This document shows, one piece after another, positions 1 to 64,000 of a DNA stretch of 64,000 nucleotides. Source of the DNA: Escherichia phage iGC_PHA_EC001. A program made the translations under genes and the position numbers. Where the stretch lies: the sequence record OR437326.1, one strand, 5' to 3'. The notes under the pieces were generated by a model. The model saw only the letters and a program-made list of their open reading frames with translations, ran no database searches and was not told the origin of the DNA. How positions within the stretch are numbered: position 1 is the first letter of the stretch; each line of letters starts with the position of its first letter.

Positions 1-6684: not shown

Positions 6685-7077
6685 ATGAATCTAAAGACTA
6701 AAACTGTATTGAGTTTTGTTTTAATTGTTGTTCTTATTCTTGCCGGAATGTTTGCTTATAACAAGATACGTGAGTCTGGCTACAAAGATGGTGTTGCCTA
6801 TCAAACGCAAGTATATCAAACAGCCCAAGCAAAAGCAAAACAAGATTTTGATGTTCTTCAAAAAAGAGCAGATGAAGAAAGAGCATTATTAAATACTCAA
6901 ATAAACAACTTGTCTAAAAACAATGCACAATTAAAAGCAGATTTAGAGAAGAAGAAACAAACGATCAATGAGGATACAACGAATTATGCAAAAACTAATT
7001 CTGGCAGTATGTCTTGCTTTGCCCCTAATGATGACGGGTTGTTCATCATCAACAAAAGTTTCCCCAGTTCTTATTGA
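6685..7077 (+). CDS. i-spanin (Rz-like inner-membrane spanin subunit)
   Basis: N-terminal transmembrane helix (VLSFVLIVVLILAGMFAY) then long coiled-coil periplasmic domain; o-spanin gene overlaps its 3' end in another frame. Confidence 0.6.
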   Translation: MNLKTKTVLSFVLIVVLILAGMFAYNKIRESGYKDGVAYQTQVYQTAQAKAKQDFDVLQKRADEERALLNTQINNLSKNNAQLKADLEKKKQTINEDTTNYAKTNSGSMSCFAPNDDGLFIINKSFPSSY

Positions 7078-7312
7078 TGAGTGTAAGGCTGTAGCCATAG
7101 AAAAGGTTAAAGGTCCAGATTCGGACTTGATGGATAAAGTATCGACACCTGTGCCATACACTAAAAATCAAATTGCAAAAGGGGTTAGTAGATCTGAAGT
7201 TGTTAACAACCAAACTCAAAACAATGCTCTTTGGGAGCAAGATAGACGAAAGGTTCTAGGTTTACAAACATATATTAAAACACTGCAAGAAAAAGGTATT
7301 ATTGCTGAATAA
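6968..7312 (+). CDS. o-spanin (Rz1-like outer-membrane lipoprotein); start may be ATG at 6986
   Basis: Signal peptide plus lipobox (LALPLMMTG|C), Pro-containing mature part with a second Cys; begins inside i-spanin gene in a different frame. Confidence 0.55.
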   Translation: MRIQRIMQKLILAVCLALPLMMTGCSSSTKVSPVLIDECKAVAIEKVKGPDSDLMDKVSTPVPYTKNQIAKGVSRSEVVNNQTQNNALWEQDRRKVLGLQTYIKTLQEKGIIAE

Positions 7313-7321
7313 GGAGGGAAT

Positions 7322-9397
7322 GTGGCAAAGAAAAAGGCAGCAGGTAGTTTAGCTGGAGTAGATATTGAAGTAAAGGCTCAACCAGGTAAACAGACTCTTG
7401 CAATGGATTTAATGCCAGAAGTTATGATTTATGGTGGTGCCGCTGGATGTGTTTCTGCTGAAACGGAATATCTTACAAAAGATGGTTGGAGGCAGATTAG
7501 TGAATATTCGGGAGAGGATATTTACCAATACAATCCTAAGAATAAGCGTTTAGAATTGGTAACACCTTATTTTGTAGAATACGATTTAAATGGAGATAAC
7601 CTATACAGAATAACAAATGGTGTAGGATTATTCCAAGAACTTAGTATGGAACACCGTTTTGTATTCTATAAGAAAAAGAAATCAAAGAAACATTTCGAGA
7701 TTCTTGTAGGAGATCTTATTGCATTACAGCAAATAGGAAAACCCCTGCAAGGTTATGTAGAAAATCCATTCGGTAAACGTGTTCCTTTTAACATACCTGG
7801 TAAAAAGAGCACTTACTTAAAAATACACGAGGTTATTTCAACAGATGATAAGAAATATTGTTTTGAGACTCCAAGCAGCTATATTGTCTTTAGACGTGGC
7901 GATCACTGCTTCGTTACTGGGAATAGCGGCAAGTCTCGTCTGCTATTGCTGAAAGCTTTAAAATACGCCTACAAAGACCCTTTGTTTGGTGGAATACTTT
8001 TCCGTAAGAACACCACTGCTCACCGTAAACCAGGTGGTCTGTTTACAGAAGCAAAACGTTTGTATCTTCCTTTACAACCACACGTAAAAGAAAGTACAAT
8101 GGATATCATTTTTGAAGCCACTGGTGGTGGAACCCTCAAATTTGACCATTTGGAAAATGATAACGTAACAGCAGAAACAAACCATCAGGGTACACAGTAT
8201 TCAATGGTAGGTTTTGACGAGTTAACCCACTTCACACAATATGAAATGCTCTATCTTCTGGGACGTATGCGTTCAGAGTCAGAAACAAGTTTCATGTTGT
8301 GCACATGTAACCCTGACGCAGATAGTTGGGTTTTGAATTGGGTGTTACCTTATCTTGATGAGGGTGGTTATCCTAGAGAAGATATGTGTGGTAAACAAAA
8401 ATATTTCATCATTGTTAACGATGAACCTGTTTTTGCTGACACACCTGAAGAACTGAAAGAAAAATATCCAGAAAACTGTTTCATGGAAAACCCTAATACA
8501 GGGGAGACAGTTGTTATTGAACCACAAACTTTCGTATTTATTGGTGGGACAATATTTGATAACCCAGAACTCATTAGGCTTAACCCTAATTACTTAGCAC
8601 AGCTTAAATCACAAACAGCTATCAAAAGAGCACAGCTTCTGGACGGTTGTTGGTTTGCACGTATCCAGAAAGAATCTTTCTTTCAACGTGAATGGTTACA
8701 TAAAATATCTTATAAAGATGTTCCTAACAATCTTAAACTAATGCGAGCATGGGATAAAGCTGTTTCAGTTCCTACAGAAACTTACCGTTATCCAGACTAT
8801 ACAACATCTGTCAAAATGGGTAAAGATCAAGATGGTAATATCTACATCTTTGGCGACTATGATTATGATGCTGTGGATGAGAAAAGTAAAATTTTCGGAA
8901 GGTTTCGAAGACTACCTGGGGAAAGGGATAACCTGATTCTAAATCAATGTAAGATTGATGGACCAGAAGTTACAGTAGTGCTTCCTAAAGACCCATCTGG
9001 TGCTGGGACAATAGAATACACAGAGTCTGCAAAGAAACTTATTCTAGAAGGTTTTGTTGTTAAACCAGATGCTATGCCAGGTAACAAGAAAAAGCTTCAG
9101 CGTTTTATGCCTTTTAGTAGTGCGTGTCAAAACGGTTTTGTTTATATTGTTGAAGATTCTTTCCCTAATGTGGAAACTTTAACCCACTTTTATAAAGAAT
9201 TGGAATCTTTCAATGGTGAAAGATCTACAGCCACTATTAAAGATGACATTCCCGATGCTGCTGCCTCTTGTTTTAATACTCTGTCAAAAGAGAATACTTT
9301 CAAAGCAGTAGCTATCCCTACAACAACAAATGCTCCTACAGGATACAGTAGAATGAACAGCGGATTTCACCAACCGTATAGTGTCCGTAAAAGATAA
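7322..9397 (+). CDS. terminase large subunit, precursor containing an intein
   Basis: After removing residues 43-201 the junction reads GGAAG|SGKS, a Walker A P-loop; ATPase/nuclease-sized protein directly upstream of portal. Confidence 0.8.
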   Translation: MAKKKAAGSLAGVDIEVKAQPGKQTLAMDLMPEVMIYGGAAGCVSAETEYLTKDGWRQISEYSGEDIYQYNPKNKRLELVTPYFVEYDLNGDNLYRITNGVGLFQELSMEHRFVFYKKKKSKKHFEILVGDLIALQQIGKPLQGYVENPFGKRVPFNIPGKKSTYLKIHEVISTDDKKYCFETPSSYIVFRRGDHCFVTGNSGKSRLLLLKALKYAYKDPLFGGILFRKNTTAHRKPGGLFTEAKRLYLPLQPHVKESTMDIIFEATGGGTLKFDHLENDNVTAETNHQGTQYSMVGFDELTHFTQYEMLYLLGRMRSESETSFMLCTCNPDADSWVLNWVLPYLDEGGYPREDMCGKQKYFIIVNDEPVFADTPEELKEKYPENCFMENPNTGETVVIEPQTFVFIGGTIFDNPELIRLNPNYLAQLKSQTAIKRAQLLDGCWFARIQKESFFQREWLHKISYKDVPNNLKLMRAWDKAVSVPTETYRYPDYTTSVKMGKDQDGNIYIFGDYDYDAVDEKSKIFGRFRRLPGERDNLILNQCKIDGPEVTVVLPKDPSGAGTIEYTESAKKLILEGFVVKPDAMPGNKKKLQRFMPFSSACQNGFVYIVEDSFPNVETLTHFYKELESFNGERSTATIKDDIPDAAASCFNTLSKENTFKAVAIPTTTNAPTGYSRMNSGFHQPYSVRKR
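7448..7924 (+). mobile_element. mini-intein (159 aa) inserted in the terminase Walker A motif
   Basis: Starts Cys (CVSAETEYLTKDGW, Hint block A-like), ends ...HCFVTGN followed by Ser +1; splicing restores GGAAGSGKS; too short for an endonuclease domain. Confidence 0.7.
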
Positions 9398-9400
9398 TTG

Positions 9401-9429
9401 TTGACAAAAGTCACTTTAAAGTGTATTAT
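9401..9429 (+). promoter_or_regulatory. near-consensus sigma70 promoter (TTGACA-N17-TATTAT) with 12-bp palindrome in spacer
   Basis: TTGACA 9401-9406, TATTAT 9424-9429; palindrome CACTTTAAAGTG at 9412-9423. Confidence 0.55.
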
Positions 9430-9498
9430 AACTAGATAGGTGAGGTTGTATATAATACAGCCTTGCCTTAACGATTTTATACCTGACTGGAGGAACAA

Positions 9499-11064
9499 GT
9501 GTCAACAGGAAAAAGAACGTACACTAAAAAGTCAGAATACTGGGACAAAGGTGCTGCAAATAAAGCTGCTCTCTCTCCAACAAAAGAGGCAGAGAAAGAG
9601 AAAACGTTACTCCTGTCACCTGAAATAGGAACGATCGGATTAAACTCAATCAAAGCATTTACGAATTTCATGCAACCTTATGAGACTCGTTTCCCAGAAT
9701 GTATTCGCACTTTTAAAGAGATGGGTGAAGACCCTGATGTAGCTACTGCTCTTGACGCTACATATATCTTTGTAGATAGAGCATTCTTTGATTTCAAGAT
9801 AAAATACAATGTAAACTCGGCAAAGTCAAGAAAAGCTGCTAAGTTTATTGATTACATGTTACGCAATATGCAAGCCCCTCTACGTCAATATGTTAGATCA
9901 CTTTTGACATATAAGCAATATGGTTTTGCATTTGCAGAGAAAGTTTATGAGTTGGATGAAGATCCTAAAAGTCCTTACTTTGGGTATTGGCGATTAACCA
10001 AACTGGCTTTTAGACCACAAGACACTCTTCACATGGCTCAACCTTTTACATATTCGGCAGACGGACGTTCTATTCTATCTGTTAACCAGAATATCACCAA
10101 TACGATGTTAGCTCCAGGCAATACAACTTTAGAAACTGGTATTAAAGAAATTCCTTTCAGTAAAGTTTTATTTGTTGGTAGCAACATTACAGAGAATAAC
10201 CCACTAGGAGTTAGTCCGCTTTTAGCTGTATATCGTAGCTGGCGTGAAAAATCTCTTATTCAGGAATTTGAGGTTATTGGGGTATCTAAAGATTTAGGTG
10301 GTATGCCAGTTCTTAAGGTTCCAAGTGACATTCTAAACAGGGCATCTTTAGATCCTGCTGGGGATGAAGCACAATCTCTTCGAGTTCTCCAAGCCAACAT
10401 CGCTAACCTGCACTCTGGTGAGCAAGCCTACATGGTATTGCCTTCAGACGTTTATGAAGGCACAGTGATGCGTCAATACGATCTTGTATTCCAAGGTGTT
10501 GATGGCACGGGTAAACAGTTTGACACTCAAGCACTAATCAAACAACGCAAGCTAGATATTTATAACCGCTTTGGTGCGGGTGTGTTGATTATGGGTGATG
10601 GTGATGCAGGAAGTTTTGCGCTTTCTGACAACAAACAAACACTATTGTCTCATTTTATTGAGCGAGATGTAGATATTGTTGTAGAAGCTATAAACTCTCA
10701 ACTGATCCCTCAAACACTACGACTAAACAATATCTTCCTTTCTGATGAAGATATGCCTAAGTTTGTCAGTGGTGAAATGGGTGATCCTGATATTGAAGTA
10801 AATGCTAAAGCTATTCAGCAGTTGGTAGCCTCTGGTGCAATACCTTTAACCCCAGAAGTTATTAACGAGTTCCTTGAAAAAATTGGTTTTGAATATCGCA
10901 TCCCTGACGATATTGTTGCCAATAAAGAGAAATTCTTTGAATTCATGGATAACTATATGCCTGACAAAACTTCACGATCAGGAGATGGTTTAGCTACAGC
11001 GGGAACTGGAACATCTGATACTGTTTCTGCTTTAGATCCTTCAGCACAAAACCTGTCGAATTAA
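9499..11064 (+). CDS. portal protein
   Basis: 521 aa immediately downstream of terminase large subunit; GTG start with GGAGGA upstream; size and position typical. Confidence 0.65.
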   Translation: MSTGKRTYTKKSEYWDKGAANKAALSPTKEAEKEKTLLLSPEIGTIGLNSIKAFTNFMQPYETRFPECIRTFKEMGEDPDVATALDATYIFVDRAFFDFKIKYNVNSAKSRKAAKFIDYMLRNMQAPLRQYVRSLLTYKQYGFAFAEKVYELDEDPKSPYFGYWRLTKLAFRPQDTLHMAQPFTYSADGRSILSVNQNITNTMLAPGNTTLETGIKEIPFSKVLFVGSNITENNPLGVSPLLAVYRSWREKSLIQEFEVIGVSKDLGGMPVLKVPSDILNRASLDPAGDEAQSLRVLQANIANLHSGEQAYMVLPSDVYEGTVMRQYDLVFQGVDGTGKQFDTQALIKQRKLDIYNRFGAGVLIMGDGDAGSFALSDNKQTLLSHFIERDVDIVVEAINSQLIPQTLRLNNIFLSDEDMPKFVSGEMGDPDIEVNAKAIQQLVASGAIPLTPEVINEFLEKIGFEYRIPDDIVANKEKFFEFMDNYMPDKTSRSGDGLATAGTGTSDTVSALDPSAQNLSN

Positions 11065-11092
11065 AAATATTTAATATTTTTTAATTTTTCTA

Positions 11093-11121
11093 TTGACAAA
11101 ACAACAAATATCCTGTAGACT
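11093..11121 (+). promoter_or_regulatory. sigma70-like promoter (TTGACA-N17-TAGACT)
   Basis: Shares CTATTGACAA extended -35 with other promoters in window. Confidence 0.45.
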
Positions 11122-11157
11122 AAGATTTATGGGATATCTGTTTTTAAGAGGTTTCAA

Positions 11158-11637
11158 ATGGAACTCAATAAAGATACACTGTGGGAACTCTTCAAAACCT
11201 TCGCTGGTTTTAAAGAGAATTCTGAATCCCAACAAGATTCTATACCATCTCAAAAACCTGAAACTCTAGTCAAACAAAATAAATTTGATGAAGAAAAGAT
11301 GCAGGTTATTGAGGTCTTGTATTGTCCACCTGAAGAAGACGATCTCCACGGAGAGCGCATGTCTGATTTGGAAATCAGGAAGATGGTTGACAACTTCAAT
11401 GAGAATATTACCAACATTAGTGGTAATCTTGGTCACATGAAGAACACCGATAAGTTTTCTCCAATTAAAGCTTGGGTAAATGAAGTCGATTGTTACATTG
11501 GTGACGAACTCGTTGTGGAAGGAACTCCCCTCGTTAAAATCCAATTCAACGACCCTGAATTATATCAAGCTCGTAAAGACGGCGTTCTTAAAGGTTTGAG
11601 TATAGGCGCAATGGGCGTTAAAGTCAAGAAGGACTAA
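11158..11637 (+). CDS. head morphogenesis protein (possible prohead protease or assembly factor)
   Basis: Position between portal and scaffold/capsid; 159 aa; no catalytic motif recognised with certainty. Confidence 0.35.
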   Translation: MELNKDTLWELFKTFAGFKENSESQQDSIPSQKPETLVKQNKFDEEKMQVIEVLYCPPEEDDLHGERMSDLEIRKMVDNFNENITNISGNLGHMKNTDKFSPIKAWVNEVDCYIGDELVVEGTPLVKIQFNDPELYQARKDGVLKGLSIGAMGVKVKKD

Positions 11638-11639
11638 TC

Positions 11640-12755
11640 GTGGCAAATACATATTTAACTAATGTAGACTTTTCTGGAAAAGCTACGGAAGAGTCACTAG
11701 GTGCTCATATTGCTTACACTTTTGATTTTCAAGGTGGAGCGGCATCTGGTTATAATACCCCCCTTTTATTTAAGTCAGACGGATCTCCAGACATAACTTT
11801 TGAAAAGTTAGAAGCTCTCACTAAAATGGGAGAAGATGTTACAGAGTTACGTAAAAGCTATATTCAACAAGTGATGGATCGCATTTCTGAAAAAGTGCGT
11901 GAAAAATTTGAAGCTGGTTGGGATTGGGTTTACGTTATTGATGCTGACTTCGATGCGAACGTTGCAATTTTCTGTTCAGATAACGGTATGTTCTCTGTTG
12001 GCTTTAAAGTTGACGGACTGAATGTTGAAGTTGAAGAGGTTGCTAAACCTGTTGTTCGTGTTACTGATTATCAAGTTGTTGATGGTGATGTAATGATCTC
12101 CATTGATTTCTTTGAGGACGTTTTAGACGATGCTTTGAGTAATCTCGTTAAGAGTTCCTTGAAACAAAGTCAAGTTAAAGATTATTTAGTGAAAGCTCAC
12201 GCTAAAGCTAATACAAACTCTGTGGATGCAGAGGCTAACCCCGCAGGTGATAAATCTGCAAACACAACTGGAATCAATAAAGGAGAAACCCCTTTGGAAA
12301 ATATCAACAAAGAAGAATTCCTGAAATCTGCTGAATTCCAAGAACTGATGAAAGCACAGATCGCTGAAGCTGTAGAAAAAGCAGCCGCAGATGCACGTGC
12401 AGCCGCAGAACTTGAAGCACAGGAAAAAATCGCTAAGGCAGAACAGGAAGCAGAAGAACTTCGTAAAGCTGAACAAGCTCGTATCGAAGAAGAATATACA
12501 ACTGTTGTTAAATCCTATTCTTTCGTAGAAGAAGACAAAGTTGAAGCTCTCGTTAAATATCTGGTAGACAATAAAGATATCGCTGAAACTATCGTCAAAG
12601 CATTCGAAAAAGCACGTGCAGAAGTGGACGCAGTTAAGAAAGAATTTGGAACAGAACGTGGTGTTGACGTGATCAATACTCAACCTGTAGCTAAATCTTC
12701 TTCTGAACTGATTAGTCAGAAAGCTGCTGAACTTAAAAAAGCCCAGAAACAATAA
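11640..12755 (+). CDS. putative scaffolding protein
   Basis: GTG start; C-terminal half is Ala/Glu/Lys-rich coiled coil (AAADARAAAELEAQEKIAKAEQEAEELRKAEQ); located before decoration and capsid genes. Confidence 0.45.
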   Translation: MANTYLTNVDFSGKATEESLGAHIAYTFDFQGGAASGYNTPLLFKSDGSPDITFEKLEALTKMGEDVTELRKSYIQQVMDRISEKVREKFEAGWDWVYVIDADFDANVAIFCSDNGMFSVGFKVDGLNVEVEEVAKPVVRVTDYQVVDGDVMISIDFFEDVLDDALSNLVKSSLKQSQVKDYLVKAHAKANTNSVDAEANPAGDKSANTTGINKGETPLENINKEEFLKSAEFQELMKAQIAEAVEKAAADARAAAELEAQEKIAKAEQEAEELRKAEQARIEEEYTTVVKSYSFVEEDKVEALVKYLVDNKDIAETIVKAFEKARAEVDAVKKEFGTERGVDVINTQPVAKSSSELISQKAAELKKAQKQ

Positions 12756-12774
12756 TCTTAGGAGATTAAATTAA

Positions 12775-13173
12775 ATGGCTAAAGGAATTACTTTATCTAA
12801 CTCTCGCCAGGAATTCGGACACCTGGTTCTGGGTGGAGTGTTTAGCTCTGACCTTGGACACTGTGTACGTGAAGTTAACCTGGTTAAAACAGCAACCATG
12901 AAAATTGGTTCTATCCTGAAAGCTGACAACACTGAAGCTGCTAAAGCTGAAGCTGCCGATGCTGCTAAAGTTCTGATTTGGACTGATGCTCTGTTCGGTA
13001 TTGACGATGTAGCAGTAGGTGATACTTTCACCGCAGTTGTTGGCGTACGTGATCTTACTCTGAACCGCTTTGCAGTATACTACAAAGATGGCTCCCTGGT
13101 AGATGACGCTGGCGTAGCAGCACTGGAAACACATGATCTGAAACTGACCGAAAAAGTCGTTTTCACTTCTTAA
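12775..13173 (+). CDS. putative head decoration protein
   Basis: 132 aa directly upstream of the major capsid gene, as in lambda D-E arrangement; strong RBS. Confidence 0.4.
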   Translation: MAKGITLSNSRQEFGHLVLGGVFSSDLGHCVREVNLVKTATMKIGSILKADNTEAAKAEAADAAKVLIWTDALFGIDDVAVGDTFTAVVGVRDLTLNRFAVYYKDGSLVDDAGVAALETHDLKLTEKVVFTS

Positions 13174-13194
13174 TTTTAATAGGAGATTAATATA

Positions 13195-14196
13195 ATGCCA
13201 GCAGTAATTTTAGATCAGGTTGTAGATTTCAGCCCTATGATCGAACTTCAGGATTCCCCTGATACACTGATTGCCAGCCTGAATCTGTTCAGTGTTGACT
13301 ATCATTCAACTACCGCTATTGAAATCGGTAAAGAAAAAGCTGAAGATGCTCTGATCTCCGCTCGTGAGCGTGGTGGTGAGCGTAACTTCCTGACCATGAA
13401 AAATACAGAACTGAAAGCGTTCCGCATTCCGTTCTTCCCTCTGGATAAAAACATCAAAGCTCAAGATATTCAATCTTTCCGTAGCTTTGCAATGGCAGGA
13501 ATCAATGACTCTCTGCGCACAGACGCTGAAGTTGTTAACCGCTATATGTCCCAGATTCTGCGTGACGTAGCAAAAACCAAAGAGAAAATCTTTGCAGAAG
13601 CAGTTATGGGTCGTGCCTATAACGGCGTAGGTGGTGCAGCTAACTCTGCATACAACTGGTATACCGAATGGGGTGCTACCCAGAAATCTGTTGCTGTAGA
13701 CTTTGCTTCTACCACTGTTTCTCCAGCAGCCACTATCGAACAAGAAGCTCGTGCTTACATCATCGATACTAAACAAGATGGCTCTACCGCTACCCGTATC
13801 GTAGCTCTGTGTTCTCGTGAGTTTTTCGCATCTCTGGTTAACTCTCCATTTGTTCGCCAGGCATATCAGTATTTCCAGGGAACTCCTAACCTTCTGCGTG
13901 ACCGCCTTAGCGGTAACATGGATGTTCAGGTGTTCGAATGGAACGGTGTAACTTACATTGAAGATATCCACGGTAACATCCCTGCTGGTGAAGCATATGT
14001 TCTGCCTATGGGTATCGAAGGTATGTTCCAGGCGCACTACGCTCCTGCGGATACTCCAGAACTGGCTAACACCCAGGCTCGTGAACTGTATACCTTCATG
14101 ATCAGCCAGCACCGCACTATTCAGCTTCAGTCTGAATTCTCGCTGCTCGCAGTTAACACCCGTCCAGAACTGGTAGTTAAACTGACTACGGCTTAA
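13195..14196 (+). CDS. major capsid protein (lambda gpE-like family)
   Basis: 333 aa, size and C-terminal motif pattern (...ANTQARELYTFMI...) reminiscent of lambda E; followed by a strong terminator. Confidence 0.65.
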   Translation: MPAVILDQVVDFSPMIELQDSPDTLIASLNLFSVDYHSTTAIEIGKEKAEDALISARERGGERNFLTMKNTELKAFRIPFFPLDKNIKAQDIQSFRSFAMAGINDSLRTDAEVVNRYMSQILRDVAKTKEKIFAEAVMGRAYNGVGGAANSAYNWYTEWGATQKSVAVDFASTTVSPAATIEQEARAYIIDTKQDGSTATRIVALCSREFFASLVNSPFVRQAYQYFQGTPNLLRDRLSGNMDVQVFEWNGVTYIEDIHGNIPAGEAYVLPMGIEGMFQAHYAPADTPELANTQARELYTFMISQHRTIQLQSEFSLLAVNTRPELVVKLTTA

Positions 14197-14216
14197 TAGA
14201 ACTCTGTTAATATTAG

Positions 14217-14248
14217 AGGCTCGTCCGTGATGGGCGAGCCTTTTCTGT
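14217..14248 (+). terminator. intrinsic terminator after major capsid gene
   Basis: 9-bp GC-rich stem AGGCTCGTCC / GGGCGAGCC with 5-nt loop followed by TTTTCTGTTT. Confidence 0.65.
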
Positions 14249-14280
14249 TTACAATAAGAGTTTACAACGAGGAGATTGAT

Positions 14281-14625
14281 ATGTCAAACCCAGAATTGAA
14301 ACGTTACTTTAGTTATCACGAAATGATTCGTGATTTCGAATCGCTTTCACCACTGATCGATGCTGATAAAACATTAGTATCTGCGCCACCAATGTCTTTC
14401 TATCTGAAAGATGGTCGTATTGCATTAGGTGGAAACTTCATTCACTTCCTCACGCGTTTGAGAGAAGAAACAGGTATTCTTGTGCATCCTTTTGCAAGTG
14501 AAGAACACATGGGTTACTATCTTGTAAGTTACGAAGACTATTCACCTGTAAAAATCAAAGAAGAAGTTTTAAAAGTAGAAGCGGTAGACACTCCAGCTAA
14601 AAAACGTTCCCTTCGTAAAAAATAA
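14281..14625 (+). CDS. hypothetical head-tail joining region protein (114 aa)
   Basis: ATG at 14281 with GAGGAG upstream; track start 14227 lies inside the terminator hairpin. Confidence 0.4.
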   Translation: MSNPELKRYFSYHEMIRDFESLSPLIDADKTLVSAPPMSFYLKDGRIALGGNFIHFLTRLREETGILVHPFASEEHMGYYLVSYEDYSPVKIKEEVLKVEAVDTPAKKRSLRKK

Positions 14626-14634
14626 GGTGGGCTT

Positions 14635-15183
14635 ATGCTGAATGCGGTAGAGTTGGCACCACTGATCCGAATTCTTGTTTATAACCCTTCTCAAGAAGTA
14701 TTGCCAGATGCAATGCTGATTCAGATCATCCAAACTTGGATTGATATTATAGGGAATGAAGATAAGGATAAGTGTGCAGTATTGTGGAACAGCTTGATTT
14801 CTGTTTTAGAGTATCTATGGAACAACGATGTTCTTAACAACAGTACTCAAACAGGAGGAGCTATGTCCCGCAGAGAAAAGATGGGTGAAGTCGAAGTTGA
14901 AGTTAAATTTAACAACGGTCAAGTAACTTATAAGTCTCCGTGGGAAGATATTTATCATAACTATTTAAATGGTCTTATGGTCATTCCTGGGTGCACGGCA
15001 GGACGAGGAGCAACCAGTAAAGTTCTTATTGGCGGTGTGGATGCTCGTGAGATTGATCGAGTAAACAGCGATCCTAACTCTGTGAATGGTCTTGGTAATG
15101 TTGCAAGTGTTGATCGTAATACACGCAACGTTAATTATTTGCGAAATTACGGACCTGTTTCTTTTTATCGTAGGGACAAATAA
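14635..15183 (+). CDS. hypothetical structural protein (182 aa)
   Basis: ORF track; in head-tail connector region. Confidence 0.4.
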   Translation: MLNAVELAPLIRILVYNPSQEVLPDAMLIQIIQTWIDIIGNEDKDKCAVLWNSLISVLEYLWNNDVLNNSTQTGGAMSRREKMGEVEVEVKFNNGQVTYKSPWEDIYHNYLNGLMVIPGCTAGRGATSKVLIGGVDAREIDRVNSDPNSVNGLGNVASVDRNTRNVNYLRNYGPVSFYRRDK

Positions 15184-15671
15184 TGGAAAGTGAGATCTTA
15201 CCAGGTGATGATACAGATTGGGAAACCATTATCAAAAAGATGATGGACCTTGAACAAGTTCAAATCGAAGCTGGTTTTTTAACAAACAAAAGGCATCCTG
15301 AATCAGATCTCACTATTCCTGCAATAGCAGCTATTCAACAATATGGTAATGAAACAAATAACATACCTGCTCGCCCTTTTATAACAGATGGTGCTGTTAT
15401 CTCACAGAACAATATCGCTAAAAAGATGAAGCAGGTGTTTGCAAATTACTTACTGAATAATGTCGGGTTAGCTGTTTTTGAGCCTATAGCGAGAGCCTCT
15501 AGAGAAGGAATAGCTCAAGCGATTGCAATGCAACGTTATCGTCCTTTATCTCCTGTGACAATTAAGATACGACAAGATAAAGGCAACTATTCTAATCATA
15601 TCTTAATAGATACGGCACACATGATAAATGCAATCGAAACAAAAATCACAAAAAGCAAGTCTAAAAAATAA
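15183..15671 (+). CDS. hypothetical structural protein (162 aa)
   Basis: ORF track; ATGA overlap with previous gene. Confidence 0.4.
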   Translation: MESEILPGDDTDWETIIKKMMDLEQVQIEAGFLTNKRHPESDLTIPAIAAIQQYGNETNNIPARPFITDGAVISQNNIAKKMKQVFANYLLNNVGLAVFEPIARASREGIAQAIAMQRYRPLSPVTIKIRQDKGNYSNHILIDTAHMINAIETKITKSKSKK

Positions 15672-15716
15672 CTTGCATAAACTTTGTTTTTGATGTATAC
15701 TAAAAAGGAGATACAA

Positions 15717-16133
15717 GTGTTACTAGATCAATTTACTCTCCTTGATCTAACTGAATACCAAGGTCGTAGACGAGTCTACAAAGAGGCCGTTGGTTCAGTT
15801 ATTGCTAACTTAGAAAGTAGTGTAGAATATGAACCATTTACTATTGAAGCGGCAAGCTTACAACCGATATCTGGTAAAACACTGAATGCACTACCCGAAG
15901 GTTACAGATCTAAGGCTCAATATAGTTTCTGGACTAAAACAGAAATGAAGGGGTTACAACAAGGAACAGAACAGTTATCAGATCAAATATTGATAGATGG
16001 TAAATGGTATTCTGTTTATTCCCTTAAAGATTGGACCAGAACATCTTTCTTAGTCCATCATCACTGTGTTGCAATATTAGACGATCAAAACAACTCCTGG
16101 TCTTATGGAACAGAAGGAGGAAACTTTGGCTAA
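15717..16133 (+). CDS. hypothetical structural protein (GTG start)
   Basis: GTG at 15717 with AAGGAG 6 nt upstream; track start 15684 reads through this RBS. Confidence 0.4.
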   Translation: MLLDQFTLLDLTEYQGRRRVYKEAVGSVIANLESSVEYEPFTIEAASLQPISGKTLNALPEGYRSKAQYSFWTKTEMKGLQQGTEQLSDQILIDGKWYSVYSLKDWTRTSFLVHHHCVAILDDQNNSWSYGTEGGNFG

Positions 16134-16764
16134 TATTTACCAACAAATAGAAGCATACGAAAATGCCATCTACTTAAATATAGGTGGCTTCCTTCAAGAA
16201 TTAGTGGGGTTGCCAGTCTATGTTATGGATAAGCCATTCATTAAACCGGATACTCCTTACCTAGCACTACGTATTATCACTTCCAGCGATTCTGGAGGTT
16301 GGTCTTACCGAAGCTCTATTCAAAATGATATGTATTCCTACGAGATGGATAATACCTACGAGATTGAACTTGTAGCCTATCGTGGAAGACCTACCACTTT
16401 GATGAGCTATGTTCTGGCTGCTCTCCGTGGTGCAGAGGAATTAAAATACAAACATCTCTATTCTAAAGGTCTTGGTTTTTTAGGAGCCTCCAATATAGCT
16501 CAAGCCAATACAATTGTAGACGGAGATAAGACTGAATTAAGAGCGCGTATGGTTATGACGTTCAACACTCGTATGAGTATTGAAGATATTGCTACTACAC
16601 CAATAGAAGCAATCAACATGCACATCCGTTCATTCAGAGATAGTTACAATGATCCTATCCCTTTAGATTTAATTCTAAACAGGGTTTATGCAATTACTTT
16701 GGTTCCAGGCGAATACTCGTCAGTCAATCAAAATGGATCATTATTTAACAACCCTACCGAATAA
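16105..16764 (+). CDS. hypothetical neck / tail-completion-region protein (219 aa)
   Basis: ORF track; precedes sheath gene. Confidence 0.4.
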   Translation: MEQKEETLANIYQQIEAYENAIYLNIGGFLQELVGLPVYVMDKPFIKPDTPYLALRIITSSDSGGWSYRSSIQNDMYSYEMDNTYEIELVAYRGRPTTLMSYVLAALRGAEELKYKHLYSKGLGFLGASNIAQANTIVDGDKTELRARMVMTFNTRMSIEDIATTPIEAINMHIRSFRDSYNDPIPLDLILNRVYAITLVPGEYSSVNQNGSLFNNPTE

Positions 16765-16798
16765 ACTCATTGGAATTAAGTTTCTAACAGGAGCATAA

Positions 16799-18172
16799 AT
16801 GGCAACTTTTCGTGAAAAGGTAGCAACCGTAACTTTACTGTATGGTGCTACATCAATTCGTGAAACCCAGTTCGATATTCCCCTGATCCTTACAGGTCAG
16901 AACGTAACTGGCGAAGCGATTCAATATTACTCTTCTTCCGATGCACTTTTGGAAGCAGGTTATGGATTAAATGATCCAGCGTATATTATGGCAGTCAAAC
17001 TGTTTAACGGTTTGTTCCCACCAGATCAAGTCATGGTTGGTAAGCGTGAAGTTACAAACTTTACTCTAACTCCAATCGTAGAAGATAGTGCAACTTACAC
17101 AATTACCATCAAAAATGGTACCAAGAAAAAAGAATTTAAATTCATTGCTGATGACACTGCAACTGCACAAGAGATTGTAGTTGGTCTGACTGAAATGATC
17201 AATGCAGATCTTGTTTATGGCCCACTGTTTACAGTAGCTAACAACGGCGCTGCAATGACTTTCACTCCAGTAGAAGGTAAGTTTGGTTCTATTGACAGCA
17301 CAGGTTTCACTCAAGAAACTGTCTATGCTAATGCTATTACGGAAGATATCGCTGCTCTGCATGATATTGATAGTAGCTGGTTCTGGACCCTTTCAGATTC
17401 CCATGAAACAGAAGATGTTCTAGCTTTGGCTGCATGGGTAGAAGAGAATGATAAAGTTTACTTCTTCTCTAGCTCTGAACCTGGAATTAAAACGAAAGCA
17501 GAAGATAACGTTCTGGAACGACTGAATGACCTCGGTTATAATAACACTTGCTTTGCTTTGTGGATGACCGATGCAGATTCTGTATTCCCAGAAGCGGCAG
17601 TTGTTGGTGCAATCTGTTCTCGTCAACCTGGTTTAACTACTCTTCACGGTAAAACACTGGTAGGTGTAGAGATCGAGAAACTGGATCAGACTTCGGAAAA
17701 CAATATTGTTCAACAGAACGGTAACATCTATCGTAAAGAGCATGGAACTCTGTTCTATCGTGATGGATTGATGGTTAGCGGTTTCTTTGTTGACTATGTT
17801 GTTCATGCTTTGTGGTTTAAAGCTCGCACAGAAGAATCACTGTTTACACTGTTTAAACAACAGTCTATGCTGGGTGGCGGTGTTCGTGCTACTTCAAACG
17901 GTCTGGCTTTGATTCGACAAGCTGTTCTGGCTAACCCGATCCAAGTAGGTATCCTCAACGGTTCCATCGCTAATGAAGTTGTTACTTCTGAAGAGACTGG
18001 TTTGCGTGTCGATCTGAAACCTATTGTTTATATTCCTTCTCGTGCCGATATGACTGATGCGCAAATCAATGCTCGTCTGGTAGATGGGATGAAGATTGAA
18101 TATGTTTACGCTGGCTTCTTCCATTACGTTAAAGTTCAGGTCAACGTCCTGACTAACCGTACTGCAAACTAA
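16799..18172 (+). CDS. putative tail sheath protein
   Basis: 457 aa followed by a 159-aa tube-like gene, chaperone and tape measure (myovirus order sheath-tube-chaperone-TMP). Confidence 0.45.
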   Translation: MATFREKVATVTLLYGATSIRETQFDIPLILTGQNVTGEAIQYYSSSDALLEAGYGLNDPAYIMAVKLFNGLFPPDQVMVGKREVTNFTLTPIVEDSATYTITIKNGTKKKEFKFIADDTATAQEIVVGLTEMINADLVYGPLFTVANNGAAMTFTPVEGKFGSIDSTGFTQETVYANAITEDIAALHDIDSSWFWTLSDSHETEDVLALAAWVEENDKVYFFSSSEPGIKTKAEDNVLERLNDLGYNNTCFALWMTDADSVFPEAAVVGAICSRQPGLTTLHGKTLVGVEIEKLDQTSENNIVQQNGNIYRKEHGTLFYRDGLMVSGFFVDYVVHALWFKARTEESLFTLFKQQSMLGGGVRATSNGLALIRQAVLANPIQVGILNGSIANEVVTSEETGLRVDLKPIVYIPSRADMTDAQINARLVDGMKIEYVYAGFFHYVKVQVNVLTNRTAN

Positions 18173-18177
18173 TACGG

Positions 18178-18200
18178 CGGGGGTTAAGCCCCCGTTATCA
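18178..18200 (+). terminator. GC hairpin after sheath gene (weak U tract)
   Basis: CGGGGG-TTAAG-CCCCCG followed by TTATCAAAAT. Confidence 0.4.
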
Positions 18201-18218
18201 AAATAAAGAGGATCTATA

Positions 18219-18698
18219 ATGGATAAAATGCTTACTGGCGTAATGGCCTACGACCCATCTCAAGTTATCCTTTCATTAGGTGGTTGGGAACCGTGGGGTT
18301 TTGCGGCTGATACTAAAATCGTTATTGCTAAATCTAACGATATTATCAACCCTTATGCAGGGACTGATGGCGACGTTTCACTAGCTTTGAGTCGTAACCG
18401 TTTGGGAACACTCACAATGTCTTTGCAACGCACATCTCCAGCTAACGAAGTACTTGCAACATATGCACAAACAATGTATTCTACTCGTCAAGTAGCATTC
18501 AGCGTTTACTTGGAAGACCCACGTGGCTATTACATTAGCACGATTGGATGGATTCAAAGTCAGCCTGAAGATACTATTGGCGAAATGATTACAGAGAACC
18601 AATGGGTTATTGGTCTTAAAGATGCAAGCCTTCTGCGTAATGAAGTTGGTGTAGGTTTGAGCACCCTTAACTCAATCTCTGCTCTGACAATTCAATAA
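18219..18698 (+). CDS. putative tail tube protein
   Basis: 159 aa between sheath-like gene and chaperone/TMP. Confidence 0.45.
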   Translation: MDKMLTGVMAYDPSQVILSLGGWEPWGFAADTKIVIAKSNDIINPYAGTDGDVSLALSRNRLGTLTMSLQRTSPANEVLATYAQTMYSTRQVAFSVYLEDPRGYYISTIGWIQSQPEDTIGEMITENQWVIGLKDASLLRNEVGVGLSTLNSISALTIQ

Positions 18699-18703
18699 TA
18701 AAT

Positions 18704-18727
18704 AAAGGGCAGAAATGCCCTTTTTAT
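18704..18727 (+). terminator. intrinsic terminator after tube gene
   Basis: GGGCA-GAAA-TGCCC followed by TTTTT. Confidence 0.6.
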
Positions 18728-18743
18728 CATTAGAGAGGAAAAT

Positions 18744-19226
18744 ATGTCACAAGAACAAGATAACACAATTCAAAAATATGCTCGACCAGAAGAAGTAGTT
18801 GAGATTCCGTTAGATGGAAACAGATCTGTTACTTTCCGTATTATGAAGTGGAGTCCATCTAAAGTGTTTGACAGGATTCCAGAATTAGGTAGTGTTCTGG
18901 TTGTTCCTATGACTATGTATAGCACAGCAACAATGTCCGCAGACGAAGACCTTGAGTCGCGTATTGCTATGGCACTGATCCAACTTTTTGCAGGTTTGGA
19001 AGAAAAGAATTTAACTGTCTTTTTGCGTAAAATTTTAGATGAGGTTTATACTCAAGACGGTTATAACGTTGCAGAAAATTTTGATGAATTATTTATGGCT
19101 CACCCAGAACTAGTGTTAGATCTTACTGCTAAAGTTCTGGAGGTAAACTACGGCCCTTTTTTCAAACGAGGTTTCGGAAAACTGTTCACACAGCTTCAGG
19201 CGATGACGAGTTTAGCAGCAAATTAA
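18744..19226 (+). CDS. tail assembly chaperone (G-like, zero-frame product)
   Basis: 160 aa directly upstream of tape measure; contains slippery heptamer near its 3' end. Confidence 0.5.
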   Translation: MSQEQDNTIQKYARPEEVVEIPLDGNRSVTFRIMKWSPSKVFDRIPELGSVLVVPMTMYSTATMSADEDLESRIAMALIQLFAGLEEKNLTVFLRKILDEVYTQDGYNVAENFDELFMAHPELVLDLTAKVLEVNYGPFFKRGFGKLFTQLQAMTSLAAN

Positions 19227-19492
19227 CACCTGCGATTGAACATGCTATCGACATAGCAACGAAAACCCTTACTTTGAAGTGGTATGAGGTTATTCTTTGC
19301 AAAGTCGTTAAAGATACCTCGGAAACACTGAAAACATTGGATAACTACGGTGTAGATTATCTTTTAAAACTATATGAGTATTTAACATACGAAGAGTATG
19401 TTGAAGCCATGTATGTTAAAGACACTTCAATAAAGAGAAAACATCAAAACCAGACAAATAAAATGTCAGATTTGTTTAAGAAACTTGTTTAA
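18744..19492 (+). CDS. tail assembly chaperone, -1 frameshift fusion product (GT-like)
   Basis: -1 frame is open from 19133 to 19492 and is entered at T_TTT_TTC (19157-19163); downstream track ORF 19274..19492 starts at TTG without its own RBS. Confidence 0.45.
19157..19163 (+). promoter_or_regulatory. programmed -1 ribosomal frameshift slippery heptamer TTTTTTC
   Basis: X_XXY_YYZ in zero frame (CCT TTT TTC); conserved position between chaperone and tape measure. Confidence 0.5.
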
Positions 19493-19512
19493 TCCAACAC
19501 GAGGAACATACT

Positions 19513-21501
19513 TTGTTAGAAATTAACGCCTCCAGAATTAGTAACGTGGTTACGTTTAAGGTGGACAAGAACAGTCTCAAGGAAGCAAAAGATGCCGTGT
19601 TGAGTGTTCAGAAGTTTGCAAATAAAATGCAACCCACTATGAACATGACCAAGTTTAGACAACAAATGAAAGAGATTGAGCGTGAACTTAAGAAAGCTCA
19701 AACTCAAAGTCAAAAACCTATGCGAGCACCTACTCCCGCTGGAGCGGGTGCTCCTGTAGGCGGATCTGGTAGACCTAGAACTCCTAAAACCCCGCAAGGA
19801 AGAGAAGAAGAAAAAGCTCGTAAAGCTGCTGAACGCGAAGCTAAAGCAGCAGCACGTAGGGAAGATTTAGGTAATCTTCGTTTGCAGAACTTTAACTATC
19901 GAGCAAGAGCATTTAGTAAAGCTAGTCCTGGCGCTATGCAAGAAGCTAGAGACGTTATGGGTAAAGCTGTAGAGCAATACAAAAAGGGTGAAATAACTCT
20001 TCAACGTATGAACCAAGCTCTTGCTCACCAGTTGGATGCTTTACGCAGATCTCATCGTGAAAAGAATGCTGAAATAGAAGACGAGGTTCGCGGTCGTCGC
20101 CGTATTCGTAGAGAGCTAGAAGCAGAAGCTAAAATGCGTATACGTATGCGAAATCGTGAACTTAGAGATATAGAACGCAACCGTAAGCGTGAATTAGCTC
20201 AACAAAAACGTGATCGTGATCGTCGATATGGACAATTAAAAGAAGGTGCAGCAGGTCTTAATCCACGCATGATTGCATCCTCTTTGATCGGTGCTGGACT
20301 GTTTGCAGGTGGTTCTGTAGTTGGTAACACTTTGATGAATACTAACGAAAGAATTAAACTTGTAAGCCGTGGCGCTGAAAACGTTCAGACAAACGCCAAC
20401 TCTATTTTAACGATGACAGCTTGGGGTGAACAGAACGGTGTAGACTCTGCAAATATTATTAAGTCAATAGATAATATTAAAGACGTTCGTGAACGTCTTG
20501 GTAATACAGTTTTAGCCTCAAAATGGAATGAGAAAGAAGGGAAGTGGAAAGGCGGTGATAATGGCATAAATGACATTATGAACTTGTTTGGATGGAATCC
20601 AGAACAGCTTAAACCTTTACAGAACGATCCTTTAGCTTTTATTCAGGCTACTGTTAATGAGGGTGAGCGTCGAGGTATGAACTCTGCTCAAATCGGGCGA
20701 CTTCTTGAAAACCTTGGTGACGACCTTATGCACTACCAACGAATGTTTAGTAAAAACGGCGAAGGATACAATGAAACATTGAAAATGCTTCAAAGAACAG
20801 GTGCAACATTAACTCAAGAACAAATAGACGCTTCTAAAGAGTTTACTCGTTTTGCTGCAACAGTTCAACTTGTAGGTCAAGGTATGCAGAACCATTTCTT
20901 AGAAGGTTTTGTAAAAGCTTTACCTAAAGATGATTCTTGGTTGGATAACGTTAAAGTGCTAGATCAGTTTGCCAAAGATTTAGGTGAAGAACTCGGTAAG
21001 ACAACAGTTCAATTAGGAGGTTTTGCTAAAGAATTGGGAGATGGTTTCGGATCTTTTACCAATTGGCTTAAAGAAACATTCCCAGATACATTCGGAGACA
21101 ACACAGATCCTAATAAATCCCTGGCCCAAAAAGCATACGAGGCAACGCAAAGTGGAGACAGCAATCCTGTAGCAGATTGGTTGTACAATTTAACAGGTAT
21201 TGATACACAAGATATTGGTCGTATGTGGAGAGGAGAACAAACAAGGACACGTGCTTTTGGATTTGGTAATCCTCTTGAAGATTTACGTGAATCAGCCTAT
21301 ACACCTAACGTAAGTTTGGCTCGTAATCAACCTGTTGTTGAGAATACGGTAGCAATACCAAGTGATCTTATCAAAGTTACGATCAGCCCTTCTTCAGAGT
21401 TTGGAAATATTCTTGATGCAAGAATTCAAAATAGCGGAAATAGCATTTTCCAACGTTTATCTCTTTCAACTCTAAGTGGACAATCTAACACTGGTGGTTA
21501 A
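19513..21501 (+). CDS. tail tape measure protein
   Basis: 662 aa, highly charged helical N-terminal half, position after chaperone pair; TTG start with GAGGA upstream. Confidence 0.6.
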   Translation: MLEINASRISNVVTFKVDKNSLKEAKDAVLSVQKFANKMQPTMNMTKFRQQMKEIERELKKAQTQSQKPMRAPTPAGAGAPVGGSGRPRTPKTPQGREEEKARKAAEREAKAAARREDLGNLRLQNFNYRARAFSKASPGAMQEARDVMGKAVEQYKKGEITLQRMNQALAHQLDALRRSHREKNAEIEDEVRGRRRIRRELEAEAKMRIRMRNRELRDIERNRKRELAQQKRDRDRRYGQLKEGAAGLNPRMIASSLIGAGLFAGGSVVGNTLMNTNERIKLVSRGAENVQTNANSILTMTAWGEQNGVDSANIIKSIDNIKDVRERLGNTVLASKWNEKEGKWKGGDNGINDIMNLFGWNPEQLKPLQNDPLAFIQATVNEGERRGMNSAQIGRLLENLGDDLMHYQRMFSKNGEGYNETLKMLQRTGATLTQEQIDASKEFTRFAATVQLVGQGMQNHFLEGFVKALPKDDSWLDNVKVLDQFAKDLGEELGKTTVQLGGFAKELGDGFGSFTNWLKETFPDTFGDNTDPNKSLAQKAYEATQSGDSNPVADWLYNLTGIDTQDIGRMWRGEQTRTRAFGFGNPLEDLRESAYTPNVSLARNQPVVENTVAIPSDLIKVTISPSSEFGNILDARIQNSGNSIFQRLSLSTLSGQSNTGG

Positions 21502-21508
21502 TAAAATA

Positions 21509-21530
21509 CCTCGCTTCGGCGGGGTTTTTT
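21509..21530 (+). terminator. intrinsic terminator after tape measure gene (UUCG tetraloop)
   Basis: CCTCGC-TTCG-GCGGGG then TTTTTT. Confidence 0.65.
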
Positions 21531-21538
21531 CGTTTCCC

Positions 21539-21568
21539 TTGACACGAAGTTTCTATATGTGTTACAAT
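21539..21568 (+). promoter_or_regulatory. sigma70-like promoter (TTGACA-N18-TACAAT)
   Basis: Immediately after terminator; precedes baseplate genes. Confidence 0.5.
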
Positions 21569-21627
21569 AATCAATATGGGAAGATCTTGCATCTTCCTTT
21601 TGGCATTATCATTACTACGAGGTTATC

Positions 21628-22329
21628 ATGGCAGCAATGACTCCACAACAGTCGGTGAGAGCCGTCTATAAGGCAGAACAGGAAATCAACTCTACCGAGA
21701 ATAAAAATACCTCGGCATCTACTGTAAAGGGTGATAATGGTTTCTGCATTTTAGCAAGTGTTTATAATAGTTCAAGTGATCAATACATTCAAAACTTTAA
21801 AGCAATTACTTTCGATTCAGTCCCTGAAATAGGTGTAACTCGTGAGGCAGATGTTACAAGTTTTCCAGTAGAATCAGGATCGGATGTAAGTGACCACGTT
21901 CAAATAAAAAACAACAGATTTAAACTTTCAGGTATAATTACCGAAACACCAATTCGGCTTATGCGAGATCAATTATACAGTGCAGGTGTAAATGGTGCAA
22001 GGATTTCTCAAGCAATAGAATATCTAGATCAAATATTTGAGTCAAGACAACCAATAGTTCTTTTGACAGAACACAGAACTTTTGAAAATGTTATCCTCAA
22101 AGGTTATTCGTATGATTATAAATCTGAATTTGCTATGCAATTTGATTTAGAGTTTGAACAAATCCGCCTCGTTTCTAAGGCCACTACTAACGCTATTGCT
22201 GTAAAAACAGCACCAAATAAGTCAACTGGTGGTGATGTGAAAGGTCAAGTTTCTTCGGATGGTCCTAAGTCAGATATTACAGTAAGAACTGGCAAAGCTA
22301 CTAATACCCCAACAAACAACGGAGGTTAA
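21628..22329 (+). CDS. hypothetical baseplate/tail protein (233 aa)
   Basis: ORF track; position after TMP. Confidence 0.4.
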   Translation: MAAMTPQQSVRAVYKAEQEINSTENKNTSASTVKGDNGFCILASVYNSSSDQYIQNFKAITFDSVPEIGVTREADVTSFPVESGSDVSDHVQIKNNRFKLSGIITETPIRLMRDQLYSAGVNGARISQAIEYLDQIFESRQPIVLLTEHRTFENVILKGYSYDYKSEFAMQFDLEFEQIRLVSKATTNAIAVKTAPNKSTGGDVKGQVSSDGPKSDITVRTGKATNTPTNNGG

Positions 22330-22331
22330 TA

Positions 22332-22745
22332 GTGACAACTTATTCTAAAACAACAAGGTCTACAAGTAACACTGGCTACAGTGCAGTTTATCTGGAGGAC
22401 CATTCTACTTATTTTGCATGGTACCTGAAAACTGAAGAGTATCCTGATCAAACATATACAGTTACATTGGATGGAGTTGATTATGACATTCGTTTAAGGT
22501 GGAACACTAGGGACGAGTCTTGGCAATGTCAGATTGGATTATCTGGAGATGATCCAAGTATAAGTTTCAAAGTTACAAATGGTTTAGATCTTCTTAAACC
22601 TTATAAATATCTTGAAAGTGTGCCAGATGGTCAATTGTATATAGTAGATACAGTCAAGATTAATGGTCGTCCTGGGTATACAACTACAGGTCGAGATAAA
22701 CGTTTTGTATTGGTTTATATTGATAACAAACCTAATCAGGCGTAA
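22332..22745 (+). CDS. hypothetical baseplate/tail protein (137 aa)
   Basis: GTG start with GGAGG upstream. Confidence 0.4.
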   Translation: MTTYSKTTRSTSNTGYSAVYLEDHSTYFAWYLKTEEYPDQTYTVTLDGVDYDIRLRWNTRDESWQCQIGLSGDDPSISFKVTNGLDLLKPYKYLESVPDGQLYIVDTVKINGRPGYTTTGRDKRFVLVYIDNKPNQA

Positions 22746-22754
22746 GGAGATAAT

Positions 22755-23765
22755 ATGGCAGAAAGAGAGTATACAAAAGCTCCTGCCCCTAATTTAAACA
22801 GGGCATACAAATTATTAATTGGTTCTGCCACAAACACAATACAGAAGAGAACTAAGAACTCGGCATTTAAATCTACAGTAGATTTGGATACCAAGTTAGG
22901 GACAACAGAAAAATCCTCTTCTAATTTGTATTTGTTGCAAGACCATCAAATAACCTTCAGTATTAAGAAAGATAATAACAAAGATCCTAACCAAGCAGAG
23001 ATTGTAGTTTATAACCTTTCGGATGATACTGTTAACTATATAAACCGTGGTATCCGAAATAACTTGGCTGTTGCTTTAGCGGTAGGATACGAAGGTGAAG
23101 AGTTGGTTATGATCTTCAAAGGAACTATCCAGTGGGTTAGTGATACTTTTGACTCGGTAGACAGGAAAACCACTTTACACTGTTTGGATGGCGGTATTAA
23201 CATTGCAGAAGCAAGAACAAGCCGCAGTTATCCAAAAGGAACTAAAATCAAACGTGTTGTGACAGATTTGGTAAAGGATTTAGGAACTACAGAAGGTAAT
23301 ATACACGTAGATAATGATCAAACCTTATCTTCAGCAACAGCTATGTGTGGAAACACTTCACATTACCTAGAACATATTTGTAAAAGTATTGATCACAATG
23401 TGTCAATACAAGATGGGTCTGTTTATGTCACTCCTCGTTCACAAATGTCTAGTGCACGTAGCGCCTATATTAGCCCTGAAACTGGTCTGATAGGAAGTCC
23501 AGAACCATTCCACAACGATATAAAACCTACTAAAAAAGTTACCAAATCCTCTAAGAAGGCAAAGAAACCTACAGATGGTGTTAAATTCAAATGCCAAATG
23601 AATGGTGCAATATTACCAGAAAAAACAATCTGGTTAAAAAGCCGAGATTATGATGGTCCATTTAAAGTAGTTTCTGTTTCTCACAACGGAGATAAAGAAG
23701 GTAAAGAGTGGGTTACTGAAGTGGAATGTGTATCCGTGTCTGAAATAATGACTAAGGAGAAATAA
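22755..23765 (+). CDS. hypothetical baseplate protein (336 aa, possible hub/gpD-like)
   Basis: Position and size only. Confidence 0.35.
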   Translation: MAEREYTKAPAPNLNRAYKLLIGSATNTIQKRTKNSAFKSTVDLDTKLGTTEKSSSNLYLLQDHQITFSIKKDNNKDPNQAEIVVYNLSDDTVNYINRGIRNNLAVALAVGYEGEELVMIFKGTIQWVSDTFDSVDRKTTLHCLDGGINIAEARTSRSYPKGTKIKRVVTDLVKDLGTTEGNIHVDNDQTLSSATAMCGNTSHYLEHICKSIDHNVSIQDGSVYVTPRSQMSSARSAYISPETGLIGSPEPFHNDIKPTKKVTKSSKKAKKPTDGVKFKCQMNGAILPEKTIWLKSRDYDGPFKVVSVSHNGDKEGKEWVTEVECVSVSEIMTKEK

Positions 23766-24499
23766 TGGATGCATTGAATTTTGTCACAGCAATGCGTGGC
23801 TTAATGACAGAACAATTAGCAGAAGTCCATACAGCCTTGCCAGTCCGTGTGACTGGCGTTAATTATGGTGCTAAAACTGTCACCTTAGAATCTATTGTTA
23901 AAAACACACGATCTAGTGAAGATGAAATAGATTATCCTACTTTTGAAGATGTTCCTTTTATGGTTAATGGTGGTGGGACAGGAAGAATCTCATTCCCTAT
24001 TAAAGCTGGCGATTTAGGAACTGTTATATTTTCTGAAAGAGATCCTTCTAATGCACTGCAAACTAGTGGAGAAACCTCTTCATCATCCACTTTTATGCAG
24101 CCTTGTGGATTATACCCTATTTGTTTTATTCCCAAAATAGCTACAGGAACAGATTCAACAGAAGCTGTAGATTCTGAAAAGGTAGTTATTTCTAATAACA
24201 AAAACACGTACGCTTCTTTCGACCCTACAGGTAATATTTCAATATGGAATAGTCAAGGGATGAAAATAGATATTACTACCTCTGGTATTACTATTACAGA
24301 TGGCACAGGGACTTTGGATCTAAAAGGTGGTAATTTAACTTTCAAAGGCGGCGTGGCAGATATCAATGGTCTTAAAATAGATCAGAACGGTTTGATGACA
24401 GATGGTAATGGCATCGGATTCCATACTCACACGCACACGGTTCGTAACATTCAGAGCGGTAGCTCAAGTGCCGAGTCCTTAAAACCAACAGGAGCCTAA
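23765..24499 (+). CDS. putative baseplate central spike (gpV-like)
   Basis: 244 aa; position before a gp25/W-like gene; Gly/Thr-rich C-terminal region compatible with a spike. Confidence 0.4.
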   Translation: MDALNFVTAMRGLMTEQLAEVHTALPVRVTGVNYGAKTVTLESIVKNTRSSEDEIDYPTFEDVPFMVNGGGTGRISFPIKAGDLGTVIFSERDPSNALQTSGETSSSSTFMQPCGLYPICFIPKIATGTDSTEAVDSEKVVISNNKNTYASFDPTGNISIWNSQGMKIDITTSGITITDGTGTLDLKGGNLTFKGGVADINGLKIDQNGLMTDGNGIGFHTHTHTVRNIQSGSSSAESLKPTGA

Positions 24500-24500
24500 C

Positions 24501-25127
24501 ATGGGAATCCCTTTTGACTTAAAACTTGGACCAAACAACGACCTCATCATGGATGATGGGGATTTGGTCCTCACTACAACCAGAACAGAAATTGCAGCAC
24601 AAACTCTTGGGATAACTCTGAACACGTATCGTGGGGAGTGGTTTTTAAATACTAACTTCGGTGTTCCTTACTTACAAGAGATTATTGGTGTTGCCAGAAA
24701 GAAAGATATTGTAGACAGAATATTTTTAGCAGAGATTGCCAAAAACGTTTACATAGATACAATAAACAGTTATAAATCTGCTTATGACATGGACCAACGT
24801 TATTATTCAATGACAGTTATGGTCACAGTTGGAGCAGATACAGTAACATCTATATTCAATACTCAACCTTCTGAAGAGTTTATTTACCCTGAAGCTGGTG
24901 AAGACAATGCAGCGATCATTTGTGAAGCTTACAGTATTGTTGAGAATTCGAATAGACTTTATCGCTTTATCAACTTTGTTGGTTTGCCACGTGATACCTA
25001 CTCTACTTGGTGGAATGAATGGTCTACAGAGTCAGCAGTGGAAAGAATCATGGTTAACGAAAAAGGTGATGCATTAGCTACAAACAATGACTTCGGTATA
25101 ACAGCTATGACAGGAGTAGAAGAGTAA
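24501..25127 (+). CDS. putative baseplate wedge protein (gp25/W-like)
   Basis: N-terminal pattern ...AAQTLGITLNTYRGEWFLNTNFGVPYLQEI resembles the gp25/GPW signature. Confidence 0.4.
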   Translation: MGIPFDLKLGPNNDLIMDDGDLVLTTTRTEIAAQTLGITLNTYRGEWFLNTNFGVPYLQEIIGVARKKDIVDRIFLAEIAKNVYIDTINSYKSAYDMDQRYYSMTVMVTVGADTVTSIFNTQPSEEFIYPEAGEDNAAIICEAYSIVENSNRLYRFINFVGLPRDTYSTWWNEWSTESAVERIMVNEKGDALATNNDFGITAMTGVEE

Positions 25128-25600
25128 TGGCAGATTTAACTACGATCAAAATTTCTGATCTTACACAAACAACCTCTGTGTCTGATACAGATTTCTTTGT
25201 AACAGATCAGGCTGGAATAACAAAGAAAACTTCTTTGAAAGTGCTGTTGAGTGGTGCAGGGGTAACTAGAAACCGTCTGAATGCACGGGGAACAGTAACT
25301 AGCACCTTGGCATTAGATATTAGTTCAGCAGAATATTTTTCTGCAACTTTATCTTCTGCAACGTGCACAATTAGTTTTACTAATATTCCAGTAGCAACAA
25401 ATGCAGTTTTAAACTTTACTTTAGCTTTGCGTCAAGGAAGTGGTGCAAATAAAGTCGTATGGCCTTCTTCTGTAAAATGGAGTTTTGGTCGTTCCCCAGT
25501 TTTGAGTTATCGTCAAGGTGCAACAGACACTTTTGAGTTTATCAGTTATGATAATGGAGCAACTTGGACAGGTAGCTTAGTTTTAGCAGGAGTTATTTAA
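25127..25600 (+). CDS. hypothetical tail protein (157 aa)
   Basis: ORF track. Confidence 0.4.
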   Translation: MADLTTIKISDLTQTTSVSDTDFFVTDQAGITKKTSLKVLLSGAGVTRNRLNARGTVTSTLALDISSAEYFSATLSSATCTISFTNIPVATNAVLNFTLALRQGSGANKVVWPSSVKWSFGRSPVLSYRQGATDTFEFISYDNGATWTGSLVLAGVI

Positions 25601-28476
25601 TGTCAAGAGTTAAGCACAATATTGACAACACGTTTCAGTTGATTGAAGGGTTGGTTCAGTTTTTGGAAAGAAATACTGGGCTTACCATAGATCCTACGGT
25701 TCAGCATTACATTATCAACCCACAAAACGTATTGGCGAACAACAGACACTTTATTAACTGGACAGCGCAGGAAGGGCAACCAAACGGTGACGCTACTACC
25801 GAAGGTCAATCTGTGCTTATCACTGGTTTTGCTTATGCATATTTGGCTACAGGGGATAAAAAATATCTTGAATCTGCCGAGAAGTATTGGCAAGCCTATA
25901 TAGATCACTTCTTCGGGGGCCAACCTATTCCTGATCCTCCAGCTAAATATCGTCCCAACTGGATCATCAATGGTAAAGAACCACGTTTAGCACATTACCC
26001 TCTCACAGATGATGGGTATCCTACGCACGGCGGGTTCAAAGGTAGCATGATGACTTGGATTAACGGAAGGACTGTTATTCCTAAAGGTGCGCCACATTGG
26101 GGAGAATACTTAGATAAAGCTTGGTTTGCTTTCAATGGTAATCTTGGTTGGAACTCTGTTAACGCAACAGTGTATGCAACTAACCCAGATGGTTCAACCA
26201 ACTGGAAAGAATATGGAGATCAGTGGGACGTTGAATGGATTATAGATCGTCTAGGACGTAAAGTTGATTGGGATGGTAATATTTTATCCACTGGGCATAG
26301 CTTTGCAGAATATGGAACAGTGCAACTTAAAAACGCTTCTGTGAACGGTGACTATAAATTCAACTACGCTACATGCAACCCTGTAGAACACGGTGGATAT
26401 CTGCTTAAGCGTAATGAGATGTGGCATAACCGTCCTGTAAACGTTCCGGTAGAGTTAGGTTATCAAGACAATGCTTCCGATGCTGAAACGTGGTGGTGTG
26501 ATGCAAACTACTTGATGTATCAGATCACAGGAGAGAGAAAATACTGGCTTTGCTGGCAATCTTCTTTATTGTTGTGTCAAGACTACTCAAACATCGATAT
26601 GTTTGATAAATTCTTCCGTAGATCTACGACAGCAATAATTCCTTTTACAGATGGTATCTCGTATGATTACTCATACCCATCTACAGCAATACCTAAATAT
26701 TCTCGTGACGAATTAGGATACACAGTAATTCGCCAAGATGTTTCAGCACAAACAACTCTAGAACAACAGGCAGTTTGGTTCAGAGTAGATCAGAATTCAA
26801 AACTGCGTATTGAGTTTCAAGGTGTAGATGATGCAGGGGAAGGTGTTCTTTTCCGTCCAGAGCTAGAATTAAGCAAAACTAAGAGTGAAACAGACACAGT
26901 GACATATCGTTGTGGCTTACCTCTTGGTGCAGCTAATATGACTAAGATGGATATACCTTTATCTAGTTTTATGCGCACCGAACCTCCTGGAGGTGGTGTA
27001 TATATTATTGCTGAACCCAGAATTATTGTTGACTGGGGAAGCAATACTGTGATACAATATAAATATGCAACTGGTATTGCTGGGACAAATAGTGATCAGA
27101 TAGTTTCTGCTAATATGGATTCAGATGGTGGTTTTACTGTTGGGTTTTGGTTAACACCAACTAAAACAGCCAATTTAAAATCTATTACGTATCGTTCATA
27201 CGCAGATGATTTTAACATCACTATTACGGATTCCGCAGGTTGGAGATGGTGGGCCATGTTAGAAAAAACAAATTCTGCATGGGTTACTAAAGCTTTAAGT
27301 CCTGCCGATTTCAAATTAAGTACTTGGCAACCTAATCACGAAGACACAGAGGCAAAACCTTCGTCAATAAACCTGACTGCTGTTGATCAGATCAATATTG
27401 CATTGGATTCTGAACCTGCAAATGGCTTGACAGGGGCAATCGACTTTTATTGCGTTAACGATATCCCATCTTTGTATTCTTCAGCCGCTGGCGATGATTA
27501 CACAATGTATTTCAGGGTTACAGTTTCATCTGAAAATCCTTATACAGCAAAACTTGGAGATTGTACAATACTGGACTACAAACTTGACAGTTTGAATTAT
27601 ACTCCAGGAATCATTCCATTTTCCAATATTAGTGATCCTAACACAGCATTATATGACGGTTGGCGTGGTATTCCTTACCCAGGTTATCAATACCCATCCT
27701 TATATTGTTTTAAAGGGAGAGATATTGACTGGGTTCGTATGAACAACAGTATAGACTTTTTATATGATTCACAAATGTGGTTTTATAATAAGTTTGCCCC
27801 TGTAATGCCTGGGCCAATGGCACAAGCTTATGTTTGGGATCGTTGGGATGCTCATAAATATGGAAACAAAAATGAGTTCACAATGTATCATTGGAACGAT
27901 AAAGCTTGGGATGGTTATGAAGCACGAGCATTCTTCTGTGCGTGTCATACGGTATACGAACTAAAGCGACGAGGAGCCGAAGTTCCTGAAAAACTTTTAA
28001 CAGTTTGTAAAAACTGGATCAACTACCTGAAGTGGTTCCAAGATAACAACGAAGGAAGAACACCAACAATATTTTATCCCAACGGAGAAGTGGCTGCGCC
28101 TGTAGATGACTTTACAAGTCACATGTCTGCGCTCTTTATGGCGGGATGTGCTATAATGGGGATGGCTGGATATGATTCAGAAATTCCTAACATTAAAATA
28201 GTAGCAGACCGCTGTTTTGAACTTATTCAGGAAAACTATATTGTTCTTGGTCCTAATCACGTTATGAATGGTTGTTGGAGTGCTGCTCCTAGACCAGACA
28301 GTGATAACGGAGTCTTCTTTGGCTTCCACGCTGGAGAGTTGTTACGTGGTTTTGGGTTGTATGCTTTATACAAAAAACTTAATCCCCAAAATGCATTACC
28401 TGTTTTGGATTCGAGCAATATTCCTGCACTTACTGTTTTGACAATGGCAAACATTAGTGTGGACGTTACCGAGTAA
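25600..28476 (+). CDS. large Trp/Tyr-rich tail-associated protein (958 aa), possibly carbohydrate-active
   Basis: Composition and size only; lies between baseplate W-like and J-like genes; no motif assigned. Confidence 0.35.
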   Translation: MSRVKHNIDNTFQLIEGLVQFLERNTGLTIDPTVQHYIINPQNVLANNRHFINWTAQEGQPNGDATTEGQSVLITGFAYAYLATGDKKYLESAEKYWQAYIDHFFGGQPIPDPPAKYRPNWIINGKEPRLAHYPLTDDGYPTHGGFKGSMMTWINGRTVIPKGAPHWGEYLDKAWFAFNGNLGWNSVNATVYATNPDGSTNWKEYGDQWDVEWIIDRLGRKVDWDGNILSTGHSFAEYGTVQLKNASVNGDYKFNYATCNPVEHGGYLLKRNEMWHNRPVNVPVELGYQDNASDAETWWCDANYLMYQITGERKYWLCWQSSLLLCQDYSNIDMFDKFFRRSTTAIIPFTDGISYDYSYPSTAIPKYSRDELGYTVIRQDVSAQTTLEQQAVWFRVDQNSKLRIEFQGVDDAGEGVLFRPELELSKTKSETDTVTYRCGLPLGAANMTKMDIPLSSFMRTEPPGGGVYIIAEPRIIVDWGSNTVIQYKYATGIAGTNSDQIVSANMDSDGGFTVGFWLTPTKTANLKSITYRSYADDFNITITDSAGWRWWAMLEKTNSAWVTKALSPADFKLSTWQPNHEDTEAKPSSINLTAVDQINIALDSEPANGLTGAIDFYCVNDIPSLYSSAAGDDYTMYFRVTVSSENPYTAKLGDCTILDYKLDSLNYTPGIIPFSNISDPNTALYDGWRGIPYPGYQYPSLYCFKGRDIDWVRMNNSIDFLYDSQMWFYNKFAPVMPGPMAQAYVWDRWDAHKYGNKNEFTMYHWNDKAWDGYEARAFFCACHTVYELKRRGAEVPEKLLTVCKNWINYLKWFQDNNEGRTPTIFYPNGEVAAPVDDFTSHMSALFMAGCAIMGMAGYDSEIPNIKIVADRCFELIQENYIVLGPNHVMNGCWSAAPRPDSDNGVFFGFHAGELLRGFGLYALYKKLNPQNALPVLDSSNIPALTVLTMANISVDVTE

Positions 28477-28484
28477 GGGGTAAA

Positions 28485-30638
28485 ATGAAACAAGCTATAT
28501 TTACTGTCACGCGAGACAAGAGAGTAAATGCGAGTTCATTTAACTACACGACTGTTGACGGAACAGCAGTCGCTGGTAGAGATTATATTGCAAAATCGGG
28601 AACACTTGTGTTCCCTGATGATGCTGATTCTGCTACTATTGTGGTTGAAGTATTTGAACGACCAAAGAACTCAATAGATCTTAACTTCTCCCTCCAAGTT
28701 TCAGGGATTAGTCAAAATAACATGATGGTTGAAACAACCATCAATTGTATTATAACTACTATCCAAGAAAATACTACTCCAATAACTTGGACTACAAAAG
28801 ACGTTAAAATGTTCTCTCCTATGTATTGGACAATAGATTCTCAAGCAACGGAAAGTTGTTCTATTGTATCTCATGGAGGCTCTTTTACTGCAAGATTTGT
28901 AAACAGAACAACAGCAGGTTTGGCAGGGGTTATCTGGAGCACAGTTGACAAATATGACCATAAAGGTGTTGGGTATTTACCCCACACAGATTTAAGTTCA
29001 GAGAAACTTTGGTTTAAAATGGAAATTAGTCAAAACATGCCAGGTTTTAAAGAAGAACCTTTGGTGCCGACTTTGACTGTAACTCTCCTGGATAAAAGTG
29101 TTCATTATGTCAGTTTAGGATTCTATGCTTCAGATATTTCAGAAGATGGTAAAACAGCCACAATCAAGCTAGATTTTGGTAATATCTTTTCTGGCCCTAA
29201 TAATGATATTCCTTTGGATATGAGTGCCGTAGACAATATTTTCTTCTCTTTGATTACAGCAAGGTATGAAGAAATAGAGGAGATTGTACCTATTGATAGT
29301 CAAGAGGCTTGGTTTACTTTCACTCTTCTTGAACCTACTTCTGGTTACAGTATGATGAAAGTCAGCAACCTTGTCCAGCCTGAACATGATATTCGCATGT
29401 GCACATCTTATGATGATATGTATAACCTGACTCCAGAGAGAGTTATTTATAATACATATGCACTAGGTTATCGTGGGATGATTAACCATTATAACGGAAT
29501 GTCTCACTATTATGAGTTCTCATGGAATGGAACATCTTGGGCTTTAAATAAATCTGTTTTCCTGAATCCGGCTACAGAAGCTTGGCTTAACAGCTTCCAT
29601 TCTATAGCAAACGAGAAGGGCTACACAATAATGAACTCTTTAAGTTTTGAATTGATGAGCACAGTTTGTCCTGTAGAATGGGTCCAGCATGATTGGAACG
29701 ATGCTCTTGCAGCAACAGGGTATAAACCTCCTAGTTATGTGTTGTCTCCAACTATTGACGAAGGTATGGAATATTTGCAAAATGTTATTAATAAAATAGC
29801 ATCTATTTCGCAAGCTAATAATATTCCAGTTGTCATTCAAATTGGTGAGCCTTGGTGGTGGTATAATACAGCAAGTAAAATGCCTTGCATATATGATTAC
29901 ACTACCAAACTGGCATTCAACACAGAAACAGGTTTATTTGCACAAGATGCAGGAACAATAGATAATTATAAAACAGGAACGCCGTTTGACGAATACTATG
30001 CATTTTTGTCTCGTAAACTAGGATTAAGAGTTACAAAGTTTGCAACAGACACTAGAGCAACCTATCCAGGAGCTAAAGTAACATTGCTTCCGTTCTTACC
30101 GTCAATTATTGGCAACGGTTTGATGGAGAAAGTTAACTTTCCGTCTGATTACTACATTCCTGAAACTTTTGATTTTTACTGTTCAGAGTGTTACGACTGG
30201 CTTCTGGAAGGTAAAATGATGAAAGCATTCGATGCAATTACCATACCACATGAAAAATTAGGTTTTGAATATTCTGATATTCACTATCTTTCGGGTTTTG
30301 TTCCAGATGCTACTCTTGCACCTTTGTATGGCTTCGATCCTGAATCAAACTACCGCACGTATCTTTGGAAAATGATTATAGGTAATATAGTGTTGAACGC
30401 CAATAAGTTCAATGGGCTTACACAATATATATGGGCCTATCCTCAAATAATGCATGATTCCATCACGGTAGTTAATTCTCAATCCCAAGTTTTCTATATG
30501 GGTAATGTGCCTTTGAATTGTTATTTGCAAGATATCACTCTTAAACAAGCAAATGTTGAGATTGCTACCATAAGTGGAATTACATTAGCTACTAAATCTG
30601 GAGAAGATTTAGTAACAACACAAAAATTTTATATATAG
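28485..30638 (+). CDS. large tail-associated protein (717 aa), function unknown
   Basis: ORF track; strong RBS; same inserted block. Confidence 0.35.
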   Translation: MKQAIFTVTRDKRVNASSFNYTTVDGTAVAGRDYIAKSGTLVFPDDADSATIVVEVFERPKNSIDLNFSLQVSGISQNNMMVETTINCIITTIQENTTPITWTTKDVKMFSPMYWTIDSQATESCSIVSHGGSFTARFVNRTTAGLAGVIWSTVDKYDHKGVGYLPHTDLSSEKLWFKMEISQNMPGFKEEPLVPTLTVTLLDKSVHYVSLGFYASDISEDGKTATIKLDFGNIFSGPNNDIPLDMSAVDNIFFSLITARYEEIEEIVPIDSQEAWFTFTLLEPTSGYSMMKVSNLVQPEHDIRMCTSYDDMYNLTPERVIYNTYALGYRGMINHYNGMSHYYEFSWNGTSWALNKSVFLNPATEAWLNSFHSIANEKGYTIMNSLSFELMSTVCPVEWVQHDWNDALAATGYKPPSYVLSPTIDEGMEYLQNVINKIASISQANNIPVVIQIGEPWWWYNTASKMPCIYDYTTKLAFNTETGLFAQDAGTIDNYKTGTPFDEYYAFLSRKLGLRVTKFATDTRATYPGAKVTLLPFLPSIIGNGLMEKVNFPSDYYIPETFDFYCSECYDWLLEGKMMKAFDAITIPHEKLGFEYSDIHYLSGFVPDATLAPLYGFDPESNYRTYLWKMIIGNIVLNANKFNGLTQYIWAYPQIMHDSITVVNSQSQVFYMGNVPLNCYLQDITLKQANVEIATISGITLATKSGEDLVTTQKFYI

Positions 30639-30646
30639 GAGTAAAA

Positions 30647-32878
30647 ATGTCAACTACAATTACTAATTTACCCGAAACATCAAAAGTTAATGATTCTGAT
30701 TACCTGGTTTTAGACCAACCTGATAAGACTGTTAAAAGCACAGTTTCCAACTTTCTTACTGACACTGGGGTGGTTTTAGCCACCCAGTTGAAAGATACAG
30801 ATGGAGCAGATTTAATACAATCCTCAAATGGTAATACTGTTCAGGAAGAGTTGAATAACAATCTTCTTAATGATCGTGAACAGTGGCGTCGTAGTCTTGC
30901 CGAGGCTGGGTTAACTCTTGTTGATGGTAGTTTTGAAGAAGGGGCTACAGTGGGCAGTGTAACTGATGCTGTCTGGTACATAGCGGGTGCTCAGTGCTAC
31001 ACATGGGGGTCTGGTTTCCCTAAAGATGTACCACCTAAATCAACCCCGACATCAACCGGTGGAGTAGGTGTAGGGGCGTGGATATCAGTTGGGGATGCAT
31101 CGCTGCGCAGCCAGCTACACAGCCCATCGCTACCAGGAACATCGCTAATCAAACACTCTGACGGCAAGACTGTTCAGCAGGAACTCAACAGCATTCTTTC
31201 CGTCCATTCGCGCGTTTTCAGCGTTGATGACCCGCAGTTTGCTGGCGGTGCAAAAGGTGACAGCAACGGCACGGCAGGTAATGGTACAGACGATACGGCA
31301 GCTATTTATGCTTGCTTCCAGGCTGCAATTGCTGCTGGTGGTGGGAAGATTGTCTTCTCCCCTGGTAAGATATATCGGACGACATACACCGTCTTATACG
31401 GCAGCAACATGGTTATCGATATGCAGGGAGCGTCAATTTTCTTTGATGTCAAGCCGAATGACGGCTCTGTGTTCATGCCAGACTCCTTCCAGTCTTACAC
31501 CAAATTCACGACCGATGTGATTTTTATGAACGGCCAGATTAACGGCAGAACCGGTGCCGGTAACGGTATCGGTGCTAACCGTGCTCGCCGCCTCACATTG
31601 TTTAACATTGGTAGTAAATATCTACATTGGCACCTGTTTGACGGTGCTGGCGCACAGCAGGTTAAAATCATTAATTGCTGGTGTGAGGGGACTAACTCTA
31701 CTCCTTTCCAGGTTGATAACGCCACTTATGATAAGGCATCGTGGGGTATAGACGCATCGGGAAATGTACTTCCCATATCATTCGACGCAACAGGGGTCGG
31801 AGGATGGTCTAACTGTCGTGACGTGCTGATTATGGGATGCACTGTAAGGAATGCCCTTTATTCATGTGTGCATATTCATAATACCAATAACCAAAATATT
31901 CAGGTTATTAACTGTCATTTTGAAAATTCTAAGGCAGGTGTCTTTGCAGATAACAACGCAACATTTATAACCACTAATACATTAATTCAGGGGTGTACCT
32001 TCATAAGATGTACTAATCCTATCAGTTGGAGTGGTGGTTTTAATGTACTGCGTATTCTGGATAACAACTTCTACGGGGAAAACAATACTACCTGGTATTA
32101 CGGTATTCGCATCCTCTTAGCTGCTGCCGGTACTTTGAAAACACTAGCAATTAAAGGTAATACCTTCACTGGATTGTACCGACCTATCATCGTTAATGGT
32201 GTACTTGGGTTTGCGGTTGACGATAACGTATTTCAAACATGTGGCGGGACAACACCACCTTCGTCAGGCGGTGTCATTACCGCTGAAAACCCGTTGTCCA
32301 TAGTTCGTCTGTCCGGGTGCAAAAGTGGCACAGCAGCAAATAACGTGTTCCAGGATTGCAATGACCCAGTATGTATATCTGTGGCAAGGGACCAAGTAGA
32401 TTCGTCATACTCTTCGTCTGTAGAAGTTAATGGGAACATCTCCCGTGCTTCTGGATGCTTGTTGTCGCTACACTATGCGGACCGTTGCACGGCAAGAGAC
32501 AACAAATACATTGGCTTGGCAACAGACTTCTACGGCATCTACGTTGGTGAGACATCCTTAGCTTGTGTTATTGATGGGTTCTATTGCTCGCAGGGTAGCG
32601 GTCAGGCTGTGCATGTCAATGGTGGCCCCCGTCACGTAGTCCGAGATGTTGTGGCTTTCGGGACTGACACCACAAAGGCAGCAATTGTCTTCCACAACAC
32701 CAACACTGCAAGGTCTATGGACAATGTGGTAATGGGGGGTTACTTGTCTTCTGGATACATCTTGTTATCCGGTACTACCGTGAACTACGTTGGTGATGAA
32801 CCAAACATGACTATTGCCAAGCAAGATACGGCAACAGGCGTGAAGGTTGTCTACACGAAAGCGGCAGTGCAAAACTAA
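30647..32878 (+). CDS. tailspike / depolymerase with pectate-lyase-like beta-helix
   Basis: Motif GDSNGTAGNGTDDTAAIYACFQAAIAAGGGKIVFSPGKIY matches the pectate-lyase-3-type start of a right-handed beta-helix; N-terminal region shares a motif with fibre gene 40732. Confidence 0.55.
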   Translation: MSTTITNLPETSKVNDSDYLVLDQPDKTVKSTVSNFLTDTGVVLATQLKDTDGADLIQSSNGNTVQEELNNNLLNDREQWRRSLAEAGLTLVDGSFEEGATVGSVTDAVWYIAGAQCYTWGSGFPKDVPPKSTPTSTGGVGVGAWISVGDASLRSQLHSPSLPGTSLIKHSDGKTVQQELNSILSVHSRVFSVDDPQFAGGAKGDSNGTAGNGTDDTAAIYACFQAAIAAGGGKIVFSPGKIYRTTYTVLYGSNMVIDMQGASIFFDVKPNDGSVFMPDSFQSYTKFTTDVIFMNGQINGRTGAGNGIGANRARRLTLFNIGSKYLHWHLFDGAGAQQVKIINCWCEGTNSTPFQVDNATYDKASWGIDASGNVLPISFDATGVGGWSNCRDVLIMGCTVRNALYSCVHIHNTNNQNIQVINCHFENSKAGVFADNNATFITTNTLIQGCTFIRCTNPISWSGGFNVLRILDNNFYGENNTTWYYGIRILLAAAGTLKTLAIKGNTFTGLYRPIIVNGVLGFAVDDNVFQTCGGTTPPSSGGVITAENPLSIVRLSGCKSGTAANNVFQDCNDPVCISVARDQVDSSYSSSVEVNGNISRASGCLLSLHYADRCTARDNKYIGLATDFYGIYVGETSLACVIDGFYCSQGSGQAVHVNGGPRHVVRDVVAFGTDTTKAAIVFHNTNTARSMDNVVMGGYLSSGYILLSGTTVNYVGDEPNMTIAKQDTATGVKVVYTKAAVQN

Positions 32879-32938
32879 GGAGCACCCAGCCATTTACATT
32901 GATTGATGAAAGCGCCAACTGCTGTCACTATTGATAAG

Positions 32939-32963
32939 CACCCCGCTCCGGCGGGGTGTTTTA
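32939..32963 (+). terminator. intrinsic terminator after tailspike gene
   Basis: CACCCCGC-TCCG-GCGGGGTG followed by TTTTAAAA. Confidence 0.6.
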
Positions 32964-32987
32964 AAACTACAACATGAGGACTAACCC

Positions 32988-33293
32988 ATGAATAAGATGT
33001 TCACACAGCCCACTGGCCCAGTGGCTAAACAGGTTAATAAACAAGCCATTGCCCGTAAGTTTGGTGTTAAGCAGAATGAAGTAGTCTACTTTGCTGTAGG
33101 TGCTGTACTAAGTGGATATAAGATTATCTATGATAAGGAGACGCAAAGGGCGTATTCCCTACCTGCTGATATTGCCCCAGGTACTACTGCCATTAGTCTT
33201 AGTGCTACTGTACTTGTGCATTCAGCGGGTTCTGTAGACCTTGGGGAATTAGCTGTATATCGTGATTTAAAAAGTAATGAGAACGCACTATGA
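32988..33293 (+). CDS. small protein paralogous to an internal module of tailspike 37617..40670
   Basis: About 70 residues align with residues ~228-300 of the 1017-aa protein (IARKFG...SVDLGELAV vs IARKYG...SVDLSALAV). Confidence 0.45.
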   Translation: MNKMFTQPTGPVAKQVNKQAIARKFGVKQNEVVYFAVGAVLSGYKIIYDKETQRAYSLPADIAPGTTAISLSATVLVHSAGSVDLGELAVYRDLKSNENAL

Positions 33294-33532
33294 GAAAATT
33301 TTTAATAGGTATGTTCTGTACATATCCTGATAATAAAGTCAGTTCTACGAAAGTCTGGAACGCTGTAGGCATGTCGGTTATGACAGGCATGTTTATCTTT
33401 TTAGGAATAGAAAAAGAAATTCCTGAATGGATGGGTTGGGCTTTTGTTTTCATGATAACTCCTTCTCGCCTCATGAAAAATCTTATTGATTTACGCTGGG
33501 GCAGATCACAATCTACCAAAGAGGATGACTAA
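33290..33532 (+). CDS. putative holin (class II-like, two transmembrane segments)
   Basis: 80 aa with two hydrophobic stretches and a charged C-terminal tail (KNLIDLRWGRSQSTKEDD). Confidence 0.35.
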   Translation: MRKFLIGMFCTYPDNKVSSTKVWNAVGMSVMTGMFIFLGIEKEIPEWMGWAFVFMITPSRLMKNLIDLRWGRSQSTKEDD

Positions 33533-35019
33533 TGGACGAATATGGTTTGACAGATGCGGGATTTGTAATCCCGACTTTTGACGATGTTTTAAACAACTAC
33601 ATGACAGCAGTAAAAAACACATTTGGTGCAGATGCAGCCACTTCGGAAGATACTGTAATCGGACAACTGTTTAGAATAATTGCATACACAGATTACACAT
33701 TGTGGGAAGGTATGCAAGGTGTTTATAATACTCAAACACTAGATGGTGCAGAAGGTATTTATCTTGACGAAATCTTTTCTAAACGCGGTTTCTATCGAGC
33801 AGGGGCAGCAGCAAGTACAGGTTATGCCTATGTTAAGAGTAATAACAAAGCAGCTTGGACTTATGAGCTAGGCACGGATATTTACTTCAACTCTGATAGT
33901 GATATGAACTACTATGTTAGCACACCGACTATGTTGAATGCTAAGATTGCAGCTTATCAAATCTCTCGTGCTAATGCAACTGCTACAGGTGTTCCAAATA
34001 TTACTTTTTATGCACAAAGTGCGGTAGATGGAGGACTAAACAGTAAAACACTTGCACCTGGTTCTTCTACATTTATAACCGATCTTGAAACTTTTATCAA
34101 GGCAAATTTAACAGAAGCTGATCGTAGTCTTGTATTTTCTGATTCAGGTAACTTATCAATTGGTTTTACTTCTTTAACTAGTGATACTCCAGTGGGACTG
34201 GTAACTCCTATTAAATTTTATGCTAGTGTTCCGGTTGGAACCAAGTGGAGTGAGATTCCGGTAGTTGCAGCAGAGAAAGGATACAACCCTGTTGGCGTGG
34301 AGTCTATTACAGGGATATCTTCTACCTTTACAGGTTATCTTGACAGTGGTAACTTTTATTCATTTTCTCCTGGTCGGGATGTTGAGACAGACGCAGAATT
34401 CCGCTCTCGTTTCAATGACAACGTTGATGAAGCTAACGCAGGGACACGAGCAGCTATTGTGAAAGCTCTGCTACTTACAGATGGTGTTACTAAGGTGAAG
34501 ATTTATGATAACCCTACATTACATGATCAAGAACATGCTCCAGCTATGACTTTCCAGACTATAGTTTATGGTGGCAGTGCAGAAGAAATTGCAAATGTTA
34601 TCTATAAAACCAAACCAATCAACACTTTGACACATGGAACAACCAACATAACTGTTACAACAGAAGACGGAGGACAAGAAATTATTCGCTTCTCCCCTGG
34701 TGCTTCTGCTATGTATTCTGTAAAACTTGTTTATCAAACTGTCAACGGAACAACTTTAAGTGGAACAGAAAAACAAAACATCGTAGAAGCTTTACAAAAC
34801 CTGCAAGCTTACTTTGAATTAGGTTCTTCAGTAACGAACGATCAAATCAAAGGTGTTATTTATGCAGCACTTGCTTTTGGACGCTTGACTTCTCTTCGTG
34901 TTTATGTTAAACTTAATACTGAGGATGACAGTAAATATACAGAGAATAATATAGTTCCTGCTTATAATGTTGTCCCTTCTTTTGACCTTGATAACATTTC
35001 TTACGAGTATGGAGTGTAA
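33532..35019 (+). CDS. putative baseplate J-like protein
   Basis: 495 aa followed by a gpI-sized gene and tail fibre genes (P2-like J-I-H-G order). Confidence 0.4.
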   Translation: MDEYGLTDAGFVIPTFDDVLNNYMTAVKNTFGADAATSEDTVIGQLFRIIAYTDYTLWEGMQGVYNTQTLDGAEGIYLDEIFSKRGFYRAGAAASTGYAYVKSNNKAAWTYELGTDIYFNSDSDMNYYVSTPTMLNAKIAAYQISRANATATGVPNITFYAQSAVDGGLNSKTLAPGSSTFITDLETFIKANLTEADRSLVFSDSGNLSIGFTSLTSDTPVGLVTPIKFYASVPVGTKWSEIPVVAAEKGYNPVGVESITGISSTFTGYLDSGNFYSFSPGRDVETDAEFRSRFNDNVDEANAGTRAAIVKALLLTDGVTKVKIYDNPTLHDQEHAPAMTFQTIVYGGSAEEIANVIYKTKPINTLTHGTTNITVTTEDGGQEIIRFSPGASAMYSVKLVYQTVNGTTLSGTEKQNIVEALQNLQAYFELGSSVTNDQIKGVIYAALAFGRLTSLRVYVKLNTEDDSKYTENNIVPAYNVVPSFDLDNISYEYGV

Positions 35020-35021
35020 AA

Positions 35022-35651
35022 ATGGCAGTGAGTGTTGACCATGTAACAACTTGGGCCAGTATCAATGAAGACGTTAAAAACCTTCTGATTGAAGATTTTA
35101 AATCTTCTCCTAACATTGTCAAGCTCCTCTACATCGTATCCAGTGAAAAGCAAAAGATAGATCAGGCAATGATCTATCTTGCTAAACACCGCTTGATCTC
35201 TACAGCTACAGGCAAATACCTAGATATTCTAGGGGAAGAAATGGGGATCGAACGTAATGGCTCTGATGATGAAGAGTATAGAACAATATTAAAAATCAGG
35301 GCTTACCGCGTAGCCTCATCGGGGACTCGTGGTGACATAATTGATATCTTCGCCCGTTTCACAGGAACAGAACGTGAAACGCTTAATACTTACGTAGGTT
35401 TGAATAAAACCTTTGATGTGTTTTTCTACAACCTGTGTCTTCAATCTGATCAAGCTTTAGAGCAGTTGCTAAGTGTTTTCCCTATTATTAGTAGCTACCG
35501 TCTTGGAGCAAAAGCAGGATCAGCTTTTGGTTTTAGTTCTTATTATGCTACCAAACCGCCTCATGGTATTGGTGGTTTAGGTTCCCTGTACATGGAATCT
35601 ACTGGGGATGAAACAGGACGCATGTGTACGCTTCTCAAGCAAATAGATTAA
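35022..35651 (+). CDS. putative baseplate protein (gpI-like)
   Basis: 209 aa directly after J-like gene. Confidence 0.4.
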   Translation: MAVSVDHVTTWASINEDVKNLLIEDFKSSPNIVKLLYIVSSEKQKIDQAMIYLAKHRLISTATGKYLDILGEEMGIERNGSDDEEYRTILKIRAYRVASSGTRGDIIDIFARFTGTERETLNTYVGLNKTFDVFFYNLCLQSDQALEQLLSVFPIISSYRLGAKAGSAFGFSSYYATKPPHGIGGLGSLYMESTGDETGRMCTLLKQID

Positions 35652-35660
35652 GGAGTTTAA

Positions 35661-36722
35661 ATGGCGAAGCCAATATATTATCCTGACTGGGCTACACAAA
35701 CTGTAACGCTCCCAGGAACTTTAAACACAAACAAAATTAGACCTAAAGAAACCATCCGCACAATTGGTATGGATTATGGTCAAATCATGACTTGCGAAGA
35801 GATGAACTGGATTCTTAATAATATCGGTTTATGGATTCGCTATTTGGTGGATGATTTTCTTCCAACTTTACCTAATACCTACTTGCCTTTAGTGGGAACT
35901 AAGATTACAATGGCAGGTGATGCTACTGGTGAGGCCACTTGGAACGGTAACAAAGAAGTTACTTTATCTATCCAAGTTCAAGATAACAGTCATAATCACT
36001 TGTCAGCAAACATTACAGATGCTACTAGTTCAACAGTAACACCAAACGTGTTGGTAAAACGTGATGCGGGTGGTGCTATTTATGGTGGTGATGTTTATGT
36101 TAACGGTACTTCCACAACAGATCCTGCAACACTGTTCTTCAAAAACTTTGCAGGACAAACAAATGGTGAGATTTCTGCCGAATACCAAAGTGGAGGTCAG
36201 CTTTATATTTATCGTAGAAATCCTAGCACAGGTAGTGTATCAGCAGGTGTTCGTTTATATGATGCAGGTTATGTTCTAATAGACAGTCCAAGATCAAACA
36301 GTGGACAAGATACTTCTAACGGAAATGCTTTAGTTCGCTTAGATTATCTGAATTCTCGTTTGACTTCTCTTCAGAACACATTGCAGACGAATATTAACAC
36401 TGTTCAAAACAACCTGAATAGTGTTAACAGCAACCTCTCTTCCCGTATAAACAATGTAGAAAGTAATCATCAAAATCAGATTACAAATAACTACAATTAT
36501 GCTAACGGAACATTTGTAAGAGATATTCGTTATACTAGCCAAGGTGTGTATTATCCACCAGGGAACGAGGTTTCTTGGACTTATATCTGTTCTTCTGGTT
36601 ATGTTCTTTCTGGTATTATTGTACAGGAAACAGGACGTAGCTCTGCGGATAACATCGGTGGGGTTTACTTCAAACGCCTCCAGCGCAACGTTAACGGAAA
36701 CTGGTACGATATTGGAGGCTAA
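35661..36722 (+). CDS. putative tail fibre protein
   Basis: 353 aa with Asn/Ser/Thr-rich heptad-like segment (NSRLTSLQNTLQTNINTVQNNLNSVNSNLSSRINNVESN). Confidence 0.45.
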   Translation: MAKPIYYPDWATQTVTLPGTLNTNKIRPKETIRTIGMDYGQIMTCEEMNWILNNIGLWIRYLVDDFLPTLPNTYLPLVGTKITMAGDATGEATWNGNKEVTLSIQVQDNSHNHLSANITDATSSTVTPNVLVKRDAGGAIYGGDVYVNGTSTTDPATLFFKNFAGQTNGEISAEYQSGGQLYIYRRNPSTGSVSAGVRLYDAGYVLIDSPRSNSGQDTSNGNALVRLDYLNSRLTSLQNTLQTNINTVQNNLNSVNSNLSSRINNVESNHQNQITNNYNYANGTFVRDIRYTSQGVYYPPGNEVSWTYICSSGYVLSGIIVQETGRSSADNIGGVYFKRLQRNVNGNWYDIGG

Positions 36723-37268
36723 ATGATATTTACAAACTTTAAAAAATATATTCCTGAAGATCCTGAACTAAAAGAATTGGTAGAAGCAAAGAACATTCTT
36801 TTTCTTCGTTGCGATCAAGGTTACGATTGGTATGATTTACGTAGCACAGAATTCAATAACGATAAAATGAAAGTCGTTTTTGATGATCAAAATCGTATTG
36901 TGTTTTGGAATACTGATCCTACACTACTTTGCCCTGAAGATCTTTCTATAGCACAAGTAGACTTTAATATAGATACTTTTGAGGATATTAGGAATAAGGT
37001 TCTGGATTTAGAAACCTTAACTCTTAAGGATAAAGAGTATTCCCGTGAAGAGTTGATGACACAAGCTAGTGCAAAAATTCGCTCTTTACAAGAAACAGCG
37101 GTAGCACTTATAACACCTTTACAGTATGCTAAAGATTTAGAAATGGCTACTGAAGACGAATTAGCTTATCTTAAAAATCTTCAAGTTTATGTGGTTAAAC
37201 TAAATCGTGTTCCGCTTCAAAAAGATTATCCTTACACTATAGATTGGCCTACATTACCGACGGAATAA
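36723..37268 (+). CDS. putative tail fibre assembly protein
   Basis: 181 aa directly downstream of fibre gene (ATGA overlap). Confidence 0.35.
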   Translation: MIFTNFKKYIPEDPELKELVEAKNILFLRCDQGYDWYDLRSTEFNNDKMKVVFDDQNRIVFWNTDPTLLCPEDLSIAQVDFNIDTFEDIRNKVLDLETLTLKDKEYSREELMTQASAKIRSLQETAVALITPLQYAKDLEMATEDELAYLKNLQVYVVKLNRVPLQKDYPYTIDWPTLPTE

Positions 37269-37277
37269 GGGATCACT

Positions 37278-37613
37278 ATGGAATTTCAAGAAGCATGGGG
37301 ACTTGCAAAGGATGCAATAATCCCTTTAATCGGAGTCATCTGGTTCTTTTTCAAACAAAAAATGGATAAATTCGGCTCTGATCTTGAGGAAATGGAGGAG
37401 AAAAGTCGAGAGCTAGAGAAGAAGTTGGTCTTTGTTGAATCAACTTATGCAACTAAAGCCGAACTTACCCAGATGCTAAATCAAATTAACTCTACATTAA
37501 TGGCAAATAATAACACCCTTGAGCAAAAAATTGAAAAGATTATGGACCTCAAGAATGCGACTATCCAAATGATGCTAGATGACATAGTTAAACGTACACA
37601 GAATAAGGGGTAA
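37278..37613 (+). CDS. small membrane-anchored coiled-coil protein (111 aa)
   Basis: N-terminal hydrophobic helix AIIPLIGVIWFFF followed by charged helical region. Confidence 0.4.
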   Translation: MEFQEAWGLAKDAIIPLIGVIWFFFKQKMDKFGSDLEEMEEKSRELEKKLVFVESTYATKAELTQMLNQINSTLMANNNTLEQKIEKIMDLKNATIQMMLDDIVKRTQNKG

Positions 37614-37616
37614 TTA

Positions 37617-40600
37617 ATGGCAACATTCCCAACATATCCAGCAACGTCTCTCGAACAGGGCGTAGATCTGGTTATTTTCTCATCTAACCAACTCCATGAT
37701 GTTATTAATGGAAGTGCTACAGAGAGTATTGAAACAGAATCAGGGTTGATACCAACCCTGAGAAAAGCCCTTGTTGACAACTTTTTCTTTAAAAGCCCAT
37801 TAGATTGGGCGCAAGGCACAAACGAAACAGTTTTTAACCAACTTCGTTATTTCCAGAATGGAGTATTGAGCGGTTATTACTATGCTCCTAACGCTACATT
37901 GGTTAACCCAATCCCTATGCAAGGGACTCCAGTAGGAGATAACAACTGGGTATTGTGGGGACTGAAAACAGAACAATTAGCAACAGAAGTCACCCCGTGG
38001 GTATACTCTGGTGCAACTGGTTATGAAACAGTAATTAGTCCTCCTTACATCTTTGATAGTGCTATTGTTACGATCAATGGTGTTATTCAGGTTCTGGGGG
38101 AAGCTTTCCGTATAGAAGACAGTAAGATCATCTTATCTGAACCTTTGGGACACGATCCTGCAACAGGACTGCCAAACAAGCTTTTTGCTTATATTGGTAA
38201 AATCGTAGCTTCAGCAGATACAGATCCTAATCTAGAGAACCGTCTTGTTAGTTTAGAAACAAAAACGGAAGAACTAACAGAAAGCATGGATAAAGTCCCT
38301 CTGCAAACTATTGCTCGTAAGTATGGTTTGTTAGATGATGAGGTGGCTTACGCAACAGCAGGTCAATCGTTAACAGGGATTAAAGCTCTGTATGATCCGG
38401 TAGCACAGTCTTCCTACACATTACCTCCTAACATCACAGGAACTTTAACATCCTTATCTGTTTCTGGAGTAATGACTTATTCTGGAGGATCTGTAGACCT
38501 TTCTGCACTGGCTGTTGAGCGTGGACAGTTTGTTCATTTGCCTACAAGCTTTGGTAATAACGTAACTCTGACAGCTAAAAATCAGACGATTGGACGTGGT
38601 GCTGGTCGTTATCGTTGGGCTGGAAGTTTACCAAAAAGTATTTTGGCCTCTGATACATTGGAGACAAGCGGAGGATTAGGTCCAAATGCATGGGTTCTGA
38701 CTAATACAGAAGGACTGTTAACCCCTCGTGGTGGAACATACAACGATCTATTCGATGTTGTCTACTTGTCAGAATTTGCTAACAATACAACTACCTATAC
38801 CACACCAGAAGCAGCTTTCCAGGCGGCACTGTTAGCAGCAAAAGCTTCGAAAAGCAAGATTCTCGATGCTTACGGTTGCGACATGACTTTCACGACAAGC
38901 TCTTTTGATATTCAAGATATCACTTTGCGTGGTGGTGTGTTCCGTGGTCAACGCGATTATCGTGTGCAGAATGCTACAATAGAAGGCACAACTTTCCGTA
39001 ACTCTCGTGTTATGTATTGGGGTGGTGCTGTGCGCATGTTCGATTGTTTGTGGGACGGTGCTCCTCGCGCAGGTCAAGTTGGTAGCTTGGTATTCCAAGG
39101 CAACCCAATATCAGGTACTTTTGAAATTGATAACTGTACTTTTAAAAACGGGTTGTATGGCATCCTTCAACAAGGAACAGGGGAACCAGTAACACGTGGT
39201 GTCTTCCGTAACCTTACCTTCATGGACATGCAAGGTGATGCAATAGAACTGAACGTCATCAATAAACATTATGACGATGGTTGTGTGATTGAGAATATTT
39301 ACCTGTCTAATATCGATGGGACTAACGCTCCTATTCCTCTGTCCAACTGGGGTATCGGTATCGGTATAGCTGGTAAAGGACCATATGGTTACGGAATCCC
39401 TGATGATCAATATTGCAAGAATATTACAATTCGTAACGTTTTTGCAAAACGTTGTCGTCAGATTGTCCACGTAGAAGTTGGTCGTAATATCTCTATCGAA
39501 AACATTCATGGCGATCCAGACCAGACCGTATCTGTTGGGACAGGTTTGGCAACTGGCGCAGTTGTAATGTATGGAAGTAAAGATTTTACGATTGACGGTG
39601 TTTACGGAGAGCCTAAAACAGACGGTAGCACACTTGCAAGTAATATCCGTATGATTTATTTGGAGTGGGGAACTAACGCAGTTCTGGACGAAGAGGGTAA
39701 TCCGGTAGTTCCGGCACAGGGTAGACCTTCAAACCCATGCTTTAACTATTCTGTTCGTAACATTCACACCAAAACTGGGCGTGTTTTTGCGGGAGTTTCC
39801 GCTGGGCCAGGTTATGAAAACAGAGTTAGCTTTGAAAATATTCGTTGCGCTGCATTGCAGTTGTTCGGTATAGCTTCTTGGCTTTCAATGTCTAACATCA
39901 CCTGTAATATCTTCGACTGTGTTGGTCAACCTGAATCTGGTCCAGGGACATTTTATGATGGATTCTTCCGTAGAGAAAAATCTGTTCTTGAAATGGTTAA
40001 CGTAAACTGTTACCCAGATGGCAAGACGATGGTTACTGGTCGTCCACAGTGGAGCCGTTGCCGTTACTCGGATATTCATCGTGTCAACTGTAATGTTGAA
40101 GCTAATATGTATACCAATATCGCAGGTGGTATTGGAGCTATTGTAGGGACAACGGGCAAAGTTTATTACTTAGAGCCTAATCCTAGTCGAAACATTGATG
40201 GAATGCATTTCCCAACAGGGAAAGAGTTTGACAAAGGTGATATGATAGTCAAGGCGGATAATACGTTCTTCCTTGTAACAACAAGTGGGGCATATATTCC
40301 AGATATCCCAGCTTTCGGTATTCGAGCTACACAGGCAGGAGATACCTTCCTGACACAGAACTTGACTCCTAACGGGACAGCAACAAATGCTTCTTGGTTG
40401 TATCATTACCCTCTGTCAGCAGGGACACGTATCCGTATTCCTGGTGCTGGCGTAGGTGGAGCAGATTTGGACACAGTTATTACTCGTGCACCTTATCAAG
40501 ATAATGATACGTGGACTAACCCAGTTAAAATAGACATTGCAGATCCAATTGTAACGCCTACAAGTGCTGGAGTTAGAATTAAAACCATACCTAATGATTC

Positions 40601-40670
40601 CAGTAATGTTTCTGTAGGTAATACTGCGGTTATTCGCCCAACGCCAGTAGTAGATGTGCCAACAACCTAA
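37617..40670 (+). CDS. large tailspike / receptor-binding protein with probable beta-helix (1017 aa)
   Basis: Repetitive beta-strand-rich central region (N/G/T/V-rich); contains the module shared with ORF 32988; terminator follows. Confidence 0.5.
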   Translation: MATFPTYPATSLEQGVDLVIFSSNQLHDVINGSATESIETESGLIPTLRKALVDNFFFKSPLDWAQGTNETVFNQLRYFQNGVLSGYYYAPNATLVNPIPMQGTPVGDNNWVLWGLKTEQLATEVTPWVYSGATGYETVISPPYIFDSAIVTINGVIQVLGEAFRIEDSKIILSEPLGHDPATGLPNKLFAYIGKIVASADTDPNLENRLVSLETKTEELTESMDKVPLQTIARKYGLLDDEVAYATAGQSLTGIKALYDPVAQSSYTLPPNITGTLTSLSVSGVMTYSGGSVDLSALAVERGQFVHLPTSFGNNVTLTAKNQTIGRGAGRYRWAGSLPKSILASDTLETSGGLGPNAWVLTNTEGLLTPRGGTYNDLFDVVYLSEFANNTTTYTTPEAAFQAALLAAKASKSKILDAYGCDMTFTTSSFDIQDITLRGGVFRGQRDYRVQNATIEGTTFRNSRVMYWGGAVRMFDCLWDGAPRAGQVGSLVFQGNPISGTFEIDNCTFKNGLYGILQQGTGEPVTRGVFRNLTFMDMQGDAIELNVINKHYDDGCVIENIYLSNIDGTNAPIPLSNWGIGIGIAGKGPYGYGIPDDQYCKNITIRNVFAKRCRQIVHVEVGRNISIENIHGDPDQTVSVGTGLATGAVVMYGSKDFTIDGVYGEPKTDGSTLASNIRMIYLEWGTNAVLDEEGNPVVPAQGRPSNPCFNYSVRNIHTKTGRVFAGVSAGPGYENRVSFENIRCAALQLFGIASWLSMSNITCNIFDCVGQPESGPGTFYDGFFRREKSVLEMVNVNCYPDGKTMVTGRPQWSRCRYSDIHRVNCNVEANMYTNIAGGIGAIVGTTGKVYYLEPNPSRNIDGMHFPTGKEFDKGDMIVKADNTFFLVTTSGAYIPDIPAFGIRATQAGDTFLTQNLTPNGTATNASWLYHYPLSAGTRIRIPGAGVGGADLDTVITRAPYQDNDTWTNPVKIDIADPIVTPTSAGVRIKTIPNDSSNVSVGNTAVIRPTPVVDVPTT

Positions 40671-40677
40671 TGGAATA

Positions 40678-40700
40678 GAGGGGGAATCCCCCTCTTCTTC
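40678..40700 (+). terminator. hairpin terminator after tailspike gene
   Basis: GAGGGGG-AAT-CCCCCTC followed by TTCTTCC. Confidence 0.5.
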
Positions 40701-40731
40701 CAATAGAATGGTCTAACGATAGGAGAGATAA

Positions 40732-42738
40732 ATGAATTTAACAAGACCTAATAGTGCGATAGCCGATCTGGTAGAAGCTACTTATCGAAAACGTCGCAGC
40801 TTTGAGGCAGGTTTTACATTACGTAATTCCCGTGAAGTGTTGCTGTTAGCAGCAGAAGGGAATTATTACCAATGGAAAGGAACTTTTCCTAAAGTAGTTC
40901 CAGCAAACTCTACGCCAGCCGCCACAGGTGGTATTTCTTCCCTTGCATGGCAAAGTGTTGGGACCGCTGATGATATAGCAATTATCAATGCCAAGTTTAC
41001 GGCAATGCAGCAACAAATTGATGATCTGTCGGAAACAATACCTGAAGCTGGTAAATCGGCTTATCAGATCGCACTTGATAATGGTTTTGTTGGAACAGAA
41101 GCACAATGGCTTGCCTCTTTGAAAGGGGATACTGGTGCTCAACTTAATATTAAAGGATCATTAGCAAGCACTAGTGAACTACCATCCACAGGTAACGTTG
41201 CAGGGGACGGTTATATCGTAGGCGATGTAATCTACGCTTGGGATGGTTCTGTTTGGAAACTTATTTCTTCTCTTGGGCCAGAAGGTAAATCAGCTTACGA
41301 GGTATGGTTGGCAGATGGTAATACAGGATCTGTTTATGATTTTCTTACCTCTATAAAAGGTGATAAAGGTGATGTTGGTCCTACAGGGCCACAGGGAGCA
41401 CCTGGTGTTAACGCCAACGGTTTTGATTATCGTGGGGATTTGCCTTCTACAAGTAACTTACCACAACCTAACTCGGAAAACGTAAGCCAAGCTTATTCTA
41501 TCAATGGTAATCTTTATGTCTCTAACGGGACAGCTTGGGTCAACATGGGTAATATTGTTGGTCCTCAAGGTCCACAAGGTGAGGCAGGTAAAGACGGTCT
41601 TGATGGAACAGATGGAGATGAAGGGAAATCTGCATATCAAAGTTGGCTGGATGCTGGTAATGAAGGGACAGAAGTAGATTTTATTGCCTCACTTAAAGGT
41701 CCAAAAGGAGACAAGGGTGATCAAGGAGAGCGAGGTCCACAAGGTGAACTAGGTCCACAAGGACCAGTGGGTGCAACAGGATCAGGCTTAGAGATTATCG
41801 GGGTTCTGAACAGTGAAGCTGAACTTCCTCCTACTGGAGAAGTAGGCGATGCATATAAAATTAATAATGATTTGTATGTTTGGGTTCAAGATGCTACGGA
41901 ATGGATGAATGTTGGCAGTCTTGGAGGAATATCAATTACAGCTAAAGGTCATGTTCCGAACAGTGAAGCTCTCCCTGTTTACAATAACTATGGTGATGCT
42001 TACTTAACTGAAGACACTAGTAATCTTTACATCTATACTTACGATCAAGACACCAATTCCGCATCTTTTGTTGACATGGGAAGTATTAAAGGTGACAAAG
42101 GTGAGAAGGGTGATCCTGGAACAAACGGAACCAACGGTACTGATGGGACCAACGGTAAGGACGGCGCACAGTGGTTTGTAGCAACAACTAATCCAGTCGC
42201 AGGAGACGGTGTTATCAATGATTACGCCTTCAATACTAACACTGGAGCAGTGTTTAAGAAAACAGATTCTTCTACGTGGACACTTATAGGAACTCTTCCT
42301 AGTATACCAGAAGCCCCTCAAGATGGCTTGACGTATGGTCGTTCTGATGGAAACTGGATCGAAATATCAGGATCAGACCCTACAGAAGCTATAACACCGA
42401 CTAGAGTTACAGCAGGTTTCATGGAACTTGAAACAACTACTGCCAACTCTGGAGCATCTTGGACTCCTTCTGGAACTTCCAATATGTATGTTGTTACAGT
42501 AACTGACGCTCTGACAGTTGGAGCATGGCCTGGTGTCACTGGCTCTACAAAACCTAAAGCGTTTTCAGCAATGATTTATTTGATTCAAGATACAACGGGA
42601 CACACGGTTACACTAGATGCGTCTTATGGAGCACTAAATGATACAGAAATAGCAACTACTGCTAACGCAGTAACAATTTTGCAATTAACGTATCCTGGTG
42701 TGGGTGATATCGTGGACATGGTTGTTGTAACACGATAG
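40732..42738 (+). CDS. tail fibre protein with phage-fibre repeats and collagen-like Gly-X-Y tracts
   Basis: Three copies of GKSAY..L..G..G....F..S.KG repeat, each followed by Gly-X-Y runs (KGDKGDVGPTGPQGAPG; GPQGPQGEAGKDG; KGPKGDKGDQGERGPQGELGPQGPVG; KGDKGEKGDPGTNGTNGTDGTNGKDG). Confidence 0.6.
   Translation: MNLTRPNSAIADLVEATYRKRRSFEAGFTLRNSREVLLLAAEGNYYQWKGTFPKVVPANSTPAATGGISSLAWQSVGTADDIAIINAKFTAMQQQIDDLSETIPEAGKSAYQIALDNGFVGTEAQWLASLKGDTGAQLNIKGSLASTSELPSTGNVAGDGYIVGDVIYAWDGSVWKLISSLGPEGKSAYEVWLADGNTGSVYDFLTSIKGDKGDVGPTGPQGAPGVNANGFDYRGDLPSTSNLPQPNSENVSQAYSINGNLYVSNGTAWVNMGNIVGPQGPQGEAGKDGLDGTDGDEGKSAYQSWLDAGNEGTEVDFIASLKGPKGDKGDQGERGPQGELGPQGPVGATGSGLEIIGVLNSEAELPPTGEVGDAYKINNDLYVWVQDATEWMNVGSLGGISITAKGHVPNSEALPVYNNYGDAYLTEDTSNLYIYTYDQDTNSASFVDMGSIKGDKGEKGDPGTNGTNGTDGTNGKDGAQWFVATTNPVAGDGVINDYAFNTNTGAVFKKTDSSTWTLIGTLPSIPEAPQDGLTYGRSDGNWIEISGSDPTEAITPTRVTAGFMELETTTANSGASWTPSGTSNMYVVTVTDALTVGAWPGVTGSTKPKAFSAMIYLIQDTTGHTVTLDASYGALNDTEIATTANAVTILQLTYPGVGDIVDMVVVTR
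41355..42165 (+). repeat. collagen-like Gly-X-Y coding repeats within fibre gene
   Basis: Four separate Gly-X-Y tracts seen directly in translation. Confidence 0.6.
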
Positions 42739-42741
42739 CAG

Positions 42742-42766
42742 AAGCCCCGAAAGGGGCTTTCTTTTT
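42742..42766 (+). terminator. intrinsic terminator after fibre gene
   Basis: AAGCCCC-GAAA-GGGGCTT followed by TCTTTTTAT. Confidence 0.65.
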
Positions 42767-42779
42767 ATGGAGGGTTTAA

Positions 42780-43814
42780 ATGTTTCCAATTCCAATATTT
42801 ACTATTATGACCAGCACTGGTGTCGTTCCTCTGCCAGCAGGTATTGTTAAAAAAGTAATCACTTTAGATTACCCAGATAATGCTGGTAATTCTAACAGCA
42901 GTTTAGCAATTTTGCTTAATGATGGTAGATTGTTCACTCAAGGCGCAAACCTTTTTGGTGAGATTGCAGATGGAACTCGTAGTGCACGATTCAATAATTT
43001 CCACTTGGCTTCTACTGTAGCAGCGGATGTGTTTACCGCAGATCGTTGTTTTGTTATTAAAACTAACAGTGGGGGATGGCAATATTCAGGATTGACAGCA
43101 GGGTTGGTAGGATCTATAGCAGCAGGTGGTACGGACGCATGTGTAACTACTTGGACCAGCTTTCCATCTGTAATAACAGGGACTATCTCTTTAGCCAATC
43201 TTAAAGAGGTTAAGGGAGGATATAACAACACTCTCTGGTTAATGAATAGTGGTGTTCTTTACGGATCTGGTCAAAACACAGTAGGCAGTTTAGGTGCAAG
43301 TAATACTAACGAAGTTTCTACTCCTCGTCAGATAACAAGTGCAGCAGTTGCTTTTGATGCAGGTTACAACCAATGCTCTTATGTCAACAATGTGGGAACC
43401 TTGCGTGTTTGTGGAGCTAGTAAAGGCTTAGCAGGTAATAATAACACAACAACAGCTTTTGTCAATGCCAAGATATCCGCTACTGAAACAGTGTATGTCA
43501 AAGATTACATCAATACGGTTTCCCAGACAATAGTTGTAGGAGATACCTCCGGTGGCACGGGTACAGTAAACTACTTATATGTTAGATCTAATACAGAAAC
43601 AACCTACACTAAACTGGATACCTTTGCAGCAGGTTTCTCAACATGGAAGTTTCCACCAAGCCGCCACTCTTTTTTCGTTGGGATCAATAATTCCTTGTGG
43701 GCTATTGGTAAGAACTACACTGCAAACTTAGGTTTGGGGTATGATTCTGCGAGCGGAGATCCACTCCAAGTGGAAAACCAGTTAAACCTGAAGGAGTGGG
43801 TTCCTGGGATATAA
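42780..43814 (+). CDS. RCC1-repeat-like beta-propeller protein (putative receptor-binding protein)
   Basis: Several repeats resembling RCC1 blades (LLNDGRLFTQGANLFGEIADGT; LWLMNSGVLYGSGQNTVGSLGASNT; NNVGTLRVCGASKGLAGNNNTT). Confidence 0.4.
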   Translation: MFPIPIFTIMTSTGVVPLPAGIVKKVITLDYPDNAGNSNSSLAILLNDGRLFTQGANLFGEIADGTRSARFNNFHLASTVAADVFTADRCFVIKTNSGGWQYSGLTAGLVGSIAAGGTDACVTTWTSFPSVITGTISLANLKEVKGGYNNTLWLMNSGVLYGSGQNTVGSLGASNTNEVSTPRQITSAAVAFDAGYNQCSYVNNVGTLRVCGASKGLAGNNNTTTAFVNAKISATETVYVKDYINTVSQTIVVGDTSGGTGTVNYLYVRSNTETTYTKLDTFAAGFSTWKFPPSRHSFFVGINNSLWAIGKNYTANLGLGYDSASGDPLQVENQLNLKEWVPGI

Positions 43815-45451
43815 ACAAGCTCACAAGCGTTCATACGCTGAATATGGATGTTACTAACCAATTAGGTTATCAAGGAACCTTTTTCGTTTATAATGGAGAT
43901 ATGTATTATTCCGGTATTTGGAAAGATGGGAAAGCCTCGTATCTGTTCAATAGTGGTCTAAACTATAATAAATTCACACCAATAGCAAGCTCCGTGATTA
44001 CGGGTGATATTCTGGCAACTGGTTTAACTACAGATTCTTTAGGAATTTGTATTGTAGGTGGAACTAAACAGTTGACACATTCTGTTAGCCCAGAAGGAGG
44101 TAAACTTTTCAATATTAAATACACTTCTTCTGCCCCTGCAAACATGACAATATCATCTACTGGTTTAATGACTTTCCATGCAGAAGGTGGTTTTGATGCA
44201 GGTATGACAGCCTTAAACGCTGAAGGAACAACTTTATCAGATACCTCTGGAGGATATGCTTCAACATTGAGTGTTTACACCCCTAGCTTATCTGCGATGG
44301 ATGTAGGAACAACACAAACAATGGTAGCAGAAATAACGCCAACAGGAGCAGCAAGCTTACCTGGTATGGTTGTTGAGTATACAACTACAGATCCTAATGT
44401 TGCTACAGTAGATCCTACAACTGGTGTAATAACTGGTGTTGGTGATGGTGGTTGTAGAATTGGTTGCACAGCTACGTATCAAGGTGTTGTTACCGCTTCT
44501 GATAGTTCTTATTTAACGGTGAACGCTGTTGCGGGAAAGGAGTTAGCTCCATCTCCGAGTAGTAGTTTAACGGTTCTAAACGGATATTTCAACCACTCGG
44601 CAGATGGGGCAATCACGTTCCCAATTTTATCGGGTACTGTCACACCAGCTAACTTTGTAGTTAAGGTGGATGACGTTGTAATACCTTCAAATAAAGTAAT
44701 ATTTAGAAATAAAGCTTTCTCTACAGTGGATAGTTATCCAGCAGGAGAATATAGACTGGCTATTGAATTTGCAAGTGCTTCGGTAGTGAATAGTGTTGAT
44801 GTGTCTATGGAAGCAAATCCAGATCTTTTAGAATTATGGGGCGGCAACAGAATTGGTTATTCTACAAGCCCAGCCTCACAATTCTTAAAAGGTTGTGCTA
44901 ACTTAAGACGAATAACTTCTGATTGTTTTAGTAACACATCTTACACCGGAACATCTATAAGTGGTATCTTCTCTGGCTGTACAAGTTTGACAGCTATCCC
45001 TGAAGGATTATTCAGTGATGCTTTATTTCCTTCAATGACAACAATGTCAAGCACGTTTGAAGGTTGTACATCTTTAACATCTATTCCTTCAGATTTATTT
45101 AAGAATCTATCAAAAGTTACAAGATATTCTTACACCTTTAAAGATTGCACCTCTCTTGCAGAAGTTCCAGCAGGAATGTTTGATAATATTCCAACGAAAG
45201 TGACCTCCTTAACAGCTACATTCCAAGGTTGTTTAGCACTTACAGATTTTAATAAAATCTTTAATGACAATCCAGGGTTAACTGTTTGTGGTAAACGTGG
45301 AGCATTATCTTCTTTCTTTAGTGGATGCACAAATCTTACAGGAACAGGAACAACATTAACAAATACATTAGGCGGAGTAGCTAATAGTTACCTATTCAGG
45401 TATTGCACAAAACTTTCTGATTATAATAATATTCCTTCGGGTTATAAATAA
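43796..45451 (+). CDS. Ig-like (Big_2-type) plus BspA-type leucine-rich-repeat protein; start uncertain
   Basis: Segment TTDPNVATVDPTTGVITGVGDGG is Big_2-like; C-terminal repeats of F.GCTSLT.IP..LF type; track start is a GTG embedded in AAGGAG, so the true start may be downstream or the gene may be frameshift-coupled to 42780. Confidence 0.4.
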   Translation: MGSWDINKLTSVHTLNMDVTNQLGYQGTFFVYNGDMYYSGIWKDGKASYLFNSGLNYNKFTPIASSVITGDILATGLTTDSLGICIVGGTKQLTHSVSPEGGKLFNIKYTSSAPANMTISSTGLMTFHAEGGFDAGMTALNAEGTTLSDTSGGYASTLSVYTPSLSAMDVGTTQTMVAEITPTGAASLPGMVVEYTTTDPNVATVDPTTGVITGVGDGGCRIGCTATYQGVVTASDSSYLTVNAVAGKELAPSPSSSLTVLNGYFNHSADGAITFPILSGTVTPANFVVKVDDVVIPSNKVIFRNKAFSTVDSYPAGEYRLAIEFASASVVNSVDVSMEANPDLLELWGGNRIGYSTSPASQFLKGCANLRRITSDCFSNTSYTGTSISGIFSGCTSLTAIPEGLFSDALFPSMTTMSSTFEGCTSLTSIPSDLFKNLSKVTRYSYTFKDCTSLAEVPAGMFDNIPTKVTSLTATFQGCLALTDFNKIFNDNPGLTVCGKRGALSSFFSGCTNLTGTGTTLTNTLGGVANSYLFRYCTKLSDYNNIPSGYK

Positions 45452-45485
45452 GAAAAGGAGCCATTTGGCTCCTTTCTTTTATAAA
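45451..45485. terminator. bidirectional intrinsic terminator between convergent modules
   Basis: AAAGGAGCC-ATTT-GGCTCCTTT flanked by A-run upstream and T-run downstream. Confidence 0.7.
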
Positions 45486-45507
45486 AACTCTTTATAAATC
45501 AATAAGA

Positions 45508-46395
45508 TCAGAACGGAATATCATCGTCGAAGTCCATTGGAGGTTCTTCTTGATTACTTGGAGTTGGTTCTGGTTGTGGTTCAGGCTTCTTAACTTCTTT
45601 CTTCTCTTCTTTCTTAGGTTGTTCTACGGAACCACGAATGGCAGCAGCAACTTTATCAGACAGAGCCAGAACTTTACGAGCAGAGTCAATCAGATCTTCT
45701 ACAGATACAGTTTTAATGGTATGGTCTTTACAAGCATTGAGAATAGCGTGACCAACAGATGCCCCAAGATCATAATCATTAATATCAACGCCACGAGATT
45801 CAGCAATTTCAGATTTCAGCGTGACAGTTGCAGATTGAACAACCCCAGCGATATCGAAAGCATCGCCTTTAACACCATTACGAATCAGTTCCAGTGCACC
45901 ATTTACTGCGTGACCAGTTTCCAGACCTACAGTATCACGTTTTTTATAGGACTGCTTAGGAGCAGCATCGTTGGAACCTTTATTGCCAGAAGATTTGTTA
46001 GACTTCTGAACACCATCGGTAGACAATACTGTAATACGAGATTTTTTAGTATTGTAGTAAGTCTTACCGCCTTTATTATCAACGCGATCAATATCAATAC
46101 TTACTTCTACACCTTTTTCAATAGTGATCCAATTATCACCTTCTTTGACTTGCAGGTTTTCATAACCTTCTTTCAGTTCAATGTCACCAAGAGAAATCCA
46201 AACACCTTTCTCATCTGGTTTAGCACCTTTCTCTTTCAGAACAAGAGAAGCTCGGTGAGTTGAAACAATCGTTTTTCCTTCCCAATGAAAAGTTTTAGGT
46301 TCAGCGAATTTATCCAGTTTAACGTAGTCTACGATACCAGTTGCATAAGTTACGGTTTTGCCTTTACGATCAGTTTCAGTATTAATTACGGACAT
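45508..46395 (-). CDS. single-stranded DNA-binding protein with E. coli SSB-type C-terminal tip
   Basis: C-terminus ...PSNQEEPPMDFDDDIPF is almost identical to the E. coli SSB tail; N-terminal beta-rich region consistent with an OB fold. Confidence 0.6.
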   Translation of the reverse strand: MSVINTETDRKGKTVTYATGIVDYVKLDKFAEPKTFHWEGKTIVSTHRASLVLKEKGAKPDEKGVWISLGDIELKEGYENLQVKEGDNWITIEKGVEVSIDIDRVDNKGGKTYYNTKKSRITVLSTDGVQKSNKSSGNKGSNDAAPKQSYKKRDTVGLETGHAVNGALELIRNGVKGDAFDIAGVVQSATVTLKSEIAESRGVDINDYDLGASVGHAILNACKDHTIKTVSVEDLIDSARKVLALSDKVAAAIRGSVEQPKKEEKKEVKKPEPQPEPTPSNQEEPPMDFDDDIPF

Positions 46396-46411
46396 TATTA
46401 TCTCCTCTATA

Positions 46412-46804
46412 TTACATTAATTTTGCACAGAAAGAGCGGAGTCTTTCCATATCATCTTGCTCTAACAGGTATTTACCTTTACCTATTCCAACTCCAATTT
46501 CACCATTAGGAAAATGAACTATTTGCACTGGGAAACCTCCGAGTTTAATTGTGGCAGCTTTGCCTTCTTCGTCTATAACGTTTCGGATTGTATCTTGCAG
46601 TGAAATGAATTCTTTGTTTGTAACAGTGGTTTCAATTATTTCAGATGTTCCAACACGAGCGGTTAGCTTCTTGTCGCCACCTTGAATAACCAAAATTTGA
46701 AAATAAAAAGAGTTGTCAAGACCTACAACATTTTTCTCAACTAGTGTCAAACTGGTGTAGTTTCCATAAACAGTTTCAACAGCTATCTTAGAACGTTCAG
46801 TCAT
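46412..46804 (-). CDS. hypothetical protein (130 aa)
   Basis: ORF track; TTGACA-like -35 upstream on minus strand. Confidence 0.4.
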   Translation of the reverse strand: MTERSKIAVETVYGNYTSLTLVEKNVVGLDNSFYFQILVIQGGDKKLTARVGTSEIIETTVTNKEFISLQDTIRNVIDEEGKAATIKLGGFPVQIVHFPNGEIGVGIGKGKYLLEQDDMERLRSFCAKLM

Positions 46805-46849
46805 TGAATGCTATCCTATCATAAAATGTTTAATATTGTCAAGCTTTAA

Positions 46850-47443
46850 TTACCAAGGAATATCATCTTCTTCCAATCGGGTATCTACTTGAGGTGGACG
46901 TGGAACCTTAACCTCTTTCACAAAACGAAGATACGGGAAACGTGTAGCAATTTTAATAACGTGTTTGGCATCTTCTCTAACATCTTTGTGCAAGAAGCAG
47001 ATCCCTGTTTCCAAAGTTGTTTCAAAATCTTTAGAGTAATAACAATCCTTTCCATCAAATGCAGCCTGGCAGATGGACAGATCAAACTCATTTAGAAAGG
47101 TTGTCATTACGCTTGGTTCCATAATCATAAGGTTGCAAAGCTGACCATCACGTTCAAACTCAAAAACGTGTTTAAGACCAGTAACACCTTCATAATTGTC
47201 AGAAGCCTCTTTGTTTCCTAGTTTACGAATATTGGTTCCCATTAAAGCAGATGCAATTAATCCTTGTATTTGTTCTTCAGTCCGATGTGCAGGAAGGGAC
47301 GTATAGAAATCCAGATCACGTCCAGCAATATCAAGAATACGCCAATCACGAACAGCACCGCCAGCCAAGACAGAATTAGGATCAGCGATCTTTAATACGG
47401 TAAGAATTTCTTTGGCAATATTGATTTGTTTTGATTTAGTCAT
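46850..47443 (-). CDS. Pol-beta-superfamily nucleotidyltransferase (CCA-adding-enzyme head-domain-like) with acidic ...EEDDIPW tip
   Basis: Motif VLAGGAVRDWRILDIAGRDLDFYT matches GGxVRD...DxD of tRNA nucleotidyltransferase/poly(A) polymerase heads; only 197 aa. Confidence 0.45.
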   Translation of the reverse strand: MTKSKQINIAKEILTVLKIADPNSVLAGGAVRDWRILDIAGRDLDFYTSLPAHRTEEQIQGLIASALMGTNIRKLGNKEASDNYEGVTGLKHVFEFERDGQLCNLMIMEPSVMTTFLNEFDLSICQAAFDGKDCYYSKDFETTLETGICFLHKDVREDAKHVIKIATRFPYLRFVKEVKVPRPPQVDTRLEEDDIPW

Positions 47444-47654
47444 TGATACGCTCCACAGTTACTTTTACAACATCGTCCATATTAATCTCATCCCCCAAGA
47501 CCTCAATAACACCTTCCTCATAAAGTCGAGCACATTCTTCCCACACTTCAGCTTCCGTCATTCCACCTGCAATCTTATTTGCAAGACCTTTAATAACATC
47601 TTCATTTTGTTCATCAACAAGAATTGAAACATTAAAGCTCACTAATTTACGCAT
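47436..47654 (-). CDS. hypothetical acidic protein (72 aa)
   Basis: ORF track; AAGGAG upstream. Confidence 0.35.
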   Translation of the reverse strand: MRKLVSFNVSILVDEQNEDVIKGLANKIAGGMTEAEVWEECARLYEEGVIEVLGDEINMDDVVKVTVERIND

Positions 47655-47661
47655 TGTTTTC

Positions 47662-47832
47662 TCCTTATACTTCTAAACGGAAAGTTTCTTTAGATACAAA
47701 ATCGTATCCACCTTTTTCAAGCCAGTCATTGTAAACCTCATCGGCTTGAGACTCTATCATAAAATACCGAGTGGTAACTTCGTCTCCGACAATACGCACA
47801 ATTTTATAGCAAATCATGATACCATTTCCCAT
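47662..47832 (-). CDS. small hypothetical protein (56 aa), not in ORF track
   Basis: ATG overlaps stop of upstream gene (TAATG); fills an otherwise empty 170-nt gap; stop is followed by RBS of next gene. Confidence 0.3.
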
Positions 47833-48044
47833 TAATCTTCCTCCAGATCAATTTCATTATAACAATGTATACAGAAACCATCATTGTGCATATGTTGTTC
47901 ATAAGACATATCTTTACCACAAGACCAACAACGGATATCCCCATCGTCCCATTCACGTTCTTCTTCGCCTTCAAATTCATCTGGTAGGTAAGGCATACCA
48001 AAATAATCTAAATCGTAACTCATATCTTCTCCTACCGAGTCCAC
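47832..48044 (-). CDS. small zinc-ribbon protein (70 aa)
   Basis: CWSC ... CIHC Cys4 pattern; acidic. Confidence 0.35.
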   Translation of the reverse strand: MDSVGEDMSYDLDYFGMPYLPDEFEGEEEREWDDGDIRCWSCGKDMSYEQHMHNDGFCIHCYNEIDLEED

Positions 48045-48622
48045 TCCTTACGTTGTTCAATATGTTCAAGCATATCGTTATACAATGTTTTAAGATGTGG
48101 AACAACTCTTTGATCTTCTGTTTCAAAAAACTTTGTAAGCTGTTCTGCTTTAGCTTTCAACCAACAAAGATGTGCCTCAAGTTCAGTATCAAAACGTCCG
48201 AGCGTTATAATACGACCATCTACTTTTATATGGGCTTTATATTTCTTACGATCTTTTTCGTAATAGAAGCCTACCATAGTGCCATGAGATCTTTTACTTA
48301 CCCTGTAAGCTAAAAACTTGTTAAGATCCCCTGTTACTAAAAGGCAGGTGGCGGGAGAGTAAACTCTCCCTCCTATGATATCTTTATCGAGTTCTAAGTT
48401 TTCCCAGTTATCCCAAGTTTTCAACCAAGTATAGAAGTTGGAAAACAGTTTCCATTCTTCACAGACCGTCACTCCATGATAACAAGGATCACGTTCTTGT
48501 TGGCAAGGGGAGTAACATCTCCCCAACATAGCCATCCATTTCATATAAGCAGGATGAGTTCCATGTTTATCCTTCACCACAATATGTCCATCGAAAACAC
48601 CAACACCATATACTGTTCGCAT
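48032..48622 (-). CDS. AP2-domain DNA-binding protein, homing-endonuclease-like
   Basis: C-terminal segment GFYYEKDRKKYKAHIKVDGRIITLGRFDTELEAHLCW fits the AP2 fold signature; N-terminal W..M..RC...Y.GV.VC..W motif common in phage HNH/AP2 proteins; lies next to the intein-containing polymerase. Confidence 0.45.
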   Translation of the reverse strand: MRTVYGVGVFDGHIVVKDKHGTHPAYMKWMAMLGRCYSPCQQERDPCYHGVTVCEEWKLFSNFYTWLKTWDNWENLELDKDIIGGRVYSPATCLLVTGDLNKFLAYRVSKRSHGTMVGFYYEKDRKKYKAHIKVDGRIITLGRFDTELEAHLCWLKAKAEQLTKFFETEDQRVVPHLKTLYNDMLEHIEQRKEWTR

Positions 48623-48648
48623 AAAACTCCTTTAAAATCAAGTAGATA

Positions 48649-51600
48649 TCAATGACATGTGGCCCAAGAGTTACCCACATCATATCCGGCAGTAAGCTGA
48701 ACGTTAAGATTGTAAAATTCTCCAGCCTTAGTAACAGCTAAAGCAGCAAGTTCTCCTGCCCGACTATAAGCTGTAAACCATCCACCTTTGGGAGATTCAT
48801 GAATGTTAGCCCAAATTTGTCCCGTTTCTTTTTCCTTATTATGCTTCCATTCTTCAACTTTAGCAAGGCATTCTTTATCAATTTTCTTTTGTTCTTCGGG
48901 ATCGTCTACTTTCTTCCAACCTAATGATTCAGGTGAAAACCATTTAAATTCTACAAGGTTACGAGAAACTTCAAGCTGGGCTTCATCGTGATATGCAATC
49001 ATTTGTTGCACGAAATCTTTATTCTTCCAGTCATCTTTAAAGAAGTCAACACTTAGTCCTTCTTCTTCGATCATGTCGTCATAAATAACCATTGCACGTT
49101 TAGCACAGATAACCCCACCACTTTGGAACAGAGAGTTAAGAATCGCGTGAGCAGAACGAGTAGGAACCTTACGACCGTCAATACCCAAAACATATTGTTT
49201 ACCAGTCTTAACCCAAAAATCGTTTAAACGTTCTTTAAGACGCGCCAATGGGAATGCAGCTTCCCAGAAAGCATCAAACACCAATTGACCTGTAAACTTA
49301 TCGCTACCAATTGTTTTAGCAACCTTGTCGGCTTGTGCACCATAGGTAATACCATACTTAACAGATTTAGCAGGACTACGTTCAAATTTACGTCCAATAG
49401 TTTCAGTAATACGTTTTGCCATCATTGTGTGAACATCATTAGGTTTCTCTAACAACAGAGCGTTACAATACTCGTGTGGCTCCGGCTCGTACCGCCAACA
49501 GTTTCCTGTGATGGTAATGCAGTCTTTCTGACGCATGACCCACGTACCAAGTTCTGTTTGTGGACACCAAACATCCTCTACACCCCACTCTTCAATAGTC
49601 AAACTTTGAACAGGAATGTGAGAGCGGTTAGTCAATGTTGCCACTTTTACTTTCTGCTCTTTTGTATTGAAAGCTACAGAGATATTGCCTCCATGCACCA
49701 GGTACGAGGCAGTTAAAGCTGCTTCAAAAAGTTCACCTGGGTTCTGCGCCCAACGCCAAACAGGTTTTTGTTTATGTTCGTGCCAGTAACCATCTGCAAT
49801 CAAGAAACCTTCCAAGAAAGCTACACGCTCGGCATGAGACATATTAACTACACGTTCTACCCACGGAACATCCCATTTACCTTGTTGAACAGAAGTTAAA
49901 CTATTTACCTGATCTTGTTCCATGTTAAATGGAGCATTACAAATAATGTTATCTCCTGTGCAAAGCTCGGCAGTTGTTCTGACTTTAGGCACATAAGTAT
50001 TCCCTTTACTACGGGTATTAACATACCAACGGTGATCTGCTGTTGCACGGTAAGTGTGTGATTTCCCTTTAATCTCAAACGTCTTACTATTTTTATAGAA
50101 GACCTTACCTTTTACTTTAGTCCATTCTTTCAGACCTGTTTCAGCATTGTACCCTAAAATCTCATCCCCTTCCTTCAGGTCGTGATATCCTACCCAACCT
50201 TTACGAGTCAAAGCTTGAGCATCCATCGGCACACAGTAGTGTGATTCAATTTTTGCTTCCAAAGAGTCGAAGTCGTAGCCGATCTGGAAGTATTTAGGAA
50301 CCTCTACACCAAACAAGTTACGCATCTCCCACCCAAACAAAGATGTGACACGAGGAATATTAGCTACAGATCTATGCTTCATACGAGAGGTTGCAGCATC
50401 ACATGTAGCGGCTGGGGTAGGAATACGCCCATCCGCCCTTACTGCGGCTAAGAAACCTTTATCGTATTCTTGATCTTCTTCATCTTCTTCCCAATCAGCA
50501 CCGCCACCTAAAATAGAGTTCCTACGATGCTTATACGTTAAGTATTCTACAATCTGTGTAGCATAAGGAAACTTCTCACTCAAAGCTTGCAGGTTAGGAC
50601 AAATTTCTTTTTCCTGACCTTTGGTAAAACACGGGTTAGTCAATACTTTAAGACCGCGACCTTTACCTTTTGCTATACGCTCTTGAATCTTCCTTTCCAG
50701 GGTTTCCGGTGTGCACTCCAGATGATCACAACGATCCTGACAAAAATTAGAAGATAGAGTTTGCTCAACGTAAGCTCGGATACCTTTCTGAAGTTCTTCC
50801 TCGCTCTTTTTAATCTTGGTGCCAGATTTAAGAGTCAAGTCTTTATCTTTATATTCAGACGGTACCCAACCTAATCCTACAAGCCAGTTTTTAATATGGG
50901 TTGTATCGTTTAATGTTGCAGGAATGTTAGGATCACATAGAGGTTCATCTGCTGCAACTGGCAGTTTCCACTCTTTCCCCAACATAACTAACCACCAATC
51001 GCCATCCCTCTCTTCCAAATGACCATCATGTTTCTTAGCAAAATTGATCATATGGTTAGTTGGCTCTAAGTTCTTTTTAATTTGCAACTTAGGTGGAATA
51101 AAAGCCTTAAGATAACCTTTTGTTGCTGGTTTAGGTGGCAAAATAGGCTCAACGAGTAAACGAAGACGCTCCATTTCTGCATCCAAAAAAGCAAGGTTCT
51201 CTTCTGCTTGTTTCATGTTAAAAGCAAACCCACGGTGTTCCTGGCGTGTAATAATGTCTGCTACACGTTGTTCAAGTTCAAATGGACCTTCCCATTTATC
51301 ATAATCACCCCATTCTTCCATAAGGTAATTATATACACTTGTATTGGCTTTGTTGTCATAGATACAGTAATAAAGCATATCCGCAGCAAAAGTCTTAAAT
51401 CGATCTTCTTCTGGAATCTCTTTACGGAAATCTATTTTTACATCACCACCTGCTTTTCGAGAAAGTGCTGCCAAACTATGTCCTGATTTGCCCTCAATCT
51501 TTCGATCTGGGTTTAACACTTTACTCAAAATCAAGGAGTCAATAAGTTTTACCTTATTTTTGCCCCACGTATTATATTTAACACTGTAATCTAATCCATA

Positions 51601-51981
51601 AAACAGTTTTGTAGCCAACCAGTCGTAGTTGATACCGTTGTGAGCCACAGCCATTTCAACCAGATATTCAGGCTTGTCTTTAAAATAACCTTCATGATTA
51701 ATAAAATCTGGGAAATCTTTTAGTTGAAAATGTGTGTAATCTTGCGCCACATACTCTTTAAGAACATATGTGTATTTACCATCTGACTCTTCATAAGGAC
51801 GCCCATCAAAGATGTATTTAGGGCCATCGTGGAAAGCTACTATTTCTCCTGTTTCATGGTTCTCTAAGACAATACAGTGCATTTGAAATGTGTCTTTGAG
51901 ACGATAAGGACTAGCTAAATAATCAATAGTGTCATTATTCAACAATCCGTTTGCTTCAATATCCCATGTAAACTTACTCAC
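48649..51981 (-). CDS. family A (T7-like) DNA polymerase with 3'-5' exonuclease domain, precursor containing an intein
   Basis: N-terminal DIEANGL (Exo I); motif A DFDSLEAKI; after the insert KSVKYGITYGAQADKVAKTIG (motif B region); C-terminal GIDGRKVPTRSAHAILNSLFQSGG and ...GNSWATCH match T7 gene 5 polymerase pattern; GTG start. Confidence 0.85.
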   Translation of the reverse strand: MSKFTWDIEANGLLNNDTIDYLASPYRLKDTFQMHCIVLENHETGEIVAFHDGPKYIFDGRPYEESDGKYTYVLKEYVAQDYTHFQLKDFPDFINHEGYFKDKPEYLVEMAVAHNGINYDWLATKLFYGLDYSVKYNTWGKNKVKLIDSLILSKVLNPDRKIEGKSGHSLAALSRKAGGDVKIDFRKEIPEEDRFKTFAADMLYYCIYDNKANTSVYNYLMEEWGDYDKWEGPFELEQRVADIITRQEHRGFAFNMKQAEENLAFLDAEMERLRLLVEPILPPKPATKGYLKAFIPPKLQIKKNLEPTNHMINFAKKHDGHLEERDGDWWLVMLGKEWKLPVAADEPLCDPNIPATLNDTTHIKNWLVGLGWVPSEYKDKDLTLKSGTKIKKSEEELQKGIRAYVEQTLSSNFCQDRCDHLECTPETLERKIQERIAKGKGRGLKVLTNPCFTKGQEKEICPNLQALSEKFPYATQIVEYLTYKHRRNSILGGGADWEEDEEDQEYDKGFLAAVRADGRIPTPAATCDAATSRMKHRSVANIPRVTSLFGWEMRNLFGVEVPKYFQIGYDFDSLEAKIESHYCVPMDAQALTRKGWVGYHDLKEGDEILGYNAETGLKEWTKVKGKVFYKNSKTFEIKGKSHTYRATADHRWYVNTRSKGNTYVPKVRTTAELCTGDNIICNAPFNMEQDQVNSLTSVQQGKWDVPWVERVVNMSHAERVAFLEGFLIADGYWHEHKQKPVWRWAQNPGELFEAALTASYLVHGGNISVAFNTKEQKVKVATLTNRSHIPVQSLTIEEWGVEDVWCPQTELGTWVMRQKDCITITGNCWRYEPEPHEYCNALLLEKPNDVHTMMAKRITETIGRKFERSPAKSVKYGITYGAQADKVAKTIGSDKFTGQLVFDAFWEAAFPLARLKERLNDFWVKTGKQYVLGIDGRKVPTRSAHAILNSLFQSGGVICAKRAMVIYDDMIEEEGLSVDFFKDDWKNKDFVQQMIAYHDEAQLEVSRNLVEFKWFSPESLGWKKVDDPEEQKKIDKECLAKVEEWKHNKEKETGQIWANIHESPKGGWFTAYSRAGELAALAVTKAGEFYNLNVQLTAGYDVGNSWATCH
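49501..50235 (-). mobile_element. intein (245 aa) after polymerase motif A, with LAGLIDADG-like motif
   Basis: Begins Cys (CVPMDAQALT), block-B-like TADH, LAGLIDADG-like LEGFLIADGY, ends ...ITITGN followed by Cys +1; excision brings motif A next to the conserved downstream palm sequence. Confidence 0.65.
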
Positions 51982-52775
51982 TATTCCTCCTTTCTAATGT
52001 TCTCCAGAACCCACTGAAGTTCTTTTAAACTTAAACTTCTTACTCCCGCAGTTTTACTAGCTTCAGCTTTAAGTAACGGGTAAGCCTCAATGATACGCGT
52101 TTTAAGATCAGAAGTCAAGGCTTTTAAAAAGTAGGTAGATGCTTCAGATAAAGAATCTTCTTCTGATAACACTTTACCTGCACTTGCTCCCGCTCTCCTA
52201 ACGGCTATATCGTAGTCTTTACTGTTACCTAATACGAACAGTTGATTCTCTCCTAAAACAACGGGAGAACGCTTCTCGTTGCGTTTAATCCATATCTGGA
52301 ATACACAAGGAACATCCCAAGGTTCTCCATGAAGAATAAAAGATCCTTTTGGACATTCTTCTTCGTAAAGAAGATGCATGTGGGGATTTAGTTTGTGTGC
52401 AAAAAAGATTTTTTGAAATGTGCGAGGCAAGATAAAACAAATACCACCTTCGTTATCCAACATTTCAGCACAATGGTTAAAGAACTTAATGGCAAGACTA
52501 GCATTTTTTCCAAACGGAGGATTACCGACAAAAGCAGTTACACTACCAACAGACTCAACAGATTGAGCTAAAAAATCTGCCTCAATACAATCTTCAAACT
52601 TAGGGTCAATATCAAAAGAAGTTATGTTTTTAAAACAAGAAGAGAAAGCCCCTTCTCCCGCAGATGGTTCTACGTAGTTAGCTTCCTCTCCAAAAATTTC
52701 TTTGATCTTATCACATAAGAACCCCGCATAAGCGGGGTTAGTGTAATATTGATCAAGTGTGTTCAACTTGCTCAA
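51981..52775 (-). CDS. N6-adenine DNA methyltransferase (gamma-class-like)
   Basis: SAM-binding EPSAGEGAF followed by catalytic GNPPFG (NPPF); stop overlaps polymerase start codon. Confidence 0.6.
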   Translation of the reverse strand: MSKLNTLDQYYTNPAYAGFLCDKIKEIFGEEANYVEPSAGEGAFSSCFKNITSFDIDPKFEDCIEADFLAQSVESVGSVTAFVGNPPFGKNASLAIKFFNHCAEMLDNEGGICFILPRTFQKIFFAHKLNPHMHLLYEEECPKGSFILHGEPWDVPCVFQIWIKRNEKRSPVVLGENQLFVLGNSKDYDIAVRRAGASAGKVLSEEDSLSEASTYFLKALTSDLKTRIIEAYPLLKAEASKTAGVRSLSLKELQWVLENIRKEE

Positions 52776-52784
52776 TAGTCCTCC

Positions 52785-53216
52785 TTAGTTGTTAGCGAAC
52801 TCAATAGTGAGGTCAACTTTACCATCGTCAGAAATAACCATGTTTTTGGTATTTTTAAAGATGATATCTACTTTACCTTCACTTACACGACAGAATGCAA
52901 CACCATCTGCAACTTTATCGATATAATATTTGTAAGAAAGAATACCCACTTTACTACGACCAGCACCTTTTGTGAAAGAAGGGTTTACATCGAAACGGAA
53001 ACCTTTAGAAGAAACAACACGGTAAGAACGTCCAGTTGGAAGATGTTCAATAACAGAGACATTATTCTCAACAACTTTTACAGCAAACTCTTCAGGATGA
53101 TCCTCAACAATCACATGTGGGATGGCAAATGCCAACGCTTGTTTGTGTTTAATAACACCAGCACCCAGAGCACCAGCAGCTTTAACTTTTGCATTCAGAT
53201 CGATTGTCATACGCAT
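52785..53216 (-). CDS. hypothetical protein (143 aa)
   Basis: ORF track; own promoter and RBS upstream. Confidence 0.4.
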   Translation of the reverse strand: MRMTIDLNAKVKAAGALGAGVIKHKQALAFAIPHVIVEDHPEEFAVKVVENNVSVIEHLPTGRSYRVVSSKGFRFDVNPSFTKGAGRSKVGILSYKYYIDKVADGVAFCRVSEGKVDIIFKNTKNMVISDDGKVDLTIEFANN

Positions 53217-53249
53217 TTTTACTTCTCCTCTTGTTTGGTTGATGAGACA

Positions 53250-53278
53250 AGTATAAGTCCCTTCCGTAAAGTTGTCAA
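53250..53278 (-). promoter_or_regulatory. near-consensus sigma70 promoter on minus strand (TTGACA-N17-TATACT)
   Basis: Reverse complement of 53273-53278 is TTGACA, of 53250-53255 is TATACT; followed by AGGAG and ATG of gene 52785..53216. Confidence 0.5.
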
Positions 53279-53308
53279 CAGGTATTTTTAATAAAAGGGC
53301 CGAAGCCC

Positions 53309-55087
53309 TTAATAGTTGCTATCCGTAGGCAAATTAGCAGGATTGTTGAAATACTGCTCTTTGTCATGCAGAGTTGCAGTTCTAATGTCATAGTAAAACT
53401 GCCCTGCCGGACCAGTTTCCGAGAACTCACGGTTTTTTAGGATAAAGCAATGAGTCGTATTGCGTTCTACAGGGTCTTCAGCGGCTTTATCTCGTTCCAA
53501 AGCTAAGGTAATACCAGCACCTTTAGCCAAGAAACTACTACCCATTGCATCGTCCTCTGTTAAGTGTTCATTGCCACCATTAGCCGATTTCTTAACGTGC
53601 GAGATGACGATAATAGTTATAGCATACTCTTTCATGATGCGCTTCAACCATGTTGCTAACTCTTCCTGGGCTTGAACATCCATACCAGAAAGCAAATCAG
53701 AATAAGGGTCGATAACAAGAATTGTTACTCCAAAATAGATGATCATCTCCAAAACTTTTTCTTTGATAGACTCCACATCTGCTCCACGATCATCACACAC
53801 ATAAAAACGTGGTGATCCATCTTCTCTTTCGTAAAAATCTAGGATTTTTTCTTTATTCTCTTCCAAGATTTGAAATTTCTCTTCCGGTGTTTTCCTGTGT
53901 AGAGGAATATGCAGGAACGAGGACAACAGGTTACGAGAATATTTCTTATAAGTTGCTTCCAAGGACAGAATACCTAGGGTATGTTCTGGGTGCGCAACAA
54001 TAATATGTTTGGTGATCTCGTTCACCATCAAAGTTTTACCGATACTGGTCTTTGCCAGGATGACTGTAATCTCTTCCTCTACTAAACCACCACCCAGCAT
54101 ATTTGCAGCAACACGCATAAAAGGAGGCAAGGTAATCATCTTGGATTCCAAGCATTCTAATGCAGCTTCATACAAGACATTAGAAGCATAAACACCTGCT
54201 GGGGTGTATAGACGAGCACTCCAAAAAGCTTTTACGAAATCTTTTGCACGACCTTCTTCCAGATACTGATTGGCATCCTTAAGATCCATCTGCATACGGT
54301 AGACTTTGTTACGAGGTAGCACCTTAACAATATTTTCAAATGCCTCATTACCTGCTTTGTCATTATCCATGCAAACAATAATCTTCTTAAATTTTTCAAA
54401 GAAAGGATATTGTGCCTGAACTTGTTTATACATACTGGTTTCACCAGTTGTGCCACTAACTACTGCTGGAAGTTCATATTTGTTGTCCAAGTTTTCAGAC
54501 AGCATTTGATAAGCTGCCAGAGCATCGTGTTCACCACCTGTAATTACCACAGTATGAGAACGGTCTGCAAAACGAATTTGTCCAAAAAGATCTACATCTT
54601 TACCTACTTGACCAATAGGTTTACTGAAATCTTTAGGATGAATACGACGCTTAAAACCAACCAATTCTTTACCGATGGTAGTTGGATATAAACAACTTTC
54701 TACTACCATCTGATCCCCTTCCTGACGGTATTCATAACGCACACCATAGAAAGATGAAACTTTTTCTTTAATGCCTCGATAACCACGTGGGTTGGTTGAT
54801 GTTTCTTGAACAATTTTACGATGAATCTGTTTATTAAATTCCGAACCCACAATCTCCTCCTCTTCTTCTAAAACTTCACCATTTTCTCGTAACCATTCTA
54901 CGCTAGGAATAGTGTATTCACACGCAAAGCACTTAGCACCTTTATGCTCTCCATTAGAATCTAATCCATAAACCATCAGGTTATTACGAGAGCGATCCTT
55001 GCCATTTTTCATGCAGCGCGGACAACCTGTATGCCCTTCCTTGCTAAGATCAACATCAAATCCATATTTAGTTATAATGTGCGACAC
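53309..55087 (-). CDS. primase-helicase (T7 gp4-like: zinc-binding domain, TOPRIM primase, DnaB-family helicase)
   Basis: N-terminal CPRC...CFAC zinc motif; TOPRIM acidic motifs (VVITGGEHDA; CMDNDKAGNEA); Walker A AKTSIGKT and Walker B VLVIDPYSD; GTG start with AGGAGA upstream. Confidence 0.8.
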   Translation of the reverse strand: MSHIITKYGFDVDLSKEGHTGCPRCMKNGKDRSRNNLMVYGLDSNGEHKGAKCFACEYTIPSVEWLRENGEVLEEEEEIVGSEFNKQIHRKIVQETSTNPRGYRGIKEKVSSFYGVRYEYRQEGDQMVVESCLYPTTIGKELVGFKRRIHPKDFSKPIGQVGKDVDLFGQIRFADRSHTVVITGGEHDALAAYQMLSENLDNKYELPAVVSGTTGETSMYKQVQAQYPFFEKFKKIIVCMDNDKAGNEAFENIVKVLPRNKVYRMQMDLKDANQYLEEGRAKDFVKAFWSARLYTPAGVYASNVLYEAALECLESKMITLPPFMRVAANMLGGGLVEEEITVILAKTSIGKTLMVNEITKHIIVAHPEHTLGILSLEATYKKYSRNLLSSFLHIPLHRKTPEEKFQILEENKEKILDFYEREDGSPRFYVCDDRGADVESIKEKVLEMIIYFGVTILVIDPYSDLLSGMDVQAQEELATWLKRIMKEYAITIIVISHVKKSANGGNEHLTEDDAMGSSFLAKGAGITLALERDKAAEDPVERNTTHCFILKNREFSETGPAGQFYYDIRTATLHDKEQYFNNPANLPTDSNY

Positions 55088-55099
55088 TTTGTTCTCCTG

Positions 55100-55378
55100 T
55101 TAAAATGGTTCGTTAGTCTCCATCATATATTCTGCTTCTAGTTCTTCCATATGCTTTCTAAATTGGAAAGCAATTTCTGCTACAGTTACATTTAAATCTT
55201 TTTCAAAAACTTCTGTAGAGCCTTCATAAAAACGAATACCGTCAATTAAAAGCCCTCCGTGGTAATCCCAATCACTTTCACGAGAAAGCGGGTTAGGCTC
55301 TTCATAATAGTAATCCACCTCCACAACTAAGGCTTTCCCGTTACGAGTGGTGTATTCAAAATCAAAAGTGTTAATCAT
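55100..55378 (-). CDS. hypothetical acidic protein (92 aa)
   Basis: ORF track; ATGA-type overlap with upstream gene. Confidence 0.4.
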   Translation of the reverse strand: MINTFDFEYTTRNGKALVVEVDYYYEEPNPLSRESDWDYHGGLLIDGIRFYEGSTEVFEKDLNVTVAEIAFQFRKHMEELEAEYMMETNEPF

Positions 55379-56322
55379 TATAGCTCCTCAAATAAAAGTC
55401 TACGACGCTCATTCAACACATCAATGTGATAATGAGTCCTGACATACTTAGCTAATGCTAATCCTTTCTCCATGCAAACATCGGGAGCACTTAATAAGTA
55501 TTCCGTAATATCTTTCCACTCGGAAGGTGTTTCAGCAAAGAATAACAAATCTTTAAACTCTTGTGGATGATAATTCTCACGAGGAGAACAGATCAAAGGT
55601 AAACCCTTAGCACCTGCCTCAAGAATTTTAAGATTGCTTTTTGCATTATTAAACACGTTATCAATCAATGGCGCAAGACTGATTTGATGACCATCGTAAG
55701 ATTCCATGTAGTTGGCATATGGTCTTACACCTTCATAAACACAAGTTGGTGCTACATTTTCTCTGATCACAGACCATTCACGACTACTTAAAACTTCAGA
55801 ATCCCTACGAAAACCACATATTGTAAGATCTTTACCAAAATCGGGCAAGATAGCCAAATCTTGTTTATGTGTTTCACTTCCAGCCCAGACTAATGGAGTT
55901 TTGGAGTAGCGATCACGGGTCAACACAAATTGACCTTCATCGTAAGGAAGTCCATTAGGGATTATGTGCACATTATCATTGTATTGTGAAAGTTCAACTT
56001 GCAAAGCAGGTGTCGTAGTTGTAACAAGATCGCTGTGCTCTAAAAACCATTTTAAATGTTCACGAATACCTGATTCAAAAATACCTTCTAGCATGTGTCC
56101 TTTTGGAATAACTAAAGAGTCATCCAAATCCATAACCATTTTAAAACCTAGGTTTTTAAGGGCTAAAAAGCCCTCTTTACCTTTTGTTGGCACCCCGTTA
56201 AAAACGAAAACGTTGTGTTTAGGTTGTGAAGAGAACTGCCTTGAGTAAGGCAGCACTACCCTATGGAAATCGCAGACACTATAATTGATTCCGTTACGAT
56301 TGTCAAGAATTATTTGTCCCAT
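55378..56322 (-). CDS. glycosyltransferase-like protein (GT-B-like), paralogue of 56330..57277
   Basis: C-terminal NAKSNLKILEAGAKGLPLICS resembles the GT-B nucleotide-sugar-binding motif; clear paralogy with the next gene. Confidence 0.45.
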   Translation of the reverse strand: MGQIILDNRNGINYSVCDFHRVVLPYSRQFSSQPKHNVFVFNGVPTKGKEGFLALKNLGFKMVMDLDDSLVIPKGHMLEGIFESGIREHLKWFLEHSDLVTTTTPALQVELSQYNDNVHIIPNGLPYDEGQFVLTRDRYSKTPLVWAGSETHKQDLAILPDFGKDLTICGFRRDSEVLSSREWSVIRENVAPTCVYEGVRPYANYMESYDGHQISLAPLIDNVFNNAKSNLKILEAGAKGLPLICSPRENYHPQEFKDLLFFAETPSEWKDITEYLLSAPDVCMEKGLALAKYVRTHYHIDVLNERRRLLFEEL

Positions 56323-56329
56323 ACTTCAC

Positions 56330-57277
56330 CTACAAACTTTCAATAACCTGGCGTCGCAACTCGTTTGCATCTGCCAGATTATAATGTGTTCGAACATGTT
56401 CAGCCAAGAACAAGCCACGATCTTCCCGATAGTTTGGATTGCGAAGAAGCTTAACAATTTCGTAATGCCATTCTGCTTTATTCTCTGCGTAAGCAACAGC
56501 GCGAGCATCTACAGGGTTAAAATAAGGTAATACCTTAGAACAAACAATTGGAATACCTTTTGCTCCAGCTTCCAGGATTTTGAGATTACTTTTACAATTA
56601 TTAAAATCGTTATCTACCAAAGGAGCTATAGCAATAGCATGACTTTCGTAAACACTCATGTAATTATCTAAATCTTTTACAGCGGCTTTATATTTGGCAT
56701 TTGGTAAATTTCTGCGAATCTTAATCCACTCTTGTCCCGTGATGCTTTGTGATGCTTCATATCCCGCAATAGTAAGAAGTTCATCATCGAAAGTATTAGA
56801 GACTAATCGTAAATCTGGTTCGTGACTAGCACCGCCAGCCCATACAACAGGGGTACCGGATGAACGATCATTTGACAAAGTGAATTGTCCGCTATCAAAA
56901 GGAAGTGCATTTCGGATCACAACGACATTTCTATTTAAGTGACGGATCTTATATGCCAAATATTCTGTAGTCACAATAACCACATCAGCAAGCTTAACCA
57001 TAGCTACAATAGCATGAGTGTTTGACTCGTATAGACTTGCTAAATAATGCTCTGGATTAAGTTGGTAAAAATCATCTAAATCTACAACAACCTTAACACC
57101 TTGACGTTTCAAAGATAAAACGTATTCTGCACCTTTAGAGTGGATACGGTTAAACACAACAATATCTTTCTTAGGTTGAAAATTATTGTTGTTAAATGGC
57201 ATAACAATACGATGATAGTCACAACCGCTATGAGGTTTTGCATCAATTTTTAGTTTAGACCATTTTTTATTTGACAT
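56330..57277 (-). CDS. glycosyltransferase-like protein (GT-B-like), paralogue of 55378..56322
   Basis: Shares blocks VWAGG..H..DL, NCKSNLKILEAGAKGIPIVCS, HVRTHYN with the neighbour; start trimmed to ATG 57277 which has AGGAGG 9 nt upstream. Confidence 0.45.
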   Translation of the reverse strand: MSNKKWSKLKIDAKPHSGCDYHRIVMPFNNNNFQPKKDIVVFNRIHSKGAEYVLSLKRQGVKVVVDLDDFYQLNPEHYLASLYESNTHAIVAMVKLADVVIVTTEYLAYKIRHLNRNVVVIRNALPFDSGQFTLSNDRSSGTPVVWAGGASHEPDLRLVSNTFDDELLTIAGYEASQSITGQEWIKIRRNLPNAKYKAAVKDLDNYMSVYESHAIAIAPLVDNDFNNCKSNLKILEAGAKGIPIVCSKVLPYFNPVDARAVAYAENKAEWHYEIVKLLRNPNYREDRGLFLAEHVRTHYNLADANELRRQVIESL

Positions 57278-57950
57278 GTGCCAGTGCCTCCTCATAGGAA
57301 ATTCGGATTTTCCCATTTTTAATATCCTCTAAAGATGCTTTATATTCTTCCCAGTTAATCCCGATAGCAGCTTCTTTCTCTTCTTTTGTCAGATTAGCAA
57401 AAGGCATAGGGTTGTTTCCAAAAACATCGTCTGGGTGGATATAAGCCATGATACGAAGTGGACAAGGTGTTGCCTGAATACCATGATTCAAACCAGCAGC
57501 TTGCAAACGGTGTCCCCATTCAGCATCTTCAAAACCATAGCCGTGAGTGTAAGGACGGAAATAACCCATCTTCTCAACAACGGCACGAGAATACATTGCA
57601 AATTGACACATTGCAAGTTCCCAGAGAATAACTTCTCCTTTGCTTCCAACAACTTTATCTTTGAAATACTCCGGCATACCAAAGAAATCCCATCCTCCAG
57701 AGACAGCTTGATCTACAAAGTATGTTTCCCATCCCTCCATGACTGGGTAGCAATCGTCGTCAAAAATAAACCAATAATCATAACCTTCTTCATAAAACTG
57801 GTGCATAAGTTCATTCCTGGCATAAGCTACACCTTTACGATCTGGATCGTTGAATACTCGAAAATCTGCACGTGGATCTGTTACAAGGTAGTCTTTAAGT
57901 GGACGGACACCTACAGTGATAACACCCACTCCAATTTTAATATTTTCCAT
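57267..57950 (-). CDS. glycosyltransferase-like protein (GT-A fold, DxD type)
   Basis: DxD-type motif in YDYWFIFDDDCYP and downstream YGFEDAEWGHRL typical of GT-A enzymes. Confidence 0.45.
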   Translation of the reverse strand: MENIKIGVGVITVGVRPLKDYLVTDPRADFRVFNDPDRKGVAYARNELMHQFYEEGYDYWFIFDDDCYPVMEGWETYFVDQAVSGGWDFFGMPEYFKDKVVGSKGEVILWELAMCQFAMYSRAVVEKMGYFRPYTHGYGFEDAEWGHRLQAAGLNHGIQATPCPLRIMAYIHPDDVFGNNPMPFANLTKEEKEAAIGINWEEYKASLEDIKNGKIRISYEEALAHVK

Positions 57951-57958
57951 TTTCTCTC

Positions 57959-58522
57959 CTAAATAGTTTTACTGTGATCATGACAGTGTAATAAATGATG
58001 TATAGACCGTTGAGGATTTGTTTGACCTAATCTGTAAATGTGAAACAGATACATTCCCCGCATCAATCCTAACCTCTTTCCTTTTTCATGTAAAGTGCGA
58101 GAGAAAATTAAGTCGAATTGGATAGATTTTTCTTCGAAAGGAATTTCATTCCACAATGATTTTCTAAAAAGCAAGAAGAAACCTGCCAGAGGTGTTCCGA
58201 AAGGAACTTCTTCAACACTCACTTTATGATATTCTCTTGCAATCTTAGCATATTCTATATGGTTTAGAATATCTGGATCATCATTAATTTGGTTAGAGAA
58301 AAGCTGATAACCACTGCCTAACCTGTTACAAGTTGCACCTATTACATCAAAAGGCGGGTTTGACATAACAAGCTCTTCAAGCATAGATGGTTGATCAGGT
58401 AGGAGGAACATTGTATCGGTATCTCTTAAACACACCCAACTATCATCTGGAAGAACGGCAATGGCTTCATTGATAGCCTTGCCGATATTTCCTGTCAGAT
58501 AGGGAGTAATATAATAAATCAT
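57959..58522 (-). CDS. possible glycosyltransferase-like protein (187 aa)
   Basis: DxD-like CLRDTDTMF; weaker than neighbours. Confidence 0.3.
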   Translation of the reverse strand: MIYYITPYLTGNIGKAINEAIAVLPDDSWVCLRDTDTMFLLPDQPSMLEELVMSNPPFDVIGATCNRLGSGYQLFSNQINDDPDILNHIEYAKIAREYHKVSVEEVPFGTPLAGFFLLFRKSLWNEIPFEEKSIQFDLIFSRTLHEKGKRLGLMRGMYLFHIYRLGQTNPQRSIHHLLHCHDHSKTI

Positions 58523-58539
58523 TCTCCCCCTCCGTTATA

Positions 58540-58731
58540 TTAACTGTCAGCTACAATCCCACGTTTAATCATTTCTTGTTGAATCTGGATCACACGATCT
58601 CGTGCTTCCATATATTCTTTAAAAGATTCTTGGAGATGGTCACGGGCTACGTCCCGTAGTTTAATCAGTTTGTCGTTTGTCACTTCTTGAAGAGAGATCT
58701 CGCCAGTTTCATTGGTCCCAAGCGTTTTCAT
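58540..58731 (-). CDS. hypothetical protein (63 aa)
   Basis: ORF track. Confidence 0.35.
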   Translation of the reverse strand: MKTLGTNETGEISLQEVTNDKLIKLRDVARDHLQESFKEYMEARDRVIQIQQEMIKRGIVADS

Positions 58732-58987
58732 TTACAACCTCCTTAATAGCTACTGCACAGTTCTTACAAATACATTGACCTTTGTTCTTAGAAATTTCAA
58801 TGTAAGGTTCATTTTCGTTTTCTCCGCGTCGTGAGTCGTATATTACTGTATTGAAGCAGACAACGCAAATGTTTTTAATAACGACATATTTTTGCACTTT
58901 CTGTTTAGTGCGAAAATTGACTTCAATGACTTCTCCCATCAATGAATCTCCCCTAAAATGTTGTTTTGAGACATTACTGCGGAGCAT
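58709..58987 (-). CDS. small Cys-rich zinc-ribbon protein (92 aa)
   Basis: CVVC ... CICKNC pattern. Confidence 0.35.
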   Translation of the reverse strand: MLRSNVSKQHFRGDSLMGEVIEVNFRTKQKVQKYVVIKNICVVCFNTVIYDSRRGENENEPYIEISKNKGQCICKNCAVAIKEVVNENAWDQ

Positions 58988-59223
58988 TCTACAGCATCAT
59001 GAGTCCTTGCAAAACGCTCCCACAACACAGCATCTACTTTAAGAACCATACAAGGATAAATACTGTCGTTGATCATATCAATGCTATATTTATCTACATC
59101 CTTTTCATCTTCCATAAACAAAGTAGCGTATGCTTCTAAATGCTTACGGGTGTAGTATACATCCTCTTCAGTAAGACCGACAACCAGGTAACTTGCTACA
59201 ACAACAGTATTATCTTCTTGCAT
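58939..59223 (-). CDS. hypothetical protein (94 aa, start trimmed)
   Basis: ATG at 59223 with GGAG upstream, immediately after stop of upstream gene; track start 59286 lies inside that gene. Confidence 0.35.
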   Translation of the reverse strand: MQEDNTVVVASYLVVGLTEEDVYYTRKHLEAYATLFMEDEKDVDKYSIDMINDSIYPCMVLKVDAVLWERFARTHDAVECSAVMSQNNILGEIH

Positions 59224-59224
59224 T

Positions 59225-59746
59225 TTAACTCCCCTTTGGTAGATAGAAACCATGCACTTTATCTCGATAAACAAGACGCATATCACGTTCCCAGTGTGTC
59301 CTTATATTCCGTTTCTTGAAGTATAGAGCACCTTTAGTAACATCTAAAACAGACCGCAATTCAGGAAAATGTTTCTCTAAATAAAGTAAACGCTCCGCTA
59401 TTGCTTTTGCTTCCTGCCACTTATCTTTCTCTGTTACGTTAAAAGTTTTCGCATATGAGAATTGTCCTTTCTGGAACAAGACTCCTCTGACTGTGTTAGG
59501 GAAGTAGGTATCATTTCTTCTGTTGATTACCACATTCCCAACGGCATTCATTCCTTTTTTACCCAGACCGCGACCTTCTGCGTAAATTGCACAAGCTAAT
59601 AGAATTTTATCATTATATTGCTTTGTACATTTGTGAACTACTTTAGCGGTTTTTACGTTTGCAGCTTCGGCTTTCGCCACAACAGGTGTAAATGTAAAAG
59701 CAGTTAAGGATAGTAACGCAACTGTTACAAAGTTTTTTATCAGCAA
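59225..59746 (-). CDS. secreted cell-wall hydrolase (SleB / Hydrolase_2-like), candidate signal-peptide endolysin
   Basis: N-terminal signal peptide ending AKAEA; core ILLACAIYAEGRG...GMNAVGNVVINRRND..FPNTVRGVLFQKGQFS matches the SleB-type hydrolase signature. Confidence 0.55.
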   Translation of the reverse strand: MLIKNFVTVALLSLTAFTFTPVVAKAEAANVKTAKVVHKCTKQYNDKILLACAIYAEGRGLGKKGMNAVGNVVINRRNDTYFPNTVRGVLFQKGQFSYAKTFNVTEKDKWQEAKAIAERLLYLEKHFPELRSVLDVTKGALYFKKRNIRTHWERDMRLVYRDKVHGFYLPKGS

Positions 59747-59807
59747 ATTTTGCCTCCTTTTTAAGTTAACGAATTTCTAGTATAACACGATAGAGGCTTT
59801 ATTGCAA

Positions 59808-59827
59808 GAGGGGGATTTCTCCCCCTC
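59808..59827 (-). terminator. 8-bp GC-rich hairpin between TerD-like and hydrolase genes (weak U tract)
   Basis: GAGGGGGA-TTTC-TCCCCCTC; flanks not strongly U-rich on the transcribed strand. Confidence 0.35.
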
Positions 59828-59845
59828 AAAATCATTTGTTAATTA

Positions 59846-60448
59846 TTATGGACATTCATACCATTCTTTTTTACCACCGAAGGCCATCACCACATCACAA
59901 ATATCCAGACCAGCTTTACCTACACCATATGCTTTCAGCTTCCATTCCCCATCTTCACGAACCAAGGAAGCCACGTGGCAGATTGTGTTGCCAGCTACTT
60001 CAGGAGCCAGGAAGTCAAAATCCAGAATTTCCACATTGCGCTCGGAGTCGAAGATTTTAAGCATACCTTCAGAAGCATGACCAAAACGTTTCAGACCTGT
60101 ATCATCATCAATGGTCAGAACAAAGGCAATCTCTTGTGCATCAGGAGAGATTTTAGCCAGAGTAATATCAATCTGCTCCATGCTGCCAGTTCCATCACGA
60201 ACATCGTCACCAGCGAAGGTAGAACGTTCAGGATCAAACTTGTTAGCATAGCAAACCAGATGACGTGCAGACAGCATTTCAGGATTACCAGCGGCATTGT
60301 GACGACAAACCAGTGCACTTACATCCAGATCCAGTTTAGAATCAGATTTCCAAGAGAATTCCAGGCGCAGTTCTTTCAGAGCCGGAGCAACTTTCTTCAG
60401 GGAAATTTTTTCGCTAGAGCCTTTTTTCAGGGAAATTTTATCAGTCAT
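59846..60448 (-). CDS. TerD-family protein
   Basis: Tandem ISLKKG...ISLKK N-terminal repeats, DLDVSALV, GDDVRDGTG acidic metal-binding-like loop, IAFVLTI, EDGEWKLKAYGVG all parallel E. coli TerD. Confidence 0.7.
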   Translation of the reverse strand: MTDKISLKKGSSEKISLKKVAPALKELRLEFSWKSDSKLDLDVSALVCRHNAAGNPEMLSARHLVCYANKFDPERSTFAGDDVRDGTGSMEQIDITLAKISPDAQEIAFVLTIDDDTGLKRFGHASEGMLKIFDSERNVEILDFDFLAPEVAGNTICHVASLVREDGEWKLKAYGVGKAGLDICDVVMAFGGKKEWYECP

Positions 60449-60463
60449 CTTTTGTCTCCTCTA

Positions 60464-60733
60464 TTATTTAAGTGTAATACCAGTTACAGTCAATTCTACT
60501 TCCAAAAGCTTAGATGTGTTTTGGATTGATACTAATTGTGCATGATGGTTTAGTTCTACAGCAGAATAATCATTTTCCCCATCATCTACTTTTAAATAAA
60601 CAATGATTTCACTAAGGTCTAAACCATTTTCGTCAAATGCATTTTCATAGACGAAAGTATCTCCTACATCCAAATCTTTAATGGTAAGGCATCGTTTATT
60701 TACTTTTTGCTCATCAATTTCGAAGTTTAACAC
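60464..60733 (-). CDS. hypothetical small protein, paralogue of 61755..62033
   Basis: Shares DLDVGDTFVYENAFDENGLD ... EVELTVTGITLK blocks with the other copy. Confidence 0.4.
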   Translation of the reverse strand: MLNFEIDEQKVNKRCLTIKDLDVGDTFVYENAFDENGLDLSEIIVYLKVDDGENDYSAVELNHHAQLVSIQNTSKLLEVELTVTGITLK

Positions 60734-60962
60734 TTCTTCCTCCTAATGTTATCTCCGGTTTGTATATACGAAGAATTATAGCATTTTCATTTTCTTTGTC
60801 AACCCATTCTTCATAATCGGGCCATACATGAATCTCTACTCTACTTACAATATCTTCCATTCGCACAGTCCCAATGAAATACTCTTTGAGACTGCGCATA
60901 ATGAAAGCTTCTCTCTCGCGCCAATAATTTTCTATGACTTGAGAGGCAAGCTCGTCGATCAT
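60714..60962 (-). CDS. hypothetical protein (82 aa)
   Basis: ORF track. Confidence 0.35.
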   Translation of the reverse strand: MIDELASQVIENYWREREAFIMRSLKEYFIGTVRMEDIVSRVEIHVWPDYEEWVDKENENAIILRIYKPEITLGGRSVKLRN

Positions 60963-61753
60963 TTTTTAGCACCCACTTTAACAACCCACTCTCCGAACTC
61001 TTCAGATAAGAGTTTGTCATAAAGCTCTGAATCTGTCAAGTCTAAATCTTTAATGCCAATAAAACCAACATTATCATAAGCATTTGCCAGTTCTTTCAGG
61101 AAGCCAAACTTCTCATTACCAACGCCAACCATGAACCAATAAATAGGTTTATTCTTATTCTCTTCGATAAGACGACGAACAGCACTAGGATCACCATTCT
61201 CACCATCCGTCTGGAAGAATACAACACTAGGGGTAACGTCAGCACCTGGTTCAGATACAGCTACAACTTTTTCACGCTCTACAGACACTGTTTCAGTTTT
61301 ACCAAGCAGACGATTAAAGAAGCCTTTCTTTGGAGCCTCCTCTTGTACCACTTGTTTAGTGGTAATATATTTAGTAACAGTGCCAAAATACTCATCGTAG
61401 ATATCCGCCATTACAGGGGCGTAATTTGTTCCACCTCCGATACGAACATTACGCATACATTTACCAACATAGTCATCGTAAACATCTGCTGTTGCTGGAG
61501 TAAGCTCTTGGGAACTCGTATTGAAGGCCCACATATCAATTTGTTGATTATCGTCGAACAGCATACCAAAAGGAAGCAGTTTACCTACAAAATCACTCAC
61601 TACCCCACTAGAATATAGACCATGCATACTACCAGAAATATCTAGAGCACATGCTACACGAAGAACAATCTTACCTTCATTCAGGTTCTTATTCTTTTTC
61701 AGAGAGAAAGCAAGGTTTTCTTGACGTTTTTTCAGGCTGATTTTCTCGGACAT
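60959..61753 (-). CDS. von Willebrand factor A domain protein (TerY-like) with TerD-type N-terminal repeat
   Basis: MIDAS motif in ACALDISGSMHG (DxSxS); N-terminus MSEKISLKK echoes the TerD N-terminus. Confidence 0.55.
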   Translation of the reverse strand: MSEKISLKKRQENLAFSLKKNKNLNEGKIVLRVACALDISGSMHGLYSSGVVSDFVGKLLPFGMLFDDNQQIDMWAFNTSSQELTPATADVYDDYVGKCMRNVRIGGGTNYAPVMADIYDEYFGTVTKYITTKQVVQEEAPKKGFFNRLLGKTETVSVEREKVVAVSEPGADVTPSVVFFQTDGENGDPSAVRRLIEENKNKPIYWFMVGVGNEKFGFLKELANAYDNVGFIGIKDLDLTDSELYDKLLSEEFGEWVVKVGAKK

Positions 61754-61754
61754 A

Positions 61755-62033
61755 TTATTTCTCCTTTTTAAGTGTAATATTGGTAACTTCTAAATCTACT
61801 TCCACCATATTTGTATCTGGTGGGATGCAATGAGTATAGCCTCGTTGTGCTAGTGATCCATTAATACAAATCGCACTGTTTGTGGAATTTTTAATGAACA
61901 CCAAGTTACGGTAGGTATCCAACCCTGCGTCTTCATAGGCATCATAATACATGAATGTTGCCCCTACGTCAAGATCTTCGAAAGCAATAGGTAAATCTTG
62001 ACTTTTTTCTTCTTGAATATTGAATCTAAACAC
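61755..62033 (-). CDS. hypothetical small protein, paralogue of 60464..60733 (GTG start)
   Basis: GTG at 62033 with GAGGAGG 5 nt upstream aligns with the start of the paralogue; track start 62099 overlaps upstream gene by 74 nt. Confidence 0.4.
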   Translation of the reverse strand: MFRFNIQEEKSQDLPIAFEDLDVGATFMYYDAYEDAGLDTYRNLVFIKNSTNSAICINGSLAQRGYTHCIPPDTNMVEVDLEVTNITLKKEK

Positions 62034-62589
62034 GCATACCTCCTCTACCAATTTTGAAGCCCAAATCGTAAGCTTCCTTAGTGATCTTTTGTAACTCACT
62101 TATAGGAAGTGTTACAAGAGGATCATCTTCTTCAATTTCCATCTTGTCATCTTCTGTTTCAATGAGAGTATTATGCACTTTGTGATAAGGGTTGTCAACA
62201 CGTTTAAACTTATTCTTTTCTGTGCTGAAAAAACAATCTGGATCTTCTTCACCATCACCCCAACCTTGGTTAGGATCTCCGTCAGATTGTTCTGTAGGGA
62301 TTTCACCTGTAAAGTACTCTTCCAGCACCATAGCGATACCGTCCCTTGGATTTGAGGAATGCATCAAATCACAAACCTTACTCCAATCCATAGCCCATTC
62401 AAATCGTTCACGAACGCCGTTTTCATCCTCCTTTCCAGAGAAAACACAACCATAACTATCATAGTTGCCATACATCTCTTCAATAACAACACCGTCCTTC
62501 AAAAGAAAAAGATAACAAGGTGATCCGTCGAAAGAAGTAGAAAGGGCAGCTTTGCCCGATTCTTTGCACAAAAAGCTAAAACAACCCAT
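62026..62589 (-). CDS. hypothetical acidic protein (187 aa)
   Basis: ORF track. Confidence 0.4.
   Translation of the reverse strand: MGCFSFLCKESGKAALSTSFDGSPCYLFLLKDGVVIEEMYGNYDSYGCVFSGKEDENGVRERFEWAMDWSKVCDLMHSSNPRDGIAMVLEEYFTGEIPTEQSDGDPNQGWGDGEEDPDCFFSTEKNKFKRVDNPYHKVHNTLIETEDDKMEIEEDDPLVTLPISELQKITKEAYDLGFKIGRGGMRV

Positions 62590-64000: not shown

What the first reader, a model, noticed from the sequence alone, without database searches (positions are those of the whole stretch)
46850..47443. Minimal CCA-adding-enzyme-like nucleotidyltransferase in a phage with a large tRNA set
The GGAVRD...DxD head motif is that of tRNA nucleotidyltransferases, but the protein is only 197 aa and lacks the usual body/tail domains. 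With at least 11 phage tRNAs nearby, it could repair or mature tRNA 3' ends, for example countering host CCA-trimming or anticodon-nuclease defences, or tag other RNAs.
Basis: partly seen in the sequence, partly recalled or inferred. Interest (0 to 1): 0.5.

Follow-up and report, generated by a model that had tools for sequence, protein, structure and literature searches.

The report
Stand-alone phage CCA-like nucleotidyltransferase core
This phage gene encodes a small enzyme built from just the catalytic core of the tRNA CCA-adding / poly(A) polymerase family; it belongs to a large phage-only family that sits with DNA-replication genes rather than tRNA genes, so it is probably not an ordinary tRNA-repair enzyme, and its substrate is unknown.

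Summary

About 1,047 cluster representatives form a family of roughly 175-220 aa proteins that is essentially phage-only. Across 47 lineages the gene lies within five genes of a DNA polymerase (27) or primase/helicase (20), and 33 of 40 loci have no tRNA within 10 kb. One member sits in a 47-kb phage with no tRNA genes. All 11 tRNAs in the window already encode CCA and lie 41 kb away. Genuine phage CCA enzymes are full-length (347-450 aa).

In this clade the protein ends in ...EEDDIPW, resembling the SSB C-terminal tip (...DFDDDIPF) carried by a gene two ORFs downstream.

Moderate interest.

The parts
46850..47443 (-). CDS of the 197-aa stand-alone class-II-like nucleotidyltransferase (stop codon 46850-46852)
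47342..47362 (-). Motif A, first part: G28-G29-A-V-R32-D33-W34 (NTP-binding turn and helix)
   Evidence: G28, G29 and W34 are invariant, and R32 and D33 are >90% conserved in 122 family members. Aligned to the class-II GGxVRD by hmmsearch and hhalign.
47309..47317 (-). Motif A, second part: D43-L-D45, the two metal-binding carboxylates
   Evidence: Both Asp are invariant in the family and align to the class-II DxD.
47066..47086 (-). Residues 120-126 (FDLSICQ): the position of class-II motif B (RRDxTIN), with both arginines lost
   Evidence: Relaxed hhalign register. Family columns: F120 84%, S123 76%, I124 68%, C125 75%. This part of the alignment has low confidence.
46934..46981 (-). Residues 155-170 (VREDAKHVIKIATRFP): helix equivalent to the first neck helix / motif D (EDPLRVLRVARF) of class-II enzymes
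   Evidence: Comparison with the A3 consensus. In the family only Y155 (68%), H/Y161 (96%), K164 (97%), K/R168 (84%), F169 and P170 are conserved.
46853..46876 (-). Flexible acidic C-terminal tail L-E-E-D-D-I-P-W, resembling the SSB C-terminal tip
   Evidence: Low pLDDT (60-76) and no secondary structure. Conserved only in Phapecoctavirus-like lineages. Only 2 of 594 frames of >=40 aa in the window end in DDIP[FW].
47436..47654 (-). 72-aa ORF (phrog_25475, unknown function) whose stop overlaps the NTase start by 8 nt, suggesting translational coupling
46412..46804 (-). 130-aa ORF (phrog_16560, unknown function), always immediately downstream of the NTase in Stephanstirmvirinae-like phages
   Evidence: position +1 in 9 loci, 5 lineages.
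45508..46395 (-). 295-aa ORF (phrog_4477) ending ...PPMDFDDDIPF, identical over 11 residues to the E. coli SSB C-terminal tip; a probable replisome or ssDNA-binding protein
48649..51981 (-). Family-A DNA polymerase (with an inserted segment) in the same minus-strand operon upstream of the NTase
53309..55087 (-). Primase/helicase, same strand, upstream in the replication module
45453..45476 (.). Bidirectional intrinsic-terminator-like hairpin that closes the minus-strand replication operon
   Evidence: phAPEC8 annotates a terminator at the equivalent place.

Best explanation
The ORF encodes a catalytically competent, stand-alone nucleotidyltransferase core that descends from the class-II CCA-adding / poly(A) polymerase lineage. 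It consists of the head domain plus the first neck helix. Motifs B and D are remodelled, and the tRNA-binding body and tail are absent. It belongs to a large family found essentially only in phages, whose genes travel with the DNA-replication module and not with tRNA genes. The most likely mechanism is two-metal transfer of a nucleoside monophosphate from an NTP (or dNTP, since the RRD ribose sensor is lost) onto the 3'-OH of a single-stranded nucleic-acid end, without a template. D43 and D45 would hold the metals, and the GG-R32-D33 turn together with K164 and H161 would hold the nucleotide. The substrate is not selected by the tRNA-measuring body and tail. In Phapecoctaviruses the flexible acidic C-terminal ...EEDDIPW peptide mimics the SSB tip carried by host SSB and by the phage protein two genes downstream. 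It is inferred to dock the enzyme on SSB-tip-binding partners at replication intermediates. So this is a replication-module 3'-end tailing enzyme, not a canonical tRNA CCA-adding enzyme. Shown here: the fold, the conserved catalytic residues, the family's size and phage restriction, the synteny, and the tail similarity. Inferred: catalytic activity, the nature of the acceptor, and the role of the tail.
Against: No biochemical data exist for any member of this family. All characterised class-II relatives act on RNA 3' ends (tRNA or mRNA), not DNA, so a replication-linked acceptor is an inference from gene position only. Phage 'early/DNA metabolism' regions also hold unrelated genes, and full-length phage Cca genes also sit next to DNA-metabolism genes, for example DNA ligase in phiEa21-4. 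The SSB-tip-like tail occurs only in two closely related lineages and ends in Trp, not Phe. Most family members have no such tail, so it cannot explain the family's general function. The protein is acidic (pI 5.3), which is not typical of an extended nucleic-acid-binding surface. The third catalytic carboxylate is uncertain: E95 is acidic in only 69% of members, and position 104, which aligns with the third carboxylate proposed for Gp22, is Gln or Asn.
Confidence: 0.4

Rival explanations
1. One reading: a minimal CCA-adding or CCA-repair enzyme that restores the 3' ends of phage or host tRNAs, for example after CCA trimming or defence-nuclease attack.
For: The nearest relatives by fold and sequence are tRNA CCA-adding enzymes. 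The window protein itself retains an 'EDAKH...K...RF' stretch resembling motif D, EDxxR..R..RF. The phage carries 11 tRNAs. phAPEC8 has no full-length Cca of its own. Host tRNAs are a common defence target (general knowledge; jumbo-phage review PMC7824862).
Against: No body or tail domain to bind the tRNA elbow. The RRD motif B is lost and the E/D of motif D is not conserved in the family. All 11 phage tRNAs encode CCA. The gene is 41 kb from the tRNAs and in the replication operon. 33 of 40 homolog loci have no tRNA within 10 kb, and a homolog exists in a phage with no tRNAs. Phages that encode CCA enzymes keep the full 347-450 aa architecture, in 423 records. The host already has Cca. Scores are below the Pfam and NCBIfam cut-offs.
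Confidence: 0.22
2. A host-takeover RNA-tailing enzyme or toxin. It would add nucleotides to host RNA 3' ends, either poly(A)-polymerase-like tailing that promotes RNA decay and nucleotide recycling, or MenT-like extension of tRNA acceptor ends that blocks translation.
Against: Gp22 is only marginally related: 13 bits, with motif A the only part confidently aligned. Toxicity on overexpression is non-specific. There are no Pfam or PADLOC hits to MenT/AbiEii-type toxins. The RNA-binding C-terminal region of PAP I is absent. Nothing in the sequence points to a particular host RNA.
Confidence: 0.2
3. The enzyme acts on something other than a nucleic-acid end. It might make or destroy a nucleotide second messenger (counter-defence), or nucleotidylylate a protein, for example a host SSB client or a replisome component.
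Confidence: 0.12
4. A catalytically dead remnant that serves only as a structural or adaptor protein in the replisome.
For: The third carboxylate is not strictly conserved. Motifs B and D are degenerate. The tail suggests protein-protein docking.
Against: G28, G29, D43 and D45 are invariant, and R32, D33 and K164 are near-invariant, across about 25-35% identical sequences. This pattern is typical of active enzymes.
Confidence: 0.06

Closest known systems
Class-II CCA-adding enzymes and bacterial poly(A) polymerase I (PF01743 head; e.g. E. coli Cca, E. coli PcnB 3aql, B. stearothermophilus 1miv, T. maritima 3h37, A. aeolicus 4wby/3wfo)
   Different: 197 aa versus roughly 350-470 aa. There is no neck beyond the first helix and no body, tail or HD domain. 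Motif B RRD is replaced by x-F-[DPS]. The ED and R of motif D are not conserved (H/Y161 and K164 instead). An invariant Trp follows the RD. Scores are below the Pfam and NCBIfam cut-offs. The family is phage-only and linked to the replication module.
Genuine phage-encoded CCA tRNA nucleotidyltransferases (e.g. Cronobacter phage CR3 gp201, Aeromonas phage Aeh1p308, Erwinia phage phiEa21-4 gp79, Sinorhizobium phage phiM19 gp268)
   Same: Phage-encoded and from the same superfamily lineage.
   Different: They are 40-57% identical to the E. coli Cca head+neck, 347-450 aa long, and keep motifs A-D invariant. The window protein cannot be detected with Cca by tblastn.
PDB 2la3, S. pneumoniae NP_344798.1: a 191-aa stand-alone 'CCA-adding enzyme head domain' protein of unknown function
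   Different: No detectable sequence similarity: it is absent from the profile-vs-PDB hits at E<=10. It is bacterial, not phage, and its function is also unknown.
Klebsiella phage fHe-Kpn01 Gp22 and similar small NTases of T7-like podoviruses (PMC7291057)
   Same: About 180 aa, with GG at residue 29-30 and DxD at 44-46, and class-II-like by HHpred. The gene lies directly after the DNA polymerase gene. The same small fold is found in many podophage proteins in BFVD.
   Different: A separate family: only 13 bits against our profile, with hhalign aligning motif A alone. Gp22 keeps a more CCA-like motif A and a candidate Asp third carboxylate. Its toxicity in E. coli has not been tested for the window protein.
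C-terminal tip of bacterial SSB (E. coli ...MDFDDDIPF) and the acidic, aromatic-ended tails of T7 gp2.5 and gp4 (the latter from my own knowledge)
   Same: The NTase ends in a disordered acidic peptide ...LEEDDIPW, sharing D-D-I-P-aromatic-COOH with the SSB tip. A gene two ORFs downstream carries the exact host tip.
   Different: Trp instead of Phe at the C-terminus and a shorter acidic run. It is present only in Phapecoctavirus-like lineages. Binding to any partner is untested.
RlaP (RNA-ligase-associated Pol-beta NTase) and MenT/AbiEii NTase toxins
   Different: No RNA ligase is annotated in phAPEC8. There are no Pfam or PADLOC hits to these families, and structural scores are lower than for class II.

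Membership tests
Pol-beta nucleotidyltransferase superfamily | hG[GS] turn followed by [DE]h[DE]h on the next strand, within the alpha-beta-alpha-beta core fold | tested here: met
Pol-beta nucleotidyltransferase superfamily | Third catalytic carboxylate (h[DE]h) on a neighbouring strand | tested here: inconclusive
   E95 is E 58%, D 11%, N 16%. Position 104, which aligns with the third carboxylate proposed for Gp22, is Q 82% / N 14%.
Class-II CCA-adding enzyme / poly(A) polymerase (PF01743) | Motif A: GGxVRD, 8-9 residues, DxD | tested here: met
   GGAVRD-WRILDIAGR-DLD. hhalign vs a class-II profile gives 86.6%, E 4.5e-6 over 39 columns. hmmsearch vs PDB puts CCA enzymes on top.
Class-II CCA-adding enzyme / poly(A) polymerase (PF01743) | Score above the curated family threshold (Pfam gathering 23 bits; NCBIfam CCA equivalog 438.8 bits) | tested here: not met
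   Pfam 13.9 bits, E 0.07. NCBIfam TIGR02692 12.6 bits. Only 17 of 122 members reach E<0.01.
Class-II CCA-adding enzyme / poly(A) polymerase (PF01743) | Motif B: RRD (ribose 2'-OH sensing), followed by T-I-N | tested here: not met
   The equivalent segment is E-F-D-L-S-I-C (family x-F-[DPS]-x-S-I-C), with no arginines. The alignment register has low confidence.
Class-II CCA-adding enzyme / poly(A) polymerase (PF01743) | Motif D: EDxxR (base-templating pocket) on the first neck helix | tested here: inconclusive
   The window protein has E157-D158-A-K-H161..K164 (R replaced by H). In the family E/D are not conserved, while H/Y161 (96%) and K164 (97%) are.
Class-II CCA-adding enzyme / poly(A) polymerase (PF01743) | Neck, body and tail domains that bind the tRNA (PF12627 and C-terminal region) | tested here: not met
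   The protein ends about 30 residues after the first neck helix. The family is 175-220 aa, versus 347-450 aa for genuine viral enzymes and up to 465 aa for E. coli PcnB.
Class-II CCA-adding enzyme / poly(A) polymerase (PF01743) | Head-domain fold closest to class II among all Pol-beta families | tested here: met
Class-II CCA-adding enzyme / poly(A) polymerase (PF01743) | Template-independent addition of C, C, A (or poly(A)) to an RNA 3' end | not testable with these tools
   Needs an enzyme assay.
PHROG 10174 / 1614 'nucleotidyltransferase' (phage protein families) | Significant profile match | tested here: met
   E 6.5e-63 and 5e-11. The PHROG label is an annotation, not a tested function.
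RlaP (RNA-ligase-associated Pol-beta NTase) | Co-occurrence with an RNA ligase, plus a profile match | tested here: not met
   No RNA ligase is annotated in phAPEC8 and there is no Pfam hit. Absence of an RNA ligase rests on the annotation only.
MenT / AbiEii / CD-NTase (defence or toxin NTases) | Profile match to PADLOC or Pfam models | tested here: not met
SSB C-terminal-tip motif | Disordered acidic tail ending D-D-D-I-P-F-COOH that binds SSB-client pockets | tested here: inconclusive
   The tail is ...L-E-E-D-D-I-P-W with low pLDDT. The sequence resemblance is shown, but binding is not testable here.

The most novel reading that the evidence does not exclude
The enzyme is a replisome-tethered, template-independent nucleotidyltransferase. 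It uses a mimic of the SSB C-terminal tip to dock on SSB-client sites or phage replisome proteins, and it modifies RNA-primer or DNA 3' ends during phage replication, or competes with host SSB for its partners. That would make this phage-only family of about 1,000 clusters a previously unrecognised replication accessory function derived from the tRNA CCA-adding enzyme.
Probability: 0.15. Interest if true: 0.75.

Novelty: new variant of a known kind. Interest (0 to 1): 0.4.

Why it matters
If the family really acts at replication intermediates, it would show that the catalytic core of the CCA-adding / poly(A) polymerase lineage has been re-used by phages for a job outside tRNA maturation. It would also add a widespread, uncharacterised enzyme to the phage replication module, and it would give a second case, next to the neighbouring SSB-tip protein, of a phage protein borrowing the host SSB docking peptide. 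If the enzyme instead repairs tRNA ends with only a head domain, it would be the smallest known CCA-type enzyme, of interest for how substrate and nucleotide specificity are achieved without the neck, body and tail. On a practical level, the current GenBank label 'tRNA nucleotidyl transferase / poly(A) polymerase' overstates what is known; 'class-II-like nucleotidyltransferase, substrate unknown' would be more accurate.

Tried and rejected
- Single-sequence searches against the PDB gave only chance hits.
- The first AlphaFold model, from 11 close homologs, was poor (pLDDT 65), and its Foldseek search could not separate TdT/Pol mu, class-II CCA, TM1012 and MenT. It was replaced by a model from the 122-sequence alignment.
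- KP34 was tested as a proxy for fHe-Kpn01 Gp22 and holds no homolog. Gp22 itself is only a marginal relative, so its toxicity cannot simply be transferred to this protein.
- A homolog search seeded with the E. coli Cca head returned only orthologs of >=78% identity in the listed rows, which was useless for a diverse profile. The class-II profile was built from phage and viral enzymes instead.
- Domain fusions in 10 longer family members gave no informative Pfam domain.
- PADLOC gave no defence or toxin similarity.
- No full-length Cca lies within 10 kb of any of 85 homolog loci, and none is found in phAPEC8.
- The 295-aa and 130-aa neighbours have no solved relatives beyond the SSB tail, so '295-aa protein = SSB' remains an inference.
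- Promoter-like sites are no more frequent than in shuffled sequence, so no promoter claim is made beyond agreement with the phAPEC8 annotation.
- The tail codons share only 11 nt with the neighbour's tip, too short to decide between copying and convergence.
- Literature searches found no experimental work on this family, and source names are uninformative.
- A default hhalign run would have suggested that motif D is simply absent. A relaxed alignment and column counts show the helix is retained but remodelled, so that statement was softened.

Full report
**1. Observation.** The window holds an ATG-initiated ORF on the minus strand at 46850..47443 encoding 197 aa. The sequence reads ...LAGGAVRDWRILDIAGRDLDFYT..., with GG at residues 28-29, RD at 32-33 and DLD at 43-45. 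ARAGORN finds 10 tRNA genes at 3902-5819. Rfam finds an eleventh at 4600-4684, which corresponds to the tRNA-Tyr annotated in phAPEC8. Two qualifications apply. The tRNA cluster is 41 kb away on the other strand, so it is not 'nearby'. And all eleven tRNA genes already encode their 3'-terminal CCA, so a CCA-adding activity is not needed to mature them.

**2. What the window is and what is already annotated.** The region is 95-100% identical to about 64 Phapecoctavirus genomes, which are phAPEC8-like E. coli myoviruses of about 150 kb in the Stephanstirmvirinae. In phAPEC8 (JX561091) and many relatives this gene is already annotated 'putative tRNA nucleotidyl transferase / poly(A) polymerase', or simply 'nucleotidyltransferase'. 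I found no experimental work on the protein or its family.

**3. Classification.**
- Against curated libraries the protein is only a sub-threshold match to the class-II head domain. Pfam PolyA_pol gives 13.9 bits against a cut-off of 23, covering residues 26-65. The NCBIfam CCA equivalog gives 12.6 bits against 438.8. It matches PHROG 10174 and 1614, both labelled 'nucleotidyltransferase'.
- An exhaustive profile search of 1.84 billion representatives found 1,047 proteins at E<=1e-3 and 334 at E<=1e-10. Almost all are 175-220 aa and align over query residues 1-177. The small size is thus a conserved property of a large family, not a truncation.
- In a 122-member alignment (about 25-35% identity to the query), G28, G29, W34, D43 and D45 are invariant. 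Q6, A10, A27, A30, R32, D33, Y84 and K164 are at least 90% conserved.
- The gene differs from phAPEC8 by 10 synonymous and 1 non-synonymous codon changes.

**4. Structure.** With the 122-sequence alignment AlphaFold gives a confident model: pLDDT 93.2, pTM 0.85, with only the last roughly 20 residues at lower confidence.
- In the viral structure library, 126 proteins match at E<=1e-3. Many are phage proteins of 165-215 aa from T7-like podoviruses and other phages.

**5. Membership in the class-II family.** I built a class-II profile from E. coli Cca and PcnB, six viral enzymes and four enterobacterial Cca proteins. Motifs A (GGxVRD..DxD), B (RRDxTxN), C and D (EDPxRxxRxxRF) are invariant in it.
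- hhalign of the mini-NTase family against it gives 86.6% probability (E 4.5e-6), but confidently aligns only helix alpha1 plus motif A, 39 columns.
- With a relaxed threshold the alignment runs collinearly over about 170 columns at low confidence.
- In that register F120-D-L-S-I-C falls on R-R-D-L-T-I-N. The backbone of motif B is kept, but both arginines are lost.
- The helix at 155-170 falls on the motif-D helix. The window protein reads R-E-D-A-K-H-V-I-K-I-A-T-R-F against the class-II x-E-D-P-L-R-V-L-R-V-A-R-F. Across the family, however, the E/D are not conserved; only H/Y161, K164, K/R168, F169 and P170 are.
- The protein ends about 30 residues later.
- Summary: motif A and the head fold are met; the curated thresholds, motif B and the body/tail are not met; motif D is remodelled.
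- The position of the third catalytic carboxylate is uncertain. E95 is acidic in 69% of members, and position 104 is Q or N.
- I therefore do not file the protein as a CCA-adding enzyme. I file it as a distinct, reduced offshoot of that lineage: head plus first neck helix.

**6. Contrast with genuine phage CCA enzymes.** tblastn with the E. coli Cca head+neck finds 423 phage records with proteins 40-57% identical. They are full-length (347-450 aa in the examples fetched) and retain all motifs. phAPEC8 has no such gene, and Cca does not detect the mini-NTase by BLAST. None of 85 homolog loci has a full-length Cca within 10 kb.

**7. Genomic context.**
- In the window the gene lies in a minus-strand operon. 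The order is primase/helicase (53309-55087), a 143-aa ORF, a Dam-like methyltransferase, DNA polymerase (48649-51981), an HNH endonuclease, three small ORFs, the NTase, a 130-aa ORF, and a 295-aa ORF.
- The last small ORF overlaps the NTase start by 8 nt.
- The operon ends at a strong bidirectional terminator at 45453-45476. No convincing terminator separates the polymerase gene from the NTase.
- The same order is seen in phi92-like phages and Klebsiella phage FKP3, which are only about 36% identical. In a 47-kb Zobellviridae Vibrio phage the homolog overlaps the end of a 5'-3' exonuclease gene.
- In 73 viral loci, making 47 lineages at 70% identity, the neighbours within +-5 genes on the same strand are a family-A DNA polymerase in 23 lineages (plus 4 with a second polymerase cluster), a primase/helicase in 20, HNH endonucleases in 13 and an exonuclease in 7. 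For genomes of 60-250 genes this is far above the roughly 4-17% expected for a random gene.
- By contrast, 33 of 40 loci have no tRNA gene within 10 kb and only one has a large tRNA cluster. Vibrio phage 1.253.O carries a homolog and has no tRNA genes.
- A scan of one genome from each of 185,579 bacterial and archaeal species found only five matches. All are on MAG contigs, and at least two look like phage contigs. The family is therefore essentially phage-specific.

**8. The C-terminal tail.** The window protein ends ...RLEEDDIPW.
- The 295-aa ORF two genes downstream ends ...PSNQEEPPMDFDDDIPF, and E. coli SSB ends ...PSNEPPMDFDDDIPF, so the last 11 residues are identical.
- Of 594 reading frames of >=40 aa in the window, only these two end in DDIP[FW].
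- The NTase tail has low model confidence and no secondary structure, as expected for a flexible docking peptide.
- The exact tip on the 295-aa protein family is conserved across Stephanstirmvirinae-like lineages. The DDIPW tip on the NTase is limited to the two Phapecoctavirus-like lineages. Sister lineages end in other acidic tails with hydrophobic termini (NEEFKI, DAWDDDKI, SPDVFNF, EFMDEI), and most of the wider family has none.
- From established knowledge, the SSB tip recruits many genome-maintenance proteins, and T7 gp2.5 and gp4 use acidic, aromatic-ended tails to bind the polymerase. The resemblance therefore suggests, but does not show, that the NTase is tethered to replisome or SSB-client proteins in this clade.

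**9. Related experimental hint.** Gp22 of Klebsiella podophage fHe-Kpn01 is 182 aa, has GG at residue 29-30 and DxD at 44-46, and matches class-II CCA enzymes in HHpred at 99.8%. It is toxic when expressed in E. coli (PMC7291057). Its gene directly follows the DNA polymerase gene. It is only marginally related to the present family: 13 bits, with motif A the only part aligned by hhalign. It is therefore a parallel example, not a proxy.

**10. Interpretation.**
- Best supported: an active, stand-alone class-II-derived NTase core of a phage-only family that belongs functionally to the replication and DNA-metabolism module. It would transfer nucleotides to a 3'-OH without a template. Loss of the RRD ribose sensor and of the tRNA-binding domains argues that the acceptor, and possibly the nucleotide, differs from those of CCA enzymes. 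I put about 0.8 on the classification and about 0.4 on the replication-linked 3'-end tailing mechanism as stated.
- None can be excluded without enzyme assays.

**11. Novelty and interest.** The gene and its superficial annotation are known, and the fold assignment is ordinary. Several points go beyond the annotation. The family is large, phage-restricted and uniformly minimal. It lacks the CCA-specific motifs. It is syntenic with the replisome rather than with tRNAs. In this clade it carries an SSB-tip-like tail next to a gene that carries the exact host SSB tip. That makes it a new variant of a known kind, of moderate interest (0.4). Its value would be considerably higher if the replisome-tethering reading proved correct.

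Noticed in passing
window 45508-46395 (-): The 295-aa ORF (phrog_4477, 'unknown function') ends ...PSNQEEPPMDFDDDIPF. Its last 11 residues are identical to the C-terminal tip of E. coli SSB. No OB-fold or SSB domain is detectable by Pfam or PDB sequence search. The tip is conserved in Stephanstirmvirinae-like loci (L006-L008, L012-L016, FKP3). It is probably a phage ssDNA-binding or replisome protein that hijacks the host SSB interactome.
   Followed up: partly
window 48649-51981 (-): The DNA polymerase is 1110 aa, versus about 865 aa in phAPEC8. PHROG polymerase profiles match residues 2-585 and 844-1110, leaving an inserted segment of about 260 aa that contains a LAGLIDADG-like stretch (FLEGFLIADGY). 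This is probably an intein. phi92-like PD06 has a similarly long polymerase gene.
   Followed up: partly
window 48032-48622 (-): An HNH homing-endonuclease gene (phrog_953, E 7.6e-75) lies between the DNA polymerase and the small ORFs. It is absent at this position in phAPEC8 but present in SF1-1, EF1-1 and nieznany, so it is a mobile insertion polymorphism. HNH genes are also common neighbours of the NTase elsewhere (13 of 47 lineages).
   Followed up: partly
window 4600-4684 (+): An eleventh tRNA is detected by Rfam (39 bits) but missed by ARAGORN. It corresponds in position to the tRNA-Tyr annotated in phAPEC8. The last tRNA-Met (5741-5819) is flagged as a pseudo-tRNA in phAPEC8.
   Followed up: partly
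window 46412-46804 (-): The 130-aa ORF (phrog_16560, unknown function) is always found directly between the NTase and the SSB-tip protein in Stephanstirmvirinae-like phages (9 loci, 5 lineages). It has a conserved C-terminus ...R(E/S)FC(A/V)K(L/V/T)M and no detectable homolog of known structure.
   Followed up: partly
window 55378-56322 (-); L097 37131-40409 (phAPEC8): A glycosyltransferase-like gene (phrog_7162) sits at the head of the replication operon. Outside the window, phAPEC8 encodes a complete dTDP-rhamnose pathway (RmlA-D). Together they hint at sugar modification of DNA or of the cell surface.
   Followed up: no
L087 4894-5442 (Klebsiella phage fHe-Kpn01 gp22): A second, only marginally related family of class-II-like NTases of about 180 aa occupies the same position, directly after and overlapping the DNA polymerase gene, in a T7-like podovirus. 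It is experimentally toxic in E. coli (PMC7291057). The closely related KP34 lacks it.
   Followed up: partly
L002 6026-6973 (Escherichia phage PD06): In this phi92-like genome the SSB-tip sequence QDFDDDIPF is internal and followed by 15 more residues (APIGLQYGRNFLHCF). This suggests a frameshift, a sequencing error or loss of the stop codon in that record.
   Followed up: no
L041 13155-20407: One viral contig (147.7 kb) has 17 tRNA genes 3-10 kb downstream of its mini-NTase. It is the only one of 40 loci with a large tRNA cluster near the gene, and the exception to the general lack of tRNA linkage.
   Followed up: no
L003 6096-8363 (Vibrio phage ICP1): The ICP1 homolog (ORF223) is truncated to the N-terminal ~127 residues of the family. 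It lies a few genes upstream of ribose-phosphate pyrophosphokinase and nicotinamide phosphoribosyltransferase genes, an NAD-salvage or reconstitution module.
   Followed up: no

Follow-up and report, generated by a model that had tools for sequence, protein, structure and literature searches.

An IPA-HNH/AP2 homing-endonuclease-family gene beside the intein-containing DNA polymerase gene of a Phapecoctavirus coliphage

Introduction

Directly downstream of the intein-containing DNA polymerase gene of Escherichia phage iGC_PHA_EC001 lies a small open reading frame, which raises the question whether it is a homing endonuclease gene that moves between coliphages and, if so, how its product might recognize and cut DNA. 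The window analyzed here, that is the whole stretch of DNA of 64,000 nucleotides (sequence record OR437326.1), belongs to a phAPEC8-like coliphage of the genus Phapecoctavirus, and the 2 kb around the open reading frame are 97–99% identical to many Phapecoctavirus genomes. In Vibrio phage ICP1, the genes gp59, gp115/116 and gp209 were described as IPA-HNH homing endonuclease genes (Barth, Dunham & Seed, 2023; PMC10448857). Proteins of this family combine an N-terminal HNH-like domain that is too divergent for the Pfam HNH_3 model with a C-terminal AP2 domain, 29% of the genes are located near polymerase genes, and the family is enriched in several phage lineages (PMC10448857). Their nuclease function was inferred by Barth et al. 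from HHsearch and gene context only (PMC10448857).

Results

The gene and its surroundings

The open reading frame starts with ATG, ends with TAG and encodes 196 amino acids (Table 1). A ribosome-binding site (AAGGAG, 48627–48632) is located 4 nt ahead of the ATG, and 26 nt separate the stop codon of the polymerase gene (48649–48651) from the start of the open reading frame. On the other side, the next small gene begins with the ATG at 48021–48023, and homology to genomes with an empty site picks up again at TAGGAGAAGATATG, downstream of the cassette. The gene has the same orientation as the replication operon and a G+C content of 0.389 compared to 0.396 for the genome. In a scan of the locus for promoters and terminators, the counts did not exceed those in shuffled sequence and no promoter belonging to the gene itself rose above background. 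At NCBI, a protein with 100% identity is entered as 'HNH endonuclease [Escherichia phage iGC_PHA_EC001]', and in the PHROGs collection the product matches phrog_953, which is annotated as 'HNH endonuclease' (E 7.6e-75). Together with intact alleles under purifying selection (see below), the NCBI protein and the phrog_953 match identify the open reading frame as a real gene. Searches of the window by tblastn and regular expressions yielded neither paralogs nor other HNH, GIY-YIG or LAGLIDADG genes.

Table 1. Features of the polymerase-proximal cassette and its neighborhood in the window (aa, amino acids of the respective product).
Feature	Position	Strand	Basis
Family-A DNA polymerase gene, 1110 aa, essential neighbor upstream of the cassette	48649..51981	-	Pfam DNA_pol_A, phrog_17
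Intein, 245 aa, separate selfish element	49501..50235	-	Exact in-frame indel relative to phAPEC8
Last eight polymerase codons, cluster of mostly synonymous substitutions	48652..48675	-	Beside the cassette; haplotype comparison
Cassette leader with its own ribosome-binding site	48623..48648	-	Sequence; Justusliebigvirus type, not Phapecoctavirus type
Free-standing gene of the IPA-HNH/AP2 homing-endonuclease family	48032..48622	-	Open reading frame, translation, phrog_953, gp59 similarity
IPA-HNH-like domain, aa 1-107	48302..48622	-	AF2; predicted beta hairpins, four helices, then beta-beta-alpha
Putative beta-beta-alpha-metal element, aa 77-104	48311..48394	-	AF2, motif spacing, weak Foldseek matches
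AP2-type DNA-binding domain (predicted), aa ~112-166	48125..48289	-	Family profile, Pfam in homologs, AF2 model
C-terminal helical extension (predicted), aa 167-196	48035..48124	-	AF2 helix 174-189
Downstream junction	48021..48034	-	Cassette TAG overlaps the AGGAG ribosome-binding site of the next gene

Membership in the IPA-HNH family

In a BLASTP comparison, the protein was 38% identical to ICP1 gp59 over 140 aa (E 7e-22), and the alignment extended from the N-terminal domain into the AP2 domain with the common motif LDKDI..G.KVY.P..C.LV...IN. Like the ICP1 IPA-HNH genes, the gene is free-standing and encodes an N-terminal LDKD...Y(S/C)P..C....N motif and a C-terminal AP2 domain, with no match to Pfam HNH_3. 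It also shares with gp59 its place immediately behind the gene for an rV5-like DNA polymerase, and the ICP1 polymerase is a distant homolog of the one in the window. With 196 compared to 272 aa, the protein differs from gp59 in lacking an N-terminal extension of approximately 60 aa, and the host lineage differs from that of the ICP1 system in being the Stephanstirmvirinae of E. coli. Because of the homology to gp59, the domain make-up and the position of the gene, its product belongs, judged by sequence, to the published IPA-HNH homing-endonuclease family: a gp59-like N-terminal domain and an AP2 domain occur together, Pfam HNH_3 gives no match, and the gene is free-standing beside a polymerase gene and sporadically distributed. 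In this respect it is an ordinary gene that was already annotated. A tblastn search located the family at 2,416 places spread over 1,569 phage records; a single genome contained as many as 6 copies, and the commonest hosts were Vibrio (824 records) and Rheinheimera (115 records), as expected for IPA-HNH genes. BFVD contained 67 viral structural relatives at E≤1e-3.

The C-terminal AP2 domain

Neither Pfam nor NCBIfam gave a significant match to the 196-aa protein, and Pfam AP2 (PF00847) reached E 0.1 and 13.4 bits at a cut-off of 33.3 when the protein was searched alone. At the level of the family, eight of 24 homologs matched Pfam AP2, with a best E value of 4e-6. When the alignment of these 24 homologs was used as a profile to search the PDB, residues ~112–159 aligned to the AP2 domain of the plant factor WRI1 with E 3.4e-5 and more weakly to those of ERF1 and ERF096, a likeness to plant AP2/ERF factors. 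The AF2 model of the full protein (mean pLDDT 90.9) predicts the AP2 topology with strands at 119–122, 127–134 and 137–144 and a helix at 147–166, and the top matches of this model in a Foldseek search of the PDB were AP2 domains, all of them non-significant. From family profile and predicted fold, it is clear at family level that the C-terminal half is an AP2 domain. Matches to DIX and DUF1678 in Pfam/NCBIfam were at chance level, and a weak match of the AP2 helix to PADLOC PDC-S05 (E 0.007–0.03) was judged meaningless. No CapR domain was detected in the window protein; the distant relative P0165 contains CapR and IPA domains together. The combination of an AP2 domain and an HNH-type module in a mobile gene resembles the HNH-AP2 endonucleases of Magnani et al. 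(2004), which, compared by their description, pair AP2 with HNH domains.

The N-terminal domain and its putative active site

For the isolated N-terminal domain, AF2 predicts strands at 77–79 and 94–96 and a helix at 98–104 with a pLDDT of 90.5. In this region, the residues E-L-D79-K80-D81 ... Y88-S-P ... C93-L-L-V-T ... N101 form an active-site-like motif. The domain is very widespread: in a search of 1.84 billion proteins, its profile matched 30,762 cluster representatives at E≤1e-3. Within the best 150 of these 30,762, which are mutually less than 50% identical, no variation occurs at W29, R35, Y48, W57, F63, W66, D79, K80, Y88, C93 and N101, and D81 is retained in 149. The strict D-K-D...Y...N conservation across such divergent representatives looks like that of an active site. 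At the end of strand beta-1, where canonical enzymes have their catalytic His, this residue is absent and K80 is found in 24/24 close homologs and 150/150 representatives; the invariance of K80 within the predicted beta-beta-alpha element suggests that Lys stands in place of the canonical catalytic His. A catalytic motif that does without the usual His is the odd point of an otherwise ordinary finding.

Compared by eye with the HNH_3 motif of ICP1 gp80 (VNHKDGNKLNNHVNNLEHVSHSQN), the spacing fits an alignment in which D79 would correspond to the Asp/Asn ahead of the catalytic His, K80 to the His itself and N101 to the metal-binding Asn. Similar to HNH_3/I-HmuI-type proteins, for which gp80 (NUMOD4 + HNH_3) is an example, the window protein is the product of a small free-standing phage gene with a predicted beta-beta-alpha element, an Asp before the position of the general base and an Asn in the first turn of the helix, with the spacing T/S, three residues, N. 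The family differs from HNH_3 in having the invariant Lys instead of His, Y-S-P instead of the structural Asn pair and a loop that is longer by 3 residues, and from NUMOD4 + HNH_3 proteins in that helices (W..M..RC...) instead of a NUMOD4 sheet precede the element, with undetectable profile similarity. In hhalign comparisons of the IPA domain or its beta-beta-alpha part with 110 NUMOD4/HNH_3 proteins, the probability was below 1% at four settings, and the HNH match that Barth et al. report from HHsearch was not recovered by hhalign. Pfam HNH did not match any of the 24 homologs, 10 distant representatives or gp59, and PDB sequence searches with the protein, the N-terminal profile and a 39-column motif profile returned no nuclease. 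For the C-terminal half, these PDB searches gave AP2 domains only; hits of the N-terminal half, such as those to trypsin and TrpRS, were attributed to chance.

Foldseek retrieved five PDB matches for the isolated N-terminal domain at E≤10, two of which were HNH enzymes. The top match was PacI, with 31 columns, an rmsd of 2.5 Å and a non-significant E value of 5; the Gme HNH nickase followed with a likewise non-significant E value of 8.3. PacI (PDB 3ldy/3m7k; His-Me finger group 20) is described as an active HNH-fold enzyme without the His, in which a Tyr of the omega-loop acts for the His while an Asp and an Asn bind the metal. According to the model, the IPA domain would resemble PacI in having a loop Tyr (the invariant Y88) between the strands together with D79 and N101. 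By its description, PacI is a restriction enzyme that forms homodimers, contains Cys4 zinc sites and, unlike the window protein, has no AP2 domain, and the fold match between the two is short, non-significant and not accompanied by sequence similarity.

An earlier note on this DNA had called an AP2/HNH-type endonuclease-like gene next to an intein-containing polymerase gene. The coordinates, the position directly downstream of the polymerase gene and the presence of an intein in the polymerase were confirmed. The AP2 part of the assignment stands at family level by the WRI1 alignment, the Pfam matches among the homologs and the AF2 model; the HNH part proved atypical, with Lys in place of His and no Pfam HNH match.

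Presence, absence and junctions of the gene

When the 2 kb around the gene were used as megablast query, nine of 127 related records covered the open reading frame and the rest aligned in two pieces with roughly 577 nt missing. The gene is polymorphic for presence and absence among relatives that are 98–100% identical. Phages with an empty site include phAPEC8, anhysbys, DIJ07P2, tuntematon, vB_Ec-G1, Schickermooser and ETEC-TG, in which the stop codon of the polymerase gene and the next gene are separated by a spacer of ~44 nt with the terminator hairpin AAGGGGCTTCTGCCCCTT. The hairpin of the empty site is also designated by its GGGGCTTCTGCCCC sequence. In the phages 536P1, nieznany, SF1-1 and UP17, one Phapecoctavirus allele of the gene sits within the hairpin, which it has replaced, and the resident leader TCTAAC...TAAGG was kept. 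The other Phapecoctavirus allele, in the window and in EF1-1, arrives with the leader TATCTACTTGATTTTAAAGGAGTTTT, which is of Justusliebigvirus type and common to VEcB and phi92 in the form CA(T/A)CTCTTTGATTTTAAAGGAGTTTTT, and its junction differs from the 536P1 type. The two Phapecoctavirus alleles are 75–78% identical to each other in flanks of 98–100% identity. Judged from these alignments, the two alleles with their different junctions represent two invasions. A scan of IMG/VR with patterns for further junctions returned one contig.

In VEcB, ECGD1 and many other members of Justusliebigvirus, a copy with 83–86% identity is located directly after an intein-free polymerase gene. Between the two genera, the endonuclease gene has a DNA identity of 85.3%, which exceeds that of the two polymerase exteins (73.6% and 80.7%) and of the nucleotidyltransferase (62.8%), and the phylogeny of the gene is decoupled from that of the host genomes. 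In phi92, of the sister genus Justusliebigvirus, the gene has decayed to a remnant in which, besides leader and ATG, only the final ~45 nt are left. The six alleles that were compared are all intact, and with dN/dS values of 0.11–0.36 the endonuclease alleles are under purifying selection. Between EF1-1 and the window, the part of the gene encoding the AP2 sheet is 90% identical and the remainder 98–100%. Over the last 170 nt of the gene, a stretch that includes the C-terminal helical extension, identity reaches 97% even with 536P1, whose allele is divergent elsewhere, and the gene is thus a mosaic. Comparative genomics shows the endonuclease gene, as far as can be read from alignments, to be a mobile element.

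The polymerase gene and its intein

The polymerase exteins are 99.6–99.8% identical to the phAPEC8 polymerase, which lacks an in-frame insertion of aa 583–827. The first residue of this insertion is Cys, and a further Cys comes right after its terminal ...TGN; in between are a TxxH-like motif, 'TADH', and a single LAGLIDADG-like one, 'LEGFLIADGY'. It is annotated as intein in related records; the Pfam signals are weak both for Intein_splicing (E 0.007) and for LAGLIDADG. The 34 phage records with the intein DNA overlap only in part with the 38 that have the endonuclease gene (coverage ≥80%). Neither of the two is present in phAPEC8, the intein occurs without the endonuclease gene in anhysbys, the endonuclease gene without the intein in phiWec179, SF1-1 and UP17, and both together in the window phage and EF1-1. 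Since all four combinations occur, intein and endonuclease gene assort independently, and the idea that they form one linked element was rejected. A different intein, 324 aa long and with two LAGLIDADG motifs, is located elsewhere in the polymerase of nieznany, after aa 632. An extra 'endonuclease' gene beside an SSB-like gene in nieznany is not a paralog.

The earlier note had also regarded the locus as a hotspot for selfish elements and had proposed presence/absence polymorphism among related phages as a check. The gene is indeed polymorphic among near-identical phages and the empty site was found, and the independent intein, the second, different intein in nieznany and the decayed gene remnant in phi92 bear out the hotspot. 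The sequence comparisons thus support that interpretation of the locus, with nuclease activity and marker exclusion as its inferred parts.

The last eight codons of the polymerase gene, beside the cassette, occur in at least five haplotypes among phages that are otherwise 98–100% identical. The polymerase ends with ...SWATCH in the window, with ...SWSTCH in VEcB of Justusliebigvirus and with ...SWASCH in other Phapecoctavirus phages, so that the window shares Thr with Justusliebigvirus at a position where other Phapecoctavirus polymerases have Ser. This Justusliebigvirus-like Thr suggests a short co-conversion tract, and the substitution cluster may represent such a tract or a target-site variant. 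The cluster is not strictly tied to the presence of the gene, as EF1-1 has the gene and a phAPEC8-like sequence.

Discussion

The most likely account of the locus, to which we assign a probability of about 0.7, is that the AP2 domain targets the protein to DNA, that the beta-beta-alpha element cuts it and that repair copies the cassette together with polymerase markers. The parts of this account that we infer are the catalytic activity, the target site, homing as such and the exclusion of markers. In detail, the AP2 domain and the helical extension would recognize a specific sequence in related phages without the gene, most likely located at the 3' end of the polymerase gene or in the region of the intergenic hairpin, whose place the cassette takes. 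The beta-beta-alpha domain at the N-terminus would then nick or cut the DNA with one metal ion bound to D79 and N101, and K80 or, by analogy to the loop Tyr of PacI, Y88 might take the role of the missing general-base His. During co-infection, the cut genome would be repaired by recombination with the genome that carries the gene and would thereby acquire the cassette along with neighboring polymerase markers. Occupied genomes would be immune to cutting, as their hairpin region has given way to the cassette. A preference of AP2 domains for GC-rich DNA has been stated (PMC10448857 and the CasPR literature), and for this reason one may speculate that the GC-rich hairpin is part of the AP2 target.

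Alternatively, the protein could be a catalytically dead, sequence-specific DNA binder that descends from a homing endonuclease and serves as regulator, silencer or in anti-defence, in which case the patchy distribution would reflect the flux of accessory genes instead of homing. None of the family members examined has the catalytic His, neither sequence nor fold gave a significant match to any nuclease, and His-Me fingers without His or Tyr, such as Smad MH1, are regarded as inactive DNA binders. Moreover, phage proteins that combine AP2 and CapR (CasPRs) act purely as transcriptional silencers, and some database records name relatives of the window protein 'DNA-binding protein'. Nevertheless, we consider a dead binder unlikely: across very divergent representatives, D79-K80-D81, Y88 and N101 vary hardly or not at all, in a manner that resembles an active site, the Asp and Asn that would hold the metal are retained, and a loop Tyr is present as in active PacI. 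The lack of CapR in the window protein also argues against a binder of the CasPR type. The genomic record also bears the signature of a homing life cycle, with the same site occupied in two genera, two junctions, a similarity across genera that exceeds that of the flanks, and a decaying remnant.

An active nuclease might also serve mainly in competition between phages, by excluding co-infecting relatives or satellites, so that copying of the gene would be a by-product. The location beside the essential polymerase gene would permit marker exclusion, purifying selection fits a benefit to the phage, and nuclease genes at boundaries of genetic exchange as well as the co-option of their domains in conflicts between phages and satellites have been reported (Barth et al., 2023; PMC10448857). 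No evidence obtained here separates competition from homing, however, and both may coexist. The phi92 remnant and the many relatives without the gene show that the endonuclease gene is dispensable, which argues against competition as its main role, and we regard this role as quite improbable. Hardly tenable is an ordinary, vertically inherited and immobile accessory gene of the replication module, which would fit the co-orientation with the replication operon, the lack of a promoter above background and the G+C content equal to that of the genome, but which is already contradicted by the absence of the gene from most near-identical relatives, by alleles that are more divergent than the flanks within the genus and less divergent between genera, and by the two junction types.

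With homing by an active nuclease as the preferred reading, a wider proposal concerns the family as a whole. The IPA-HNH domain, whose profile matches over 30,000 clusters at 50% identity, might constitute not a degenerate HNH but a distinct and very abundant catalytic variant of the His-Me finger, in which Lys80 and/or Tyr88 have permanently replaced the His and the Asp/Asn metal site was kept; we hold this proposal tentatively and put its chances at slightly less than even. If it is true, the site downstream of the polymerase gene is a ready-made system for its proof and for mapping of the AP2 target, possibly the GC-rich terminator hairpin.

The gene call itself matters little, since the GenBank annotation, the family and its preference for positions next to polymerase genes were all known already. 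The value of the locus is that of a clean natural experiment, in which near-isogenic coliphages have an empty site, allele 1 or allele 2. This set of phages could show whether a His-less IPA-HNH protein cuts DNA, what AP2 domains recognize in phages and how far polymerase markers are dragged along in therapeutic cocktails that mix relatives. The polymerase intein varies independently in the same phages, and the phi92 remnant at the same position adds a stage of decay.

Remnants and flanks of the endonuclease gene

In phi92, the supposedly intergenic region that follows the polymerase gene is what is left of a decayed endonuclease gene: the leader, the ribosome-binding site, the ATG and the last ~45 nt are still there, and the interior of the gene is deleted. 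MRostami-2023b, represented by an UNVERIFIED record (L019), was counted among the phages without the endonuclease gene. Its sequence shows the leader of allele 2, after which a stretch of N occupies precisely the position of the gene, and the absence may reflect an assembly gap and not an empty site.

Upstream of the endonuclease gene, the final eight polymerase codons (window 48652-48675) were found in at least five haplotypes in a set of phages with 98-100% identity elsewhere. The differences are mostly synonymous, with one additional Ser/Thr change, and the polymerase stop codon is variable as well, being either TGA or TAG. The variation at the polymerase end may be the footprint of a target site or of co-conversion. 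Directly downstream of the endonuclease gene lies the phrog_25582 gene, whose product combines an acidic N-terminus with a zinc-ribbon-like CxxC...CxxC pattern. Justusliebigvirus lacks this gene and the next two small ORFs, and its nucleotidyltransferase gene directly adjoins the endonuclease gene.

Coordinates of features in the window and in related phages (L008, nieznany; L010, phi92)
Feature	Location	Strand	Remark
668-aa ORF	window 40732-42738	+	several collagen-like G-X-Y runs
Tail-fibre-like ORF 43796-45451, 3' part	window 44400-45450	+	identity contrast between relatives
phrog_25582 small gene	window 47832-48023	-	63 aa from ATG 48023
Polymerase mini-intein, 245 aa	window 49501-50235	-	one degenerate LAGLIDADG-like motif
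nieznany polymerase with different intein	L008:5244-8813		intein of 324 aa, two LAGLIDADG motifs
Extra nieznany ORF annotated 'endonuclease', 164 aa	L008:1598-2092		at end of SSB-like gene
Decayed endonuclease gene in phi92	L010:3011-3147		137-nt 'intergenic' region after polymerase gene

Polymerase inteins, a further 'endonuclease' ORF and distant family members

The single LAGLIDADG-like motif of the window intein reads LEGFLIADGY, and the intein ends in G-N instead of the usual H-N ahead of the +1 Cys. Across many phages with differing polymerase exteins this intein is 99-100% identical, and it is also present, with 92-96% identity, in Justusliebigvirus. The intein of nieznany is larger than that of the window (324 versus 245 aa) and is inserted after aa 632 of the polymerase, 50 residues downstream of the window intein site; a relationship to the window intein can be recognised in its splicing blocks.

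The additional 'endonuclease' ORF of nieznany has no counterpart in the window and no match in Pfam, and is not paralogous to the window endonuclease gene. Among distant family members, an IPA-HNH-like domain is joined to a CapR domain in one protein (P0165), and others carry two or three copies of the IPA-HNH-like domain (P0032, P0034), with three matching stretches in the 571 aa of P0032. These fusions and multi-copy proteins indicate domain shuffling within the family.

Tail-fibre-like genes

The C-terminal ~350 aa of the tail-fibre-like protein are 98-100% identical to EF1-1, 536P1 and anhysbys and 44-66% identical to phAPEC8 and nieznany; this part is a receptor-binding module that has been swapped, and its boundaries are sharp. 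The 668-aa collagen-like ORF, in which one of the G-X-Y runs reads GPKGDKGDQGERGPQGELGPQGPVGATG, presumably encodes a tail-fibre protein.

Follow-up and report, generated by a model that had tools for sequence, protein, structure and literature searches.

A predicted intein with a single LAGLIDADG-type half-domain in a phi92/rV5-like coliphage DNA polymerase of family A

Background

Phage replication enzymes commonly contain inteins, and annotated examples exist that correspond closely to the element described here. In Escherichia phage PaulScherrer (BASEL Bas60; MZ501100), a mat_peptide belonging to bas60_0044 is labelled 'intein', and in phage SD2 (PQ821640) the product of SD2000071 is named 'intein-containing DNA polymerase precursor'; the same intein is found, unannotated, in gp159 of phi92. 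The mat_peptide in MZ501100 has been placed one codon too far 3', running from V to C when it should run from C to N. The SD2 intein is the subject of one sentence in PMC11841896, a literature search found no experimental or descriptive study of the PaulScherrer or SD2 intein, and coliphages are stated to be without reported inteins in PMC11162368.

Class 3 inteins have been defined by a WCT triplet at positions B:12, F:4 and G:5 (PMC2807308, PMC5050341), which co-varies with loss of the N-terminal nucleophile (PMC2807308). In the survey of Tori et al., three of 37 WCT inteins began with Ser1 or Cys1 and were left as unresolved cases (PMC2807308). A Cys at F:4 is also present in some class 1 inteins (PMC4031507), and Cys at the +1 position is rare among those of class 3. 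In some actinophage inteins, endonuclease ORFs have been described in an alternative frame or antisense.

The window analysed here is a 64,000 nucleotide stretch of Escherichia phage iGC_PHA_EC001 (OR437326.1), a phi92/rV5-like E. coli myovirus of the Stephanstirmvirinae with a Phapecoctavirus-like genome. The intein that it appears to encode matches that of PaulScherrer and SD2 in gene, site and length (245 aa), with 97.6% amino acid and 92% DNA identity, whereas those two carriers belong to the genus Justusliebigvirus. Since both MZ501100 and PQ821640 annotate this intein, the main finding is not new, and the present result mainly confirms the recognition of an intein from raw sequence.

Results and discussion

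The polymerase gene and its insert

The open reading frame carrying the insert (Table 1) matches Pfam DNA_pol_A (E 1.6e-11; 44.2 bits, against a cut-off of 34.3), and an intein-less allele of the polymerase aligns with T7 gp5 (E 1.1e-22) through motif A, DxHT and motif B. Membership of family A is supported by motifs A, B and C along with homology to T7 gp5 and Pol I, bearing out the T7-like polymerase proposed in a preliminary description of this DNA. The product shares 98.6% identity with that of Phapecoctavirus 536P1, and relatives are annotated as DNA polymerase I. In GenBank and RefSeq, the 1110 aa precursor is mostly named 'DNA polymerase I' or 'hypothetical protein', in the records of therapeutic-candidate coliphages.

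The insertion point lies 12 residues past the aspartate of motif A (DFDSLEAKIESHY; polymerase residues 570-582), at the equivalent of T7 F487/M488, and T7 gp5 is contiguous across this junction, aligning without a gap. The allele of phage Mt1B1_P17, 865 aa long, lacks exactly the 245 codons of the insert and aligns gap-free on both sides; its junction reads HY-CWRY, as does that of phage alia, and at the DNA level its empty site consists of TCACACTAC followed directly by TGTTGGCGG. The insert is thus optional among polymerases that are >97% identical, and its removal is codon-exact. These alignments agree with the preliminary description, which had placed the insert after motif A without a counterpart in T7; its coordinates were correct, written in plus-strand style for a minus-strand gene, and every element that it had listed (the first Cys, the block-B-like T..H, the lone LAGLIDADG-like motif, and the final Asn with a Cys next to it) was found. 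The conserved non-splicing insertion that it had named as the contrary outcome was not seen among relatives, where the insert is either present or cleanly absent.

Table 1. Predicted features of the polymerase locus, in coordinates of the window
Feature	Position	Strand	Description
Family A (T7-like) DNA polymerase precursor ORF	48649..51981	minus	1110 aa + stop; GTG start
N-extein	50236..51981	minus	aa 1-582; last residues in motif A, ...YDFDSLEAKIESHY
Intein	49501..50235	minus	245 aa; polymerase aa 583-827; CVPMD...ITITGN, Cys1...Thr243-Gly244-Asn245; CWRYEPE...DVHT next
Hint splicing domain, N-terminal part	49936..50235	minus	intein aa 1-100; block A CVPMDAQALTRKGW and block B
Block B	50026-50043		T65-A-D-H68-R-W70
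LAGLIDADG-type half-domain	49621..49878	minus	single; intein aa 120-205; helix-strand-strand-helix-strand-strand
LAGLIDADG-like motif	49789-49815		LEGFLIADG
Hint domain, C-terminal part	49501..49620	minus	intein aa 206-245; block F DVWC224PQTELGTWVMRQ; block G ITITGN
Cys224 codon	49564-49566		block F
C-extein	48652..49500	minus	aa 828-1110; +1 Cys first, then WRYEPE...DVHT, motif B PAKSVKYGITYGAQ, motif C
+1 Cys codon	49498-49500		
HNH-type endonuclease-like gene	48032..48622	minus	196 aa; free-standing; directly 3' of polymerase, outside intein

Evidence that the insert is an intein

The curated profiles that had been suggested as a check did not recognise the insert at threshold. Pfam Intein_splicing (PF14890) scored 16.6 bits (E 0.007), below its cut-off of 35.8, and LAGLIDADG_3 scored 12.8 bits, below 22.5; NCBIfam gave no match, PHROGs no useful match, and a PDB search with the single sequence only weak intein matches (E >= 0.07). 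With these libraries sub-threshold or empty, identification leaned on alleles, the family alignment and structure.

The AlphaFold (AF2) model of the insert (pLDDT 93.7, pTM 0.90) comprises a Hint fold and one LAGLIDADG-type half-domain. The best 50 PDB matches listed for this model are all inteins or Hint-type domains, Hedgehog and BIL included (best E 3.5e-9), with the endonuclease-bearing inteins TliVMA, PI-SceI, PhoVMA and PI-PfuI at the top. The hallmark residues C1, T65, H68, N245 and C+1 are all present. A penultimate His is a common feature of inteins, not an obligatory one; at this position (block G position 6) the insert has Gly244, as do all 60 aligned family members, and phage inteins with a penultimate Gly have been reported to splice (PMC5050341).

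Homologues of the insert were found in at least 255 proteins, mostly metagenomic and phage-like, where they reside in unrelated host proteins; several carry precomputed PF14890 or PF01079 matches. In the family alignment C1, T65 and H68 occur in 59 of 59 members and W70 in 57, while V222, W223, C224, T227, Q236, T243, G244 and N245 are found in 60 of 60. The residue after the Asn is Ser, Thr or Cys in all 59 members, whatever the host protein: Ser or Thr in 57, and Cys in the present intein. Base composition gave no usable foreign-DNA signal, with a GC content of 0.41-0.46 for the intein against approximately 0.39 for the gene.

Judged across these sequences, the insert is not a chance pattern. 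Precise empty alleles, the Hint-fold model and family conservation uphold the original intein reading: the replicative polymerase of this phi92/rV5-like coliphage, a family A enzyme, very probably contains a genuine and functional intein.

Splicing and its likely route

The polymerase would be made as an 1110 aa precursor, from which the Hint domain would then excise 245 residues. Ligation of ...ESHY to CWRY... would restore a contiguous junction between motif A and the fingers, the spliced product reading ...IESHY-CWRYEPEPHEYCNALLLEK. As the likely chemistry, Cys1, Cys224 of block F or both would attack the N-terminal junction; transfer to the +1 Cys would follow, after which Asn245 would cyclise and an S-to-N shift take place. 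We infer excision and extein ligation only from the viability of the carrier phages and a dN/dS of 0.02; the insert interrupts an indispensable part of the active site, and its carriers are isolated, viable phages.

Alternatively, the mature polymerase could retain the insert as a conserved accessory domain that does not splice, as the sub-threshold curated intein HMMs and the missing penultimate His would allow. This is highly improbable, given that near-identical polymerases dispense with the insert to the codon, that it breaks a motif A/finger junction left unbroken in T7 gp5, that its model has the Hint fold, and that unrelated proteins share the domain with the same invariant termini and a nucleophile at +1. 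If the insert is taken to be an intein, the route by which it splices is less clear-cut, as W70 (B:12), C224 (F:4) and T243 (G:5) make up the class 3 WCT triplet, in combination with Cys1 and a penultimate Gly. Inteins with the triplet that begin with Ser or Cys were reportedly examined by Tori and Perler in 2011. By a class 3 route, Cys224 rather than Cys1 would attack the N-terminal junction, giving a branched intermediate at block F before transfer to the +1 residue, and Cys1 would be dispensable or auxiliary. The near-invariance of the triplet across the family argues for this, as do its spacing, which is that of MchDnaB1 (H65, W67, C124, T143, N145), the predominance of Ser or Thr at +1 that is typical of class 3, and the identity of the nearest solved sequence, the class 3 AceL NrdHF intein (6zgq), which likewise lacks both the penultimate and the F:13 His. 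Against it stand the retention of Cys1 in every one of the 59 members, where class 3 by definition has no Cys, Ser or Thr at position 1; the +1 Cys of the present intein, where Ser or Thr would be expected; and the occurrence of Cys at F:4 in some class 1 inteins (PMC4031507). The class 3 route is accordingly a credible candidate that we nonetheless consider somewhat doubtful.

Distribution and lateral movement

The intein at the motif A site was present in 34 of 127 related records and a homologous intein at motif B in 12, none of which has both; empty, motif A-site and motif B-site states all occur among related phages. Compared with PaulScherrer, a member of another genus, dS is 0.44 for the intein, 4.1 for the N-extein and 1.25 for the C-extein, and DNA identity falls from 92% in the intein to 73-80% in its flanks. 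That the intein dS is so far below extein dS between genera is a sign of lateral transfer, and implies that the intein has probably crossed between them. The low value could also partly reflect synonymous-site constraint, rather than recent transfer alone. At the DNA level the intein would be an optional, laterally moving selfish element, held by around a quarter of related genomes.

The half-domain, the neighbouring gene and the means of spread

In the modelled half-domain, helices at intein residues 134-148 and 168-180 alternate with strands at 149-154, 157-164, 185-189 and 197-201. The motif helix ends at D148-G149, placing an acidic residue where the LAGLIDADG fold expects one. Of 57 members, 56 keep this acidic position, and K120, D148, G149 and Q164 are each kept in at least 55 of 58 and are invariant in 23 diverse sequences. 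In a fold search with the isolated half-domain, I-CeuI, PI-SceI and I-DmoI ranked 1, 2 and 4; these matches were weak (E >= 0.02) with unrelated proteins interspersed lower down the list, and are corroborative only. There is one motif and one half-domain, rather than the blocks C and E of a pseudo-dimeric monomer, which means that the autonomous monomeric homing endonuclease usual in inteins is not encoded. An endonuclease gene in an alternative frame or antisense was not evident, as judged by eye, since the list of ORFs has only two short ones (80 aa and 57 aa) that overlap the intein.

The family as a whole spans mini-inteins (P0005, P0008, P0009), one-motif forms and two-motif forms, the one-motif form prevailing in at least 100 diverse inteins from several host proteins. 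Relative to PaulScherrer, dN/dS is 0.024 for the whole intein and 0.046 for the middle domain; relative to KP13-16, dN in the middle domain is only 0.10 with synonymous sites saturated. By these estimates, the half-domain is kept under strong purifying selection.

Directly downstream of the polymerase lies a gene that the preliminary description had called an AP2-type endonuclease-like gene. The endonuclease-like part of that label is supported by a match to PHROG 953 'HNH endonuclease' (E 7.6e-75); for the AP2 part there is a sub-threshold Pfam match (13.4 bits, E 0.1; cut-off 33.3), and no Pfam HNH match and no informative PDB relative was found. By megablast the gene occurs in at least 35 records at 82-96% identity, PaulScherrer's copy not being among them, and an HNH-type gene adjoins the 3' end of the polymerase in both genera. 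It is missing from Mt1B1_P17, nepoznato and phi92 and present in the intein-less alia, such that all four combinations of intein and HNH-like gene are represented: both in the source phage, the intein alone in phi92, the HNH-like gene alone in alia, and neither in Mt1B1_P17. An obligate linkage of the two, as in collaborative homing, was rejected on this basis. As judged from its distribution, the HNH-like gene is an element apart that comes and goes independently of the intein; the earlier remark on a layering of selfish elements was therefore a fair one, with the proviso that the AP2 match is sub-threshold.

Two accounts of how the intein spreads can be weighed against these observations. 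The middle domain may be an active endonuclease that functions as an I-CreI-like homodimer of two inteins, homing into empty polymerase alleles during co-infection. One complete half-domain modelled with high confidence, the conservation of its D148, G149, Q164 and K120, the low dN/dS against PaulScherrer and low dN against KP13-16, the dominance of the one-motif form and the signs of transfer between genera are all consistent with such an enzyme. We know of no homodimeric one-motif endonuclease inside an intein, and a limited literature search for one-motif LAGLIDADG inteins found nothing relevant, an absence that is not proof. At the empty target sites a and b, palindromic symmetry of the kind that a homodimeric enzyme would call for did not exceed the background of the gene (5 of 11 half-site pairs as the top score), the isolated domain has weak fold matches, and the selection detected could merely reflect a need for folding in order that an essential enzyme be spliced. 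Moreover, a homologous two-motif intein is found in sister phages, so the one-motif form may have arisen by deletion. A homodimeric enzyme is consequently possible but rather doubtful. The other account supposes that the intein has no nuclease of its own, and either spreads passively by phage recombination or relies on a free-standing endonuclease acting in trans, for which the neighbouring HNH-like gene would be a candidate. The presence of only half a LAGLIDADG enzyme, the position of an HNH-type gene next to the polymerase in both genera and the existence of mini-intein relatives would suit it, but the four intein/HNH combinations leave no room for an obligate partner. In addition, the tract of high identity between genera stops at the limits of the intein, which is more in keeping with site-specific insertion than with general recombination, as the latter would carry flanking extein with it. 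A nuclease-less intein is thus also a tentative proposal, and one we hold to be fairly unlikely.

Implications

The intein is a real and largely ordinary selfish element with two oddities, the combination of Cys1 with WCT and the one-motif half-domain. A wider proposition would be that a large, apparently undescribed intein family departs from the textbook pattern, through a homodimeric half-domain endonuclease and a Cys1-WCT splicer that is intermediate between class 1 and class 3 or uses both routes, and that it has colonised two polymerase sites in a mutually exclusive manner; taken as a whole, this is unlikely. The practical value of the result lies in the naming of the precursor in records of therapeutic-candidate coliphages. 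If confirmed, a compact E. coli phage intein (245 aa) that combines Cys1 and WCT but has no penultimate His could clarify the origin of class 3 splicing. A selected one-motif LAGLIDADG domain, if true, would represent a new architecture for intein endonucleases and the first I-CreI-style enzyme in an intein. Two homologous inteins at neighbouring sites of one polymerase could likewise, if confirmed, provide a tractable E. coli system for the study of homing and site switching.

Comparison with known systems

The class 1 inteins PI-SceI (1vde), TliVMA and PhoVMA (7qss, 7qsu, 7qst) and PI-PfuI (1dq3) similarly hold a LAGLIDADG-type domain between the halves of a Hint domain, and share with the phage intein Cys1, the block B T..H, a terminal Asn and a +1 nucleophile. 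They are 360-540 aa long with a LAGLIDADG motif in each of blocks C and E and often an extra DNA-recognition region, whereas the phage intein has a single motif in 245 aa, a penultimate Gly and a Cys at block F position 4. In this last respect the family resembles the class 3 inteins MP-Be DnaB, Msm and Mch DnaB1 and AceL NrdHF, which are phage-associated and have WCT with the same spacing. Most of the family also shares their Ser or Thr at +1, and the absence of a penultimate His is common to AceL NrdHF and the present intein. Class 3 inteins are nevertheless defined as lacking the N-terminal nucleophile that this family retains throughout, and the present member differs further in its +1 Cys.

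The phage half-domain shares its architecture, a LAGLIDADG helix and then strand-strand-helix-strand-strand, with the homodimeric one-motif enzymes I-CreI, I-CeuI and I-MsoI, and in both the acidic residue is conserved, as is a Gln past the first hairpin. By contrast, those enzymes stand alone, are encoded in introns, measure 160-220 aa and recognise pseudo-palindromic targets, while the phage half-domain is approximately 90 aa long, lies inside a Hint domain and has a target without symmetry. Nearest in setting are the motif B inteins of nepoznato, ukendt, nieznany and the metagenomic polymerases P0045, P0063 and P0066, which belong to the same family (32-49% identity), agree with the present intein in the residues of blocks A, B, F and G, and occupy the same type of host gene. 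Their site is in the O-helix, at the equivalent of T7 G527/F528 rather than F487/M488, and the nepoznato intein, at 324 aa, has two LAGLIDADG motifs.

Position of the insert within the polymerase gene

The insert lies immediately downstream of motif A in the polymerase precursor. All quoted sub-coordinates were verified again via translation, and both its position and its sequence proved exact to the base in the preliminary description, the numbers of which hold, although the location of the gene on the minus strand had been left unstated. Identity of the gene to its counterparts in E. coli myoviruses of the phi92/rV5-like group (Stephanstirmvirinae, genera Phapecoctavirus and Justusliebigvirus) is 97-98.6%, and Phapecoctavirus 536P1 is the closest match. 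The insert is hosted by a T7-like polymerase of family A, which matches Pfam DNA_pol_A above threshold; an intein-less allele matches T7 gp5 (E 1.1e-22) in an alignment that is gap-free from motif A (T7 GIDASGLELRCLAHF/MARFD) through DIHT to motif B. In this computed alignment the insertion falls between F487 and M488 in T7 numbering, 12 residues past the catalytic D475.

Features of the polymerase locus and other regions of the window
Feature	Position	Strand	Details
Polymerase precursor ORF	48649..51981	-	1110 aa, GTG start
DFDSLEAKIESHY	aa 570-582 of precursor	-	Translation; directly before insert
Insert CVPMDAQ...CITITGN	aa 583-827 of precursor; window 50235..49501	-	Translation
CWRYEPE...DVHT		-	Translation; directly after insert
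Endonuclease-like domain of insert	H134-148 (ends LEGFLIADG), E149-154, E157-164, H168-180, E185-189, E197-201		Model
HNH-type endonuclease-like gene	48032-48622	-	PHROG 953 'HNH endonuclease', E 7.6e-75; directly 3' of polymerase
Upstream gene	51981-52775	-	Labelled DNA N6-adenine methyltransferase in relatives; Pfam Eco57I weak here; stop overlaps polymerase GTG start by 1 base at 51981
tRNA cluster (n=10)	3902-5819	+	Met, Arg, Ser, Asn, Thr, Gly, Gln, Pro, Ile, Met; strand opposite to polymerase gene

Evidence for an intein

Four independent lines, from alleles, structure, family and selection, agree that the insert is a real intein, as originally proposed. The 865 aa polymerase of Mt1B1_P17 lacks exactly 245 codons, leaving the junction ESHY/CWRY, and is almost identical to the window's in the exteins, the parts flanking the intein (dS 0.03-0.11); the empty site of Justusliebigvirus alia is the same. 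An AlphaFold2 model of the insert, built with 60 homologues as input, had a pLDDT of 93.7 and a pTM of 0.90, and all 50 of the best PDB matches listed for it were inteins, Hedgehog or BIL domains, headed by the endonuclease-bearing TliVMA, PI-SceI, PhoVMA and PI-PfuI inteins. Relative to the copy in phage PaulScherrer, there are 52 synonymous and six non-synonymous differences (dN/dS 0.024). A check using intein HMMs gave no such support: with curated profiles every score for the insert was below threshold, which is why most records name the precursor only 'DNA polymerase I' or 'hypothetical protein'.

With a profile search, 255 homologues of the insert were recovered from unrelated host proteins. 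The commonest is a small uncharacterised protein (KFDVYP/intein/SAYANGWA); some members have a second context (WPSAYA/intein/SGALVKCR), and others interrupt motif B of different family A polymerases (P0045, P0063, P0066 and P0009). Over 60 family sequences Cys1, Thr65, His68, Cys224, Thr243, Gly244 and Asn245 are invariant, and the residue after Asn is Ser (54), Thr (three) or Cys (two) and no other, regardless of host protein; such a pattern is a requirement of protein splicing and is hard to explain otherwise. The small host protein is lysine-rich in the members P0002-P0122 (NPxLWxxxKxxAKxKFDVYP/intein/SAYANGWAAKxYKxxGGxW), some of which match Pfam PF19846, PF19197 or PF18905. Conservation of its splice site suggests an important motif, and the protein is probably viral.

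Splicing chemistry

The obvious reading of Cys1, T65..H68, Asn245 and Cys+1 is a class 1 intein, which we modestly favour. Class 3 is a serious, if less probable, alternative, as the family has the WCT triplet of that class, with W70 at B:12, C224 at F:4 and T243 at G:5, the positions defined previously (PMC2807308, PMC5050341, PMC5222942) and spaced as in the class 3 MchDnaB1 intein (H65, W67, C124, T143, N145). The solved sequence closest to the family profile is likewise the phage-derived class 3 AceL NrdHF intein (6zgq, E 1.1e-5), which also lacks the penultimate and F:13 histidines, and the Ser or Thr typical of class 3 occupies position +1 in 57 of 59 relatives. Set against this, Cys1 is kept in 59 of 59 family members and the window copy has Cys at +1; Tori et al. 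treat 3 of 37 WCT inteins, those with Ser1 or Cys1, as unresolved cases. The penultimate Gly poses no problem, since phage inteins with Gly at that position splice (PMC5050341).

The endonuclease-like domain

Between the Hint halves the model places one helix-strand-strand-helix-strand-strand unit, predicted to be one half of a LAGLIDADG enzyme, in keeping with the single motif previously noticed. Modelled alone, the domain had a pLDDT of 84.7, and its best PDB matches include I-CeuI, PI-SceI, I-DmoI, WhiA and the bI3 maturase, at E values of at least 0.02 and with unrelated folds mixed in lower down the list. Aligned with the two-motif intein of phage nepoznato, the window intein lacks the first half-domain (~80 residues).

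Such half-domain remnants are usually read as decaying endonucleases. Three features speak against simple decay: one-motif inteins predominate across the whole family (240-280 aa, with one 'IVYDG'-type motif); K120, D148, G149 and Q164, of which D148 is the canonical LAGLIDADG acidic residue, are invariant in 23 diverse domains with a mean column identity of 35%; and dN/dS in the domain is 0.046, dN reaching only 0.10 against Klebsiella phage KP13-16, where synonymous sites are saturated. An active endonuclease requiring a second copy as partner, like I-CreI, could account for this retention but seems less likely than not, and empty target sites, in which no palindromic symmetry was found, do not favour it. 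There remains the alternative that the domain may be retained merely for the folding needed to splice an essential polymerase, or for another role such as DNA binding.

Distribution and mobility

Among 127 phage records with a polymerase match, 34 have this intein, with 90-100% protein identity, at what is here called site a. In 12 records motif B holds a homologous intein (site b), 324 aa long, 32% identical to the window intein and with two LAGLIDADG motifs. The site b junction, KYG/C...LTGN/CTYGAQ, is equivalent to T7 G527/F528 in the O helix. Each intein is present in both genera, Phapecoctavirus and Justusliebigvirus; none of the 127 records has both. The site b intein of nepoznato lies at 3001-3972 of the MN850571 locus, and others are found in ukendt, nieznany, AV126 and phiWec187; alleles carrying it have an empty site a with Thr replacing Cys (HYTWRY).

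Between the Phapecoctavirus-like window and PaulScherrer, a Justusliebigvirus, the intein is 92% identical in DNA, the N-extein 73% and the C-extein 80%, and the high-identity tract does not extend beyond the intein. The corresponding dS values are 0.44, 4.1 and 1.25, pointing to an intein ancestor much younger than that of the host gene, from which we infer movement of the site a intein between genera. The intein of KP13-16 has diverged as much as its exteins, with dS saturated, which is consistent with an older residence there. Between nepoznato and the window, dS is 1.07 and 0.57 in the two stretches of 100 codons that flank the site b intein, compared with 0.25 and 0.21 in the rest of the gene; this would be the expected trace of flank co-conversion during homing from a diverged donor.

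Four unannotated 'Campylobacter phage' sequences (MG065639, MG065645, MG065656 and MG065689; A150, A145, C3 and A110a), labelled as Campylobacter jejuni phages, contain a Stephanstirmvirinae-type polymerase interrupted in motif B by an intein, with 99.8% identity to the one in E. coli phage nepoznato, and their host label looks doubtful. OZ035773 ('Justusliebigvirus VEcB') has the site a intein, whereas the polymerase of the original VEcB (NC_052663/MT932211) appears uninterrupted; the two records probably stand for different isolates that took the species name.

The neighbouring HNH-like gene

The adjacent gene had been described as AP2-type and endonuclease-like. The ORF matches an HNH endonuclease family in PHROG, and RefSeq gives its homologues that name; in Pfam the ORF has no HNH match and AP2 is below threshold. 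In both genera the gene follows the polymerase immediately on its 3' side; Mt1B1_P17, nepoznato and phi92 lack it. The slot is filled in both genera by diverged alleles (82-96% DNA identity) that differ in their N-terminal ~25 residues, and it is empty in others. All four combinations of presence and absence of intein and HNH-like gene were observed; these are therefore two independent optional elements. 'Selfish-element layering' is thus a fair description, but nothing was found to link the two functionally.

Relationship to known inteins

The site a intein is already known and annotated in sister genomes. MZ501100 (PaulScherrer, BASEL collection), whose intein is 97.6% identical to that of the window, names the product 'intein-containing DNA polymerase precursor' and marks both polymerase and intein as mat_peptide features, and the BASEL paper reports precise identification of inteins as part of its annotation (PMC8594841). 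The 'intein' mat_peptide (3004-3738 of the locus) lies one codon too far 3', running V...C rather than the chemically meaningful C...N, a shift made possible by the Cys at both ends. PQ821640 (phage SD2) uses the same product name, and its intein is mentioned in one sentence of a phage paper (PMC11841896). Most other records, including RefSeq phi92 gp159, leave it unannotated, and a 2024 paper describes coliphages as without reported inteins (PMC11162368). A literature search found no study of the splicing, endonuclease or distribution of the site a intein; Novikova et al. (PMC4760082) mention inteins in DNA polymerase I of bacteria.

The intein was correctly recognised from raw sequence in the preliminary description. 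Of specialist interest are its apparently class 3-like signature alongside a retained Cys1, a one-motif LAGLIDADG domain that appears to be under selection, and the two homologous, apparently mutually exclusive inteins in one polymerase. The intein itself is of a well-known type, the mobile inteins of phage replication enzymes.

Follow-up and report, generated by a model that had tools for sequence, protein, structure and literature searches.

Orphan methyltransferases are a textbook means by which phages counter restriction. The Dam enzyme, which is specific for GATC, belongs to the alpha class: its recognition domain lies between motifs I and IV, and its catalytic tetrapeptide is DPPY. The M.TaqI, M.BseCI, CamA and HsdM proteins have the gamma order of motifs, with a class I Rossmann fold, an NPPF or NPPY tetrapeptide and a C-terminal recognition domain. 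The NPPF tetrapeptide is typical of RNA m6A enzymes too; METTL5, for example, acts on rRNA together with TRMT112. Solitary DNA methyltransferases in lytic phages are presumed to be protective against restriction (PMC8594841).

Here we analyse a gene of this kind in a stretch of 64,000 nucleotides (the window) from sequence record OR437326.1, Escherichia phage iGC_PHA_EC001. By sequence comparison, the source of the window is a phAPEC8-like E. coli myophage of the genus Phapecoctavirus (Stephanstirmvirinae). At least 20 phage records, phAPEC8 and tuntematon among them, match bases 51000-54000 with 99.1-99.4% identity, and 25 records have at least 99% identity over this segment. The methyltransferase reading frame found there (Table 1) has 2464 homologs at E ≤ 1e-3, and genes 99% identical to it in phAPEC8 and tuntematon carry the label 'putative DNA N6-adenine methyltransferase', which is also present in the records of dozens of relatives. 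Judged by these homologs and by the identity to annotated phage genes, the frame is a real gene; it is already annotated as a methyltransferase in public phage genomes and is a routine gene of phAPEC8-like phages. One record bears the label 'DarB-like anti-restriction', which we take as a domain-level resemblance only. The TTG start is supported because the N-terminus, MSK..LDQYYT, aligns with that of the homologs. A first-pass annotation had given the range as 51979-52775 without stating the strand; the open reading frame itself is confirmed at 51981-52775 on the minus strand, and the extra bases are those of the polymerase start codon. The family is kept across many large phages. For example, the homolog of rV5 is 54% identical to the window protein, the rV5-like phages of the BASEL collection also carry a homolog of 54% identity, and that of Klebsiella phage 05F01, from the same subfamily, is 58% identical.

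Table 1. Features of the methyltransferase locus. Positions are those of the window; conservation values are for the 116 aligned homologs.
Feature	Position	Strand	Basis and remarks
Methyltransferase gene, 264 aa, TTG start, TAG stop	51981..52775	-	ORF list and sequence
Shine-Dalgarno of the methyltransferase, AAGGAGG	52780..52786	-	Sequence; 4 nt before TTG; overlaps TAA stop of upstream ORF
Motif X, D8-Q-Y-Y-T12, N-terminal cofactor/target-pocket motif	52740..52754	-	D8 97%, T12 100%
Motif I, E36-PSAGEGAF-44, SAM-binding loop	52644..52670	-	E36, P37, G40, G42 100%; F44 99%
Motif IV, N85-P-P-F88, catalytic amino-methyltransferase tetrapeptide	52512..52523	-	N85, P86, P87 100%; F88 99%
C-terminal domain of ~100 aa, residues ~165-264, presumed target-recognition domain	51981..52282	-	Separate beta/helical module in AF2 model
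TAGTG stop/start overlap, methyltransferase/DNA polymerase	51979..51983	-	Read from sequence
Shine-Dalgarno of the polymerase, AAGGAGG	51986..51992	-	Within last methyltransferase codons; 4 nt before GTG
Family A DNA polymerase, 1110 aa, GTG start, downstream gene	48649..51981	-	Pfam DNA_pol_A
ORF143, 143 aa, function unassigned, first operon gene upstream of methyltransferase	52785..53216	-	PHROG 9938 (unknown function)
Sigma-70-like promoter candidate, TTGACA-17-TATACT	53250..53278	-	11/12; best consensus match within 48-56 kb

To describe the protein we built an alignment of 116 members of its family, which come from phages, from metagenomes and from the genomes of prokaryotes. The core residues of motifs I, II and IV are 99-100% conserved; D55 represents motif II, and F68, conserved in 97%, represents motif III. 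The tetrapeptide of motif IV is encoded by AAT CCT CCG TTT and stands in the wider context GNPPFG (residues 84-89). The motifs run in the order X-I-II-III-IV and are followed by the C-terminal module, which is the gamma-class order, and together with the conservation this order supports the prediction that the protein is a gamma-class methyltransferase of the N6-adenine type (NPPF). The first-pass call of an N6-adenine methyltransferase is thus borne out by the motif order, the tetrapeptide and catalytic residues that are 97-100% conserved, with DNA as the likely substrate. The C-terminal domain has a pI of 8.2, as against 4.8 for the catalytic part, and contains the residues R169, R194, G196, G200, G244, S247 and E252, which are conserved family-wide. 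We infer a role in DNA recognition for this domain.

The AF2 model of the protein is confident (pLDDT 94.2, pTM 0.89). Foldseek comparison with the PDB gives M.BseCI, CamA, type I M subunits (StySJI M) and M.TaqI as the best matches, with E values from 4e-8 to 1e-6 and TMq of 0.42-0.56; the matches span chiefly the Rossmann core, and RNA methyltransferases appear in the same list a small margin behind the DNA enzymes. Among family models, the PADLOC MTase_II models PDLC03255 (E 1.3e-36) and PDLC03256 (E 3.9e-28) match near full length. PHROG 799, 'DNA methyltransferase', matches at 1e-10, the best PHROG being one of 'unknown function'. In Pfam the sole match is Eco57I at 15.6 bits, below the cutoff of 25.3, so the similarity to gamma-class Type II enzymes lies below Pfam thresholds, and a search of NCBIfam with the methyltransferase gave no match. 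For some homologs there is a precomputed Pfam match to PF26055, which our own Pfam search did not reproduce; we found no paper mentioning PF26055 and have given the match no weight.

The genomic setting of the prokaryotic relatives is informative about what the family does. We scanned the neighbourhoods of bacterial and archaeal homologs of 33-43% identity, taking one genome per species, which gave 79 loci; the 66 in which our own ORF calling gave both a clean ORF for the methyltransferase and a neighbour downstream of it were retained. A same-strand ORF starts between -89 and +25 nt from the methyltransferase stop in 29 of these 66 loci. Specifically, the downstream neighbour matches the PADLOC REase_II model PDLC03460 in 17 loci (best E 3e-17), R.PabI in one (Pfam PF09522, 8e-16, above cutoff; also PDLC03538) and PDLC03550 in one, while a further four loci have in common an unrelated downstream partner of ~350 aa without matches. 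The partner genes that were inspected individually lie on the same strand as the methyltransferase gene and usually overlap it by 4-20 nt.

The commonest partner, a family of ~215 aa that we call REa, has invariant D41 and K57 and a nearly invariant S55. With I56 these residues form a D-x13-S-I-K pattern; a conserved E15 stands ahead of it, and the pattern resembles a PD-(D/E)xK-type site. An AF2 model of the protein (pLDDT 91) had no significant match in the PDB (best E 1.6e-3, TM 0.12; BglI at rank 36). We describe the family as restriction-enzyme-like on the strength of the PADLOC model name, the operon position and the motif. A profile search with it collects 482 proteins, and the named ones among the best 120 are all 'hypothetical protein'. 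In the tree of the family, methyltransferases partnered by REa are spread over at least three deep branches, and the window protein groups with sequences from phages and metagenomes. Neighbourhoods and tree together fit a Type II restriction-modification (R-M) family from which solitary copies have been taken by phages, and would be hard to square with RNA as the substrate. Searching the window by tblastn with the partner nuclease families gave nothing below E 0.1 (all E > 0.1), and in the phage collection REa is present in 28 cyanophage and marine records only and in 0 Escherichia phage records. In this phage group the methyltransferase is therefore an orphan as to the commonest partner family, in agreement with the earlier statement that no restriction endonuclease partner is visible.

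The same neighbourhoods bear on the choice between DNA and RNA as the substrate. In sequence-profile comparison the nearest solved structures are Ta1320 (E 1.3e-4) and METTL5 (E 1.6e-3), with M.TaqI behind at 0.4. The phage protein shares with these COG2263 proteins NPPFG and a motif X of the form Q-Y-x-T-x-P (LEQYPT.P..A; in the shared pattern, LxQYxTxP...A), JGI names several homologs 'predicted RNA methylase', and there is a nearby nucleotidyltransferase gene, with a tRNA nucleotidyltransferase note in tuntematon. All of this would suit an N6-amino methyltransferase of the METTL5/COG2263 kind that modifies RNA (or protein), with host rRNA or the tRNA of phage or host rather than DNA as its target, but we consider such an enzyme very unlikely here. 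The profile match to Ta1320 and METTL5 is limited to residues ~4-127 and leaves the C-terminal 100 aa unmatched: those proteins are single-domain chains of ~200 aa, which leave uncovered the conserved basic domain of ~100 aa that the phage family has in addition. Moreover, the top fold matches are DNA methyltransferases, the PADLOC models that match near full length at E 1e-36 are models of Type II DNA methyltransferases, and the phage gene is located inside the replication module. Finally, bacterial members of the family, unlike METTL5 and Ta1320, have restriction-enzyme-like partners. In 19 of the 66 prokaryotic loci the gene directly downstream of the homolog is Type II restriction-enzyme-like, and DNA is therefore favoured over RNA. 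The more specific proposal that a phage METTL5-like RNA m6A methyltransferase acts on host rRNA or tRNA, its likeness to R-M enzymes reflecting shared ancestry and not substrate, strikes us as most improbable. The substrate is thus most likely DNA, and the product probably m6A.

It is probable, in our judgement, that the gene encodes an orphan gamma-class N6-adenine DNA methyltransferase which lacks a cognate nuclease, acts on phage DNA in a motif-specific manner and confers a narrow anti-restriction benefit. Anti-restriction is the simplest explanation because the bacterial relatives are classical R-M pairs; both the motif specificity and the protective role are inferences. How broad the protection could be is constrained by related phages. 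Cleavage by EcoRI and by EcoRV is blocked by adenine methylation in their sites. Exceptional sensitivity to EcoRI, to EcoRV and to systems of types I and III is reported for the rV5-like phages (PMC8594841). Since these relatives, so restriction-sensitive in the laboratory, carry a homolog of the gene, protection is narrow at most: the anti-restriction function suggested in the first-pass annotation is plausible, but not as broad cover. For the same reason a non-specific or very low-specificity adenine methyltransferase, giving broad cover against restriction, is barely credible. Such an enzyme would be compatible with a recognition domain of ~100 aa, very small by the standards of Type II enzymes, and with conserved residues that are unchanged whichever nuclease family is the partner. 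It would not be expected to leave a genus with a 54%-identical homolog exceptionally sensitive to EcoRI and EcoRV, nor does the window show any depletion of GAATTC (15 sites) or GATATC (27 sites), both of which occur at expected numbers.

A regulatory or self-marking function of the DNA adenine methyltransferase, in replication timing, packaging, expression or the discrimination of phage from host DNA rather than in defence against restriction, has more to be said for it. In Phapecoctavirus the gene overlaps the polymerase gene and is probably co-transcribed with it, in rV5 its neighbours are genes of DNA metabolism, many large phages have kept the family, and the rV5-like relatives are without visible protection from the six R-M systems tested. 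The genome also already avoids restriction sites strongly: CTGCAG, CAGCTG, GGATCC and CCATGG are absent from the window (0 observed for 13.2, 10.3, 9.2 and 8.4 expected, respectively), and of the 4-mer palindromes GTAC is depleted most, with an observed/expected ratio of 0.35. Still, no methylation-dependent nuclease, packaging partner or regulatory partner was identified, the position of the gene varies among related genera, and the bacterial relatives are classical R-M pairs, so we regard a regulatory function as unlikely.

We also considered which motif the favoured motif-specific DNA methyltransferase might recognize. Pfam and NCBIfam held nothing usable for a prediction, and the names in the sequence clusters are only 'hypothetical' or 'putative N6-adenine methyltransferase'. 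The R.PabI site, GTAC, was tried as a candidate and rejected: the R.PabI-like pairing is found in only one of the 66 loci, and a protected GTAC is unlikely because no other 4-mer palindrome is avoided as strongly in the window. In the literature we found neither methylome nor restriction-digest data for phAPEC8-, rV5- or phi92-like phages, and neither methylome nor enzymology for any member of the methyltransferase family.

The overlap of the methyltransferase stop with the polymerase start, which had been taken to couple the translation of the two genes, is read directly in the sequence. The TAG occupies 51983-51981 and the polymerase GTG 51981-51979, base 51981 being common to both, and the same two CDS appear in the GenBank entries for phAPEC8 and tuntematon, likewise overlapping by 1 nt. 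The polymerase itself is 99% identical to that of tuntematon outside a 245-aa insertion. Obligate coupling is not implied, because the polymerase has a strong Shine-Dalgarno sequence of its own. Moreover, the 1-nt overlap is generic operon packing. In a survey based on simple longest-ORF gene calls, 30 of the 75 same-strand junctions in the window overlap; the overlap is exactly 1 nt long in nine of them and 4 nt long in six, so that 15 of the 75 are of one or the other kind. Nor is the overlap present in two of the relatives. Klebsiella phage 05F01 keeps the order primase/helicase, small ORF, methyltransferase, polymerase, but with a 35-nt spacer containing its own AGGAGG between the last two genes; in rV5 the methyltransferase is not beside the polymerase at all, its neighbours being nuclease, thymidylate synthase and ribonucleotide reductase genes. 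The position of the methyltransferase thus differs among related genera. What stands of the coupling claim is the overlap itself, which may permit some re-initiation at the polymerase.

At the level of transcription the two genes are likely to be joined with ORF143, whose position is conserved in phAPEC8, tuntematon and Klebsiella phage 05F01 and for which a Pfam search gave no match. The promoter-like site upstream of ORF143 is at the position matching a 'putative host dependent promoter' annotated in phAPEC8, and no terminator-like sites were found between it and the polymerase. A unit running from ORF143 through the methyltransferase to the polymerase is therefore likely, with the putative promoter probably driving all three genes.

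The suggestion that the methyltransferase may cooperate with a block of glycosyltransferases found no such footing. Four glycosyltransferase-like genes lie at 55378-58522. Between them and the methyltransferase stand the primase/helicase gene and the strong promoter-like site, both downstream of the four genes, which therefore belong to another transcription unit. No shared operon, co-variation or literature support was found that would connect them with the methyltransferase. Sugar modification of DNA in such phages appears only as speculation in published comments (PMC7552041, PMC8594841).

The favoured reading can be put as a sequence of events. The methyltransferase would share a transcript with replication genes, one that starts from the promoter-like site (53278-53250) and passes through ORF143 and the methyltransferase to the polymerase, and the enzyme would methylate adenines within a short sequence motif on the replicating phage DNA. 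Recognition of the motif would fall to its compact, basic C-terminal domain, the methyl donor SAM would be held by the EPSAGEGAF loop and D55, and the target adenine would be flipped into the NPPF pocket, as is usual for the gamma class. Progeny DNA would in this way be narrowly shielded from the Type II restriction enzymes with which the methyltransferase family is paired in bacteria.

Beyond the single locus the value of these results is modest. Pfam and NCBIfam both miss the family of ~260 aa, whose members often bear the name 'hypothetical protein' or 'predicted RNA methylase', and the bacterial neighbourhoods provide a reasoned basis for labelling it a DNA methyltransferase. Its commonest bacterial partner is an unstudied nuclease-like family of ~215 aa. 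Knowing the recognition motif that the two share would indicate from which restriction systems these widely used therapeutic-candidate phages are shielded.

Set against the described systems, the phage protein is like M.TaqI, M.BseCI, CamA and HsdM in its gamma motif order, Rossmann fold, tetrapeptide and C-terminal recognition domain, but with 264 aa it is much smaller than these enzymes (390-580 aa), and its C-terminal domain of ~100 aa aligns to none of theirs. It does not have the alpha-class arrangement of Dam, as only 40 residues separate motifs I and IV and the tetrapeptide is NPPF. It is of the same family as the methyltransferases in the uncharacterised pairs of a ~260-aa methyltransferase and a ~215-aa nuclease in Alphaproteobacteria, Poseidonibacter and others (PDLC03255/03256 with PDLC03460), to which it is 33-43% identical over the full length and which have the same conserved catalytic and C-terminal residues. 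Unlike them, the phage copy is without a nuclease partner, and in this it resembles T4 Dam and the methyltransferases of the Drexlerviridae, each a solitary enzyme in a lytic phage with a presumed role in protection against restriction.

The DNA polymerase of the window phage carries an in-frame insertion of 245 aa that begins with a cysteine (C583, followed by VPMDAQ) and ends in ITITGN, immediately before Cys828 in polymerase numbering. The polymerase sequences flanking the insertion are 99% identical between the window and the close relative tuntematon. The ends and the flanks together make up the signature of a putative intein. The penultimate position is occupied by Gly, where a usual intein has His, and a search of the insertion against the Pfam Hint/intein models gave no match at E ≤ 0.001. 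The DNA of the insertion was found in 33 phage records, and both phAPEC8 and tuntematon are without it.

Features discussed in the text, with their locations
Feature	Record or locus	Coordinates (nt)	Strand	Remarks
In-frame polymerase insertion, 245 aa	Window	49501-50235	-	From comparison with the tuntematon polymerase (865 aa); within gene 48649-51981
143-aa ORF, PHROG 9938	Window	52785-53216	-	Leads the methyltransferase-polymerase operon
Glycosyltransferase-like genes (n = 4)	Window	55378-58522	-	Block
REa genes	L035; L016	5782-6435; 5690-6289		Also at 15 further loci in bacteria; aligned in A2 and A4
REa homolog	L094, Synechococcus phage S-SM1	2992-3591		Plus 27 other cyanophage/marine records
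Phage genes in a bacterial bin	L014, contig JAEZZU010000159.1			MAG 'Proteobacteria bacterium OH_PFB_59'; binned as bacterial

In bacterial loci a methyltransferase homolog lies immediately upstream of the gene for REa, a putative restriction nuclease. REa is an uncharacterised family of ∼215 aa with the conserved motifs HGKxFE, FD...SIK and LNPKIDSKxQRRLQCS. It is matched by the PADLOC model REase_II PDLC03460; neither Pfam nor NCBIfam gave a match, and a fold search of the PDB with a confident AF2 model returned nothing significant. We also observe an REa homolog (∼31–33% identity) standing alone in T4-like cyanophages: in S-SM1 it is adjoined by a helicase gene, and no methyltransferase is annotated beside it.

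Across the whole window (1-64000), comparison of observed with expected counts shows that palindromes are strongly avoided. GTAC occurs 72 times where 206 are expected (O/E 0.35), the ratio is near 0.5 for GGCC and CCGG, and CTGCAG, CAGCTG, GGATCC and CCATGG are all absent against expectations of 8–13. No avoidance was seen for GATC, AGCT, TGCA, GAATTC or GATATC. Within the glycosyltransferase-like block, two of the four genes have GT-B Pfam matches that are only sub- or near-threshold, and one gene has a weak match, under the cutoff, to a TET-associated glycosyltransferase (PF20691, E 1e-3). The sugars may be added either to DNA or to a glycan of the surface or virion.

The 143-aa ORF upstream of the methyltransferase, for which Pfam gave no match, is kept in the same place in phAPEC8, tuntematon and Klebsiella phage 05F01. 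The L014 contig holds this ORF together with the window phage's primase/helicase and methyltransferase, at 99% identity, and is phage sequence within a bacterial genome bin. Separately, an rV5-type methyltransferase homolog, ∼54% identical to the query, also occurs in several records labelled 'Campylobacter phage', which resemble the rV5-like phages of E. coli in that both carry this type of homolog.

Follow-up and report, generated by a model that had tools for sequence, protein, structure and literature searches.

Several phage-encoded glycosylation systems offer points of comparison for the locus described here. In mycobacteriophages, glycosyltransferases (GTs) encoded by the phage, sometimes together with methyltransferases, glycosylate the virion; the glycans are attached to capsid and tail-tube subunits at their C-termini, and antibody shielding has been proposed (Freeman 2023, Cell Host Microbe 31:1216, as summarised in PMC12619734). 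Other phage GTs act on DNA. The T4 alpha/beta-glucosyltransferases and the arabinosyltransferases of RB69 and DLP3 belong to systems that need a ThyA-family hydroxymethylase or hydroxylase, a dCTPase and a dNMP kinase, and the DNA of these phages resists restriction; the TET/5mYOX-associated GTs (TAGT) are GT-A enzymes with an R...DDD...ED pattern, and about 65% of contigs with related GTs have no neighbouring base-modification enzyme and are considered less likely to encode DNA-acting enzymes (Pyle et al. 2023 preprint). Closest to the genes studied here are gp163-gp166 of phi92, whose GT folds (a TreT fold, a GT-B fold, a ppGalNAc-T2 fold and a GT fold) were already annotated in a 2012 record. 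RefSeq names all four genes glycosyltransferase, and rhamnosylation of hydroxymethylated nucleotides was put forward in 2020 (Olsen 2020; PMC7552041); the BASEL completion paper makes no mention of GTs of the Stephanstirmvirinae.

The DNA analysed here (the window, 64,000 nucleotides) comes from a Phapecoctavirus, a phAPEC8-like coliphage, and is 99.5% identical to Mt1B1_P17 in this region. An earlier note made from the sequence had placed four open reading frames beside a primase-helicase, a DNA polymerase, SSB and a methyltransferase. All four frames were found where it put them, on the minus strand, and the neighbours were correctly named and could be located:

57959..58522, minus strand: gene D, a 187 aa minimal GT-A glycosyltransferase with a D34-x-D36 motif
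57267..57950, minus strand: gene C, a 227 aa GT2-like GT-A glycosyltransferase with invariant DDD (64-66) and ED (141-142)
56330..57277, minus strand: gene B, a 315 aa GT4-like GT-B glycosyltransferase, paralog of A
55378..56322, minus strand: gene A, a 314 aa GT4-like GT-B glycosyltransferase
53309-55087: primase-helicase
51981-52775: NPPF-motif methyltransferase-like gene
48649-51981: PolA
45508-46395: SSB

Gene D is the first in the cassette and the most broadly conserved of the four. The packing is tight, with gaps of 7-8 nt, an 11 nt overlap between C and B, and a stop codon of A that overlaps the start of the next gene. For B, an alternative longer frame extends to 57316; a GAGGAGG ribosome-binding site lies upstream of the ATG at 57277. 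A scan of the coding strand found no terminator-like sites inside the cassette; promoter-like sites around it stood ~2 sd above shuffles yet were scattered, making that scan uninformative. A Ter-type cluster (TerD, TelA, vWA, TerC, a ComF-like PRTase and HAD), to which no role is assigned, also lies in the neighbourhood.

The four-gene cluster is conserved across the Stephanstirmvirinae. The phi92 genes are direct orthologs (A is 76% and D 66% identical) in the same D-C-B-A order and likewise adjoin primase/helicase; nothing material sets them apart, and the window genes are another copy of this known cluster. The 2012 record, the RefSeq names and the 2020 proposal run counter to the earlier note's suggestion of a pathway not described for this gene set. 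The cassette varies in its make-up: Klebsiella KP13-26 has D and a single GT-B that is 61% identical to B, B being the copy kept in Klebsiella relatives with one GT-B; another locus (L009) combines D, an NAD-epimerase/dehydratase, C and a GT-B; and a Serratia prophage has D-C-GT-B in the same order, between lysis genes and terminase. This modularity fits a glycan of variable length and composition.

Profile searches and structure models bear out the view that all four proteins are GTs, and the folds proposed for them were right: A and B, by their sequence matches, are GT-B-fold, GT4-like 'group 1' enzymes, and C and D are GT-A-fold enzymes with an Asp-x-Asp metal/nucleotide-sugar motif. A is a paralog of B (41% identity, E=4e-77), and C and D show no sequence relationship to each other. 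Both GT-B proteins match phrog_7162 (A, E=9.5e-145; B, E=5.5e-149); in Pfam, A reaches 25.1 bits against PF13524 (cutoff 25), and B stays below the cutoff for both Glyco_trans_1_4 (PF13692, 22.8 bits) and Glyco_trans_1_2 (PF13524, 20.8 bits). Searched against the PDB, the profile of the GT-B family matches the retaining GT4 enzymes TreT (7e-4), PglA, BshA and PimB, and chains of the T4 DNA glucosyltransferases BGT and AGT are absent from its matches at E<=10; nor are there a-gt or b-gt families among the Pfam or PHROG matches of A and B. Gene D gave no Pfam match and none of the four proteins an NCBIfam match; the D-type family, with about 980 clusters at 50% identity, is without a Pfam model. 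For C, identification as a TAGT (PF20691) was rejected, as was identification as a beta-glucosyl-HMC alpha-glucosyltransferase, because the matches are sub-threshold (for PF20691, 19.5 bits against a cutoff of 27.5, over 37 residues only; for the phrog, weak) and restricted to the DxD region. No transmembrane helix-type segments were found in A-D (maximum 19-aa hydropathy 0.8-1.65) and three of the four proteins are acidic, as would suit action on virion proteins; the argument from isoelectric point is weak and of minor weight.

We also compared the genomic settings of homologs of these enzymes. The 82 viral loci that bear D fall into 16 clusters, 14 of them outside the Stephanstirmvirinae type, and in 13 of these 14 the GT genes lie within the structural module, usually in the interval from portal to protease or major capsid protein (MCP), just before TerS/TerL, or just after the MCP; gp40-gp41 of Cellulophaga phage phi18:1 are a cultured example. 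The islands also contain GT2 enzymes, FkbM and Methyltransf_24 methyltransferases, TOD1/MUCI70-like GTs, a deacetylase and a Stealth domain, which is the chemistry of building and tailoring a glycan. In the largest groups the GTs lie inside late head operons and are transcribed in the same direction; in some small phages (L049, L059, L088 and L041) the island runs antisense to the flanking head genes, as morons do. The window cassette itself adjoins primase/helicase and not structural genes.

The capsid proteins encoded at these loci share a further property. Every identified MCP of a GT-bearing lineage ends in Thr or Ser (PTT, QQTT, GGTT, GATT, TRTT, EETT, GPVT, TQGT, TLAS, VSGT, DDLT, VTNS and GAGS), compared with 2 of 182 at related loci lacking GTs, where lacking means no match to the D, C or GT-B family models and other GT types could be present. 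Because an alignment of 10 MCPs was too divergent for a locus search, the comparison was split into three sets of MCP relatives. In the first (82-100% identity), a C-type GT lies upstream of all 20 MCPs that end in ..GS or ..TT and of none of the 31 that end in ..GGGA, ..GGQ or ..PAGA, with one exception, a covariation that represents few independent evolutionary events. In the second (28-94% identity), GTs accompany 3 of 4 Ser/Thr-ending MCPs and 0 of 74 others (Fisher p=5e-5), and in the third (38-100% identity) they accompany 3 of 3 and 0 of 75. The D, C and GT-B families are thus associated with head genes and with capsid proteins that have Ser/Thr as last residue; as far as these sequences indicate, the C-terminal Ser/Thr of the capsid tracks GT presence, a relationship that is correlative only.

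When the structural genes of the window are examined for such tails, three proteins emerge as candidate acceptors:

12775..13173, plus strand: head decoration protein (phrog_2680 'head decoration'), ending ...EKVVFTS; leading candidate
13195..14196, plus strand: lambda gpE-like major capsid protein (phrog_29 'major head protein', E=3.9e-54), ending ...VVKLTTA; second candidate
37617..40670, plus strand: 1017-aa tail fibre/spike ('colanic acid degradation' in the Mt1B1_P17 annotation), ending ...VDVPTT; third, speculative candidate

Only 2 of 34 structural-region frames end in Ser/Thr, the decoration protein and the tail fibre/spike. The decoration protein appears the best candidate that we infer from its tail: FTS recurs in Justusliebigvirus UAB_1 and Klebsiella phi1_175008 and does not occur in any of the three GT-lacking relatives that were read (FV3 ..QTLGE, 2L372X ..DKVVG and Hena1 ..VTPV), and tblastn alignments extend to residue 132 only inside the Stephanstirmvirinae. 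By these alignments the terminal FTS is confined to the GT-bearing subfamily, in which we found no GT-lacking member to serve as a control. The LTTA tail of the MCP is likewise conserved in GT-bearing Stephanstirmvirinae, and GT-lacking relatives have ..KNGG, ..KMTSV or ..TGTFA, but its terminal Ala makes the MCP the weaker candidate. The C-terminus of the tail fibre/spike is similar to the capsid tails ..GVPTT and ..ANPTT found in phages with D and C homologs. Because the window MCP is gpE-like rather than HK97-like and ends in Ala, the Ser/Thr rule transfers to this phage only via the decoration protein, for which there are just these three GT-lacking comparators.

The best reading of these observations, at a probability of roughly one half, is that virion proteins are O-glycosylated in steps at their C-terminal Ser/Thr. 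For this phage we infer a possible acceptor, set of sugars, order of action and biological role, as follows. The four cytosolic GTs would build a short glycan of up to about four sugars, one per enzyme, attached most likely to the decoration protein at its C-terminal Ser/Thr tail (...FTS), with the MCP (...LTTA) and the tail spike (...VPTT) as possible further acceptors. RmlC and RmlD, which can convert dTDP-4-keto-6-deoxyglucose to dTDP-L-rhamnose, are encoded elsewhere in the genome. To our knowledge, every enterobacterial host makes dTDP-4-keto-6-deoxyglucose, for enterobacterial common antigen (ECA). Because of the phage-encoded enzymes and the host precursor, at least one sugar is probably L-rhamnose, and a rhamnose-containing glycan is probable, as in mycobacteriophage virion glycosylation; by the same analogy, it could keep antibodies or other binders off the surface of the virion. 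Against virion-protein glycosylation, the Stephanstirmvirinae cassette lies beside primase/helicase and is apparently co-transcribed with replication genes, not head genes, and the head-module location of the homologs would also be compatible with enzymes working on DNA shortly before it is packaged. Our literature search, with the phi92 structural paper outside its scope, found no report of a glycan on these virions. Of the alternative targets that the earlier note had offered, virion proteins are favoured by the comparative evidence (the head-module location and the Ser/Thr capsid tails), and host surface glycans are rated lower.

Remodelling of the host envelope is unlikely, although it has several features in its favour. 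Soluble GTs at the cytoplasmic face would modify intermediates of LPS core, ECA or O-antigen, masking the receptors that the phage itself uses (ECA and the first outer-core glucose) and so excluding superinfection or keeping progeny off debris; serotype conversion would be the outcome in temperate relatives. PHROGs places all four families in 'moron, auxiliary metabolic gene and host takeover', dependence on ECA and core glucose has been reported for these phages (PMC8594841), and such a role would fit early or middle expression alongside replication genes. RmlC/RmlD might also tap ECA's pool of dTDP-4-keto-6-deoxyglucose, and the antisense islands of several small phages and the lysis-terminase site in Serratia are classic moron positions. 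However, the cassette has no membrane proteins, Gtr-like components or transmembrane segments, and Gtr families (GtrA/GtrB/GtrC-type O-antigen modification) are absent from the Pfam and PHROG matches of A-D; in the largest groups the GTs belong to late head operons, too late for surface remodelling, and the covariation of the C-terminal capsid residue with the GTs is left unexplained.

It is improbable that the acceptor is instead a non-virion phage or host protein, a small molecule or a lipid, as in inactivation of a host factor or production of a glycosylated metabolite. GT4-like enzymes often use small molecules or lipids (compare the TreT, BshA and PimB matches), and the Ter-type cluster lies nearby; but no specific candidate was found, most lineages have the cassette without Ter genes, and neither the head-module location nor the link to capsid tails is explained.

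The earlier note was right about the GTs and their folds, but the target it favoured, modified DNA bases, finds little room in the evidence, and we regard DNA hypermodification as very improbable. In such a scheme the acceptor of rhamnose or other sugars transferred by the GTs would be a hydroxylated base in phage DNA, comparable to T4 glucosyl-hmC and RB69 arabinosyl-5hoC and as in the proposal of Olsen 2020. The cassette adjoins primase/helicase, PolA and SSB, the dTDP-rhamnose genes share a nucleotide-metabolism module with NrdAB, a ThyX-like gene and an NT5C nucleotidase, and a MazG-like NTP pyrophosphohydrolase is encoded in the genome. In addition, the experimentally supported DNA arabinosyltransferases are GT4-like GT-B enzymes (PMC13326640), so the fold does not exclude a DNA acceptor, and C has the general R...DDD...ED pattern of DNA GT-A enzymes and the weak matches described above. 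Yet those matches fall short, T4 BGT and AGT are missing from the PDB profile search, and, as a minor point, three of the four proteins are acidic. Known pathways require a gene of this kind and usually cluster it with the GTs, and neither a ThyA-family hydroxylase/hydroxymethylase nor a TET/JBP or deazaguanine gene turned up in the Mt1B1_P17 whole-genome annotation or in a Pfam scan of about 105 further frames of >=100 aa outside the annotated structural and large replication genes; the earlier observation that no hydroxymethylase is visible in the window holds for the rest of this near-identical genome as well. The sole thymidylate-synthase-type gene is ThyX-type (phrog_85, 'thymidylate synthase'); its product, a divergent protein of 332 aa, has THR-x7-S in place of the canonical RHR-x7-S, and we considered it as a hidden base-modifying enzyme but take it, despite the Arg to Thr change in the first motif, as an ordinary dTMP synthase.

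The behaviour of the DNA points the same way. HincII cuts virion DNA of Phapecoctavirus and Justusliebigvirus isolates, including ESCO37, which is 99.5% identical to the window in this region, whereas T-even DNAs were uncut in the same study (PMC10269720), and the phi92-like BASEL phages, of which PaulScherrer carries the cassette, are 'exceptionally susceptible' to restriction-modification systems (PMC8594841) and also sensitive to Druantia. The same GT families occur in phages of 35-55 kb and in a prophage, with no base-hydroxylating gene in the parts examined; near the C5-MTases of phi18:1 there is no TET-like gene, gp08 being an AAA ATPase and gp09 without a match. That the GTs act on DNA sparsely or on a new type of acceptor, such as a base hydroxylated by the ThyX-like flavoenzyme encoded beside nucleotidase, RNR and RmlC/RmlD, at sites rare or sequence-specific enough to spare HincII and the tested restriction-modification systems, is extremely improbable.

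These results have practical implications. Phapecoctavirus and phi92-like phages are common, broad-host-range coliphages that are used in or are candidates for therapy and are present in a commercial cocktail; if their heads carry phage-made glycans, this would matter for how antibodies recognise them and for their clearance and stability, as has been reported for mycobacteriophages. From the link of the D family to Ser/Thr-ending capsids, virion glycosylation can be predicted simply from sequence in many uncultured phages, and mass spectrometry can test the prediction. Assuming that GTs beside replication genes modify DNA is a plausible annotation habit, but one that is probably wrong and is corrected here: these four genes, already annotated as a known cluster, are more likely to serve glycosylation of head proteins than of DNA.

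Set against the described systems, the locus shares with T4, RB69 and DLP3 several sequential GTs, encoded near nucleotide and replication genes in a large lytic myovirus, and A and B are GT4-like GT-B enzymes like those of RB69 and DLP3; unlike in those phages, no such hydroxylase turned up in the annotation and frames scanned, and the DNA of its near-identical relatives is restrictable. The likeness of C to TAGT is a weak, local match within the shared GT-A pattern; unlike in TAGT systems, C falls below the Pfam cutoff and no Tet_JBP match occurs among the scanned frames. The chlorovirus PBCV-1 capsid glycosylation enzymes (A64R GT domain, PDB 2p6w) are similar at the level of fold only and make N-linked glycans of a eukaryotic virus. 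Compared with the mycobacteriophage system as summarised in the source cited above, the phages with D/C GTs infect Gram-negative bacteria and marine Bacteroidota, not actinobacteria, and the window cassette lies by replication genes and has a decoration protein as its best candidate acceptor; nevertheless, the presence of D/C GTs tracks a C-terminal Ser/Thr capsid tail, following the same logic.

The four genes lie exactly where the earlier note had placed them:

55378-56322, minus strand: A, GT4-like GT-B glycosyltransferase (GT)
56330-57277, minus strand: B, GT4-like GT-B glycosyltransferase
57267-57950, minus strand: C, GT-A glycosyltransferase with a DxD motif
57959-58522, minus strand: D, GT-A glycosyltransferase with a DxD motif

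For B, the start at 57277 follows a GAGGAGG ribosome-binding site, so we prefer it to that of a longer ORF; it is also the start in RefSeq. The genes are separated by gaps of 7-8 nt or overlap, and a terminator scan detected no internal terminator in A-D. Given this arrangement, A-D are probably part of a single transcription unit that also takes in the primase gene and the 92-aa gene downstream. A and B are paralogs (41% identity), and C and D are unrelated in sequence. Pfam's Glyco_trans_1_2 model matches A at the cutoff and B slightly under it, a profile of 27 A/B-family members matches the retaining GT4 enzymes TreT, PglA, BshA and PimB in the PDB, and each of the four proteins matches glycosyltransferase-named PHROGs at E<1e-78. 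These matches bear out the note's assignment of all four as GTs. No transmembrane segments were found in any of A-D.

Nucleotide searches place the region 55000-58600 at 99.5% identity to Escherichia phages Mt1B1_P17, ESCO37 and REC and at 98-99% to phAPEC8 and ~60 other records; on the strength of this identity, we assign the window to a Phapecoctavirus (Stephanstirmvirinae), a lytic coliphage of ~150 kb. Near-identical or close copies of the GT cluster also occur in records named Campylobacter phage A110a, B15 and C3, Acinetobacter phage vB_AbaM_ABPW7 and Pseudomonas phage PsgM04F; host mis-assignment or coliphage contamination of the lysates may explain this. The leftward block includes SSB, PolA, an NPPF-motif methyltransferase-like gene, the primase-helicase, the four GT genes, an endolysin and, downstream of the GTs, a Ter-type cluster (59846-64000 and beyond; 25000-35500 of L001, part of the Mt1B1_P17 genome). 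This cluster comprises TerD, a vWA-TerF-like protein, TelA, TerC, a ComF-like PRTase and a HAD hydrolase, and it is kept in relatives (L010).

Several other genes deserve mention. PolA (48649-51981) carries a 245-aa insertion (residues 583-827; 49501-50235, minus strand) that Mt1B1_P17 lacks. It begins with Cys, ends with Asn followed by Cys, contains the LAGLIDADG-like stretch 'FLEGFLIADGYW' and has flanks that are 99% identical; it resembles an intein that contains a homing endonuclease. Because phi92 PolA is similar in length to that of the window and Mt1B1_P17 is without the insertion, its presence appears to vary within Stephanstirmvirinae. The ortholog of 11158-11637 (plus strand) is annotated 'DNA methyltransferase' in Mt1B1_P17 and other records, and in Pfam this gene matches the XkdF-like phage serine protease family (Peptidase_S78_2, E=1.4e-11); the label is probably a propagated misannotation of a prohead protease. 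In the rest of the genome (L002 and L004, from Mt1B1_P17), 'hypothetical' proteins contain Acb2/Tad1 hairpin, NADAR, Macro, SIR2, RdgC and resolvase domains, with possible anti-defence or NAD/ADP-ribose-related functions.

To place the cassette more broadly, we compared other loci carrying D, C or GT-B homologs. The order D-C-B-A is found in Phapecoctavirus, phi92 and L010, and a Serratia sp. M24T3 prophage retains D (41% identical), C (36%) and GT-B (39%) in unchanged order between its lysis genes and HNH/terminase. Other cassettes differ: that of KP13-26 consists of D and a single GT-B, that of L009 of D, an NAD-dependent sugar epimerase/dehydratase, C and GT-B, and in a 45-kb P22-like phage (L008), TerL and portal flank GT-B and C. 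In the structural region of this last phage, ~6 kb from the GTs, there is also a gene for a protein with nucleotide-modification-associated domain 5 (Nmad5; 16754-17359, minus strand), the sole hint of nucleotide modification seen among GT-bearing loci. An IMG/VR scan with a D profile returned 80 loci, and the D proteins from these and the earlier loci form 16 clusters at 60% identity, two of them of Stephanstirmvirinae type. In 13 of the 14 others, the GT genes lie within the structural module (TerL, portal, protease and major capsid protein (MCP) being labelled by iterative HMMs with PHROG checks), in several arrangements:

TerL-portal-MTase-x-[TOD1-like GT + D fusion]-protease-MCP: 36 loci and the cultured Cellulophaga phage phi18:1
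Islands of 5-12 genes in the interval from portal to scaffold/MCP: L046, L049, L059, L087, L088
GTs immediately after MCP: L036, L070, L090
GTs immediately before TerS/TerL: L027, L007

The islands additionally encode GTs of the GT2 and TOD1/MUCI70-like types, methyltransferases of the FkbM and Methyltransf_24 families, a Stealth domain and a polysaccharide deacetylase, by predicted function a toolkit for building and tailoring oligosaccharides. Several small-phage lineages have long C-type GTs (454-485 aa) whose C-terminal part forms a conserved additional domain of ~240 aa that is absent from the window's C:

L027: 10531-11916
L097: 2771-4228
L036: 5689-7080
L070: 8557-9987

Examination of the capsid proteins in these GT-bearing loci reveals a shared feature: all identified MCPs end in Thr or Ser, mostly Thr-Thr (..GVPTT, ..ANPTT, ..QQTT, ..GGTT, ..GATT, ..TRTT, ..EETT, ..GPVT, ..TLAS, ..VSGT, ..DDLT, ..VTNS); the ..VSGT tail is that of Cellulophaga phage phi18:1. 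Three sets of MCP relatives served as controls. The first comprised 80 loci with MCPs 82-100% identical to that of L027, counted where the sequence extended 9 kb or more upstream. A C-type GT lies three genes upstream of TerL in all 20 loci with ..G(A/S)GS or ..PTT tails and in none of the 31 with tails such as ..APAAGGGA, ..AGGQ or ..PAGA, counts that represent few independent evolutionary events; apart from the GT, packaging and head genes are in the same order throughout, and the one exception is a ..PAAS locus without a GT. In the second set, 78 relatives of another MCP type (28-94% identity), D and/or C accompany three of four Ser/Thr-ending MCPs, including a new ..TQGT lineage, versus 0 of 74 others (Fisher p=5e-5). 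In 78 relatives of a third type, GTs occur in all three loci with Ser/Thr-ending MCPs (..GATT) versus 0 of 75 others. Pooling the three sets, just 2 of 182 GT-lacking loci have a Ser/Thr-ending MCP. The pattern recurs in unrelated MCP lineages.

Within the window there are three candidate acceptors:

13195-14196: MCP (phrog_29, gpE-like), C-terminus ..KLTTA
12775-13173: head decoration protein (phrog_2680), C-terminus ..EKVVFTS
37617-40670, plus strand: 1017-aa tail fibre/spike, annotated 'colanic acid degradation', C-terminus ..VDVPTT

Only two of 34 structural-region ORFs, the decoration protein and the spike, have a Ser/Thr C-terminus. Both the MCP and decoration protein tails are kept in Justusliebigvirus UAB_1 and Klebsiella phage phi1_175008. 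In the three GT-lacking relatives compared, the decoration and MCP tails differ, being ..QTLGE and ..KNGG (FV3), ..DKVVG and ..KMTSV (Aeromonas 2L372X), and ..VTPV and ..TGTFA (Hena1); tblastn alignments cover the last residue of the decoration protein only inside Stephanstirmvirinae. No GT-lacking Stephanstirmvirinae phage that could serve as an internal control was found; ~132 records have an MCP at least 80% identical, and D is present in 141 records, a few of them outside this group. The spike tail is of the same kind as the capsid tails of phages with D and C homologs.

We consider O-glycosylation of virion proteins at C-terminal Ser/Thr the best-supported function of the cluster, with a probability of roughly one half. 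We infer a pathway in which the first sugar would be transferred to the terminal Ser/Thr hydroxyl by D or by C; either could prime because D is nearly universal across cassettes and C is the only cassette member in one lineage, where it has the extra ~240-aa domain. The other GT-A and the two GT-B enzymes would then extend the chain. The dTDP-L-rhamnose would come from phage RmlC and RmlD acting on dTDP-4-keto-6-deoxyglucose, which all Enterobacterales make for enterobacterial common antigen; RmlA and RmlB are additionally encoded by some members of the genus.

The earlier note had leaned towards DNA bases as the acceptor and suggested that the pathway could be one not described for this gene set. 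In fact, the cluster is common to all Stephanstirmvirinae, phi92 gp163-166 carried GT-fold annotation already in the 2012 record, RefSeq names all four genes glycosyltransferase, the BASEL phi92-like phage PaulScherrer has a D ortholog, and Olsen et al. put forward rhamnosylation of hydroxymethylated nucleotides (PMC7552041). Annotation of the cluster predates this analysis, as does publication of the DNA-modification idea, which the evidence largely contradicts. Because the DNA arabinosyltransferases of RB69 and DLP3 are likewise GT4-like, fold does not decide between DNA and another acceptor. Characterised DNA glycosylation routes all require a hydroxylated base, which either a ThyA-family enzyme produces or a TET/5mYOX enzyme generates from 5mC or T, and their genes are usually clustered (PMC13326640; Pyle preprint). 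The complete-genome annotation of Mt1B1_P17 contains neither enzyme type, and a Pfam scan of 105 further ORFs (each at least 100 aa, from the non-structural part of the window and the remaining Mt1B1_P17 genome) found no Thymidylat_synt, Tet_JBP or deazaguanine-pathway domains; by neither route did a hydroxymethylase emerge elsewhere in the genome. An unannotated thymidylate synthase homolog lies outside the window:

L003, 42548-43546 (Mt1B1_P17 111047-112045): ThyX-type homolog, 332 aa (PF02511, 33 bits; phrog_85)

It exceeds typical ThyX length, its motif reads THR-x7-S where the canonical form is RHR-x7-S, and it neighbours an NT5C-like deoxynucleotidase, NrdAB, RmlC and RmlD; we take it to be a dTMP synthase. 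The note's 'adenine methyltransferase' (51981-52775, minus strand) does have an NPPF motif, but no Pfam match at E<=0.01; just its N-terminal 120 residues match phrog_799 (DNA methyltransferase, E=1e-10), and the full-length product matches phrog_5172, a function-unassigned PHROG. In one study, HincII cleaves the DNA of every Phapecoctavirus and Justusliebigvirus isolate, ESCO37 included, and only the three T-even isolates resist (PMC10269720). Phi92-like phages, which have the cassette, are 'exceptionally susceptible' to restriction-modification systems despite 'putative dTDP glycosylation machinery' (Maffei et al. 2021, PMC8594841). With no hydroxylating enzyme found, HincII cutting and this susceptibility, T4-like genome-wide DNA modification is very unlikely; a small probability attaches to a sparse modification.

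Returning to virion-protein O-glycosylation, its chief interest lies less in the window genes themselves than in a general, testable rule that links this GT family to Ser/Thr-ending capsid proteins. The pattern mirrors the one described precedent, that of mycobacteriophages, whose capsid and tail-tube subunits are reported to bear glycans at their C-termini (as summarised in PMC12619734).
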